From Octopus sinensis (taxonomy: Eukaryota), in NCBI RefSeq assembly GCF_006345805.1, contig NC_043003.1, positions 35,340,001 to 35,404,000 of the forward strand: 64,000 bases of DNA, read 5' to 3'. Positions 1 to 64,000 of the stretch are shown piece by piece. The position numbers and the translations under genes are program-made. Each line of letters begins with the position of its first letter. The stretch's first letter is position 1. The notes beneath the pieces are model-generated. The model saw only the letters and a list, made by a program, of their open reading frames with translations, did no database searches and was not told where the DNA came from.

Positions 1-164
1 GTGTATGTGTTAGTGAGTGTGTGTGGTGTGTGTTTTTATTTTAAGTATTCGATAACGCTGTTCTTTAATTACGGGTCAGCCCTGGTCGAGTAGACCTGTC
101 ACCATAAGCATTCTAGCCATGATACTTTAATTGTGAATACGATAATTAATAACTATTTCCGTTT

Positions 165-480
165 AAAGGCTGTGAGCGGGCAGAATCGTTAGCACGTCGG
201 GCAAAATGCTTAGTGGTATTTCGCCCCTCTTTATGTTCTGAGTTAAAATTACGCCGACATCGCACTTGCCTTTCATCCTTTCTGGATCGATAAAATAACT
301 ACCTCCTGAGCACTGAGGGTAGATGTAATCAAGTATCCCCACCCCCTATAATTTTAGATAATTTCAGACCTATAGTAGTAAGTTACATCCTTCCATTTGT
401 TGAAAACATTAAAATGAGATTTAAGAAAAAATTGGCTGCTATTTCTAACAAATCCGGCGACCAGCAGAACCTCCCTTGCG
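165..480 (+). mobile_element. SINE family A (head aaggc..gagc.ggcagaatcgttagcac)
   Basis: Same head and core (ttctgagttcaaatt..gcc.ttcatcct...gatcgataaaataa) as copies at 14881, 5025(-), 20380(-), 59390(-) and 61955(-). Confidence 0.75.
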
Positions 481-1884
481 TATCCATGTTTTTGTCTATA
501 TAAGTTGCTGGAGTATAGATATCATATGTGTGATAGATATATGTGCATTTTTATTAGTCTGGATTTACGTCTCGCTGTCAGCATGACCCTCAGCGTAGCT
601 GTGTGTATATATGTATGTACGAGTCCTTATGCATATTTGTACCGTTTCATCTCTTCAAAGATTACGTTTGTAATACAAAATGAATCTCGAATATTAAATG
701 TATATGTACGAGTGCGTATGTACGAAAGTCTATGTCTGCATGTATGTATTGATGTATGAATTGATGTATGAATAACTGAATATATATATATATATGTCTG
801 TGTTTATTTTCATTTGTGTGCAATATGTGAAATAGATTGTGTGTGTGTGTGAATGCTTTTGTTTATGACAAAACGTATTTCTATTAACGTTTACGTATTT
901 ATCTATTTGTGTTTTATTCGTTTTCACTTCGTCTGTTTTTATTAGTCTATATGCTTCTGTGTATGCATGAGGGTGAGTGTCTGTCTGCGTGTGCTTGTTC
1001 TTGTTCCTGCATGCGCTCTCGCTCGCGTGTGCGACTGACTTGATTGATTATACTAATAAGAAGAACCTTTTAAGTCGGATTATTGGACAGTCTCCCATGT
1101 GAAGTCGCTGTTATATGGGACGCTCCAGATCCGGGCCAATAGCGGCAACACACAACGGCACCTTGATCAAACAAACCACGTTAAATAATCGTTTGCGAAA
1201 CATAATGAAAGTTATTACGACATCATAGCTGATATCCGTGGGAGGCCGTGGAGTCGTAAGGTCAGCAACTGGAATATATACATATGTATATGTGTGTTCG
1301 TGTGTGTCTGTATGTTCGTGCGTGTGTGTGTGTTTTTGTGAGAGTGCGTATGGTATGTGTGTTTAATTGTATGTATGTGTCTCACATTAAACTTTTATTC
1401 GTGATTTCTTGAACATTTGCAACATTACGTATGTGTGCGTAAATGTGCGTAAGGTCCGTGTTATCGAGTGTAAATATTTGATGTGTAAATATTTGACGTG
1501 TCTACAAGTTTCTATATGTGTGTGTAAGTATGTAGTATTCACGACCATTTTCTCTGAAGATTCGTGTATAGATTCGTGCCTCTGTGTATAGATATATGCG
1601 TTTGTGTTCGCGCGCGTTAATGTGTGTGTTTCAGTTTACAGAATAGATGTGTTGTATTTTACTATTTGTAAATTTACATGTGTATAATTACGCACCTGTG
1701 TGGGATGAGGTGCATTGTATGTGTATGTGTTAGTGAGTGTGTGTGGTGTGTGTTTTTATTTTAAGTATTCGATAACGCTGTTCTTTAATTACGGGTCAGC
1801 CCTGGTCGAGTAGACCTGTCACCATAAGCATTCTAGCCATGATACTTTAATTGTGAATACGTTAATTAATAACTATTTCCGTTT

Positions 1885-2200
1885 AAAGGCTGTGAGCGGG
1901 CAGAATCGTTAGCACGTCGGGCAAAATGCTTAGTGGTATTTCGCCCCTCTTTATGTTCTGAGTTCAAATTACGCCGACATCGCACTTGCCTTTCATCCTT
2001 TCTGGATCGATAAAATAACTACCTCCTGAGCACTGAGGGTAGATGTAATCAAGTATCCCCACCCCCTATAATTTCAGATAATTTCAGACCTATAGTAGTA
2101 AGTAATACATCCTTCCATTTGTTGAAAACATTAAAATGAGATTTAAGAAAAAATTGGCTGCTATTTCTAACAAATCCGGCAACCAGCAGAACCTCCCTTG
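1885..2200 (+). mobile_element. SINE family A (duplicate of the 165-480 copy)
   Basis: Lies inside the tandem duplication and is near-identical to 165-480. Confidence 0.75.
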
Positions 2201-5024
2201 CGTATCCATGTTTTTGTCTATATAAGTTGCTGGAGTATAGATATCATATGTGTGATAGATATATGTGCATTTTTATTAGTCTGGATTTACGTCTCGCTGT
2301 CAGCATGACCCTCAGCGTAGCTGTGTGTATATATGTATGTACGAGTCCTTATGCATATTTGTACCGTTTCATCTCTTCAAAGATTACGTTTGTAATACAA
2401 AATGAATCTCGAATATTAAATGTATATGTACGAGTGCGTATGTACGAAAGTCTATGTCTGCATGTATGTATTGATGTATGAATTGCTGTATGAATAACTG
2501 AATATATATATATATATATATGTCTGTGTTTATTTTCATTTGTGTGCAATATGTGAAATAGATTGTGTGTGTGTGTGAATGCTTTTGTTTATGACAAAAC
2601 GTATTTCTATTAACGTTTACGTATTTATCTATTTGTGTTTTATTCGTTTTCACTTCGTCTGTTTTTATTAGTCTATATGCTTCTGTGTATGCATGAGGGT
2701 GAGTGTCTGTCTGCGTGTGCTTGTTCTTGTTCCTGCATGCGCTCTCGCTCGCGTGTGCGACTGACTTGATTGATTATACTAATAAGAAGAACCTTTTAAG
2801 TCGGATTATTGGACAGTCTCCCATGTGAAGTCGCTGTTATATGGGACGCTCCAGATCCGGGCCAATAGCGGCAACACACAACGGCACCTTGATCAAACAA
2901 ACCACGTTAAATAATCGTTTGCGAAACATAATGAAAGTTATTACGACATCATAGCTGATATCCGTGGGAGGCCGTGGAGTCGTAAGGTCAGCAACTGGAA
3001 TATATACATATGTATATGTGTGTTCGTGTGTGTCTGTATGTTCGTGCGTGTGTGTGTGTTTGTGTGTGTGTGTATGTGTGTAAACACAAAAGGTGGACAT
3101 GTACACAAGTAAACAAATATTAATACAAATATAATTTCGAGAACAAAAAAAATCGTAACTTCACATAGAATGTAAAAAAAAGGCAAAATAATAAAATATA
3201 AGTTCTTCATCACAAAAGAGACAACAACAGTAATTATCTGAATAATAAAGTGCAGCTACGCAGAACGAGGGGTGAACTGTTAGATATCAGAGAATTCACG
3301 ATACAGATTATATTTCCGAACTAGATTATGTTGTTCGTACACGTAGCTAATGCTGTCGGGAAAGACATAAGTAACACATCTGCCAAACTTATCGCTTTAA
3401 ATATAGGAACTTCATAAAAGATTGCTCGAACGAGCTGGATGATTTACCGAAAAATAGCATTTGCTTTTATGCGTGGAATCCTGTATGATATTTTAATTTT
3501 ATTTCAGTGGAATAAAAATGGTGGCGGTGGCATTGCTGCTTTTAGTGAGCTGATATTCACACACGTCACATGAAATTTCCGTTCACGAAATTGAAACAAA
3601 ATAATTCAAGGAAAAGAAAAAAGAAAGAAAGAAAAATTCAAATTTGTTGCAAACCTAATTCCTTTTTAACTTTTCTCTATAGTGGACGAACAGCAATGAC
3701 CACATAAGAAAAATATATCAGATAAGTAAAAGAAAAAAATATTCCTCGTATTTTATAAGGAGAACAAATGGGACGTACTGCTACTATCATCTAGACGAGC
3801 TTACGCAGATATTTTAAACCCCTTACACGCCAGCATTTTCGGTCCTGCATTAATTGAGGAAGGTTTTCAGAGAGGCATCAAGTGTCACTGGTGAGACGAT
3901 CTACATACATTATATTCGGAGGACCAGCTTGAGTACGGCCATACTTTGGTATCCATAGCAGTAGGTCAGTTACCAGCTCTTGTTTAGTTCATCAGAAATG
4001 TCCCACAAAGCGCAACTGTCTTTCTCTTATGATGATAGAAACAGACAGGACATACTGACACTCATATCTTTATATCAGATATTTACCATTTAAGCAATGT
4101 GTTGACTTCTGTTGAGTTACATCGAACACAACTATAGAAACCTTATATATACAGTGAATTATAGTACTGCGTGGTATTGTTCTATCACTATTTCTTTCAT
4201 ATTGATAACAACTGAGATCACTTCCCCGCACAAGAACACTCTTGATTCAATCACTTAATGACCTTTAAATCACCAAAAAGTACTAGGAAATTTTGTTTCG
4301 GACTCTCAGCCTTAGGTTTGGTGAAGAAAGGCATTATAAAACAGAACACACTACTTAATCTTATCGTCCTTTGAAGACTGGGAGATAAAACTGTCCTCGG
4401 TGAAATTTCATCCACAACGTTACTTGTAAGAATTAAATTCACAAGTGACGCAGTCTACCTAAATGATGTGAAATATCTATAAAGCTATATTCGAAGAACG
4501 AGGAATTGTATAAGCATACCAAAAGCACAGAATGAACATTTTTGTAAAGAGAAGGGAATAGTCAATTGAAATTATCCAATTAATTAGCAGTTACTTATTT
4601 TATTTACTTTAAAGGTATAAAAAGAAACTTCGTTGCTTTAAAATATCGATAGTAATCAAAGGATAAAACAAACATAATAAAAACACAAAAACAAAAAGAA
4701 AGAATATTCATCTGTGGTGTCGTTCAACCATATTTAAGAAACAACATAGACTATAAAATAAATATTTGGCTTTATTACACTGATATAAGGGCCTAGGTCT
4801 CATATTTTAACTGTAATGTTATATATTCATAACAGTAACTTTATTTAGCGCAAGATTTCATATGCTTCGGAAAGTCTTGTAGAATATATTTCTACACAAA
4901 TTGTATTTTATTGACCTGAAAGAAAATAGTTTCAGAAGACAGAGTAGGATCATTGGACTTTGAACTCAAAGTTTAGTGGGATGTAATTAAATATTGTGAA
5001 GATATCATAATGGTTTCAAATTTT

Positions 5025-5200
5025 GGTAGAAGGATAGCAAATTCGACCCCATTGTTCAACTGTAATTTTTTTATCGACCTTCAAAGGATAAAAGACAAAG
5101 TCGACCTCGGTGGAATTTGAACTCAGAACATAAAGCTGGACGAAATATTGCTAAATATTTTGTCCAGCGTTCTAATGATTGTGCCAGCTCACTGCTTTAT
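5025..5200 (-). mobile_element. SINE family A
   Basis: aaagtcgacctcggtggaatttgaactcagaac is the reverse complement of the family A core seen at 14950-14990. Confidence 0.75.
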
Positions 5201-5609
5201 ATAATAAGGATAATAATGTTCTCGATTTTAGCTGTATAATTTTAAGGAAAACTTATTGTCAATTCGTTCGATATAGTACTTGCATATTAGGTATTTTATG
5301 GACCACGTTAGAGATGAATTAAATGTTGTTGTCTTGTAATGTCCTTGGGTCATTGAAGGGTAACATTACCTGGGATTTGAAATACAAGTTCTTCTATAAA
5401 GTAAATATTCGGTGACCTACATCATCATGATTTCAGATATTATGCAAAGCAGTTTCACTTTTGAATACACCGCATGCGTCTATTTAGGTGGACACATTAG
5501 TAAATGTAGTTATATATACACACACACACAAAGACATACAATATATATACTATGCCTTGCCTTAATGTTTGTTGTCCTCTTTAACAATTACCAAAGGTCC
5601 AATCTTCTC

Positions 5610-5850
5610 CATGGAGGATACGCACCTAATGATATAATAGATTGGGATTCAAGGAACCACAACATTTTAATGCCTTACATCAGGTATCTGCAAGATGTAG
5701 CCGATGGAAGTCTTCAAAGAACGTCTAGACAGGTTTTATCTGCAATTCCGGATGAACCCACATCGCAGCAGAGGAACAAAGAAGAGCGGCAACGTCCAAC
5801 TCGCCCCTTCACCAAAAGCAGTACTGGAAAAATCCCCGAACGCGGTAAAA
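5610..5850 (+). mobile_element. CR1-like LINE ORF2 3' remnant
   Basis: Frameshifted peptides LGFKEPQHFNAL / EVFKERLDRF / SAIPDEPT match the C-terminal pattern also seen at 56400-56830(-). Confidence 0.65.
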
Positions 5851-5914
5851 GCGGTGCACTAGCACGACCTCAGAGTCTGGCTGAAACCCATAAAAGATAA
5901 AAGATATTTATGAG

Positions 5915-6303
5915 TGGCTGAGTGGTAAGTAGCTTGCTAACCAACCACATTGTTCCGGGTTCAGTCCCACTGCGTGACATCTTGGGCAAGTGTCTTCTGC
6001 TATAGCCTCGGGCCGACCAAAGCCTTGTGAGTGGATTTGGTAGACGGAAACTGAAAGAAGCCTGTCGTATATATGTATATATAAGTGTGTGTTTGTGTGT
6101 CTGTGTTTGTCCTCCTAGCATTGCTTGACAACCGATGCTGGTGTGTTTATGTACCCGTCACTTAGCGGTTCGGCAAAAGAGACCGATAGAATAAGTACTG
6201 GGCTTACAAAGAATATGTCTCGGGGTCGATTTGCTCGACTAAAGGCGGTGCTCCAGCATGGCCGCAGTCAACTGACTGAAACAAGTAAAAGAGTAAAAGA
6301 GTA
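5915..6303 (+). mobile_element. SINE family B (tRNA-like head, internal TA/TG microsatellite, gtaaaaga-repeat tail)
   Basis: gtggctgagtggtaagtagcttg...ggttcagtcccactgcg head; shared core ggccgaccaaagccttgtgagtgg; tail gaaacaagtaaaagagtaaaagag. Homologues at 24338, 49832, 56985 and 19900(-). Confidence 0.85.
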
Positions 6304-8629
6304 TATGGTTAAAGAGATAACGTGCTTGACACGTGTGCTAGGTCTTGCTTACCGTTTTGTTCGAACATAGTGGTCCTGAGGCTAAACACTAAGATCAATA
6401 CTTCTGTAGGTTTAACTTGTAACGGAGGACATTTCGAGTGCTTGTGTTTATATAATTTGTTTCAGAAGTGTGTCAACGTATCTTGAACTCGGGGCGTTTG
6501 AATATACACCGTCATACTCAGAAAGATTGTAACTGAATCTTACAATTCTACGTTTATTGAGTAAACGTCTTTATGTTGACCTATGCTTCGTTGATAAGTT
6601 CCGAAAGTACCAACACACGCCTCTTGTTGTCACCGTGCCAACTAATAAGAGTCAGCCATGATCGTTAAATATTTTGAATAAATTCATAATTTGCTAAAAT
6701 TATTTCCCTTATACTTTCTGAGTCGCTAATGACTGCTATTAGACATCATCTTCTTTCCCCAAATAAAAGAGAAAAAACTAAATTCATTAAGAATTTTTGG
6801 CGAACGTCATTCAGTACATACGTATATACTTCATTTATTTCAGTCTATGACACTGATATATTTGAGTTATTTCCCTTCCCTTATTTTCTGTTTTTGATAA
6901 TACATATTTTAATGTTTGCATACTAACAAATTACTGTCTGCGCTCATTATGGAAATTTCAATCAGAACGTCTGCGTTTGATGTGTAATATTTTTTCCTTC
7001 ATATATATATTTCCTGCTTTTGTTTTCTAACATTAACTCTAATACAGCAGTAGGAACTACATACAAATCATCGTCACTCAGGATAATTGTCTGATTGCAC
7101 ATAATTAATCAGAAGAAAAAAGGGTTTTATTGGAAAATATAAATATATGTAAGCTCCATTAATATGTTATTTTTTTGCCAACGTGAAAGGAATGTATACA
7201 TACATGCATATGCGTGTGTGCATATATATATATATACTTATTAGTATATATGTATGTTTAATCTATGTGTGCGTGTGTTATACAGGCACTCACACATATA
7301 TGTACATGTATATGCACACACACACACACACACACACGCACACATATATGAATGTATATATTAATGTACGTACACGCACATATATAAATATATACACACT
7401 CAATGATGTATATCATGGTATTCTAACTTTTGCGAGAGAGAAATGAAAAATAATTTTCCTTGTGTTAGTTTGGATAATTCAGCCGGATACATATATGTGA
7501 AAAGTTACCGAAGCTGTTTGGAATAGTTTAGAGGAGCAATTAGCTTCATCTTATGCCGTGTACTAGATATTTAATACATGGGTGAGACTACACGCTGGTG
7601 TACATATTTTGTACATAGATGCATGCATACAGAACATATAAAGCCAATTCGTATCTTTAATGAAAGGCGTACATTTAATGCAGATGTGGAGAAACTTTGG
7701 TGTAGGTTGCTAATGGGAAAATCAAAAGCACGAGTGCTCAAAAACTTAACAAATCTTTAATTTTATTAATTTAGAAATACTTAATGTATACTATTTAATA
7801 ATCGTTATCATCTTAAGATTAAAATCTATGAAACCTTTATTAGGAGGTCACTGCAGATTTGAATGCGGAGAAAGTTTTGCATGAGGAAGGGGTTCAGCAT
7901 CTCTAGTTTGGCGAGAAGACTAAATTTTAGTCTTGTCTTACTAAAAAAATATGCTGTAGTAAATAGGCTTTAATGCAGCTCGGAATACCAGACTTGCTTC
8001 CTTTTAACGGACTGTATTGTTATTGGTGGAAAACAGCCATTTCCAGTTACAACATTAGAAGTACCCATCAGTCGTGGGTATTACTATTAAAATCTTCTGT
8101 ATAGATCGCACTAAAATTGAGTTCATTACTAATCCTTTCAGAATCGTTGAAATAAAGCACCATTGAAATAAAGGAGCCAATATATTTAATCCTACCTCTT
8201 CATACCAAAATATCGAGTCTCCCTATGTAAGAAATTTATGTTAGTAAGAATGTCTTAGGGAAATGGATTAACAAAATCGTAAAAGTGTTGTACAAAAAAA
8301 TAGTTAAGGGCCTTTACGTTGAGGTTAACTTTGATTTCACATTCCCGTAGTCAATAAAATAAAGTATCATTGAAGCACTAGTGTCGATATCATAATTCAT
8401 TATGTCTCTGGGACAAATTTGCGGTTTAGTATTGTATGATAACCGGAAATAGTATTAATGGTTGAGTTAAGGCAGTGAAGTGGCACAATCGTTAGCCTGT
8501 CCCACAAAATGTTTAGCAGCGTTTGTTGTGGTTTTACCTTTCTGATGAAATACGCACCGTCATGTTCGGAGAAATGAGGAGAAATAAAAAAGAAAAGTGT
8601 GAATGGTCAAAGAAGGTAAGTATATGATG

Positions 8630-8770
8630 AAGGCCATCTTGGTTAATAGACAACAAAAGCTTAGGACGGAAACATTGGATCTCCTGACAAAAATGCGCAG
8701 CAGTATTAGTTCTGGACGCCCGGCACCCTGGGATCAAATCGAGCTGGCATCTACTTTGTGTTTCATTCTT
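8630..8770 (+). mobile_element. Highly degraded LINE reverse-transcriptase remnant (CR1-like)
   Basis: LVNRQQK...SSG.P plus frameshifted GTLG...FILY resembles the RT motif L.NR.Q.V...SGVPQGTVLGP.LF..Y; weak, by-eye alignment only. Confidence 0.3.
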
Positions 8771-9154
8771 TACGGCTTGATAGACAAATTATCAGTTCTA
8801 GGTGGCAGAATTGTTAGCATTCCCGACTAGATGCTTTGTTTGTCAACTCTGGCTCTGTTATGATGCTGGCATCAAGCTGCAGTGTCCGTTTTCTTCTTCT
8901 CTTCATTAACAGGTGGAGCGAAGAGAGAAAACGCAGAAGCATGTCTTGCATAAAAAAATCCATACACTCACACGAGAAGTAGGAGTCGTCCTGATATACT
9001 GAAATAAGAGAATAGCTTGAAACATCTAAAATGACCAGAAAAAGGAAGCGCACATACTACAATGGTATATATGTTGTCACACATATATTCATATACATGA
9101 ACAAAAATATATACACATACACATATTTATATACACGCACAAAATATATACACA

Positions 9155-9157
<3 letters not shown>

Positions 9158-9242
<85 letters not shown>
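9158..9242. repeat. Pure (TA)n microsatellite, ~42 units
   Basis: Uninterrupted TA run read directly. Confidence 0.95.
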
Positions 9243-9246
<4 letters not shown>

Positions 9247-10427
9247 GTCTAAATAGTGGGACAAAAATAAAATCAAGAAATACATATTAAAATAAATGTG
9301 GATAAGTTCGTATTCCAAGAGATTAGCAGTATGAAGTTTCAGGAATGACCCTTTAATCCGAAATAAAAGTGGAGACGATATAACTAAAGGGTTTAAGTCG
9401 AACGGAGGACATATAAAATCAAAGTGAGAGTGAGAAAAGAGAGAGAGAGAGAAAGACAGACAGACAGAGAGATAGAGAGAGAGAGAGCGAGAGAGAGAGT
9501 AAGAGAGAGAAAGAGAGAAAAAGTGAAAGAGTGGGGAGTAATAAACGTTGTTGATATAGCTAATGTACTTCGAAAAGTAAGGGATAAATTAATTTTAAAA
9601 TTGGTCCATATGGCAGGGTGAACACCTATTTTATGATCATTTACTTTGTTGTTTTCTACACATCAATAATGATTAAAACTGACACTTTTATTTAATTAAA
9701 TAAATAAGTATAGATATTTAAGTAGCTGTGGGTTTTTTTCATTCACGACAAAATAAACAAGAAATTAAATATGAATGTATAGTTCAATTTTAATAATTAT
9801 TGCTACAAAGTAAATCACAAAAATTTTCTGTGATTCGGAATAAAATAAAACAGATGAACCAATTAAATGTGAAAATAAGAATCCTCGTCACTATTCATTA
9901 TAAGCTCATTAAAAACTGTCGGTGGTCACTTTTTATGTTCTCCCATGAGGGCAATGCAAGACGTCCAAGTGCCAACTCACCCATACACACAAAGAGCTGA
10001 TATAGTTTGAACGGGGAAGGAATTTTCCCGTATGTATTAGAAGTTTAAACATTCTGTTTTTGCATTGTCCTATATCTAGAGGTCAGTAGACAAAATAACA
10101 ATGTACTGTTTGTATGTTTGGGGCAATATTACATAGAATTGCATGTGAGACTGTAGGTATATATTCATTACAAATATATCACTCTGTGTGAGGGCAGGGA
10201 GGGAATGTGCGCGCGTTTGGAGATATTGACTGGTGGCGAAAATATACATGCATGGAAGGTAATGGGACGAAGGGTGATATTGATAGATGATCCGTAGCCG
10301 GAAAAGAATTGCATATTAATGCCTATAGATGATCTAGCGACAGGAGTGAAGAATATTTACGCATATAACAATACAGTGTTACGATGTAGACATAAGCAGT
10401 GTCTTTAATATTTTTGTACGGTCAAGG

Positions 10428-10535
10428 GAGCAGGTTGGCAGAGGGGTAAGAGCGTTAGATAGAATGCCTCATGGTATTTGTTCCGGTTTTCTGCTCCCTG
10501 AGTTCAAACCCTACCGAGGTCAGTTGTCCCTCAGT
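10428..10535 (+). mobile_element. Degenerate SINE family A head
   Basis: ttggcaga...gcgttag...ctgagttcaaaccctaccgaggtc resembles the family A 5' half. Confidence 0.5.
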
Positions 10536-10536
10536 G

Positions 10537-10642
10537 TTTCTTCTTCTTCTTCTTCTTCTTCTTCTTCTTCTTCTTCTTCTTCTTCTTCTTCTTCTTCTTC
10601 TTCTTCTTCTTCTTCTTCTTCTTCGTCTTCGTCTTCTTCTTC
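10537..10642. repeat. (TTC)n/(GAA)n triplet array, ~35 units with two CGT interruptions
   Basis: Read directly; it is the source of the poly-R/S/L ORFs. Confidence 0.95.
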
Positions 10643-11139
10643 TCTCCCTCTTTCCCACTCTCCGGAATAAAACTTGCCATGGCAGGACCAAGAGAGCGAT
10701 GCGTTTCTCAGTTATTCAATTTCTAAGACACTCCATAATCACGACAGCGCCAAAACGTATCCATCAGAAGATGAGAGCCTAGGGCAAAGGAAGAAATAAC
10801 GACTCCGTTCCAATTCGTTTGGCTTCGCTTTTCCATTTCGCGACAACAACAGTGCATATAAAAGCTACGAAATCTCTAATTATAATATGTCTTTCACTGA
10901 TGAACACAGTGTAAGGCGTAAACTTAAGCTTAGCTCTAGGTGTCCAACATATATTTATTTATTTTAATAAGTAACTTGTGATATGTTTTTCGATTTACTG
11001 TTATTTATATTATTTATGATCTAACTTCTATATATATTTTTTTATTAGAATGTATTGATCAACTTCGTAAACTAAAACATGAAAAAACATCGTGATGCAT
11101 TTTATAATCTGAGCACCACACTCACCCATCCACACACAC

Positions 11140-11189
11140 ACACACTCGCACGTACACACATATATATATTTATATATATACAATTATGC

Positions 11190-11226
<37 letters not shown>

Positions 11227-11401
11227 AATATGTCTGTGTGTGTGTGTGTGTATGCGTGTATATACTCACATAAATACATACATTCAAATCATACAGATAC
11301 ATGTATCTGCATATGTATATATATATATATACATGTATATATATATATACATGTATATGTATACATATATATATATACATATATATATATAATATATATG
11401 C

Positions 11402-11447
<46 letters not shown>

Positions 11448-11478
11448 GGATATATATATACCCTAAATATAACTTATA

Positions 11479-11532
<54 letters not shown>

Positions 11533-11585
11533 TATATTCATATATATAATATATGTATGTGTGTGTGTGCTTGTGTGTGTGTATG
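11140..11585. repeat. Compound (CA)/(TA)/(TG) microsatellite field
   Basis: Read directly. Confidence 0.9.
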
Positions 11586-12099
11586 TATTTGAATGATTCT
11601 CTTTATGGAGCTATACGACGCTTTCACTCTTCCATTCCACTTTGCTAACTCAAACGAACACGTTCATACACGCTTCACTCGCATATAAATATACGGCCAC
11701 AGACATACGTGTGTACATAATTTTTTTCCTGTCTATAGGAACATTTACTACACTTATCAAGTATATATGGTAGTCTCCCCGATGGTCAGCGTATTTTTAG
11801 CGAGAGAAATAAACATTTTTTTTTTTTTACATGATTTGCTGACACGATGCTATTCTTCTAAATATTATTTAGTATTTCTGCTACTATTTAAGTTTATATG
11901 TGTAGCACCGGTTTGCATTTTATCAATAGCAGTAAAAATCATATGCACAGATAAAAGGAAAACAGTCTTTTAAAGTTGTTTTCATGCTAATAATAAATAA
12001 GGCGGATTTATAAGTAAATTAGGCGTAATAGAGAAAGCGACAACAATTTTTAATGGGAAAAAGGCCAATTATTTATTTACTTGATATTGTTATTGTCAT

Positions 12100-12135
12100 T
12101 ACTGTTTATTATTATTACCATTATTATTATTATTA

Positions 12136-12180
<45 letters not shown>

Positions 12181-12200
12181 CATCATCATCATCATCATCA
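12100..12200. repeat. Compound (ATT)n-(ATC)n microsatellite
   Basis: Read directly. Confidence 0.9.
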
Positions 12201-12841
12201 TCGAAAATATGTATATGTGTATCATTCATTGACAGCAACCTAATTTCAGCTCAGAACAAAGTGGAAAGCGTATGAAATCTTTACCATTCGTGCTACTATC
12301 ATTTATGTGCAGTAGACTTATATATGATCTTGCACGCAGAAATACGACAAAACATGGGCATAAATTTGTACACATTTATACCAACACGCAAACAAATATA
12401 TACATATCTATACACTTCCACCTAATCACATACTCATACGTAGTTATATATATATATATATATATATATGTGCAAATATGTTTGCATATATACATTACAA
12501 GCACATATACTTGCGTATATACAAACACGAGGAGCGCTAGTGTAATATTCCCATTAAAATTTCTAACAAGTGCAGTCGAAATGGGCTTCATACAGTGTTT
12601 GTGGATATGATTATAAACTCCATGTACAACTGGTTGCAATCATAGTCCTGCAGTTATGCACATCACATTAAAAATCAGAGAGATGGATAATATTAGTAGA
12701 CTTCCATTTCGAAACCTGAATAATCTCCAACGCGTTCGTGAATTCACTGATTTCACATTTGTATAAAAGGATTCCTTGTGTACTTAACTTAGCCGTGTTA
12801 GCAAATGTTTAACTAATAGTTTGGTAAAATATATATATATA

Positions 12842-12910
<69 letters not shown>

Positions 12911-13097
12911 GACAGATAGTCGCCCTGATAGATCGTTAGCCAGTACACACATTTTTTCTCTCCTTGTTTCTCTCCTTGTGTTTTCTGTGTTCCTTTCTGT
13001 AGAAGAGCGTAGGCTCCAAACGTAAAAGACTTTTTCTATTTCTGAGCGTTATACTATTACATCTGTTTGTTTTGTACACCACCTGTCTTCGTCTCCC
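12911..13097 (+). mobile_element. Probable solo Penelope-like pseudo-LTR fragment inserted in (TA)n, with a degenerate minimal hammerhead motif
   Basis: Unique 187-bp segment with TA arrays on both sides; contains gaaga-gc-gtag-gctc-caaACGTa (stem II GAGC/GCTC, palindromic ACGT). Family assignment is from recall of octopus repeats. Confidence 0.5.
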
Positions 13098-13284
13098 TAT
13101 ATATATATATACATATATATATATAGTTTTTCTATTATTTGGCGTAATGACTCTCCCCAGTTGTAACAGTATATATATACATATATACATTCGACTAAAG
13201 GCACTGCTCCACCATGCCCACAGTCAAATGACCGAAACAAGTAAAAGAATAAAAGAAAAAATAGATAAATAGATAAATATATAC

Positions 13285-13870
13285 TTTGCCATTTGAAGAT
13301 GGTATAGAAACATTAAAAAGCAAATAATTTTAACAAATTAGTAAATGTTGCAATGGTCGTAAAATATTATGTTCAATGTCAAGAAGATTAGGAAAATGAG
13401 GCAACATGTCCATATGTCTTCCATCGTAATCTTCCCTTGAATGACTAGGCCAATATGTGGTCTTGCATTATCATGTATGAGTAACACCCCTTTTCAAATA
13501 ATTTGGAAATGTTTGTGCAAAGCTTCCGATTGACAACAGTACTTATCTGTATTAACTATTTTGTTTTGTTTTAACACTTCATGATAGATAACATCCTTAA
13601 TATGTTACTAAACTCAAATCACAACTTTTTCCAAGAGTAATCCTACTTAAAGATTGATTCTCCTTTTATCATTGGGTGCTAACCATTTTCGTTTACGTTG
13701 GATGGGATCAAAAATAACCAAATCTTCATCATTTCTGGTGATTTCACCAGGAAAGAATCTGTAGTATATCTGTTCCTCAATGACAAGGAGCGCGGAACTT
13801 ATATTCGAAGATAAGGAGCCAATCCAAACAGCTAGAATTCTAATGTACTCAAAAAGAATACTGGATTTAG
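13285..13870 (-). mobile_element. Degraded mariner (DD34D-type) transposase remnant
   Basis: Minus-strand peptides KGVLLIHDNARPH, IYHEVLKQNKIVNTDKYCCQ and NDE.LVIFDPIQRKRKWL. Confidence 0.75.
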
Positions 13871-14489
13871 GGTATGAATAAATAGTATTCCTCTCTAAGT
13901 ACTTGAAACATTGACTCAAAACATGGAGCTTCAGGATCATCTTCGTGGTATATACACCAAGTATCTCATGTGGGCTCAAACATCTGTTGCTGTGAGCACT
14001 AAAGCAAGGAAGAAATTTATGGTCATATTTTACTTATCTCTACTATTATTGTTAAACTCAAGATATGTTTTTTTTTCCACTCACATTGCAGTATATTTTG
14101 TCACTTGGAGCACTGCTACGCTGAGAGAAATTCTGTTGGAACTGAGAGATCCGATGTTGGACATTTTGGAAATGAATAACAAAAAAAAAAAAATCGGTAA
14201 CTCTATAATCAGAGCATAAAAAGTAATTCCACCCGTGAACTAGAAGGAAGTTACAAGGAAGATATCAAATCGCAGCTAGAAATGGATTATGAGGTACCTG
14301 TCAAGCTGAGGTAAAACTGAAGTGATGAGCACGCACAACTTGACTCACCGCCGTGATTTACACAGGTTTATGTTGCTAAAAAAGAATCATGTTGAAACGT
14401 CTGTTTTTTTGCGTTTTATGCATGTGGTGTGTTCAATCAACCTGTATATGCGTCTGAACAACATAATCCTTGCGTGGAGAGCTCGGAAA

Positions 14490-14830
14490 GTTTACGTTGG
14501 ATATGATAAAAAAATTACCAATTCTTCATCATTTCTAGTGATTTTACCAGGAAAAAATCTGTAGTATATCTGTTCCTCAATGAAAAGGAGTGTGGACCAT
14601 ATATTCGAAGATAAGGAGCCACTCCAAACAGCTACAATTCTAACGTACTGAACAGAGCTGCTTAGACGTTGTGATATCTGCGTAAATTTTTACACGATAA
14701 TGACGTGTTGCCATTTGTAACCGTCATTTTTCTACAGTTCATCTTGTCAGAGTAGAGTCCTGCAGCTAACGTAGGTGAAGAACAAACATTTTGAACCATG
14801 AAAATTTTTTCATGGGCTACTGTACATTTG
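14490..14830 (-). mobile_element. Second degraded mariner segment, overlapping in homology with 13285-13870
   Basis: 14520-14652 matches 13720-13852 at ~90% (13 mismatches in ~133 nt, by eye). Confidence 0.6.
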
Positions 14831-14880
14831 TCCACCAATCAGACAATGCAAAATTTACAATGCCAGCTATTATATTTAAT

Positions 14881-15110
14881 AGAGGCAGCGAGCTGGCAGA
14901 ACCGTTAGCACGCCGGGTGAAATGCGTAGTCGTATTTCGTTTAACGATACGTTCTGAGTTCAAATTCCACCGAAGTCGACTTTGCTTTTCATCCTTTCGG
15001 GGTCGATAAATTAAGTACCAGTTACGCACTGGGGTCGATGTAATCGACTTAATTCGGTTGTATGTCCTTGTTTGTCCCCTCTGTGTTTAGCCCCTTGTGG
15101 GTAATAAAGA
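14881..15110 (+). mobile_element. SINE family A, well preserved
   Basis: aggcagcgagctggcagaaccgttagcacgccggg...gttctgagttcaaattccaccgaagtcgactttgc...ggggtcgatgtaatcgact. Confidence 0.85.
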
Positions 15111-15760
15111 AACATATTTAATAGAGGTTTAGTAACGACAATGATGTACGTGGTCTATTTCAGAGTACTTTTAGACTAGAGATTACGCATAACTTTCGTA
15201 ATTCTGTGGTTTGCCTGTACTACTGGTGGTGTTGCCGATCCAGGTCACACATGAGCGGAAGGGATGTAACGTCAAGGTGACTTATGCAGAAAGAAGACAC
15301 CGCGTTCCATACACTCGTTATACTCATGATTAGTTTTGTATGCTGGCATATTGAACAGCTGTTGTCATGTGCAGTATAGAACCAGCCATTATGATAATCA
15401 TCTAATAATAATTTAATACTAATACTAATAATAAAACATATGATAATCATCTAAACTATCTGCACAGCTTATGTATTACAACGAAGTGTATTTAGTTACT
15501 TTAATTCTTAAAGGTTATGAAGGAAAGGGTAGAACGTGCAACCCAGTTACAAGAAATGAGGATACATTTCCTGTTCAGCCAAACATTCGCCAAGTTGTTC
15601 ATATAACATATCACTAGGAAGGTGCAACTCCACGCTTACACACACAGTAAGTCTGTTCCAGCCTGACGCGAAAAATGTATATAATCTGTTGGAATGGGGC
15701 TATTTTCAGCATACAACTATATGGTACAGAGCTCAACAGACCGATAGACAGACAGACATG

Positions 15761-15808
<48 letters not shown>

Positions 15809-16107
15809 GTGAGTGAGGGAGGGAGGAAGTGAAAGAGATAGAGAGTAAGAGGGCACTTTCTTCTTGCACCTTGTAGCTAATATAATCAGGGATGTGTGAG
15901 GTTACATGATTAGCACGAGATGGGCGGTTAGCAAACCCTTCACAACCTACATATATCCCATTGAGACATATATCATTTTCGTCTATAATTTGAATGTTCA
16001 TGATTTTTTTTTATATACGATTCAGTAAAATTTCCACGCTTTTTATAAGTTGTCCTTGTAATGTCCTCATATCTGTCGCCCTTGTGGCAATAGTAATGGA
16101 AAGATTA

Positions 16108-16159
<52 letters not shown>

Positions 16160-16333
16160 CATTATTATTATTACAGTTTTGCTATAATTAGTTGTAGTTC
16201 ATGGTGTTGTTGCTTGTGGATATTAATATTGTTTTTGTTGTTGCTGCGACCATTTCCATTACTATTATTGCTCTGATTACGTTTATCATTATTGGCTTTT
16301 GATTTATTCCAATAATTTTATTACATCTACTTA

Positions 16334-16399
<66 letters not shown>

Positions 16400-16503
16400 C
16401 GTCATTATATGTTCATTGTTATTATTATTACTATGGTGATTCTGATGTTTGTCATAATTTCATTGATCAAAGAAATAATTGGGAGATCAATCAATTAATG
16501 GAC

Positions 16504-16556
<53 letters not shown>

Positions 16557-17516
16557 AACAAAGAAGGAGAGAGGACTAGAAAATGTATTAAGTACAGGAG
16601 AGAGATGTAGTTAGATAAAGTGAATGAATGAGGTGAGAGGTAGTTTCAATTTTCTGTATCCAATCTAGGATAGAATATTAAGTAGACGTTTACAGTCTAT
16701 AGTGTGGATATAATTTTACCGCGGCCAATGTGTCTCTATTCGTTGCCATCTTTTATATTTCTCTTCTTACCATTACTGTTCTGAATTCTATCAGTTCTGC
16801 CATTTATCAACAATCCATACCAATCTCTATATTATATACTCCATACACATACTTTTGTTCATAATTTCCCATTTATGATGTAAATGATCAAAATTATTCA
16901 GTGTAGCATTTACAAAATTCACGCTTTCATTAAATGTTTTCAGGTATTTCTGTGGACTGTCGATGGCAGTGCGCACAAGAACCATCAGACGTATATTGTA
17001 TCATCATAACTAGCTATTACATAGACAAAATCGATAATCGATGGGGTCAAATCATGGACAATTTTCTATGCAACGCACACAGTATCCCCCAAAGCCACCA
17101 ACAAATAAATAGTGGAATTAGCAACAAATCAGAATCTATCTCCTGTACTATTTTAAAACTATTGTTTCGTCTGATCCACTCAGACAACATACATACCCAC
17201 ATTAGCTATAATATTAGAAGCTTACTGATGTACAAATTAAGTGGGAATTCTAATTTCTATCTACTGATATAGTTTACTTCAGTCATTACCCGAGACACAG
17301 AAACATGTTGCACAGACCATATAGAATAAATTGGAACCTATAACGATATGGATAGAAACAAGTAACCATGGCAGTGTAGGGTTTTTTAACATGGTACACA
17401 AAGAAATGGCTGTTGCAATATATGTATGGATGTTTTGCAAACAACCCGTTGTTAACGTCTGAGGTTCTATTAAAAAACACACAAACAAGAATAGTACCCA
17501 TGTGTATATATATATA

Positions 17517-17548
<32 letters not shown>

Positions 17549-17581
17549 TCATCCATACATACACACACACACACACATATC

Positions 17582-18385
17582 CAGGTTGCGGTGTGTAAAC
17601 TGTCGTCTAAATTGTGCAAAAATGAAAATAACAATGATATATATTTACCAAAATTACATTAAAATATCTTGGAATACTAAAGAGCAAATTTATTCAATAA
17701 AATACCATTGGCTTTATCCACGGCCTCTAAACGACTTCGGAATCTCCTTGCATCTCTTCTGGACGGTCTCCTTGTTTAAGTTGGTGGATGCTACAAGGAG
17801 TTTCCTTGGTTTCTCGCTCAATTGCACTCCACACATAATTATCAAGGGGCTTGCAGTCTAAGGTGGTAGGTGTCCAAATGTTAGGGGTAGTGTGGTCTGA
17901 CAGCGATGACTGGGTTCTTCTACTTGTGTGGCAAGGTGCAGAGTCTTGTTACCAGACATAAGGTCTTCCAGCAGCCACCCTCTTGACCCAGGGCAGTACT
18001 ACCTCCTCCAGGCACTTGATGTAGGCCTTCGTGTTAAGTCTGAGGCCGCGTGGAAAGATGAATGGAGGCATAACATCTACATCACTTGTGATCCCCCTAA
18101 ACACTGCATGTTTATTTTTATCAATCTCGGTACATGTCGTCAGATTGCACTGATCTCAGACTGACACCCAAACACTCGGAAATGTTCGTATTGGAGCTTC
18201 CGGCAGGTGAAAATGCCAAGCAGCTCAGCATGTCTTTTCTAAACGTCTGGCTGAGGGAATTGCGTCATAGTGCTGTTTTTCTCACCTGACCCTACTATAA
18301 TTTAGTCGCCAAAATTTAAAAAAAAACAATGCACGTGTACGACATTAAAAATATAAAATTCCGATAATTTACCTATCGCACACTG
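17582..18385 (-). mobile_element. Internally deleted Tc1/mariner element, probably maT (DD37D) family
   Basis: Diverged TIRs (caggttgcggtgtgtaaactgtcg / cgataatttacctatcgcacactg, followed by TA). Minus-strand peptide PYVW*QDSAPCHTSRRTQS...TPNIW.P..LDCKPLDNYVWSAIERET. Confidence 0.75.
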
Positions 18386-18421
<36 letters not shown>

Positions 18422-18914
18422 TGTATGTATGTATGTATGTATGTATGTATGTATGTATATAAATATATATATATGTATAATATATGCATGTAAATATATA
18501 TGTATACATACATATATATGTATTTATATATATGTATAATATATGTATGTAAATATATATGTATACATACATATATATATATATATATATGTGTGTGTGT
18601 TTGTATATGTATGTATGTATGTGTATATACACTTTTTAAAAATATGTTATTAAAGTATTATAGGCTATGTGGTGATTTAGATATTGTTGTTCCAAGTTTC
18701 AGAATACTTCAAAAATAAGCTCTTTATTTAATGGGACTATTTAAAACTTAACCCAATGCTTTTTCATTTCATCAAACATACTCGGCAAGTACACTAAAAT
18801 TTATAGTAATTATATAAACTAACTTTTAGTTACACCAGTAATTTTCATAATCATTGATATTAATTTATCAAGTCAATAAAAATCCATGAATAGAATGTAA
18901 TGATATACAATATA

Positions 18915-19825
18915 ATAGGCATCCATCGGTCTTGAGAGGCCATGGATCTGCACCCAAAGAACTGCTGGTGGTAGTGCATCATCTGTTGTCGCCTTACAGG
19001 CCCACATGGGAGTGGCAATCCCGCATAGAGCGATTGCATTTGAAAGAGCCATCCGCCAATGATATTCTTTGATGTCGAGTACCTGTTTTTCTTTCGCTCT
19101 CTTCATTCCCTTTCATAGTATTTGCCTCCAGTATGGGCGATCATTTGTGGAGGCGCAATGTCCCAGTGGTTAGGGCAGCAAACTCGCGGTCGGAGGATCA
19201 CGGTTTCGATTCCCAGATCGGGCGGGTGTGTTTATTGAGCGAAAACACCTAAAGCTCCACGAAGCTGCGGCAGGGAGTGGTCGGGACCCCTGTTGTACTC
19301 TTTCGCCAAAACTTTCTCTCACTCTCTCTTCCTGTTTCTTGAGTAACTCTGCGTTGGACTAGCGTCCCGTCCAGCTGGGGGGAACACATACGCCACAGAA
19401 ACCGGGAAACCGAGCCCATGAGCCTGACTAGGCTTGAAAAGTGCGCATAAATAATAAATAATGGGCGATCATTTGCAACCTGCTCCCATCTCAGGAGGTC
19501 CAGATCAAGCGACTCCATATCTTTCTTACAGGCATCATTGGAACGAAGATGAGATCGTCCTCGTGCTCCTGTCCCAGTAACCAATTCCCCATACAGGAGG
19601 TCTTTTGGGATCCTTCCGTCTGGCATGCAATGAGCATGACCGAGTCAGTGCAAACGATGCTGCTGGAGCAAGATGTGTGTGCTGGGTATCTTGACTTGGT
19701 TGATGACTTCAGTGTTGGTAATGTTCGAAAATATAAGGACACAGATCGTGTGTTGTATAGCCAGCTGGAGACGATGTCTCCTGGAGCTAAACACAGCATG
19801 CATCCCAAAATGAGATTGCCATATT
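18915..19825 (-). mobile_element. RTE-clade LINE 3' fragment, interrupted by a SINE at 19148-19460
   Basis: MPDGRIPKDLLYGELVTGTGARGRSHLRSNDACKKDM matches the RTE ORF C-terminal pattern; homology resumes on the other side of the SINE and ends in ...ctcaagaccgatggatgcc. Confidence 0.8.
19148..19460 (+). mobile_element. SINE family C with 15-bp target-site duplication
   Basis: TSD atgggcgatcatttg at 19133-19147 and 19461-19475; A-box-like tgtcccagtgg, B-box-like ggtttcgattccc; (ATAA)n tail. Confidence 0.9.
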
Positions 19826-19844
19826 AGGTTGGCAAAAAATCATT

Positions 19845-19890
<46 letters not shown>

Positions 19891-19899
19891 ATATATATA

Positions 19900-20268
19900 T
19901 TCATTAGAATGTGACCATGCTGGGGCACCACTTTGAATAATAACTAGTAAAATGAATCGACTACAGTATTTATTATTTTTAAGTATGGTATTTATTGTAT
20001 TTTTCACTATTGCCGAAGTGGTACATTACGGGGATGTAAACACACCAACACTGGCTGTCACGTTATGGGGGGGGGGCAGATATAAAGACAAATACACATA
20101 TATGCATGACGGGTTTCTTTCTGCTAGTTTCCGTATCTATCAAGCCTATTCATAAGGCCTTGGTCAGCCCGAAGATATCGTAGAAGGCACTTGCTCAATG
20201 TACCACTCTGTGAGATAGAATCTGGAACCGTATGGTTATGAAATAAACTTCTTACCACACAGTCAATT
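19900..20268 (-). mobile_element. SINE family B, diverged
   Basis: Reverse complement of family B motifs (ccatgctggggcaccac, ggggatgtaaacacaccaacac, cttcttaccacacag). Confidence 0.7.
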
Positions 20269-20379
20269 TCTTACTCTTGGAAATAAATGATTCTGACATT
20301 TATCAACTCTTTAAGTAAACATCTATATTTTAATTCCAGAATATATACCGTATAAAGATTGTTAACGTGAGTAAAAACC

Positions 20380-20560
20380 CAGTAATTCGAGGGTGGGTTA
20401 GCCAATGAATACCGAATCTAGTGCATCAGTGCTACTTTATTTTATACACTCGGGAAAGATGAAGAGAAGAGTTGACCTTGGTAGAAGTTGAATTCTGAAC
20501 GTAGAGAGCCAGAAGCACCGCAAGGCATTTAGTTTGTGGATCTATCGATTCAGCATACTC
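20380..20560 (-). mobile_element. SINE family A, diverged
   Basis: gaaagatgaaga...gttgaccttggtagaagttgaattctgaacgta resembles the reverse complement of the family A core. Confidence 0.55.
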
Positions 20561-20639
20561 AAGACCCTCTATATACATGTCAGATAATAAAGATACATGT
20601 CATCGAATTATGATTCATTTACCATCGAACAAATTGCAA

Positions 20640-21960
20640 TCAATTTCGATAGTTTTTCATGAGTTCATTTGTAGTTCATACCATCAAGTGATCGATTTCT
20701 CTTTGGCAGAGCTTTTATAACAACTATATCACATGCTATTTCAACTGTTGTGATATCTCATATAACTACTCAACTTTCCCATGATACCTTTTACGAGAGC
20801 TTTATGTAACCGATTGACATACTGTCTTAAGAAGTTTCAGGTTTTCCACTGAAGTGTTAAGACAATCGAACTCATCACTCTGTTTCTAAGAAACATTTGA
20901 ACTAACCTTTTCTCTTGGCATACGAACGTAACTTATTTTACGTTTGTAATTAGATTACTTCTTTTTCTTCTGATGCATCACTTGTTTATTCGGATTCTAG
21001 TTATTTTTCTTCTTTGTTATTCCCTTTCCCTGTCAGTCAATTCATACATTTCAGGGCTTATTAATATACAGTCAGAGCTTAACCTTCCAATAATTTTGGA
21101 TACTACCAATACCCGATGCGAAGCGAAGTATTCATTTTGTCAATTTACTCTAGAATATTTCTGTTTGATTCTAGTATTGTCTGCACATGTCTGTTCATTT
21201 TTCCCTTCTCAACTATTTCCTATTCATTCTGGTACTGATGTTATGCTTTCTAACTTTCACTTACTGTCCAGAAATTTAATAATTGTGTTACTAAATTGAA
21301 ACCTGGAGATATTCAACATTTTGCTCTCCAAGGTTTATATCATTTTCCATTATTTTTCATTAAAATCAGTTTTGTTCAACTCTTTTTGTTTTTGTTAAAA
21401 TTTCTTTTTCATAAAATTTTCTACATTTACGGATTATTCATTGTTCTCAATGTTATCTTTCGAATTACCTAGAATAGCCATTAGTTCAATCAACGGTATT
21501 AAGATGCTCATCGTTATATTGTCGAAGTCCTTGAGCATTTTTCTCCATGCTTCGTTGGTTAAGAGACTGCATTAAACTGTAAATAGAATCATAAGGTCCT
21601 CGTTCTTCTTAATACTCTCAGTGTTAGTACAAAGATGTTTTGCTCCCATATATCCATTGTTCCCTCCTCTAGGTTTGCATCTCTTTGGGAGACTTCCCGA
21701 GTAATTTTTGTTCAGTGATTTTATAGTAGATTTGTATTCTTTTAACAGCTGTATTATAAATATCATATTGCAAATGCCCACATTTCTGTCGAATCTAGGG
21801 TAACCATTTCCATGAGTGATCACATTTATAAAGGTGTTCTGAGGACTACCAAACAAATTTCATTGGTATTTTGAAATGTTTAGAATTCTATGTCTTTGCA
21901 TTGATCCATTTCGCAATATTCTGCTGGATTTTATTCATAAGTAATTTTCGAATCTTATAA
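20640..21960 (-). mobile_element. Very old LINE remnant (endonuclease/RT-linker-like), tentative
   Basis: Scattered minus-strand peptides (VITHGNGYPRFD resembling ITGDFN.P.IDW; KALPKRNRSLDGM resembling K.L...KSPGPDG) among many stops. Confidence 0.25.
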
Positions 21961-22156
21961 ACTGTGTTTCACTGAAGAATGAGTTTGCAGAAATACTTAT
22001 TAAGTTACACACAAAAGAAACTGTTTATCACACATTGCATAAATCATTTTAATCTTTACCTGACTCACTAACAGATTGTATAGAATAATCTTTAAATATT
22101 TTCAAACCTTTTTGTTGCATCTTTCAGAAACCATGATCCATGTATATTACATGGGC

Positions 22157-22470
22157 ATTTGTGAAGGCGCATGACTTAGTGGTTATAGTATTCGGTTCAC
22201 AATCGTAAGGTGATGAGTTCAATACCCGCCGACGCGTTGTATACTTGAGTAAGACACTTTATTTCACGTTCCTAACAAAAATGAGTAGAATCTATATTTC
22301 AGATGGCCAGCCTTGTTACGCTCTGTGTGACGCTGAATCTCCCCGAGAACTACATTAAAATTATGCATGTCTGTGGAGTGCTGAACCACTTGTACGTTAA
22401 TTTCACGAGCAGGCTATTCCGTTCATCGGTTCAATTGGAACCCTCGTCGTCGTAACCGATGGCGTGCCAG
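22157..22470 (+). mobile_element. SINE family D (tRNA-derived) with ~10-bp TSD
   Basis: Head gaaggcgcatgacttagtggtt...gagttcaatacccg; direct repeat ttacatgggc at 22147-22156 and 22471-22480. Confidence 0.75.
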
Positions 22471-24337
22471 TTACATGGGCGATTCATAGTTTATGTTAAT
22501 CTATGTTTCGAGGATATACGCTAAACTCTTTCCAATTTCCCAATGGCTAAAATACACTAAGATCGAATGACATGAGATCAATTAATAGAAACTTATGCTT
22601 ACATGTATAGTTATATTTGAGAAAATACTTTGCAAAGTGGAAGAACATATGTTTGGAATCTCCTCCCCTAATACAAATCGGTAATTAGTTTATAGGAGTA
22701 AAAGTTGATTGCTTCGTAAAAGGCACTATCTTTGAGTAGAGAATTAAATAACTTATCAGTTACGTATCAACACCTGGCAATAATTTGATGCAATCGTAAT
22801 TAGTTACTATGAACCCCAAATCCTTCACAAAGAAGAAAACTTTATATCACATCAGCGGGATATAATTGATTTTGTCCCCCAATTTGGACGATATTATTGC
22901 TAATGACGCTTTAATTTCTCGTGTGATTTCGTTTGTATGTGTGTGCGTGCATGTGTATGTGTGTGTGTGTGTGTCTGCAGCTTTACTCTAACTCAACTCT
23001 GATGAGGCATATGTAATAGTGCTATTTTAGATTGCACTACTACTTTTTTTAGCAAGCAGATTGCTGAAACGCACAGACACCCCATTCATTTACTCTTATT
23101 CTGTCATAGAATTGTTACAGTAGTGATCATCCGCTTCTATGAAAGTTGATGGTGCTAAAATTACCGTGCTGAGTGACAAATTGTCTATGAGGGAAATTGC
23201 TTACTCTATTGTGTTGTGGGAAGAGCAATATGCCATGAATCTGGTAAGAAAAGAACCACAACATATTGTATATACTAGGATTGCTACATCGATATAGATC
23301 GAAATATATTCTGTGCAATATAGCTAGTGAAACATTAGCATTGCAATAAGATTGCTGTGATAATTGGTGTGCCCCACATAGGTGTACAATAGCTTCCTGT
23401 AATTACGGTAAAAAATTTAAAGTGAACAATTATAAGGCAATTAAATGGTTTTCTAATTTCCTATCATTTTAAATGCATCACCTCGAATAAAAAAAAAAGA
23501 AAAACTATCAGGACGGCAAAAATATTTTTGTCGGCCTTTAACTGACTCAGAATATGAGATTCTTTTTGAGTTCAAGTTTCCAAAACTTCCTATTCCGTCG
23601 CAGATAAAGTGCTGGCTAACACCGTTGCTCAGACTGAGCTGACTGAACAGTGTAGCGCCGCTGCCTCGCTGAAGGATCCAACAGCCTCCAAGTTTAAGAC
23701 ACAAACACATTTTCCTACCATCTTGAGCCTAATATGCTAACAATTAAGCCACAAGCATTTTCTTTCCCCCATTAAAGTATTCTTATTAATAGAACTGTAA
23801 AAAGTACAATAATTTTAGTTATATATATTTTACTTGATGAATTAATTTAACTTTTCAAACTGTTTCTCCTCCTGATTAATGCACTTTAATAATCGATTTT
23901 ACGTATAATTGGGTGAAATTGAAACGAATAATTAATTAATACTGTTTGGTTATTAATTTTACAAAAATGTAGCGAAAATTTCTGGACACATTGTATAATG
24001 AATGCGAATCGATATTTCATACAGTTCTTACGATTTCAATATAGTTATAGAAACAAGGTAATCTCAAACTCACACTACGCCTACTAAAACGTCTAATTAA
24101 AAACGGGAAATAACTACGATATACTTATATCATAATATTTTGTAGATCGTAGTATGTTTAACAGTTTCCGTATGATGAATAATCTGGAAAATAGGAAATA
24201 TCTCATATCTCATACCAAGAAACGCGCGCGCGCGTACACACACAGACAAACGCACGTATGTATAGAACATCCTTTCTTATCGAAAATTTTAGCTTGTAAT
24301 AAAATATATGCACGGCGCAGGAGTAGCTATAGTCGCG

Positions 24338-24716
24338 GGGGTTGCTGTGTGGTAGGAAATTTACCTCCAAACCAGATGGTTCACGGTTCAGACCCACTTC
24401 CACTATAGATTCGGGTTCACCAAAGCCTTGTGAGTGTAATTCATAGAGAGAAACAGAAAAGAAACCCATCGTATATATTTATATATCTATGTATGTCTTT
24501 GTGTTTGTGTTTGTCCGTCCCCACCACCGCTTAACAACCGGTATTGGTGTGATGATATCTTCGTAAATTAGCAGTTTCGCAAACGAAACCGATAGAATAA
24601 GTGCCAGGTTTTACAAAAATCAATACTGGGGTCGATTCATGTGACGAGAAATCATTTTTCAAGGTGGTGCCCCAGCATAGCCGCAGTCTAGTGACAGGAA
24701 CACGTAAAGGATAGAA
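24338..24716 (+). mobile_element. SINE family B
   Basis: ccaaagccttgtgagtg core, accgatagaataagt, ggggtcgattc, aaggtggtgccccagcatagccgcagtc. Confidence 0.75.
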
Positions 24717-25806
24717 CATGGCATTCTACATATCGTAAGTAAAAAAAAAATGCTCTCCCCATTTATGTGTGTGTGTTTGTGTGTGTATGTATGTGTGTTT
24801 GTATGTGTGTGTGTATACGTGTGTGTGTGTGTGTGCTATCTTATTTGAAAGAAAAAAAACGAACAATTTCCTGGACGACTGCTTCATATATTGGAAATGT
24901 ATTAAGGAAAATTACTTCTTTGCAGATTTTAGTAATCACGCAAAATAATATTACAATTGTGCTCTCGTGAAAGTACCACGCCAATACTTAGACTTTAGAT
25001 TTTACCATCCATCCCATACTAAATATGTCAAGACCTATTTTTTAACCTTTTATGCACTCAAGTTGACGAGAAAGGCAACAAGTTTCCTTCAGAAATAAAA
25101 ATACCGAAAATCTTGGTAAATCATACCATAACCAGAGCAGTAAACATATAATCCCTGACTCGCAGGGAAACCGTCGTAATGCAGGCAAAGAGAAAAACAT
25201 AAATGCACCAATGCACCATATGTGCTCACACATAATCTTAGAAGCTACGATATATCATAAACGATATCTTTCCATTCTATAACGACTCAGTAATTTTATA
25301 AAACTATTGAAAGTGTCAGAAATTATTAACCAGCAAAAACTATCATTAAGTTTTAAAAGTCTCAACAATGATATAATCACAAACTATGGAGACCTTTCTC
25401 TGTTGGATGAGAGAATTACTGAACAGGCAAGACCAAAGAATTCATAAGTGCGAAGGGTTTGAAAGTAAAAGATATAAATTGCAAAAAAGAAAGCATGTAT
25501 CACCTCTTCACAATGCAATGAGAGTTAAACCAAATCCAGCATCTAAATTATTATATTGTCATAGGGTACACGAGCAAAAAGAGAAAATATTAATTTCTCA
25601 GAAATGTTTAGTATAGTGAACAACTAGATATTTGTGCAGCTGGAAAATCACGGTGAAGACGCGTCGTCTTGTTTTAAGTATGTTCTGTTTCCGATTATCA
25701 TATAACTAGCAGAGTGCCCGGATGTGCTCGGGATTAAGTACATGCTGAAGTACATACATACATATCCATACATAAGTATATCATAGTGAAAATAATAGAA
25801 ATGAAA

Positions 25807-25863
<57 letters not shown>

Positions 25864-26045
25864 AAGAAAGTTGGTTTGTGAAAGCACGTGGTTGAATATA
25901 TAGAAAATAGTAAGAAGTGAAAAAACTACAGAAGGCTTAAATGTTAAAAAATATATATTTGCGTCAATATGTCTGAAGAATATAAAAAAAATTTTTGAAG
26001 AATATTAAAAAATTGTTTTTTCCCTCTTATAATGACATAATTTAG

Positions 26046-26084
26046 AAGAAAGACCGGTTTCGCGTTTAGCTTTTCAAATTTCTT
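26046..26084 (-). ncRNA. Identical minimal hammerhead-like motif in the inverted arm
   Basis: Exact reverse complement of 26482-26520. Confidence 0.6.
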
Positions 26085-26208
26085 GCGACGTTATGTTTAT
26101 GTTGAACAGGTTATCGTTATGTTTATGTTCACAAGAGTTCTAAATAAGGGGAGGAAATGAGTGATTTCTTCCGGTGTAAGGGAGATAATCGCTTAAAAAT
26201 TTTTAATC

Positions 26209-26316
26209 TTTCAATTTTTAATCTTTCCATTTTACCGATGTGCTATCGGATCATCAACACAAATTAGACTAAACAAGGAAACATTCTTCATTGAAAAGTA
26301 CAAGCCCAGACTTAAC
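26209..26316 (+). pseudogene. C-terminal fragment of a Penelope-like GIY-YIG endonuclease
   Basis: Translates FQFLIFPFYRCAIGSSTQIRLNKETFFIEKYKPRLN, matching the F.I.PFY...R..KE..FI.K.KP.LN end of PLE endonucleases (recalled pattern). Confidence 0.7.
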
Positions 26317-26481
26317 CATCCCAACATACTGATACAGAGAAATTCACACCAAGGGAAAGGAAAAAAATTTAAGCGATTATCTCCCTTACACCGGAAGAAA
26401 TCACTCATTACCTCCCCTTATTTAGAACTCTTTTGAACATAAACATAACGATAACCCTGTTCAACATAAACATAACGTCGC

Positions 26482-26520
26482 AAGAAATTTGAAAAGCTAA
26501 ACGCGAAACCGGTCTTTCTT
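26482..26520 (+). ncRNA. Minimal type I hammerhead-like ribozyme motif (variant core)
   Basis: AAGAAA-U-UUGAAAA-GC(UAAAC)GC-GAA-ACCGGU-C-UUUCUU: 6-bp stem I, 2-bp stem II, palindromic stem III; predicted cleavage after 26514. Confidence 0.6.
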
Positions 26521-26957
26521 CTAAATTATGTCATTAAAGAGGCAAAAAAAATTTTTTTAATATTCTTAAAAAATTTTTTTAATATTCTTCAGACATATTG
26601 ACGCAAATATATATTTTTTAACATTTAAGCCTTCTGTAGTTTTTTCACTTTTTACTATTTTCTATATATATATATATATATACAAAGTGAAAGTATTAAT
26701 AGTCACTATTAAAACTGAAATGATCTCACATTACAATAGAGGTGTTATACTGAAATAGTGTAAGAGATAAGAGATTGCTCCGGGATCGCATTAGGCAAGA
26801 AGTTGAAAAGTGTTTTTGGCCCATAACACTGCATGGATCCAAAGTAAGGCATGTATAAAATTTGAAATGAAATCGGTCGGGTAGTTCTCGAGTTTTAGTG
26901 ATACACGCCTACATCTACAAACACACACACACGCATACACATACATTCTCAGTTTTT

Positions 26958-26999
<42 letters not shown>

Positions 27000-29466
27000 T
27001 GAGTTCAAAATCATGATACGTTGTACCTTTGAGACAGGCACTTCATTTTACTTTGCTCTGGTTTACTAGCCTAATATGTGTATCAAATGGCTGCGGCTGT
27101 GGCACACTCCCTCTTCCAGTTTTTCCATTCTAGATGTGCCGCAGAGTTAAAGGATGCCTCTGTCAGCTTGAGATTACAGAGGTGCCAAAAACAATTAGTA
27201 AAAGCATTGTACATATTCCAAACGCTTAGAAGTTCGTGGGTGACGCCTACCTTCCGGAATGTTGTTCACAAAGATGATGACAAACTTTAAATAATAACGA
27301 GGCGTTGATTATATTTAGTTACGTCAGCTATCCGAATTATTACTATTACAATGATTAGTATTATGAAGATAAAGTTAATGATTATGATTTTGTGTGGATG
27401 ATAATGTACGTTACAGCTGCAAATATAACTGATCATGATATTGATAATGATAATGTTAATGATGACGATGTCAGAGATGATGATGAAGGTGACAATAACA
27501 ACGATATTTGTGACGGTGGCAATATTTGTGGCGGTAGAGTTTTGTGTTGGTAGTAGTGTTGAGGAAATGGTTAAGGCCTAACTACAATACTCATTTTGCT
27601 GAGCATGGCATTGCTAACGATGGCAACACCACTTCAAAGTTATAGTTTTACCACCCGTAGTACAATGTGTTTAAATCTGGCATAGTTCCGGCCAGAAAAG
27701 TGTGCTAAAGAGGAGGACAAAATTCCCATGAAAGCAATAACTCGAACATTTAATTAGAAATATTTCAATTTTGGTGTATTGAAATAAATGTTTGCCTCGG
27801 GGCGTAAAGAACATGGGTGTAAATCATGCAACTATTGGAATCTATTCAAGCAGTATACAGTTACAGTGACTGCAGAATAGCTGCATAACACGAAGCTGAA
27901 CTACACGACTGCAAAATAACTGCGTAATAAAACACGGAATTATACTGATATTCTGCTACACAAAAGGAGCTTGCATTAGTTTCACAAACAATGAAATTAA
28001 GTAGTCATAGCAGTAATTAACGTAACACCTGAGAAGAATAACTGTGATATGGTGTGAGAAAAGGCTAGCACTCACACAGATTTCCGCTATTTCTATAGAC
28101 TAATTTGCACCTTACAAGGCTTATGATGACCCGAGACTAAGCTAAAATATCCTGGGTTTCATGACTGGTACATTTACTACAATATCATAAACAATATTTC
28201 ACAAAACGATATACGTCACTAACAACACTACACAACACTATTTATATACCAAAATACACTACATTACAAATACAACACCACTCGTATATTTTACTATATA
28301 GCAATGAACTAAATAACAAATTATAATGCACTATATACATGACACTAAGCTCTACCACACAGACGTTTACACCGTATGACAAGACACATACCACAGTGTG
28401 TTACACAACACTACAATCACATATGAGATTATATGCATGCTCCCACAAATTGCTGGTTGAAATTCAGAATACTCTAGCATATTTCTGCTTTTCAGCGTTT
28501 AGATTGTATTTACAAAGTGTATATTATTCGTAATTGTCTTTTCGCTCTGAAAATTATAGCCTTTCGTGTGTACCACTTCAATGTTTACTGACATAAACAA
28601 GTACTCCAATAATTATTTATTCAAAACTAAATTCATAACCAAGGTAGGGAACATGAATATTTCGATGCAGTTGTCATTAAATAATGTTTTTTTCAGTGAT
28701 ATTGAAAGTAATAGGCACGTCTGTAAAGCTAAATTCAGTAACTGTTTTTACCGTCTTTTTTTTTTATAAGCTGCCATATTAAAGTTTTATGTTGGTGAAT
28801 TTAGAAGAATGTTAGAGGAAATATCCCACAAAATATTCTTGAGTTGATATATTTCCAGACTAGTCCTACGATAGTCATATTCTGTATAGTTTGAAAATCA
28901 TTATACTGCATTAGAATGAAGTAATTATTTATATGGGCAGCTATAGGCTTCTTGAAACATTTTCCAAAAAATATAACATTCAAAGTTCCGTTGAAGTGCC
29001 TTATTGTGTCTTTTATGCAACAGATAGATTGTTACTATCTCAAGCTATTCAATTAATAACGGCATAACCTTCAAATATATCAGAAAGTCAGGACAAGCTA
29101 CCTGGTTTGCACACATTAGTGTCAAACATAAATTATGTCAAAATATATTCAATAAATCCTATTCTGTATGCAGATTGTATTTTATCTAGATATTTATTAT
29201 CACATGTTACTCCAGCAATTCTGGAAATTACGTGGATCACCACTAAGGAGTGACTACTTCTTGTTTAGTTCATTCCTGATATGAAAGATCTTTTTCTCTT
29301 CTTTCTGTTTAACACTTGGAATTAGATTTGTTTTTGCTTCAGATGTTTATCAAATATTGTATAAATGATATGATACGGTATTCAATGGCAGTCTGGTTTC
29401 ATATTTATCTTCTGTGCCACTTCCATAATTTTTTCTAAGAAGGATCCTTACCACTATCGTTATATG

Positions 29467-29660
29467 AAGGGAAACTTCTAGTCTATTTAAAAATATTGCA
29501 GGCTGACTATCAGTGGAGTGAAATTATTCCAGATGAGACAAATGATTGTCCTGGAAATTGGAAAAAAATATGAACTTTGGAATGCTGTCTTGACATACCA
29601 GGAGACTTATATTGCGATATATTTGCAGGCATATTATAAGGCATGTATAATTAATGTACG

Positions 29661-29717
<57 letters not shown>

Positions 29718-29945
29718 TTACACACACATATATATATATACACGGAGATGTACATCTGTGATCGGGTACGTGTTTGAGGGTATTTGTACCTCCTTACGCG
29801 TGTAAGGCGAATATGTGCCTAAAGTTAGACATATCAGCGGTCTCCCCTCTCGATTTCTCTTTCCCTCACTCTCCTCATTTCTCTCCATAATATATATATA
29901 TAGATATGCATCTATATACGTATGTGTGCATATATATATATATAT

Positions 29946-29993
<48 letters not shown>

Positions 29994-30062
29994 ATAATAT
30001 ATATATAATATATCAGTATATATACATATATATGTATATATGTATATATGGATATATATATA

Positions 30063-30117
<55 letters not shown>

Positions 30118-30130
30118 CCATATATAATAT

Positions 30131-30186
<56 letters not shown>

Positions 30187-30411
30187 ATATATATATATAT
30201 GCACACATACGTATATAGATGCATATCTATATATATATATTATGGAGAGAAATGAGGAGAGTGAGGGAAAGAGAAATCGAGAGGGGAGACCGCTGATATG
30301 TCTAACTTTAGGCACATATTCGCCTACACGCGTAAGGAGGTACAAATACCCTCAAACACGTACCCGATCACAGATGTACATCTCCGTGTATATATATATA
30401 TGTGTGTGTAA

Positions 30412-30454
<43 letters not shown>

Positions 30455-30648
30455 CGTACATTAATTATACATGCCTTATAATATGCCTGCAAATATATCG
30501 CAATATAAGTCTCCTGGTATGTCAAGACAGCATTCCAAAGTTCATATTTTTTTCCAATTTCCAGGACAATCATTTGTCTCATCTGGAATAATTTCACTCC
30601 ACTGATAGTCAGCCTGCAATATTTTTAAATAGACTAGAAGTTGCCCTT
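29467..30648. repeat. ~1.18-kb spacerless palindrome centred on (TA)n at ~30084
   Basis: aagggaaacttctagtctattt (29467) pairs with aaatagactagaagttgccctt (30648). ORFs 29518(+) and 30597(-) start identically. Differences: 1 substitution, a 1-nt indel, CA-run length and a ~45-nt indel in the TA field. Confidence 0.95.
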
Positions 30649-30654
30649 GTAAAT

Positions 30655-30806
30655 TATGTAAATTATATTTTTGTATGTATTACATATTTTCGATGTATAT
30701 ATGAGAGTATATGCGCGCATATATGCATTTAGGCATAAAATTATTCTAAAAAATATTCTGAAAAGTTTTCATCAATCTAGCCCATCTCTCTTTTCTCCCT
30801 TCTCAG

Positions 30807-30843
<37 letters not shown>

Positions 30844-30895
30844 TTTATGTTTTTCACTGTTTGATTTGCCTAATGGTGGTTTTATCTCTAATTTA

Positions 30896-30926
<31 letters not shown>

Positions 30927-31080
30927 TGCTGAGAAGGGAGAAAAGAGAGATGGGCTAGATTGATGAAAACTTTTCAGAATATTTTTTAGAATAATTTTAT
31001 GCCTAAATGCATATATGCGCGCATATACTCTCATATATACATCGAAAATATGTAATACATACAAAAATATAATTTACATA
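30655..31080. repeat. Inverted repeat with identical 156-bp arms (30655-30810 / 30925-31080) around (TA)n-58 bp-(TA)n
   Basis: Read directly; no mismatch found between the arms. Confidence 0.95.
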
Positions 31081-31142
31081 CATACCTACATACACACATG
31101 CATACATAAACTTAAATATATGTACGTATTTGCACATATGTG

Positions 31143-31176
<34 letters not shown>

Positions 31177-32129
31177 AGTACTATTTCTATTCAATTCTCG
31201 TATTTTTGTACATCTTTCCTTGAATGTACAATTGTGAGATTTGCACGGAGAATAGCACGAACAAAAAAAAAGCGAAAACTTCATAAGAGAATAAAAAGAA
31301 AGTAAATCTGTAGACTTTAGAAGCAGATGCTTTCCTTGGATACTCACATACTACACATTCACGCACGCATGCATACTAATATGAATACCCCGATACATTA
31401 GATGACTGGCGGCCACACGCACACAGACAAATACACACACACACACACACGCACACACACATTGAAACACGCACTTTTATGCATGCGTTTACTTCTTAAG
31501 TATAGCTCGCCAGAACTTGATGGCGAATCGAACGGCATTGGAAGGCAAGCAGCCAAATCTGTGGCAGTGGTATGGGATAGACGGAAGCTAGATGGCAGAT
31601 CTTTACCACAGAAAGTGAGCTGCGTGCTTTATCTTCGATGTCTGATGTCCATTTGCCATAGTCACTAAGCATCGTCCGGTTTTTCCCGTATGTCAACTGG
31701 ACGTTATATCGGACATTAACTCTCTCACTCACCGATTTAGACATCTCGGTTTAATCGCCCATTCGTCGTCTGTTTGCCTACTTTAATTATGGTTGTTTGT
31801 CTTTCTGACTAATCTTATCTGGCTTGTTTTGTTGTTTTGTTTTCTTTATTTTAAGTATGAATGTGTGTACGTGTATATGTAGATGAACCTTTGTTTGTGT
31901 GTGTTAATATCAATAGAAGTGTATTTATGTACGCTTCTGAACATCCACGAGCGTGCTTAGTTTCTTTGTCCGTGACTGATAAAATTAATGTACGAGCCTA
32001 AACGTTTGTATATGAATATGCGCATGCGTATATGTATATGAGAGTGGATGTGAGCGTCTTCGCGTGTGTATATGCACATATTTAGGCATATATATATATA
32101 TATATATACATATATGTATATATATATAT

Positions 32130-33394
32130 AAGTAAGACGAGGGATATAATAACCAGGTAGATGCAGAATGTCTCTGAGTAAAAAGCCAAGGCCTGTTCCT
32201 TCTGATAGTGCATTATGTAATACTCACACACACGCTCACATGTATTTATCTAAGTGCGTGTACATATGTGTTTATCAAGTGAGCTTGTTTTGTATTAGTG
32301 TTCATATTACTGAAGATATATATGCCTGAGTAAGTTTGTGGAGAATAATGTAGAAATGTATAAAATAAGAATTAAGATTCAGATAAAAGTGAATCCTAAT
32401 TTCGTTTCTCTACTGAAAGCAATAACGGTTACGCCCACAACTTATAAACTCTTAAATTAAGTTTGCACATCCTCCTTCAGTACTAAACAATTTCGAATAT
32501 ATTCGTGGGGCACCATCATTTACAGAATTCTACCCTTAGTTATATTGACAGGATAGTTAATGAGTCATCATTACAAACATACGTTATGTATATTAACTGA
32601 TATTAAAATAGAGATCTTGAGAATAGTGTGTTTTTCAAAGATGAAAAGCCATACAGATATGAATCATTGTTGATGACACATATGCTGTAACAGTTCCTGA
32701 GACATAACTAAGCCAAAAGTTCATGAGGCATAGCCATTGCCAAAAGCACTTATCTACATATGTTGTGTTAGTACAACTTACTATTGTAAGGAACCAATAA
32801 AACTGGTTAATAATTTTGTAATTCCCTTTTCCTACATGTAAAATAAGCAATTCAAAATGATATCAGATAGACAAGTCGATAGTGCCCCGAGAAACCAATC
32901 AAGAGATTGGTGGCCCAAATCTGCCACTGGTACATTTTGTTCGTAGTAAATTAAACCCTCATATAACATAATTAGTATAGCTGAAAATAGAAGTTGTAGT
33001 TTGGAACATTTTTCTACCAAAGACAATTGCCTTACTATAAAATTGCTTAGTACTTACTAATGTGTAGTATTGCATGTACACGCACGACTTCTGGACGAAT
33101 AACTTCAATCGGACTCTTCTGAAAATACATTACATAAATAACGAGTTACCGTCATTTCTCATCCAGCATATTTATTAGCATGCCACTTCTAGACCAGCAG
33201 GAATGAGTCGAAAACTTTTTAGTGTATTTTTCCAATCCATCCTGAGATAAGGGGCGTCTGCAGGTAATCAAGCACGCCCCATGAATAGATTAAGCGACAG
33301 AAAGTACTTAAGAGAAAACTAATTTTGTTAGGTATGAAGTATGATGTTCGATTATTAATAAGTACGTTATGAAAGCGTCGAGTACTGAACTGCG

Positions 33395-33429
<35 letters not shown>

Positions 33430-34695
33430 TAAGACGAGGGATATAATAACCAGGTAGATGCAGAATGTCTCTGAGTAAAAAGCCAAGGCCTGTTCCTTCT
33501 GATAGTGCATTATGTAATACTCACACACACGCTCACATGTATTTATCTAAGTGCGTGTACATATGTGTTTATCAAGTGAGCTTGTTTTGTATTAGTGTTC
33601 ATATTACTGAAGATATATATGCCTGAGTAAGTTTGTGGAGAATAATGTAGAAATGTATAAAATAAGAATTAAGATTCAGATAAAAGTGAATCCTAATTTC
33701 GTTTCTCTACTGAAAGCAATAACGGTTACGCCCACAACTTATAAACTCTTAAATTAAGTTTGCACATCCTCCTTCAGTACTAAACAATTTCGAATATATT
33801 CGTGGGGCACCATCATTTACAGAATTCTACCCTTAGTTATATTGACAGGATAGTTAATGAGTCATCATTACAAACATACGTTATGTATATTAACTGATAT
33901 TAAAATAGAGATCTTGAGAATAGTGTGTTTTTCAAAGATGAAAAGCCATACAGATATGAATCATTGTTGATGACACATATGCTGTAACAGTTCCTGAGAC
34001 ATAACTATAGCCAAAAGTTCATGAGGCATAGCCATTGCCAAAAGCACTTATCTACATATGTTGTGTTAGTACAACTTACTATTGTAAGGAACCAATAAAA
34101 CTGGTTAATAATTTTGTAATTCCCTTTTCCTACATGTAAAATAAGCAATTCAAAATGATATCAGATAGACAAGTCGATAGTGCCCCGAGAAACCAATCAA
34201 GAGATTGGTGGCCCAATCTGCCACTGGTACATTTTGTTCGTAGTAAATTAAACCCTCATATAACATAATTAGTATAGCTGAAAATAGAAGTTGTAGTTTG
34301 GAACATTTTGCTACCAAAGACAATTGCCTTACTATAAAATTGCTTAGTACTTACTAATGTGTAGTATTGCATGTACACGCACGACTTCTGGACGAATAAC
34401 TTCAATCGGACTCTTCTGAAAATACATTACATAAATAACGAGTTACCGTCATTTCTCATCCAGCATATTTATTAGCATGCCACTTCTAGACCAGCAGGAA
34501 TGAGTCGAAAACTTTTTAGTGTATTTTTCCAATCCATCCTGAGATAAGGGGCGTCTGCAGGTAATCAAGCACGCCCCATGAATAGATTAAGCGACAGAAA
34601 GTACTTAAGAGAAAACTAATTTTGTTAGGTATGAAGTATGATGTTCGATTATTAATAAGTACGTTATGAAAGCGTCGAGTACTGAACTGCGTAAT
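32130..34695. repeat. Tandem duplication, period 1297 bp (32130-33398 / 33427-34695), each copy flanked by (TA)n
   Basis: agtaagacgaggg at 32131 and 33428; tgcgtaat at 33391 and 34688. I saw only 2 single-base indels and 1 substitution. Confidence 0.95.
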
Positions 34696-34783
34696 ATATA
34701 TATATATATATACACACGTACATACATACATACATACATGTGTGTTTGTGTGCGTGTACACGCGCATGCGTGTCTGTGCGTGC

Positions 34784-34828
<45 letters not shown>

Positions 34829-35202
34829 TGTGTGTGTGTGTGTGCGTATTTGTGCGTATATGGACTCTCAGCTGGTTTCTCGGGGCACTATCCAATTCTC
34901 TATCCCATCTCTTTTGAATTACTCATTACATATATACTTAGAAAAAGTAAATTTGAAATTATTAGCTAGTTTTATTGGTTGCTTACAATGTTAACTCGTA
35001 CGAACACAAGTTGTGCAAATTTGCAGATTAATGCTTTTGGCAATGACTACACCCCAGAAAAAATTGCAACGAACGAATCATCGACACTGCAAAAGGCTAA
35101 AAAATATACATTCATACATACACACATACGCACATACATACATACACCTTCGAATCCCGTATGGTATCACTCAGGCAGCGCCTGCTAAACAACAGCAGCA
35201 AA

Positions 35203-35390
35203 GTGGAGGCGCAATGGCCTAGTGGTCAGGGCAGCGGACTCGCGGTCGTAAGAACGCGGTTTCGATCCCCAGCCCGGGCATTGTGAGTGTTTACTGAGCA
35301 AAAACACCTAAGCCCCATGAGGCTCCGGCGGAGGGGGGGGTGAACCCCCTGTACTCTTTCACCACAACTTTCTCTCACTCTTTCTCCCTA
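35203..35390 (+). mobile_element. SINE family C head and core, lacking its normal 3' tail
   Basis: gtggaggcgcaatggcctagtggtcagggcagcggactcgcggtcg; A and B boxes; homology to the 19148 copy stops at ~35390. Confidence 0.85.
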
Positions 35391-35839
35391 CTTCTGCCAC
35401 AAAGCAGAGGAACCATGGTGTAACCCACTATGGTGTGGCAAACTTTCAGACCCTAGTCTAGATTGTGAATCCTCTGTACCCCAAGATGGTTCGGCTGTCG
35501 ACCCGTTAAAAGCCACCGTTTACGGAATGAGAATAACAATGTTGCTTTCGCGCCCGTTCAACCGCCAGTCCCTTGCATGTAGTGGGTGGATCTTCAAGTT
35601 GCCACACGCATTCTTAGTAGCTTAGAGGAGGCTCGAATTAGAGATTATTCTTTGTGACTAATGGCGTGAGTCTTGACTGGAAGAAGAAGAAGAAGACAGC
35701 AGCAAAAATAAATATATAATTGCAGTGCTGAAAAGTGAAGTGAGCAACATTGTACGAGATGGTAGTGAGCTCCTGAAGAAGCACTCTCTTCCTGATGATC
35801 TCCTTTACAGCCGCGAAACGGCTGGGGTCTCTTACCTCA

Positions 35840-36571
35840 GAGAAGACCTGGATGGAAAACACTCAGTATACAAAAGAAAGAGACTATGCATAGGTATGCT
35901 ACCCGGAAGCTTGAAGATGACAATAGAATCGACACGAAGCGCAGCCTCTCTTGGACATAAGACCAACCGCATGTGTAGGAGGCCATGTCATGTCTCTGTG
36001 GAAGACATCACGCATGTGATTAGCGGCTGTTCTAAAAAATGTCGATAGAGTACTACCTCCCTATGCGGCATGATGTTGTTGCTAAAACAATTTACACTGA
36101 CATCCGCAAAAAGACTGTCCGGAAATATACTCAGTAAATCTCACTCTTATGGAATACATTCATAAACGCCAACTCAAGGAATACTGGTGGAATATTCCTA
36201 TCAAAACCTCTGTCAAATGTAACCATAACAGACCGGATATTGCTGTTTGGGACAGAGGGGCAAAGGTCTGTTTCATCATAGTGGTCAGCTGCCCTGCAGA
36301 TATAAATATCTCTTTGAAAATCAAAGAACAAGAGGATATCTGTAGACAACTGATTCGAAACTTCCAGCTTCTATATACAGACTATGAATTCATATTCATA
36401 CCAATAATAATTAGAGCACTAGGTTTTGTTAGTAAATGCTTAAAGAAGATTCTGGATAAACTGGGATTTTCAGAGAGAGAAATCGACCGACTAATTCGTA
36501 CTTTACAAGTGCAATCTGGACGTAGTGGAACAGTAAATATATGCAAGACTTTTCTCAAATTCCAAATGTGA
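35840..36571 (+). mobile_element. 3' part of a non-LTR retrotransposon with restriction-like endonuclease (R4/NeSL-type), frameshifted
   Basis: Zinc knuckle CHVSVEDITHVISGC, then YYLPMRHDVVAKTIY, then RPDIAVWD...CFIIVVSCP.D.N (PD-(D/E)xK-type), IPIIIRALG and terminal KTFLKF. Confidence 0.8.
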
Positions 36572-39120
36572 ATTTATCTGTGTTAACAACATCTCAAGAT
36601 GGAGCCTTATATCACCTCAGTGGAAGATTTCTAATAATTAAAAAAATAGAAGAGACATACATAAGTACGTACATACATACTCATCGAGTGATAACGAATA
36701 ACTAGGCTTATTTGAGGTAAACAATCCCAATGCATTTCATCCGATGATTGAATCCTTGGTTCGCTTCACTGGATTATAAATAGCTTATCGAGTGTATATC
36801 CATGGCAATTACGATGAATACGGAGGTTAATACACGTACACATTTCCTATATTTACAGCATATTTAATTTAAATCGTGCGTTTCTGTTGCATAGACAACT
36901 CGCAATAGCATTTGCATCTAGTTTCATTCATCTGCCTATTAACATATGAAAATTTGTTTAAGTTATTTGATGAGTAGAAATATGTGTGGTATGTTTGTAT
37001 ATGCATGTATGAAGAGTAGATCTCAATGGGTATGTGTGAAACTCTGTAGTAGTGCATGTAGGTGACAGAATACCGATGAGTGTGTCTATAGGTATATGCA
37101 TATGTAAGTGAAGCGTGTGAAAATATGGGGTATTTGTCTAAGGTGAGCTTATTCTTGTGTGTTAGACTGTTAAGTGTGAGTCTGCTAATGGTATATGATT
37201 GTCAGTGGTTAGGTACGAATTATGGGTGTTTGGAAGAGAATATTCCTTATTTTATCATACTACGTCTTCTTCTATGCAGCTCATATTTCCACAACTACAG
37301 CATCCATAAATCTACCAGGTGAACAGCTTTCTACGAGTTACTTAACTCACTAAAATTAGCTGATAGCAGCAAATTTTTCTCAAAATACATTAAACCATTT
37401 TGTATATGCGTAGAATAACTCAGATATGCAGCTGCACATAATACTGGAAAGAGAATGCTATTGAAAAGAGTTCTGCTCGTTAAGTATAGGTATGAAGTTA
37501 AATTATATTAAATAAGAAAGACAATCGCATCAGAAAAGATAGAACCGGCTTTACCAAAACACAAAAGGAACAAAAATAAATGAATGAATAAATAGATAAA
37601 TATATAAATAACGAATTGATCCATTACCGCATACAGAGAATGTACGAGCTTTCGACTCTTGATCATCCTACATAAAGTTGGTCCTTATCAAAGCATTATT
37701 CCTCAAGATGAGGACCAGAAGATCACAACGTTTGCTCATGAGGGTTACAAATTGACATGGCAACTTTTAGAAATTCTGCAAAATAATATCTTCCACATAG
37801 AACGCTGACAGTTGTTGGTATGAATAGAATTCTTGGTAAAATTGCAACGTCTCTTAATCAATGTTCTTTTAAAGCTTGGTCCATGGCATTATTAGTGTTA
37901 GAAGAGAAGCTTCCCTCTAAAACTAGTATCAACTTTTAAGTAAAATGACCAGACACCTGACCTGTAAACTTTGCAAGATGGCTGTTTTTCAAGGTATATT
38001 GATTCTCATACATTCAGGTAGTTTTAAGGTCCAAAGCAACAGCGAGTTAAAGTAAGCAGAGATTTTATTGGCTTTTTTTATTATTAGGGAAAGTGAATAG
38101 GTGTAATAACATTACCACTTCTTCTTCCATTTCACATTTATTGCCAGTGAATTCCTACGATGTTCTACTGAAAACCATAAGAACATTTTGTTTGCTACTG
38201 TGCATTTATCTCTAACAGTCATTTTCTGCAGAATTCGTCAACTTCACGAATTTTCTGTAAAGTTGCAAATAGGTATTTCTTATTTACCCAATATTGAGAC
38301 GTTATTTGAAGTAGAATGTGGTCTACCATCAGAAGAATGACAGTGGCTGCACTACCCGAACAAAAAATCATGCTCTTATAATGAAATGTTTTAAGAAGCA
38401 ATAGACGAACCACAAATGGTTATAGTTCTAGTATCAATTAAACTTACAGTGATTTGTTTATATATTGAATGAACAGATTATTTTATATAGTTAATAGTAG
38501 GAAAAAACCCACTTAAGGTGGTCAGAGTGCATTCACATCAATGAAAACTCACAATGAGTCACATCGTATCTGAACACAAACTCTACTGTCATGTACTGTG
38601 AGGTTTTAACGATCCCAGACGTAGAATATACTTTAAGATGGACATTTAATATTCAAATACGTAGTTCGCTTCACCCATCCACTTGAGTTAAAATTGAATA
38701 AAGCTGTGCAGGAAAGCATACACTGGACAAATAAACACTGCATCTTAATTAACAAAATGCATGTAAATGCTACACGAAAGGCTATGTGGACACTTATCCC
38801 ACAGAAACACTTGTCGGAGGGAATTTAATACTGCCATAAACAAATTATTAAGATATGTCTGTCTTGTATATATAGCAGACCCTGGATTTCATTCCCCACA
38901 TAAATATATTCTCGTGGATAACACTTTTCTCTATATGCGCTTCAATGTATTTATTATCACAAATAAATTGCACATCATGTTTGAGGCTCTGATGAGGCTA
39001 TTAGGCTCTCAAATTATAGGGGAAACAGCTGCAACTTAATGAAATTCATAAGGTAATCTTTTATTCCTTAGTCATCAAGATATTTTCTTGAATGTATGTA
39101 TATATATATATATTATATAT

Positions 39121-39154
<34 letters not shown>

Positions 39155-40008
39155 CATATATATATTTGTGTGTGTGTGTATGTGTGTTTGTGTATGTGTA
39201 TGAATTAGTCAATTAGTGTGTATGTATATGAACATATTCATGCTCATCTTGACAGATTAATAAAGGTGAACGTCGTAAGAATTGTTGCCTCAACGGAAAA
39301 AAGGAAAAAGAAATGTAAGTTAACAATGCAAGAGAAACATAAGATTGGTGTAAGAACGACGAAAATTATAAAGAGACACAGTAAAGAGACAGTAAAAACT
39401 AAATTTAAAACAAAATTGAATGATAAGATATGTTTCAAGGAACAATGGATATGGGTCGAGAGCTGATTTAAGATAATTCCTATCGTCAGAAAGAACGGCG
39501 GATGGCACTTTGTTTGGAAAATTGATAGGCGTCTTGATTCTACCTTAAATGAAATATCTGCCATTTCGAACGAAATTCAAGGAAGTTTCATAGAAACTTT
39601 AAATCCTCAAATATTCCTTTCTAATCATTACAAAATTTACAAAGTATCACTTTAGAAAAATTAAGCATTTGCACATCAAATTAATTTTATATCAGCATTT
39701 GAAAACGAATTTCATTGTTGAAATTAGCAACGAAAATGACATAGTAAATTTAATATATTTTAGCGAACCCAATAATTGATCAATCAGGTGTTCAAATTGC
39801 TGGCCATGACCACCTCATGCAGCTATTTACTTATCTAACTAGCTACCTACTTAAGTACGTACGCAATCCCACGCTCACATACACACACGCACGCATGCAC
39901 ATGCATACACGCATACATATACATGCATATACACCCATGCGTCAAACACAAGAAAACAGTATCCAATTTATGAGAATTAAATTTAAATAGTTATACCCTG
40001 AGCAACTA

Positions 40009-40256
40009 TTTGGTTGGTGCATAATTATTGCGGCTTTTTTTCAACAAATTTTATTCAACTAAATAACAATATTTAACAAAATATCTTTAAATGACGGTCT
40101 GACCGTTTACCAAGCAAATGGGAAGCACTAATTGAAGTAGACGGTGAATATGCTCCGGAATAATAATTTAAATATGTTTTTGTTATATGTTGATATTGTT
40201 TCTGTTGAATAAAATTTGTTGAAAAAAAAAACCGTAATAATTATGCACGAACCCAA
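40009..40256 (+). mobile_element. Mariner-derived MITE (~250 bp) with long TIRs and TA TSD
   Basis: TA|tttggttggtgcataattattgcgg...ccgtaataattatgcacgaacccaa|TA; the TIR extends ~60 bp; the interior keeps DRLPSKWEALIEVDGEYAPE* (transposase C-terminus). Confidence 0.85.
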
Positions 40257-40347
40257 TATATTGTTAAGGATTTATGGAAAAAATATGTATAGTTAAAACG
40301 TATTTAAGGACGATATGAACTCCTAAAATTATAAAAAATTGTGTGTA

Positions 40348-40384
<37 letters not shown>

Positions 40385-40564
40385 ATGCATACCTGGATTT
40401 AAAAAATACGTACTGGGGTCGATGCATTCGACTAAAATTTCTTAAAGTCTGGTCTGTGCCAAAGTACGGCCGAACTTAAATGACTAAAAAAAAAACAATA
40501 AAAAAAGATATAATGCTGTATGAGTACTCATTCTAGTTGTTCGACATTTGCGTAAATATGCATA

Positions 40565-41474
40565 TTTTATATAAAATTTCATATAGGGACCGTCGAACAT
40601 TTCGCGAATTGTTAAAAAGTATCACAAAAGTATAGCTCCCAAAATGACTGCAGAGCTTAATGACGGCCTCGAGTACCCAGTTTCCACAAAAAACTGTTCG
40701 CCAAGAGCTGCACAAAGCCGGATCTCACGGGAGGGTTGCAACCAGAAAACTACTACATTCAAAAACAAACGTTGCAAAGCGTTTAGAGTGGAGTAAAAAC
40801 CTACAGAATTGGTCCCTAGAGTAGTGGAAGAATGTTATTTTCTTGGACGAGTCATCCTTTACCTTATTTCTGACCACCGGCTGAGTATATGTGTGGAGAC
40901 AACCAAAAGAAGCATTTGACCCAGAGTGCTTTCTTCCAACTGTTAAACATAGAGGAAGATCTGTAATGATCTAAGGGCTTTATCTTCGACATTCTCGGTC
41001 CAGTGCTTTCCTTTCATGGCAGAATTAATATTCAAGACTATTTAAACATTTCATTTGATGAAATTCATCCTAAGTTTGCGGAACTGTTTCCGGAGGGAAA
41101 CGCAATCTTTCAGGATGATAATACACCAATTAATACAGCTAAAGTTGTTACTGAATGGCACGAGGAACATTCTAGTGAAGTTGATCATCTTATCCCGCCA
41201 ACACAGGCACCAGATCTTAATATTATTGAACATTTATGGTGCATATTCGAAAAACAAGTAAGGAGCTGACATCCTCCACCATCATCACTACAAGAACTGG
41301 TGACAGTTTTAGTTGAAGAATGGACAAATATTCCTTTGGAAACAATTCAAACATTGCATGAGTCCATATCTCGTAGAATTTAAGCTGTAACTACTGCCAA
41401 AGGCGCTCCTACTCCATATTAAAATATATCTGTTTGAAATTTTGTGGTGTTTCCATTATTTTGTCCAATCCCTG
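40565..41474 (+). mobile_element. 5'-truncated Tc1-family (DD34E) transposon, inactivated
   Basis: WKNVIFLDESSF, TVKHRGRSVMI*G, FQDDNTP...PDLNIIEHLW; right TIR ...ccattattttgtccaatccctg|TA. Confidence 0.85.
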
Positions 41475-42084
41475 TATATTAGGACAAATGTGTCCAATCG
41501 GATTTAACAGATTGAAATAGTTTCTATTGTTTACGGAGCCGACAATGGTGATATATACTGTGCACAATGAATAAGATAAGTATTAACCAACAGCACACAT
41601 TACATTATAAAATGCTTAGAAATATATATTTCGTAACATTATCAAATATTATTTTATGTAAAACTTTACAAAATTCACGTAATATCTCTTGTACCTGTTG
41701 TGATGGAAGAAAGATGAACTTCATACTACAGAGGTATTGTTAGAGCTGGACTTGGCATAACAGAGCTATAATGCTGAGCTGGACGTTGCCTCACTATTTT
41801 AAAAATCTGGGTTGACTGATAAGCAACTGTATATTGGGGTTGGAACAAATGTACTTGAAGCCTGAATCAAATTTGAAATAAAACTAAACAATGACATACG
41901 TTCATGCATACATTGTTACGAGAGTAGACTAAAATCTTCATAAGCAGACTATGAAGAAGTAATGCAAGTGCAGTGATATTTTGCATGCATTATTTTCAAC
42001 TTTTATTAGCAACGGCATTGTTTCAACTGATATTTGTCTCTTCAAAGAAGGCTCCAAAAGTAACTAGTAGCGACTCTTCTTGAA

Positions 42085-43115
42085 AACAGACAAAATTTGG
42101 CATCGTGATCTCAACATGTATCTGCAGAAAAAATAGTTTGGCTCCCAAGGATTTTCATACTGATATGTTTGCTACATTAGAGGATGGTATTCCAGGTATA
42201 TGAATAGTGCAAAGAGTGTAGCTGAATTTAAGGAGAAAGGGAGAGTCTTAAAGACAACCCACTGTCTGGAGGTCCTGCATCTGCTACAACTGAGGAAAGC
42301 ATTGACCATGTTTACCGCATGTAATGGATTTACCACATGGTAAATCAAAGAACCAATGCTATTAGCATAATCCCTGAGGGAGTTGAGAATATTCTGCACA
42401 GTGAACATGACATGTCTCCTCGGTGGGCGTCACGACTTCTGTCACCTAAATGAAAAATGCATCAAGCTGATCTCATCACGGAAAAATCTGACATTGCTTA
42501 AGGTAGATCCAGCTGGTTTTCCTTGAACGTTTCTAACCCTGATTGAGAGATGGATTCATCACAAATAGACAATCCACGCATTGATAACATCTCTCCTCAC
42601 CTGCTTCAAAGAAGGCCAAGACCGCTTCATCTGCATGGAAGATGATGGCCTCAGAATTTGGGGTTGCAAAAGACATAGAATTTATTTACTATCTTCAAAA
42701 GGGCCACACCATCAACGGGTTGTACTATGCCAACTGGTTAAGGCTTTTACGAAAGGCTATCAAGAAAAAATGCTCAAAAATAACTGAGGAAATGGGTTTG
42801 CTTTCATTAGGCTAGTGCTCCAGCACACAAGGACTTGATTTCAATGGGTTTTGCACGTGACTGTAGCCTTGAACTGTTTGATCAACCTCCCTATCTTCCT
42901 GATTTCGCCATATCTATCATCTGTTCCACAACATAGAATAAAAAACACTTGATTCTAAACCAGTGATGATAACATCATATCTTCTGTTGAGACTTTTACG
43001 ACCAACAGGATGAAAGCTTCTTCACCAAGCACTGTAAAATCGATTCAATTACTGTAAAACCGAATGTAGAAGTGTGTGTACCGCACAGGGGACTATGTTG
43101 AAACCTAATACTCAT
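42085..43115 (+). mobile_element. Degraded mariner (irritans-like) element
   Basis: Broken peptides KIWHR...YLQKK, ESLKDNP.SGGP, GKMMASEF, ...KCV.RTGDYVE. Confidence 0.7.
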
Positions 43116-43585
43116 TTGCTAGCATTCCATGAGAGATTATCTTGGTCAGCCTATGAACTTTCGGCCCACCTTCGAACATACATTAATAAACACATATGTG
43201 TTTATGAACTCATATATTTATTCATGGATAATTCAATCACGAATGGTTTTGTGTGTTGCTTCTTGGAATTTACGGAATTTAACGTTACCGATCCTGCTGA
43301 CCACAAGTTGTTCCATCTATGTTATAAAGGAAGCAAACAAAAATAAAAGGAAAAAAAACAGTCTTGAGAAAAATTTGTTCCACTTTATTATAATACGTTG
43401 CTTGTCGCATTGAGATATTGCATATACTATCGTGATAGCGTATATATGTACGTATGAGAGTATATATGTAAATGTATGTATTATGTATGTGAGTATGTAT
43501 AAATGTGTGTGTATGTGCGTATATATATATGTATATGTATTTGTGTATATATATGTATATAAATGTGTGTGTATATATATGTATG

Positions 43586-43650
<65 letters not shown>

Positions 43651-44091
43651 AATGTGTGTGTGAATGTGCGTATATATATATATATATATATATGAATTAA
43701 ATAAAAAAAACGAAGAGCAAACAAGAAACAAAAAACAAAAAACGCGAGGACGTGGTACATGCAAGTATTAGCAGACGCTCAGGGGAGGAAATATATATAT
43801 ATAATATATATATATATATATTATATATATATATATATATCCATACATATACACACAGTCACACACCTTCATATATATATATGCATATATATATATATAA
43901 CACGTAGGTATATGTTACTCTCCCCTAGTGTTTGGGTACGTGATTGTGCTTTTATAACTGTATGTGCATATATGTGTTTGAGTCTGTGTGTAGTTTCTCT
44001 GTAAGCATAGTCTGCTACAAACTTTTATATTCCCACATAGCAATATTAATATTTTTAGTGAAAGAAGAAATTTAGTGGCAATGGAAGGAAA

Positions 44092-44093
44092 AA

Positions 44094-44145
<52 letters not shown>

Positions 44146-44150
44146 AAATA
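44092..44150. repeat. (AAAG)n tetranucleotide array
   Basis: Read directly. Confidence 0.9.
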
Positions 44151-44746
44151 GAAAGAATAATTGAAGACAGAAACGAGAAACAGAAAGATTCAAGGAAAGT
44201 AAAAATAAAAGAAAAAATGAAGAATGGAAGAAAGAAGAAAGGAAGAATGAAAAAAGAGAGGAAAAAACAGAACGTATTTGTTTAGCGATTTTCGGCAGGA
44301 GTTCTTACTGCTGAGTGCATTGTAGAACACATCATGACAATCGCTGCATTATCTCAGGCAACTGTTAGAACCGACCATCGAACAGTCTTGTCATTATTAG
44401 AGTGCACAGATGGTTAATTGCTGTTATTACCATGGAACCATTCCATTTGGTATTGCAACGATGTGCATATCCGCAGGGCTCTACAATTCTAAAGCACGTA
44501 GCTATCTAAAGTGAAGCATTTCATTCTCTTTGCAATCGCTATCTATTTATCTGTTGTCTGTCTTTCTGTACGTCTGTGTCAATGTTTGCCTGTCTGTCTC
44601 ACCATATCTTTACGTCTCTTATATCGTGTATGTATTTTTGTACTGTGTACGTATCCATGTACGTATGTATGTTTGATGGCATGTGCGTATGTTTACCTGT
44701 ATGGAAGCATGTACGTGATTGTCTATACGTATGTATGTAAAATCTC

Positions 44747-44795
<49 letters not shown>

Positions 44796-47700
44796 TATAT
44801 ATATATTATATATATATATATACATATATATGCATTCGTGCATAGATGCTATTTATGTGTATATATTTGTAGGTATATATGCATGCATGTATCTCGCCGA
44901 CTCTTTCTTTCTCTATATGTTTGCTTTCCTTCCTCCATTATTTGAATAGAACCACTTCTAATATACAGTTTCTTATATTATTTACATTTCATTCTGCTGT
45001 GTATTTAGTGACAATGTTGTGGTACGCAATCGCATTTCACATACAGAAGCAAGCGCCTTGCAATCTCACAGACAGTTATATTTTGGGATGTGTGAATGAG
45101 CACACATATGTATAGGCAATACGCACATAATTTGTAAATGTACATCGTTATGTGAATATGTCTGCACCCACACAAACTCACACATACACTTGCGAACAGT
45201 CATATATACATATAATACGTATAAACGCACAAACATATATACATATAATACATATTTATCAATATATATACATATATATATATATATTTGTACGCTCACA
45301 TACATATATAGCAATCTATCTCAATCTGTCAATGTAGCTAGTGTTCTGTACATGCATACATGTGTGTGTATGTGTGTGTGTGTCTACGTAACCCAAAAAT
45401 ATATTCTTGATATATTTGATGAATATTTACAGTGATCTATTTATAGCTGCGAGATTTGAATTTTAAAACCAAAATTATGGTGTTTTTTGATGTGGAGAAA
45501 CTACCCCAGGAAATAGTTTGCACATGCTTAATATTTCATATGTACGAAAAGGCAAGGTGTTTACAATACATCTTCTGTTTTTGGTCTAAGCATTTATAAA
45601 ACTGGGAAATATTTGGAACAGCTCTTTGGTCTTGCTAATAAAGGGAATAGATGTGATTATATTATTATGCGATTAGAAAAATAACTATTCTTAGGTTAAA
45701 ATATATGCAGTTTATTTTAATACCTATAGCTTAATTTATTTTCGATTTTGTCCCGTAGAAATTATACGTTTATATATTTTTACAACAACCATAACTATTT
45801 CTCCTGAGACGTGAAGTCGAGTTTACAGCGAGCATATGCGTGATGTGTTTACAAACATACACCAACATGTGAATATGGGAGGGGTATCTTGCCAATAAAT
45901 GTTTATGTGTTTGTGAAGTGCAGAGTGAATGCATATTCATACATCTATTTGCAAACTAGATTAATTCGTATCTCGTGTCTTTGAAAAGAATATAACATGT
46001 ATTGGAAATTACTGACCGATTAAGGTTTCCATTTCATCTTCAGCAAGTATAACATTATTCTAACATATTCCACCACACTTAATGTGACTAGTATTGTAAC
46101 TGCTTCGAATATGATGAAGTTTGCTAAATATTATTTACAGTTATTATACATATAATGGTAGATTGCGGAGGTATCTCTTGTGTCAAGCAAAACTCCGATT
46201 GCATACTCCCAGGTAGAAGAAAAAAAAAAACAAATAGGCAGGAATGATTACAGAGCAGATGGAGTTCTGGGCATTCTTCGGTTTTGTGTGATTCTGGATC
46301 CTAAAGCGTAGGATTCTACGAACTACAACCGATATGGGAGCTCCCAATATAATGAAGTAAACGCTAAGACACAATCACCCTGCTGGTTGTAAGCATTCTA
46401 TAGTTTAATGTTTCATCTGCGCACACCACTACAACAGATGAATCCTATAGTTCACTAATTTAATTGTTGATAGTGGCCGTTAGCAGTTTGTTGACTGTTC
46501 ATCCACTCAGCATCTAGTGGTGTTCACCATTGACTCAATCCGTTCCTATGTCGAAATAGTTCACCTTCTCTATACTGATTTATGATTTCAGCGTAATACT
46601 GCTTTGTGTGTTTGTCGGTTTCTGAGCAGTAACAAAGTCGTGCGTGATTTGATCCCTATTTACTTGCTAATTAACCCATAGCTGTGACCCTGACAGGCAC
46701 TCCTACTCCACGTCGGAGTAGATAATGGATCAATAAGATTTAAGTTGTTCCACACAACTCAAACACTAGAACACTTGGCCCCATTATGGGATGCTGTTTA
46801 AAATGGTACCCAAAACAAGTCATACTCAAGACACGGATTGAGACAAATATTAACATAGGAGGTACTGTTAAACATTTGAAACTTCGTATTTCTATGTTTA
46901 AACACATTTTCTCCAACCTTACTAGCATAGGATATCCATGAAGTAGATAACTACATGATGAGTAATAAACTAATTTTTTCGGTACTGGGATACGCGAAAT
47001 GTTACAAGGGAGGCAGGCTCCTTTGTAAATTATGTACAAGAAAGGACTAGAGATTATATTAGCTAATAGTAAACACATTCTATATATGCTATGAATGTAC
47101 TTGCCTCGACTAGCTTCTTATGAAGTACTGGATTATAGCAGTACAAGATCGATCTGGGTTATAAATTGTTGGATAAATGGTTGATCCCACCGGCAATCTA
47201 GAAGCTACCTGACTGGAGTTCAGACAGTTTCAGGATACTAAATTTTAAGGCTATAGAAAAGGGAAATTGCCGAACAAATCACGCGGTTGGATTGGGATCG
47301 GTTTCTTATGAGTGTGAAACACATGTGTTTATTAATCAGGGAAACTTCCCAACACCGTTCCACATACACAAAAACGATACGGATAGTTACAGAAACATGA
47401 ACATGGACGGTTCATACAGAAAAAGCTGAGATCAAGAGACCAAATGATAAATAAGGATGAATTGTAAGCAGAGTGAAAAAAAAAGCAAACAAAAAGGAAA
47501 GGACAAGCGCTCATATAGCATATCTTGTCAATTGGCGACAAAATATAGAAACGTTCTGTGATGTAACACTAATAGGAGAGTGAGTGCCTTTCGGGATATA
47601 ATTATCTATCATACAAACCAATAGCTGCAACTTTGGAAGAATGGGCAGAATGATAGATCGATAGAAAGGCAGATAAATGTAAATAAGTAAAAAAAAAATT

Positions 47701-48314
47701 GTTAGGTAACCCGAGAAGACAGAAAGTGATGTACATAGAAAAGATGAAAATGTAAGAGCAAAGAAAAGCATTCACACGATAAGGGAATGACTTGTAGTTT
47801 GAAAAATATATCACACATTCACTAATAATGAAAAACGTGGAACAGAGGGTTAACAAAATAATTTAAAAGAAAATTGTAAACACTCTGACAAACGGACGCA
47901 TACATGCTCAATCCCATATCAGCCTCGATATAATATACATACACACACACACATATATGTGTATGTGTATATATATATATGCGTGTGTCTGTAAATATCA
48001 GTAAAAAAGTAAATGTTAAATTAAATACGGAGATAAATTCTGTTACATTATATTAAATATTTCATTCCGTTCATCTACCCCACCCCCAACAAGAAAAGAA
48101 ACAACAAAAATAAATAAACGTAACTGATTGCTGACAAGAACATTGTCTCCTTTCCAAAAGAAATGAAAACCTGATGGACTGAGAGGTTATGAAATATATG
48201 CGTATATGGCTTATATAGATGCACACACACACACATATATATATATGTATATATATATATGTATATATAGATATATATATAGATAGATAGATATATTCTT
48301 ATGTATATATATAT

Positions 48315-48615
48315 ATCACGTGATCACGTGATATCACGTGACCGACCAGACCATCAGATGTTGTTACACATCGCTGGTCACAATGCGTTCGCATTGTTTT
48401 AGCCTTCGAATGACGCCATCCCGATGGCTAAGCGAGCAGGCCAACAGAAGAAAGAGTGGGAGAAAGAGTGGTGAAAGAGTACAGCAGGAATCACCACCTG
48501 GAGCTTTTAAGTGTTTTCGCTCAATAAACGCTCACAACGCCCGGTCTGGGAATCGAAACCGCGATCCTGCGACCGCGAGTCCGCTGCCCTAACCACTAGG
48601 CCATTGCGCCTCCAC
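48315..48615 (-). mobile_element. Full-length, well-preserved SINE family C with TCACGTGA-repeat tail
   Basis: Reverse complement of the family C head (ccactaggccattgcgcctccac at 48593-48615); tail tcacgtgatcacgtgatatcacgtga. Confidence 0.9.
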
Positions 48616-48631
48616 ACACACACACACACAC

Positions 48632-48684
<53 letters not shown>

Positions 48685-48789
48685 TCGTATATATATTCAT
48701 ATATATGTATATCAAATTCCATTTCTCCACATCCGCTTTTACTATTGATGTTGTAGTTGTTGCTCTTGGTAATGATCTTGCACTTATTT

Positions 48790-48838
48790 TCTATTATTAT
48801 TATTATTATCATTATTATTATTATCATTATTATTATTG

Positions 48839-48928
<90 letters not shown>

Positions 48929-48930
48929 CA
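48790..48930. repeat. Compound (ATT)n-(AGT)n microsatellite
   Basis: Read directly. Confidence 0.9.
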
Positions 48931-49831
48931 TCTCTTGTTGCTGTTATTTCTGCAGCAGCCGTAGTGGACATTGTTCCCTTTCCTCCTCTCCAGATCTTCA
49001 TTTAGATTTTCTTTTCCTTCTTGTCTCTATTATTATAACCCACGTATTCGCAATTTCAGTGTGTAGACACTTCTTTTACCTACTTAAGTCGCCTGAGAAA
49101 CACGCGAACATCCATTTTTTTTTCCTTCTCATATAAATTTGCTGTTTTGCACCTCAGTAAGAAATCATTATAGCAGCTGTTGCTGTTTTCTGTTATTCTT
49201 ATCTTTCTTTTTGTATTTATTATTATTATTCGTGTTATTTCTTACACTCTTCAAATTCGATGTTTGATAAACGCAACTTGTGTAAACACAACGTGCAAAA
49301 ATATTCCATAATGAGAATGATCTACGGACAATACTGAAATATCATTGTTATTCGTGGACATCCCATTAACTGCGTATATTTCAGGATATCCGATTGCTGC
49401 ACAATTGCATTCTTATAAAACATAACGTAGCTGAACAAATATCATATTGGTTATTCGAAAAGGAAGAAATGGCAGAATATGTAGGAAGTATGAATAGCAT
49501 TCAAAAGAGTAAAAGGAAAGATAACGATTCAAAAGTAAGGAATATACAACGGTAAATTTAGTAGCGTATATGTATGTTTGGGTACGCATATGCATAGATC
49601 TGATTGTACATGTATATCTCTTAAAACCTAGAATCATTCAGTCAATCCATCAATCAATCAACTGATCTATCGATCAATCAATCAGCATTCACTCTATATC
49701 ACTCTATCCGCCATCTATCTACCTATCTGTCTGTCTATTTATCTGTCCTTCTCTAACACATTTCTCTCTATTTCTCTCTCACTCTCTCTATCTCTCTCTA
49801 TCTTTATCTTATATATATATATATAAATATA

Positions 49832-50021
49832 GGAGGCGCAGTGGTGGCGTCGAGGCCTCGTGGGTAGTAAAAAGCTTTCTATCCAACCATATGGTTCCGG
49901 ATTCAGTACTACTGCGTGATTCCTTGGGCAAACCAAACCTATATGAGTGGTTATGGTAGAAGGAAACTGAAAGAAATATTTATATATATACATATACATA
50001 TATATATATATAATATATATA

Positions 50022-50065
<44 letters not shown>

Positions 50066-50285
50066 GTGTGTGTGTATGTCTCTGTTTGTTCCACATCACC
50101 GCTTGACAACCGATGCTATGGGGTTTGCATCCCCGTAGCTTAGCGGTTTGGCAAAAGAGACATAGAATAAGAGTTAGGCCTAAAAATTAGTTAAGTGCGG
50201 CGGTCGATTCATTTGAGTAAAAATTCAAGGTGGTGCCCCAGCATAGCTGCGGTCTAATGACTGAGACAAGTATAATATAAAAGAT
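49832..50285 (+). mobile_element. SINE family B with expanded internal (TA)n
   Basis: Family B head, core and tail motifs, with ~100 bp of internal TA array at 49980-50075. Confidence 0.75.
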
Positions 50286-53200
50286 AGAAAATACATATAT
50301 GGATACATACATACGTACATGTATACGTGAAAATGAGGGAGGGAAAATGAAAGAGAGAGAGAGACAGAGACAGAATACATAAGTGTTTCTGTAGGGATTC
50401 GAACTATGCTGTTTCATATTTATTTCAACATAACACATATTCTGAATCAATCAATCAGTATGGTTCTATGACCTGTATTTATACAGGTGTGCGATGGTGA
50501 GTATTCATTTGTTTGTGCATACATACATATATTACATACATAGAAACATATAGCGTATGAAAATGCATACCAACAAGTCCAGACTCAACAACACCCAGAG
50601 CCATCTTGAGTCAAGAGATGTCTAGCCATTCGTATGACGTGCCGTACCACACAGCTGAGAACAGCTAATCCGAGAACCATTATTGGATATCTTATATCAA
50701 TCCGCACGTTGCCTCAGTTACAGTGATTCTTATACACTCAGTCACACGTACATTGACGTTTGTTTAAATTTTTGTGCCCAACGTATATACTGAGTATGCT
50801 CAAACTGCACTCAAAGTAGATTCACGAACACCATAATGCACTTACTTATGCATACACAGATACTCACACACATATATACACGTGCAGGTATGTTGGCATA
50901 TGATAGTATACATAAGGGCATATACATACACTCACATATATGCACTAGCAATCAAATATACATATACACAAGAGACTTTGCTATAGAAATTTAAAGGAAT
51001 GACAATAGAAAAAAGGAATCTTTATATATTTACAATAAATAATATAAACTATAGAAAATGTATCGTGAACACGTCTTCCTGCTATCTACCGCTCTGTGAG
51101 CGACTGTAATACATAGTTTATTCCGATCGTATATACTTACCACACAGCTTTATGCGAATATGTGTATATGTGTAGGTATGGTTTTAAAGAAAACATGTAA
51201 TGAACATCAATAAGATCCCAAACCCTTCTTTCTTAATGCCTTAAAATTGACAGCATTAGAATATAAAAGGGAAATATCCGTGGTTAAATGTATCTAGAAG
51301 ATATTAAATTGTAAATTTAAGAAACTTCCTTAGACATAGAGATTGTCGATAATATGAACGTAATCCCTACATCATGATTGATTATTTTCGTCCTTATCTA
51401 TATGTTTCCCACTCCGGTTATATGGAACGACTAGAAGAAAGTGAAGATGCAGCTTGCTTGCTAGAAAGAGCAATCAAATTTACCTCAATTTCACTTCTTT
51501 CCCTATAAAAAAATATAGGAAACGCTGTTAGATAATGTAACAATACATGCACCTTCAAAAGGAGAATTGGTGACGGCTTTGTTCGTTCGTTTGCCCGATC
51601 AAAATTAACGATTAATCAACAACAATAAGAACAAAAACGTAATTTAGCAGTAACTATTATTAAATATGAAACCTATAGTTATTGCTGAAAATGCGTTGCA
51701 GAGTGTTTTGAATGCTGGCATCAAAATTGTAAGTTTTATTCTCGGGCCTGGTAGCTCCTTGTGTTTTTGAGGGAAATACTTTGCTTCATGTGGATTCATT
51801 CCGATCATGTCTTGTACTATTAGTTGCTAAAATGCCGCGAAAACCGAAATAAGCTCATAGATTTTAAATTTTAACTCATGTTATATATCGCTTACAAAGT
51901 ATTACAGAAGATGTTTCTTCGTGAAGCAAATATTCTAGTAGTTTACATAGCTATCTTAGAATAATTGCCTTTTCTAAATTTAGTCAGTTCTGAAGAAATA
52001 TTATTATCATGCGAAATATTGTGAAAATATCATCAATATGGAATGTTAATCGTTAGACGATAAGCAAGAGGTTCGGTCTCGCCACCCCCATCGCCATATA
52101 CGCTAGAAATAGCAACCAAATCTTAAGAAAGGAATTACACATGAGATTATGCTGACCTAGATACATTACATCCGAAACAGAAAAATGGAATAACTATAGT
52201 CATAAATCTGCTGAATCAGGGATGACCTAGAGCAAAACAACAACACATTCTATTGCCGTGGAGTATTTTCTTTTTGCTAATGTATAATTACATATTCTCT
52301 GTATACATGTTAAACAAGGATAGGAAAATTCACTCCTATAAGCATACACCTATATAAGCACTTAATGGAAGAGTTACTAAATTGTGGAGTCGCATGAGTC
52401 AATTTTCACTCGATTAACCACAATGATAGACAAATTTTGAAACATGGGAAATGTGTTATCTCTCATTTTACCTTGCTTGGCCTTGGATCCTCATCCCCTA
52501 ATGGAATCGTAGGTACACCATTGTTACATACAAAGTATTATTAGAGTTGGCGGAAAGCACTCGTCTCTTCTCTGTCTGCCTGTCACTCTCTGCTGGGAGA
52601 AAAGCACCCCTCTCTTTCCTATCTGCTTGACTCTTTTTACTGGGAGATAAGGGGAACAAACTTCCCCAAAAAAAAGAGTGAAAAAAAGAAAAAAGAAAGG
52701 ACTGGTACTTCATGTATCTCGGAAGATGAAAGGCAATGTTTAACTTCGGCAGCAGTTGAATTTATAGCGCAAAGAGCCGAAACGAGTACCGCAAGCGAAT
52801 TGTTTGACGCTTTAACGACTTGACCAATTCACCCCATTATCTTTCATTTTTCTCTACACCTGTCCTGCCTACCGGTATTGGTGACTATGAATCCGTATTC
52901 AAAATTCTGAAGAAGGGTAATTTTTTTCCTGGAAAAGATACAGCTGTGATATTCGCTTGTATTCTGCCAATTTATGTATTCTTTACTAAGCTAGTAATTC
53001 GCTCTCTTTGACTTCAGCTTGTGACACAGGACCTATTTAAATATTTGGCATATGTAATATGTCAAGTTGCACCAAGGCATGCCCACAGATTGATGAGACG
53101 GTATGGCACATGTCTACGGACCAGCCCTCCTCTTTGTCTTGTATATTTTATTCACGATTCCACCGCCTGCTATTTAACACATTGCTAAAGCACTTGGCAG

Positions 53201-54010
53201 GTAGTACTACACCTGACAAGAGCAAACTTGGGAGTAGTAACACCTAAGGTGTAACTTCATACTACTTTAGTTTTTAAACTCCGTATATTGAGTCTCAGTA
53301 CTCGATAAAATTTAATATTTTGGAAAGGATATATTTAATATTAATATTTTTAAAAGGCCATGTGTGTTTTTCTTTGAACTACGATTAATAAAACTAAGAT
53401 ATATATTCACACATTTATATGATTGCACAGGTATGTGCTTCTGTTGTCTTATAAATAGACTGGAAAGTCCTGGGGTACAAACATTTGGATTTGGAAATGT
53501 TTATGCATTTTAAAATACTATTATTAATGTAACATAAAGGAGTAGGACCTGAAAATTGAAACTGGCAACTAATATCATTGTGAATAGCATGAATGTAGCA
53601 AGTCACCTTTAAAACACAATTAAACATTTGAATATTTGGACTCTGAACATATGCTGGAAGCAAAAGCCTGCGCTTTAATGTTTATAGCAGTGACCAAAAA
53701 TGCTGAAACTAAATTCTTCTTGCTTCCTTTTCTATATTCCTTACGATGTGAGTTCTAACCCGAAGATGGGCTTTGTAGATGGACTGGTCCATTTCAGAGT
53801 TATATCTCCAGATCAATTAAAGCAATCCTGCAGTTTCAACAACAGTTGTAATTTGATAACGCTTGTACTTTTTTGTCACTTAGAACAGAATACATAAATT
53901 TAGAATAAAATAATTTAAAACAAATTTCTAAAATGATGAGGAAATGTGCTTAACTCTTAATCTTCTGCAAACTCCATAATAAGCATGTAACTAATTCTTA
54001 TATTTAACAA

Positions 54011-54720
54011 CTAGCTTAAAGCCGTCCTACATGGCTCTTCATTGAGCCTTGGGTCTAACAATGACACTTCATGCATTGGGTACATATTAAATTTTATCAA
54101 ACTTGAGCAATATTTTTCAAAGAATGAACAATTTTCATAAAAACCATGATATAATGTGTCAACTTGGAACTTATTACAAAGCTGCGTGATAAACAGTTTT
54201 GTCTTCCCATTCAGGGGTCAGTAAATTTTTCTTCAGTCTAACATCTTTCTTTCTTTCTCCTACCTTCGTCTGATTGTTTCCAACCATGACCATCACCAGT
54301 ACCACCACCATCGCCACCAAAACTGCCATACACACACCATTCAGAATTCTGACGCCATCACCATCAATACCTTTGACTTCGCCGCCTTCCTCTCCCCCAC
54401 TGTCTTACACATCGCTTAATTTGTCCCTGACTGCTTCAGCTACTATCACCCCCACCCCACCACTCTTCACCCCACCACCACCACCACCACCACCATCACC
54501 ACAATCATCACCGTCGCCTCCGCCTCTATCACAACTACAGCTCATTCTAAAACTATCACCCCATTACCATCACAACCGTCAATCTACTGCCGTTTCTATG
54601 CCTACTATTACTCTCACACCAACATGAGCAATAGTAAGAGTGTGAATGAATAATGCGAGAGGAGGTCGAAGTGTGACACACCGACACACAGAAATTAGTT
54701 TTCGCATTTATTATATTAGA
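54011..54720 (-). mobile_element. Candidate second non-autonomous Helitron (710 bp) containing a CCA-rich low-complexity tract
   Basis: Minus strand starts A|TCTAATATAATAAATGCGAAAACTAATTTCTGTGTGTC at 54720 and ends CTAG|T at 54011, with hairpin gccgt-cctac-atggc (54021-54035) 6 nt from the end. That the two ends belong to one element is inferred. Confidence 0.5.
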
Positions 54721-55791
54721 TGGGATTATATTTGATGTGAAAGAAGGCAAAATATTATATGTTCCCCGGAGGTTGTGTATATATGAATAAGGGTGCCATC
54801 AATAAGCTCAGTCAGCCTACTACTATTATTTTAGTTTTTTGGTCTTAGCCCAACAGTCATCGGGTGCAGTCATGATCAGTGGCATTTCTGCTGTAACCAT
54901 CTTGTCTGTTTAAATACGACTATATTATACTGTCAGTTTAGTGTATCCTCTCAGTTTAGTTCGTAGGGTTTGCTTTAAGGGAGATTTTGTGTTATATCCA
55001 GGAGATTGAATGAATGTACTGAGGGATCACTTATTACTATATGCAATCTCCGGGTGCATATAATATTTTGTCTTCTTTTCCATTAAATATCAACCCATTA
55101 TTAAATATAAGTATGAGTTATTTACATGTTTATCATGGAGTTTGCAGAAGATTGAAAGTTAAGCACGTTTCCTCGTAATTTTAGAAATTGGTTTGAAATT
55201 ATTTTATTCTACGTACATATATTCTGTCCTTAGTGAAAAAGATACCAACTTCATCAAATTACAACTGCTGTCGAAACCGCTGGACTGAGTTAATTGATCA
55301 GGAGACATAACTCTGAAATGTATCAGTCCATCTACATGTAAATAGGCATCATGTTGAGATACAATTTATTGCTCTTTTTTAAATAGATCTCTATAATTAT
55401 TAAGTTCTGTTAATTTGAATTACTACACAATATATATACACATTCACATCCCATCAGATACAGAGACTCACCATCCTAGACATATGCATACATAAACTAA
55501 TAGATATATACGTGCGTACATGCATACCATATACATGCATGCATATTATCAGGACAAATTCTGTGAGAGAATGCAGAGGAAGATTGCAATATGCACGTTT
55601 CAATTATAGTTCACAGAAGCGAAAGGGGGGCATGAAGTATTTCCTTTATATGACTATGAATAGGCTTTCTCGCCATCGCAAAGACTACAAAAACAATAAC
55701 TAAATTTCATAAAAGCGCCTTACGGCCGAAAACTCGGAGTGCATCTCAAGAGCGGAGTCTATGTATCTATGCGTTTATGCATATATATATC

Positions 55792-55826
<35 letters not shown>

Positions 55827-55976
55827 GCATACATATACATACACATACACACACACACATATATATATATATATGTAGATGTATATATATATATATATAT
55901 TGTGTGTATGTGTGTGTGTACATATATATATATATATTTACACACACACACATAATATATATATATGTATGTATAT

Positions 55977-56019
<43 letters not shown>

Positions 56020-56399
56020 TTAACATACACATATTTCCATATATATATATATTTTTACACACACACACACATATATGTATATATATATATATAGATGTAT
56101 ATATGTATATATGTACATAATTCTTTATGTATATATTTATATATATATTGAAGAGGTTGAAAGACGCAACGAAAATTTTACAAAACATAAATAAATGAGT
56201 GGGAATGACTCATTATAATTATAAATATATATTTACACACACATACACATGCACAAACACACACATACACACACTCAACACACACACACACACACATATA
56301 TATCTGTTACTCTTTTACTCGTTTCAGCTATGACGCTACGATCATGCTGGATCAACACCGTGGTCTTCCTGATTTCTTCTGGCTGGAGTGTTTGTCATC

Positions 56400-56830
56400 A
56401 CTACTCCTGTATGTAACTTTGTCTCAGCTGTTGGCCCAGTTGATGTATAAGGGACTTTGATTCTTCTGCCCTCGTCTACACTTCATTTCGGGTTGTTGGT
56501 TCATCCAGTATTGTGGAGAGTGTGAGGTTAGTTCCTTTTTGAAGACATCTACTTCCACGTTAAGTACATTTCAAAATTTTTGTGGCTTGTTATTGAAGAG
56601 CTGTGGGCCTTGAACCCTAGTCTATGCCAGTAACTGGTCCTGAATTTTGATGGAGTGAATGGTACATTTGGGACAATACAATGGTGGCCAGTTCTAGAAT
56701 TTCTACAACACTCAATGCCGAAATTAGGTACGAGCCCTTCTAGAGTTTTCCACATGTAGATTATTACATATCTGTCACGCCTTCGCTCCAGGGAGAAAAG
56801 TTGCAGTTTTCTCAGCCTATCCCCGTAGCT
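56400..56830 (-). mobile_element. CR1-like LINE ORF2 3' fragment
   Basis: YGDRLRKLQLFSLERRRDRYVIIYMWKTLEGLVPN, then VDVFKKEL...STILDEPTT...SLIHQ. Confidence 0.85.
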
Positions 56831-56861
56831 CATCTGCTGCACTGTTTCAATCTATTTAGTG

Positions 56862-56914
<53 letters not shown>

Positions 56915-56951
56915 TGTGTGTGTGTGTATGTGTGTGTGTGTGCGTGCGTGC

Positions 56952-56983
<32 letters not shown>

Positions 56984-56984
56984 A

Positions 56985-57376
56985 GGCGCAGGAATGATTG
57001 TGGTAAGTAGCTTGCATACCAACCGCATGGTTCCGGGTTGAATCCCATTTGGCAAGTGTCTTCTACTACAGCCTCGGGCCGACCAAAGCCTTCTGAGTGG
57101 ATTTGGTTGCCGGAAACTGAAAGATGCCTGTCGTATATATTTATATATATGTGTGTGTGTGTCTGTGTCTGTGTCCGTGTGTATATATGTTTGTATGTGT
57201 GTTTGTCCCCCTCCATCGCTTGACAACCAATGCTGGTGTGTTTACATCCCCGTCACTTAGCGGTTCAGCAAAAGGTACCAATGGAATAAGTCCTAGGGTT
57301 GATTTCTTCGATTAAGGGCGGTGTTCCATCATGACCGTAGTCAAATGACTGAAACACATAAAAGTGTAAAAGAGTA
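56985..57376 (+). mobile_element. SINE family B
   Basis: gtaggcgcagga..gattgtggtaagtagcttg head; ggccgaccaaagcc core; gtcacttagcggtt; tail gaaacacataaaagtgtaaaagag. Confidence 0.85.
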
Positions 57377-59089
57377 ATATGTATATATATATATATATAT
57401 CTTTGTGTATCTGTTTATGAGATTTATCTTTAGCCTCACACCAGATTACAACCGGTGCTGGTTTGTTTACGCCTGTAAGCACTGAAGTCAACTAATTCCA
57501 CGTAACGACACCACAATCCAAGAAGAGAATAAGAAAGCCAGTTTAATCAGTTGTTCACATTTCTTGGGAATATCTATTGTACATATTTCAGTTTTGAATC
57601 AAGAAAAATTGTTAAATGTGTAAACACAGATTTGGTTAGTATCTATGTTAGAAATCACTTTCTTTTTATTATGATAGAGTCTGATGTCTATTCATACTTT
57701 TTCAGTTTTATCACTATTGTTCTTTTGAAATATGAATGTTTTTCTTTTTGGTTTTCGTTTTGCTTTGCGCGTTTGATATATTTCCTTAATATTATAGATA
57801 CGATATCAATTGCCAATAATTCCCATAACCAGTATTGTGTGACGTTATCTAAAGCTCTCTCATGATAAATCCATGACAGAATTGGATTGCCTTCTGTTCT
57901 CTTAACTTCGAACGTGTTCGATAAACCAGATTTTTTTTTCTTTACATCCACATAGGGGTTGCTAAAGCTCCTTGTTATCCTAAGGTAAAATATTATCCTG
58001 TGATTTTCAGTTGAATTGTTGAAGAATATAAATATATTGTCGTACATTCTTGACAGGCCAGTTTTCGTTTTGTCCTTTGCTTTCAAGTTTAACTATTTAT
58101 TTCCTTTTGCATGTGAAACAGTTTCCTGTCCATTAAATGAATGTTTATTGTAAGCTCGCTGCAAATTCATTGCGTAAACGCGCTAAATATGTCAAACAGC
58201 AAGTATATCACATTTTCTTATTATCATTTTACTCTAGTATGAGAGTTGCAAACCTGGGCTGGCCGCATATCTGTGAAAAGTAGATTGTATTTTCAATGTA
58301 TTCACATACAAAGAGGGAAAATATATATCTTATACAATCGAATTTCAGAATAAAATTATTAACAAATTATTAAAAACAACTTTCTCTTAATGAGCACACC
58401 AGAAACGTTTTAATTCTACATATGTAAATTTGACATAGAACCAAAAATTGTAAGCATTCTATTTGCAGTAGCTGTTTTCGGTTCCCCCTTTACAATCAAG
58501 ATATAATTTTGGAATCATTTGAATCCGAAGGCAAATCTGCGGATCGCCACCAGCAGGAAAGGACCGCATTTTGATAAAGACGTGAATGAGAATGAAAAAT
58601 CAAAGAAACTAATAAACTGTGTTCAAACGTTTCATAATTGCAGAGTGTATATGCGCATTTCATAGTGAGATAAATTGTATATCTTTCTTCTGAAAATAAT
58701 AATTGAAATTTGATCCCTGTTTGTGTGTGTGTGTTTCAATTAAAAACAGAAATTGTTTTAAAATTAAGATTTCGTCATCGAAATCTGTATCAATTTTTTA
58801 TTGGGTGTATTGTTTTTAATAGGTACAGTAAAATTTTAATATAGTTAAAAACCTCCGTTTTTGACAGTCATAATATCTCATTTTCTTGTTTCAGTTTTAA
58901 ATTAGGTTTCAATTTATGTTTTTCTCTATGACCTTTCAAATATTCGTTTGATATATTGTAAAAGATATAAATATATTTTAAGAAATATTGCCAGATTTTG
59001 CAGCAGCTACATTCGAAATCTTGATGCAGAGGCATTAGGAATTCTAATCCTCACCTCTAAACTGATATCTATTTTGAAAATGAATATTG

Positions 59090-59174
<85 letters not shown>

Positions 59175-59389
59175 TACAGAGACAGAGACAGAAAGACAAA
59201 AATAGAGAAAGAGTGTGAGTGACAGACACACAGTGAGAGAGAGTGGGAGAGGTAGTTACAGATAGTGAGCCAGAAAAAGAAAGACCAAGAGCGGGAGAGA
59301 GAGAGAGAAAAACGTAAGAACATACAAATTAGCATAAATTGCAATAAATATAGGTTTCAAATTTAAGAACAAGGTCAGCAAACTTGGAG

Positions 59390-59570
59390 GAGTGGGTAAG
59401 TCGATTACTTCTACCCCCGTGATCGACGTGCGCTTATTTTCTCGAAACTGAAAGTATGAAAGGAAAAAATCAACATCGGTGGAACTCAGAACGTAACGAT
59501 GAAAGAAACGTAGATTAAGAATTTTGCTTGGCGTGCTAAAGATTCTGTCAGCACGTCGCCTTATAAATTA
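59390..59570 (-). mobile_element. SINE family A, diverged
   Basis: gaactcagaacgtaac...gcgtgctaaagattctgtcagcacgtcgcctt is the reverse complement of the family A head. Confidence 0.65.
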
Positions 59571-60200
59571 CAATAAATAATAAATAAGCTGAAATATGAA
59601 ATGGAATTTCGAGAAATAGGAAATAACCAGTTGACATAGTGAATTTTGTTACATAGAAAACACTAGTTGTACAAAGATGAACAAGTATTCGCACAAATAT
59701 ACCCGTATATAAAACATAAAAACATACATAGCCACATATGTATACATATATATATATATATGTAAGCACTCATAGAGAATTATATATGCATACACACACA
59801 CATATACATGTGTATGTATGTATGTATGTATGTATGTATGTATGACACACGCATTGATGCGAATGTATCGTTGAATTAATATAAAAGCAACTAAAGGAGA
59901 AAACTTTAGTCGACATTAGGAACATTAGATAATTTTTATCCCTTCTTTCTTTCTATATCTCCTTCCAAGTTTTCACACTTTCTTTGTTTTTGTTTCTGTT
60001 TTAATCAAGAGAGATACTCTATTAAATCTTTATCATATAATCATCAGCCGAATTCATACAGCTTTCCTGCTTTTAGATGGATTCTGTTTCTATATCTCCA
60101 ACAATTTCTGCCATCTTATGCTTCATGCTTCCACAACGTTGGACTGATAAAACAGCAAAGTGAATACAAAAGTTAGTTAGAACTGGAGGGAGAGTGACAG

Positions 60201-60235
<35 letters not shown>

Positions 60236-60975
60236 TGTATGTATGTATGTATGTATGTATACATATATGTATGTATTGAGGGAGAGAGAGAAAGAGAGAC
60301 AGAGAGGAAAAGGGAGAGAAAGCGAGAGATAAAAGGCGATAGAGAGGGAGAGAGATACAGACAGTTGATAGAAATGAAAAATGTGAGAGATAGAGGGTTG
60401 AAGAAAATGTGAGTGAGAGACATTTTACACAGAACGTGGTGTTTCCTCTATCAACGGATAAATAAAAGAGAGAAAGAGATATAGAGCGATAGATACAGAG
60501 ATACGGATAGAGTGATAAAGGGAGAGGCTTTAGATAGACAAACAAATAGAAAAGAGAGTAAATATATCTCTTGAAAGAAAATAAATTGAAAGTAGAGAGT
60601 GTAAAGGGAGATAGTTGAGAGAAAAGAAGAGTTTTAAGCTGTAAAGTAGGAATGGAATATATGAATAAACGAACGAGAAAAGGAGAGTAATTGAGAACGA
60701 CTAAGAACGAGGAAATATATAGAAGGTGAAGAAAAGAGACAGATATCGGTAGAGAGAGAGGAAGGGAGAGACCGAGAGAGAGACAGAGAAAGACAGGGAG
60801 AAAAAGACAGCAATAAAGAAAACACTGTTGACGTGGGCTTAGAGAAAGTTATAGTAGAATTGTGGTGGGGGTACATAAGCATGCGGTGGATGAGAAACAA
60901 GATACAGTTACACCCCCGAAACGTACACGCATACATACATACATACATACATATATACATACATACCTACATACA

Positions 60976-61054
<79 letters not shown>

Positions 61055-61954
61055 TTATATATATATATATACACTTATATATACATGTATGTATGTGTGT
61101 GTGCATGTGTCTGTGTGTCTTTGTGTATGCGTATGTATGTATATCTATGTATATATGAAGATAGAGAAACAGAAAAGAGAGGGAGAGTTAGAGAGACTAG
61201 TGTTATGACAGTGAGGGGAGTGAGGGCATGCGCGCGTGTGTGTGAGTGAGAAGTTGGAAACCGTTAGCTGGAAGCGCCTACACAAAGGAAATAAAATAGA
61301 AACAAATAACACAAAAATATAGTAAAAGTACTTCTAATATAAACCGATTATAAAGACTTAATTTAGATATTTCAACCTTGTGTTTCTTTTTTTCTTTTTA
61401 TTTTTGCAAATTAGCTTAGAGATTTCAATTATAAAGTATCCAAACACTAATAGCTTAGCGTTGCATTTCTTCAAGCATATGGTTCTTAAATTCTAAGACC
61501 GAGAGAATGTTTCGTGTTGGGGAGAAGGAGTTGAAAGAAAGTGGTTGTGAGCAAAAGTATGACAGTAATGAAGCCTAACCTATACTATTTCATGGAAATG
61601 TTTCATTATGACTGTTAGCGGATGAAAATAAAATGATTAAGAAAAGTAGTAACGGTTGCAGATTTGAATTTTTTGTTTTTGGCCATGGTGGGATAAATTT
61701 AAAACGTTGACTCTAATACAGTTTGAACCCAGCACGTAAATGGATGTAATAGTGTTTTATGACTTAGATTAAAAAACATAGTCGATGTAACTAACGTTGA
61801 TACATTGGAGGATTTGGAGTGGTATTGTACTATATATATACTCCTCAAGGAGGGGTGATGGGTTTGGCCCCGGCACTAAAGGGCTAAAAGAAATACTGCA
61901 AATCACTTTTCCCTTAGAAAAAGCTGTAAAATTGGCTTCAAATTTTTGCACTAG

Positions 61955-62085
61955 GGCAGCAAGTTCGAAAGGATAAAAAGACAAAATCGACCTCGGCAGA
62001 ATTTGAACTCAGAACGTAAAGTCGGACTGAATGCAACGTTGCATTTTGTTCGGCGTGATAACGATTCTGTCACTTTGCCACCTTA
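61955..62085 (-). mobile_element. SINE family A
   Basis: aaaatcgacctcggcagaatttgaactcagaacgtaaag...gataacgattctgtc. Confidence 0.75.
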
Positions 62086-62389
62086 GAAATGTCCCTGATA
62101 TTGCAATATACGATAACACTGTCACGCTAATGATTTTTAACAGAGATAATAGTCCAGATATTCTATTATTAGCTGGGTTCGATTTAATAATAATTTTGAT
62201 GATTCTTCTTCGATCGACGTTGGATAAAATTTTATTCAGGTGGGAAGGCAGTTCCCACGAAAATAGTAGTCTTTTGGAACTGGAAAGTAGAAGGGTAAGA
62301 AGACATAGTCTGCAAACCAGGTACTTGCTACGAATGCTCGCAGCAAACTAAACATTAGTTAAGGCAGTCTAGGTGTGAATTGGCATATA

Positions 62390-63679
62390 CGAGGGGCGTT
62401 CAATAAGTAATGCCCCTGACCCCCTTCCCAAGCAGTAGAGCAACGAAACTTGGCACATTTATTAGTCTTTTTCTACATAGGAACCACTCAGAGTTACGCA
62501 TTTCTCCCATTGTTTGATGCGGCTCTGGAGACCGTTTTTGTAGAAGAACCCAGCTTGGTCCTCCAACCTCAAAGTGACTTCAGAAATCAAGGCTGCATCA
62601 TCTGGGAAACGCTTTCCTTTCAAAAACAACTTCATGATTGGGAAGAGGTGAAAATCAGAGGGTGCAAGGTCAGGAAAGTAGGGGGGATGGGGAGGAGTTC
62701 ATAGCCATACGCCTGTGCTTCTGATCTGGCGACAAGCGAGTTGTGGAACGGAGCGTTGTCCTGCAGGAGGAGGATGCCTTTGCTGATCTTGCCCCGCCTC
62801 TTGATTTTGATAACTTCTCTTAATTTCCTCAAAAGTGAAGCATAATAGGCTCCTGCAATTGTGGTACCCTTTGCCAGGAAATCTGTCATCACTACTCCGT
62901 CCTGGTCCCAGAAGACTGTGAGCATGACCTTGCCAGCGGAGGGCTGCACCCTTGCCTTCTTTGGAGGGGGTGAGTCACTGTGCTTCCACTGCATTGACTG
63001 GGATTTGGTCTCTGGATCATCGTGATGGACCCAGGTTTCATCCTGTGTAATCAGTCTTTTGAAAAATTTTGACTCATCTTCTTGGCATATCTCCAAATTC
63101 ACCCTCGAGCACTCGACGCGTTCTTGCTTCTGGAAAGGCGTGAGCAACCTGGGACTCCATCTGGCAGACACCTTTTGCATATGCAAATGGTCATGAATGA
63201 TAGTTTCCACAGACCCGGTACTAATCTTGATCTCATGAGCTATTTGGCGAATAATTATGCGTCGATCTTCCAAAATGGCAGCCTCAACTTGACGGACAGA
63301 TGCCTCATCAATGGCAGAAGGGGGCGACCAGATCTGGGAGCTGTTTCCACAGAGTTCCGACCATGTTTGAATTCACGATGCCAGCGTTTTACAAGGTCAT
63401 ATAATGGGGCATCATCACCATAAGTTACTTTCATTTCATCAAAAGTCTCCCGTGGTGTGCGTCCTTTCAAATACAAAAACCGGATCACTGCTCGACACTC
63501 AACAGGCTCCATTTCACACTTGACTCGGTTCAAACACCTGTAAATCAGAAATCACAATTAATTCAGAACTGTAATTTGCCACTTACTCTATAGAGATATA
63601 AATAATTGCACATGCAAAATTTCAGCTTGATCAAACAACTGCAAGTGGGTCAGAGGCATTACTTATTGAACGTCCCTCG
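62390..63679 (-). mobile_element. Full-length mariner transposon (1290 bp), irritans/Bytmar1-like
   Basis: 31-bp TIRs (cgaggggcgttcaataagtaatgcccctgac versus cgagggacgttcaataagtaatgcctctgac, 2 mismatches); TA at 62388-62389 and 63680-63681. Confidence 0.95.
62462..63512 (-). pseudogene. Mariner transposase, 350 aa if two single-base homopolymer deletions are corrected; DD34D triad intact
   Basis: MEPVECRAVIRFLYLKG...WSPR...QDETWVH...QDNAP-34 aa-SDF...SYVEKD*. No internal stops; 1051 nt + 2 = 351 codons; frameshifts at ~63320 and ~62690. Confidence 0.9.
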
Positions 63680-64000
63680 TACACTACAACACCGTATAGC
63701 AACACAGCATCACACCACAATTAGCATACAATGCATGCCACATATCATACCAGGACATATCCCATTCAACTCAAAACGCCAAACAATAAGTAAAGTAATT
63801 TAGTGCATCTCCGTCTATTCGGATGAGTAGGGGGCTTGAGTTGTCCGATCAAGTGAATCAACATGTTAGCTAAATTGAATTAGAGTATGAGGAATCCAGT
63901 CATAGTTTTAACGTGATTATCAAGTAGCATCAAAGTGACACAATACGTGACAAAGCTCTAGGTCTTAATTATATGTACAAAGCTTTCGAGAGCTTTCTGT

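What the first reader, a model, noticed from the sequence alone, without database searches (positions are those of the whole stretch)
29467..31080. Back-to-back double fold-back: B-rc(B)-junction-rc(C)-spacer-C
Seen: a spacerless 1.18-kb palindrome ends at 30648 and a second inverted repeat starts 6 nt later at 30655; both turn at (TA)n. Deleting the two inner arms leaves a simple locus B-(TA)n-spacer-(TA)n-C. Inference: one double-strand break or cruciform cut in the TA array, each 3' end folding back and self-priming (~600 and ~190 nt), followed by end joining. This would be a giant P-nucleotide-like footprint. Established: long (TA)n extrudes cruciforms and is fragile. Alternative: a library or assembly chimera.
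Basis: partly seen in the sequence, partly recalled or inferred. Interest (0 to 1): 0.75.

Follow-up and report, generated by a model that had tools for sequence, protein, structure and literature searches.

The report
Double fold-back duplication at TA repeat
Two unrelated stretches of an animal genome have each been copied backwards next to themselves, both turning at a TA repeat and meeting 6 bases apart, which looks like the scar of one chromosome break repaired by hairpin-primed copying at both ends; this is a known kind of repair in an unusually large two-sided form, and it cannot be confirmed without reads or a second allele.

Summary
Inverted repeat B spans 29467-30648. Its arms, 29467-29954 and 30178-30648, differ by one substitution and three slippage indels. 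Inverted repeat C spans 30655-31080, and its copied parts, 30655-30809 and 30926-31080, are identical. Only GTAAAT (30649-30654) separates the two inner arms, and it lies inside a 9-nt tandem duplication. Both repeats turn at (AT)n tracts. C has a 58-nt unique loop. B has a 159-nt, 94% A+T core that is mirrored only in part, so "spacerless" is only roughly right.

Chance gives inverted-repeat arms of 13-18 nt. None of the 26 other TA arrays in the window has inverted flanks. No target-site duplication and no further copy of B or C was found.

A long TA array broke once, each 3' end snapped back on a TA tract and copied its own flank (about 470 and 155 nt), and the two copies were then joined. 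The "giant P-nucleotide" analogy fails for C, because its loop is not duplicated.

The window alone cannot exclude serial replication template switching, an amplification or assembly chimera, or two fold-back transposons. No allele, read or related locus could be retrieved. I rate this a large, two-sided variant of known fold-back inversions, of moderate interest.

The parts
29467..29954 (+). B outer arm (presumed original), 488 nt. It contains (CA)32 at 29664-29728.
   Evidence: it pairs with 30178-30648 and differs by 1 substitution and 3 slippage indels.
29955..29982 (.). (AT)14 tract next to the B outer arm (presumed template for snap-back pairing).
29983..30141 (.). TA-rich core of B, 159 nt and 94% A+T. 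The axis is at 30083/30084, with a perfect 64-nt palindrome at 30052-30115. A roughly 45-nt variant-rich stretch (about 30000-30045) has no mirror image.
30142..30177 (.). (AT)18 tract next to the B inner arm (presumed 3' primer tract at the left break end).
30178..30648 (-). B inner arm (presumed copy), 471 nt. Relative to the outer arm it is shorter by 14 nt in (CA)n, by 1 nt and by 2 nt, and it carries one substitution at 30643.
30649..30654 (.). Junction filler GTAAAT. Together with T30648 and TA30655-56 it forms the first unit of a 9-nt tandem duplication, TGTAAATTA (30648-30656 and 30657-30665).
   Evidence: Read directly. It matches neither the B arm nor the C arm.
30655..30809 (-). C inner arm (presumed copy), 155 nt, identical to 30926-31080.
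30810..30841 (.). (AT)16 tract (presumed 3' primer tract at the right break end).
30842..30899 (+). Unique 58-nt loop of C, present once and not mirrored.
30900..30925 (.). (AT)13 tract next to the C outer arm (presumed template for snap-back pairing).
30926..31080 (+). C outer arm (presumed original), 155 nt. Its outer end lies in a degenerate (ACAT)n tract that runs on into the right flank (31076-31110).

Best explanation
This is the scar of one double-strand break in a long, imperfect TA array in an animal germline.

Inferred ancestral locus: B - (AT)14 - TA-rich core - (AT)n | (AT)n - 58-nt loop - (AT)13 - C, about 0.9-1.0 kb.

Inferred steps:
1. The break fell in the central (AT)n tract. 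If nothing was lost, the tract was about (AT)34, that is 18 + 16 units.
2. After 5' resection, each 3' tail ended in (AT)n.
3. Each tail snapped back on TA sequence of its own strand.
4. Each tail was extended using its own flank as template, making an inverted copy of B (about 470 nt beyond the TA tracts) and of C (155 nt).
5. The two new 3' ends were unwound and joined. A 9-nt slip-and-recopy (TGTAAATTA x2) and about 1 nt of microhomology left the 6-nt filler GTAAAT.

What is shown: the four-arm anatomy, the TA tracts at both turns, the unique loop in C, the junction duplication and the near-identity of the arms.

What is inferred: the break itself, which arms are the copies, the polymerase and joining pathway, and that the event was single.
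For: - Anatomy: two unrelated inverted repeats whose inner arms lie 6 nt apart. With three high-identity inverted repeats placed at random in 64 kb, an adjacency of 10 nt or less is expected about once in 1000 (my arithmetic).
- One novel junction suffices, and it carries a templated 9-nt tandem duplication.
- Both turns lie between (AT)n tracts of unequal length (14/18 and 16/13). That is expected if one tract is the primer and the other the template.
- The 58-nt loop of C is unique and unmirrored.
- The copied parts are young and of compatible age: B has 1 substitution and 1 non-SSR indel in about 335 non-SSR nt, and C has 0 in 155.
- All three indels are contractions in the inner B arm.
- None of the 26 other pure TA arrays of 20 nt or more in the window has inverted flanks.
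- No target-site duplication was found, and no other copy of B or C in the window, L001 or L002.
- Precedent: yeast breaks give local fold-back inversions of 2 to about 150 bp through a hairpin with a 41-nt loop, Pol delta synthesis, unwinding and NHEJ or alt-EJ capture (PMC11724301). Snap-back SD-MMEJ is described in PMC5728401. (AT)34 and expanded TA repeats form cruciforms and break (PMC12972899 and PMC9890227).
- A 1.3-kb tandem duplication 1 kb downstream (32100-34712, 99.6%) has TA arrays at all three boundaries. TA arrays are evidently rearrangement sites in this region.
Against: - No independent molecule, allele or orthologue was seen, so the ancestral simple locus is purely inferred.
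- Published local fold-back insertions sealed by end joining reach about 150 bp. Here they are about 155 and 470-565 nt, and at both ends at once.
- Which arm is the copy cannot be polarised without an outgroup. The contraction bias has a 1-in-8 chance of arising at random.
- The partial asymmetry of the B core needs an extra 45-nt slippage deletion or a pre-existing small palindrome.
- The source organism and the sequencing technology are unknown.
Confidence: 0.5

Rival explanations
1. Serial replicative template switching (FoSTeS, MMBIR or fork U-turn) with no two-ended break. A stalled nascent strand makes a U-turn in the TA array and copies B backwards. It then jumps by microhomology to the far end of C and copies C backwards. 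A second U-turn between the (AT)13 and (AT)16 tracts lets it resume forward synthesis.
For: This gives exactly the same product (my reasoning). TA tracts are self-complementary, so they can pair in either orientation. The neighbouring TA-bounded tandem duplication shows that TA-mediated template or partner exchange happens here. The 9-nt junction duplication also fits polymerase slippage.
Against: It needs three ordered switches, including a strand-inverting jump of about 1 kb. The break model needs two symmetric, independent snap-backs and one joining. The final sequence cannot separate the two models.
Confidence: 0.15
2. Library or assembly artefact. The candidates are an inverted chimera from whole-genome amplification (phi29 MDA), or snap-back of TA-ended fragments during amplification, carried into the consensus.
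For: Whole-genome amplification is known to create palindromic inverted chimeras in long reads (PMC6218980 and PMC13265396). TA-ended 3' tails would snap back readily. Apart from one substitution, the arm differences are of the homopolymer or microsatellite type that sequencing errors produce. The technology and depth behind the window are unknown.
Against: It needs three switch points within 1.6 kb of a single molecule, and that molecule has to win the consensus. Read-level palindromes usually run for kilobases to the molecule's end, not 155-565 nt with unique DNA on both sides (general knowledge). None of the 26 other TA arrays is affected. A walk through a self-complementary TA node of a de Bruijn graph cannot create the unique-to-unique junction at 30648/30655. 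Other young duplications in the window differ by substitutions as well as indels.
Confidence: 0.15
3. Two unrelated fold-back or MITE-like transposable elements, each with long terminal inverted repeats and a central TA microsatellite, inserted side by side.
For: The window carries transposon debris: a mariner, Tc1-like and LINE fragments, and a third 310-nt-arm inverted repeat at 25896-26669. C could be read as a TA-flanked element, TA|TGTAAATT...AATTTACA|TA. The copy-number test had almost no power, with only 64 kb plus 41 kb searched.
Against: There is no target-site duplication longer than the trivial TA for C, and none for B. B and C share no sequence. The B arms contain a (CA)32 array and ordinary-looking unique DNA. 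Random adjacency within 6 nt has a probability of about 1e-3. No other copy was found in the window, L001 or L002, in metagenome, prokaryote-genome or viral contigs, or among predicted proteins.
Confidence: 0.12
4. The mirror-image history. The inner segment rc(B)-GTAAAT-rc(C) is native DNA between two TA arrays. Two separate breaks, one in each array, each made a one-sided fold-back copy outwards.
For: The adjacency of the inner arms would then be native and need no explanation. The (ACAT)n continuity at 31076-31110 could equally be a microhomology junction.
Against: It needs two events and two novel junctions. The two independent copy tracts would have to stop within 6 nt of each other without overlapping, a chance of about 1 in 60. 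The 9-nt tandem duplication would sit at that point by coincidence.
Confidence: 0.05

Closest known systems
Local fold-back (snap-back) inversions at double-strand breaks: yeast Pol delta plus NHEJ/alt-EJ events (PMC11724301) and SD-MMEJ snap-back synthesis in Drosophila (PMC5728401)
   Same: An inverted copy lies directly beside its template. The turn is at a short self-complementary sequence, with a loop of tens of nucleotides (41 nt in yeast, 58 nt for C). The far end of the copy is joined to the other break end with 0-5 nt of microhomology or templated filler.
   Different: The published events are 2 to about 150 bp, mostly under 34 bp, and are described as one-sided. Here the copies are about 155 and 470-565 nt, at both ends of the presumed break, and apparently present in an assembled animal genome. 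The pairing sequence is a long (AT)n tract, not a 4-10-nt microhomology.
Large fold-back inverted duplications: human inv-dup-del (PMC3907307), yeast foldback inversions (PMC7467729, PMC10622511) and cancer fold-back inversions
   Same: Hairpin priming of a resected 3' end, with a short single-copy spacer between the inverted arms.
   Different: Those events run on to give dicentric or terminally deleted chromosomes and duplications of kilobases to megabases. Here synthesis stopped after a few hundred nucleotides, and the two ends were rejoined locally with no loss of flanking DNA.
Palindromic AT-rich repeats (PATRRs) of human chromosomes 11, 17 and 22 (PMC4940405)
   Same: A near-perfect palindrome several hundred bp long with an AT-rich centre, predicted to extrude a cruciform. 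B (1.18 kb) would be expected to behave like one.
   Different: PATRR arms are AT-rich throughout and their origin is unknown. The B arms are ordinary DNA with a (CA)n array. No polymorphism or translocation data exist for this locus.
Chains of short insertions from break-adjacent DNA in breakage-replication/fusion (PMC12807874)
   Same: Short pieces (median 184 bp) that come from DNA right next to a broken end are joined in chains at a repair junction, with microhomology or filler between them.
   Different: Those pieces land at other junctions, in either orientation, in cancer-type chromothripsis. Here each piece stays attached to its own source through a TA turn.
P nucleotides and hairpin-opening footprints (V(D)J coding ends, hAT excision sites)
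   Same: A palindromic addition next to a break end.
   Different: P nucleotides are a few nt long and come from off-centre nicking of a covalently sealed hairpin, which mirrors everything up to the tip. The 58-nt loop of C is not mirrored, so that mechanism does not fit C.

Membership tests
Fold-back (hairpin-primed) inverted duplication at a DNA break | The inverted copy lies immediately beside its template. | tested here: met
   true of both B and C.
Fold-back (hairpin-primed) inverted duplication at a DNA break | The turn is at a self-complementary or short inverted sequence, with no spacer or a short single-copy spacer. | tested here: met
   B: (AT)14 and (AT)18 around a 159-nt TA-rich core. 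C: (AT)16 and (AT)13 around a 58-nt unique loop.
Fold-back (hairpin-primed) inverted duplication at a DNA break | The distal end of the copy is joined to the other break end with little microhomology or templated filler. | tested here: met
   the 6-nt filler GTAAAT lies within the 9-nt tandem duplication TGTAAATTA x2 at 30648-30665.
Fold-back (hairpin-primed) inverted duplication at a DNA break | Derived state: a simple allele without the inner arms exists or existed. | not testable with these tools
   No copy of B or C was found in any searchable collection. No reads are available.
Fold-back (hairpin-primed) inverted duplication at a DNA break | Dependence on repair synthesis and end-joining factors (Pol delta or Pol theta, Ku/Lig4 or alt-EJ). 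| not testable with these tools
   This needs genetics in a model organism.
MITE or Foldback transposable element | A target-site duplication flanks the terminal inverted repeats. | tested here: not met
   B flanks...TTATATG | GTAAAT.... C flanks...GTAAAT | CATACC.... Only a trivial internal TA is possible for C.
MITE or Foldback transposable element | Multiple dispersed copies with conserved termini. | tested here: inconclusive
   No other copy in the 64-kb window or the 41 kb of L001 and L002, and none in the metagenome, prokaryote-genome or viral collections. The source genome itself could not be searched.
Palindromic AT-rich repeat (PATRR-like) | A near-perfect palindrome of several hundred bp with an AT-rich centre. 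| tested here: met
   for B. The arms themselves are not AT-rich repeats.
Palindromic AT-rich repeat (PATRR-like) | Size and symmetry polymorphism, and breakage or translocation at the centre. | not testable with these tools
   No population data.
Amplification or assembly chimera | The junction is supported by a single molecule or by amplified libraries only. | not testable with these tools
   No reads, and the window's source is not in the contig index.
Amplification or assembly chimera | Systematic effect: other TA arrays show the same turn-around. | tested here: not met
   the 26 other pure TA arrays of 20 nt or more share 0-5 inverted 14-mers across the array, against 134-369 at this locus.

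The most novel reading that the evidence does not exclude
Long TA arrays in this genome may be recurrent turn-around sites. A single break would be healed by snap-back synthesis at both ends, creating in one step a pair of long hairpin-forming palindromes from ordinary DNA. That would be a general birth mechanism for PATRR-like palindromes, fold-back or MITE-like structures and potential hairpin-RNA loci. It would also mean that end joining can capture fold-back tracts of several hundred nucleotides in an animal germline.
Probability: 0.12. Interest if true: 0.7.

Novelty: new variant of a known kind. Interest (0 to 1): 0.4.

Why it matters
If the structure is real, it is a natural example in an assembled animal genome of a repair outcome known mainly from yeast and fly reporters and from cancer genomes. 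It would show that both ends of one break can snap back on TA tracts, that synthesis can run for hundreds of nucleotides, and that the break can still be closed locally.

It would also offer a concrete route by which long cruciform-prone palindromes arise de novo at fragile TA microsatellites. The origin of human PATRRs is unexplained. The idea is testable genome-wide: search for arm-(TA)n-loop-(TA)n-arm pairs that sit back to back.

If the structure is an artefact, it is a useful pattern to screen for in assemblies of SSR-rich genomes.

Tried and rejected
**Searches for independent evidence, all negative**
- Exact-product look-ups of window ORFs found nothing.
- Exact 26- and 30-mers of B and C had 0 hits in metagenome contigs, prokaryote genome contigs and viral contigs.
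- A 683-aa concatenation of all non-repetitive reading frames across 29150-31420, including frames that span the left boundary, the junction and the right boundary, had 0 hits among 5.8 billion predicted proteins.

**Identifying the organism**
- The mariner ORF at 62632-63273 has homologues of 85-91% identity in ENA and Logan contigs.
- Two long contigs fetched through them, L001 and L002, share only the mariner with the window. L001 has a different composition. They are not usable as same-genome controls.
- A LINE fragment gave one unnamed hit.
- Rfam found nothing at gathering thresholds.

**Readings rejected**
- A de Bruijn-graph walk through a self-complementary TA node: it cannot create the unique-to-unique junction at 30648/30655.
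- A false haplotype duplication of an inversion: B has no TA array on its left side.
- Off-centre opening of a sealed hairpin as the common mechanism: the loop of C is not mirrored.
- A piggyBac-like end for B: no TTAA and no CCC...GGG termini.
- A cluster of nested inverted repeats in L001 (12237-14186): a transposon nest without TA arrays, in what looks like another genome, so not a parallel case.

Full report
**1. What is there**

The window is AT-rich (about 35% G+C) and full of dinucleotide microsatellites. It carries a decayed mariner (Pfam Transposase_1, E = 1e-23) and Tc1-like and LINE fragments. It is animal nuclear DNA. I could not identify the species.

At the reported coordinates, the repeat finder and a self-BLAST recover the two inverted repeats exactly as described. 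B spans 29467-30648 and C spans 30655-31080. The 6 nt GTAAAT (30649-30654) lie between them.

**2. Refined anatomy**

*C.* C is simple. A 155-nt arm (30655-30809) is identical to 30926-31080. The arms are followed inward by (AT)16 (30810-30841) and (AT)13 (30900-30925). These enclose a 58-nt loop (30842-30899) that occurs once and has no mirror image. As single-stranded DNA, C folds into one hairpin of -194 kcal/mol, against -35 +/- 3.6 for shuffles.

*B.* B was called a spacerless 1.18-kb palindrome. A global alignment shows that the non-microsatellite parts are essentially identical, while the central TA-rich 350 nt are only roughly symmetric. If the arms are taken as 29467-29954 and 30178-30648, they differ by just four events:
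- one substitution, 6 nt from the outer end (29472/30643)
- a (CA)7 length difference
- one 1-nt indel (29804)
- one AT-unit indel (29930-31)

All three indels make the inner arm shorter.

Between the B arms lie (AT)14 (29955-29982), a 159-nt core that is 94% A+T, and (AT)18 (30142-30177). The core has a perfect 64-nt palindrome centred at 30083/30084. It also has two pairs of mirrored non-TA markers, GG30050/CC30118 and TT30069/AA30097. But it has a roughly 45-nt variant-rich stretch (about 30000-30045) with no counterpart on the right.

There are two ways to read this. B may be a true spacerless palindrome that later lost, or skipped during copying, about 45 nt on one side. Or B may have the same arm-(TA)-loop-(TA)-arm layout as C, with a small older palindrome in its loop. 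I cannot decide between them, and the main inference does not depend on the choice.

**3. More than chance, and not systematic**

Thirty Markov-1 simulations of the window gave longest inverted arms of 13-18 nt within 3 kb. The window has 32 pure TA arrays of 20 nt or more. The six inside the locus share 134-369 inverted 14-mers across the array. The other 26 share 0-5. So TA arrays in this assembly do not routinely acquire turn-arounds.

**4. The junction**

The sequence reads ...GCCCT[TGTAAATTA][TGTAAATTA]TATTTTTG.... The first unit consists of the last base of the B arm, the 6-nt filler and the first two bases of the C arm. The filler is therefore a re-copy of the adjacent C sequence. Templated insertions of this kind are typical of synthesis-dependent end joining (PMC5728401 and PMC11724301).

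**5. Best explanation**

One break in a long TA array explains everything with a single new junction. After resection, each 3' tail ends in (AT)n. Each tail pairs with TA sequence further back on its own strand and is extended along its own flank. The two extended ends are then unwound and joined.

The unequal TA tracts (14/18 and 16/13) are expected if one is the primer and the other the template. The unique loop of C is the hairpin loop. The abutting inner arms are the two newly made ends.

The inferred ancestral locus is about 0.9-1.0 kb. If nothing was lost, the broken tract was about (AT)34. That is the length range at which AT repeats form cruciforms and break in yeast and human cells (PMC12972899 and PMC9890227).

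The yeast work gives a direct mechanistic precedent. It describes a fold-back with a 41-nt loop, Pol delta synthesis, unwinding and capture by NHEJ or alt-EJ, with tracts of 2 to about 150 bp (PMC11724301).

The arm divergences of B and C are compatible with one age. B has 1 substitution and 1 non-SSR indel in about 335 non-SSR nt. C has 0 in 155.

Which steps are shown and which are inferred is set out under Best explanation.

**6.

A P-nucleotide-type origin means a covalently sealed hairpin nicked far from its tip. That would mirror everything up to the tip, including the loop. The 58-nt loop of C is present once only, so at least that side was made by annealing between two separate TA tracts. 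"Spacerless" holds for B only loosely.

**7. Rivals**

(a) *Serial replicative template switching.* Two U-turns in TA tracts plus one microhomology jump yield the identical sequence. This cannot be separated from the break model here.

(b) *Amplification or assembly chimera.* Whole-genome amplification makes inverted chimeras (PMC6218980 and PMC13265396), and most of the arm differences are of a type that sequencing errors produce. Three points argue against it. It needs three switch points within 1.6 kb of a single molecule that then wins the consensus. The 26 other TA arrays are unaffected. And a graph walk through a TA node cannot create the unique-to-unique junction.

(c) *Two fold-back transposons side by side.* I found no target-site duplication, no shared sequence, no other copies in what I could search and an unlikely adjacency. 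The copy-number test had little power, however.

(d) *Mirror history.* The inner segment would be native, with two independent outward fold-backs. This needs two events whose tracts stop 6 nt apart.

**8. Context noticed**

Within 5 kb upstream there is a third, older inverted repeat (25896-26204 and 26361-26669, 96%, 156-nt spacer). Its inner ends lie at A5T5-like self-complementary runs and its outer ends at TA runs.

One kb downstream, a 1.3-kb tandem duplication (32100-33415 and 33397-34712, 99.6%) has TA arrays at all three boundaries. Another direct repeat (1-1340 and 1721-3066, 99.1%) is bounded by GT-rich microsatellites. Young duplications bounded by dinucleotide repeats therefore seem common here. 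This favours a biological origin.

**9. Limits**

All attempts to find a second copy, allele or read-level support failed:
- exact-product look-ups
- exact-word scans of metagenome, prokaryote-genome and viral contigs
- a protein search with concatenated frames spanning all three boundaries

The window's source is not in the protein or contig index, since the best mariner hit is only 91% identical. Contigs L001 and L002 share only the mariner with the window.

**10. Verdict**

The mechanism class is known (fold-back inversion at a break). What is unusual is the size, the two-sidedness, the TA-tract pairing and the apparent presence in an assembled animal genome. Novelty: a new variant of a known kind. 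Interest: 0.4.

Noticed in passing
window 32088-34712: A young 1.3-kb tandem duplication (32100-33415 and 33397-34712, 99.6% identical; 3 substitutions and 2 single-base indels). TA arrays sit at the left end, at the junction (33397-33427) and at the right end. The layout is TA-unit-TA-unit-TA, 1 kb downstream of the finding.
   Followed up: partly
window 25896-26669: A third inverted repeat, with 310-nt arms (25896-26204 and 26361-26669), 96% identity and a 156-nt spacer. The inner ends lie at A5T5/A7T3 self-complementary runs and the outer ends abut TA runs. It could be an older one-sided fold-back or a microsatellite-associated MITE. No other copy was found in the window.
   Followed up: partly
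window 1-3066: A 1.34-kb direct repeat (1-1340 and 1721-3066, 99.1%) whose boundaries lie in GT-rich microsatellites. The first copy may be cut by the window edge.
   Followed up: no
window 30048-30121: A small nested palindrome inside the TA core of B: a perfect 64 nt at 30052-30115, plus mirrored GG/CC and TT/AA markers. It could be an earlier small fold-back, or the true axis of B.
   Followed up: partly
window 62388-63681: A decayed mariner-family transposon on the minus strand (Transposase_1 domain; the frame is broken between the 246-aa and 98-aa pieces). It is about 92% identical in DNA to copies on ENA contigs ERZ25067889:ctg48598 and ERZ25073763:ctg127491, which otherwise share nothing with the window.
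   Followed up: partly
window 19252-19644, 35677-36568, 40970-41266, 42588-42812, 56552-56851: Fragments of LINE-type (reverse-transcriptase C-terminal region) and Tc1/mariner-type coding sequence. No intact gene was recognised anywhere in the 64 kb. I assigned these by eye from the translations. Pfam found nothing for the two fragments I scanned (19249-19626 and 36149-36571).
   Followed up: no
window 53774-54010 / 55098-55336: An older inverted repeat (about 240-nt arms, 83% identity, 1.09-kb spacer), possibly the terminal repeats of a decayed DNA transposon.
   Followed up: no
L001 12237-14186: A nested cluster of three high-identity inverted repeats (a b ... b' c ... c' a', 97.6-98.6% identity) 1.4 kb from a mariner copy on an ENA metagenome-assembly contig. 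It has no TA arrays and looks like a transposon nest in a different genome.
   Followed up: partly
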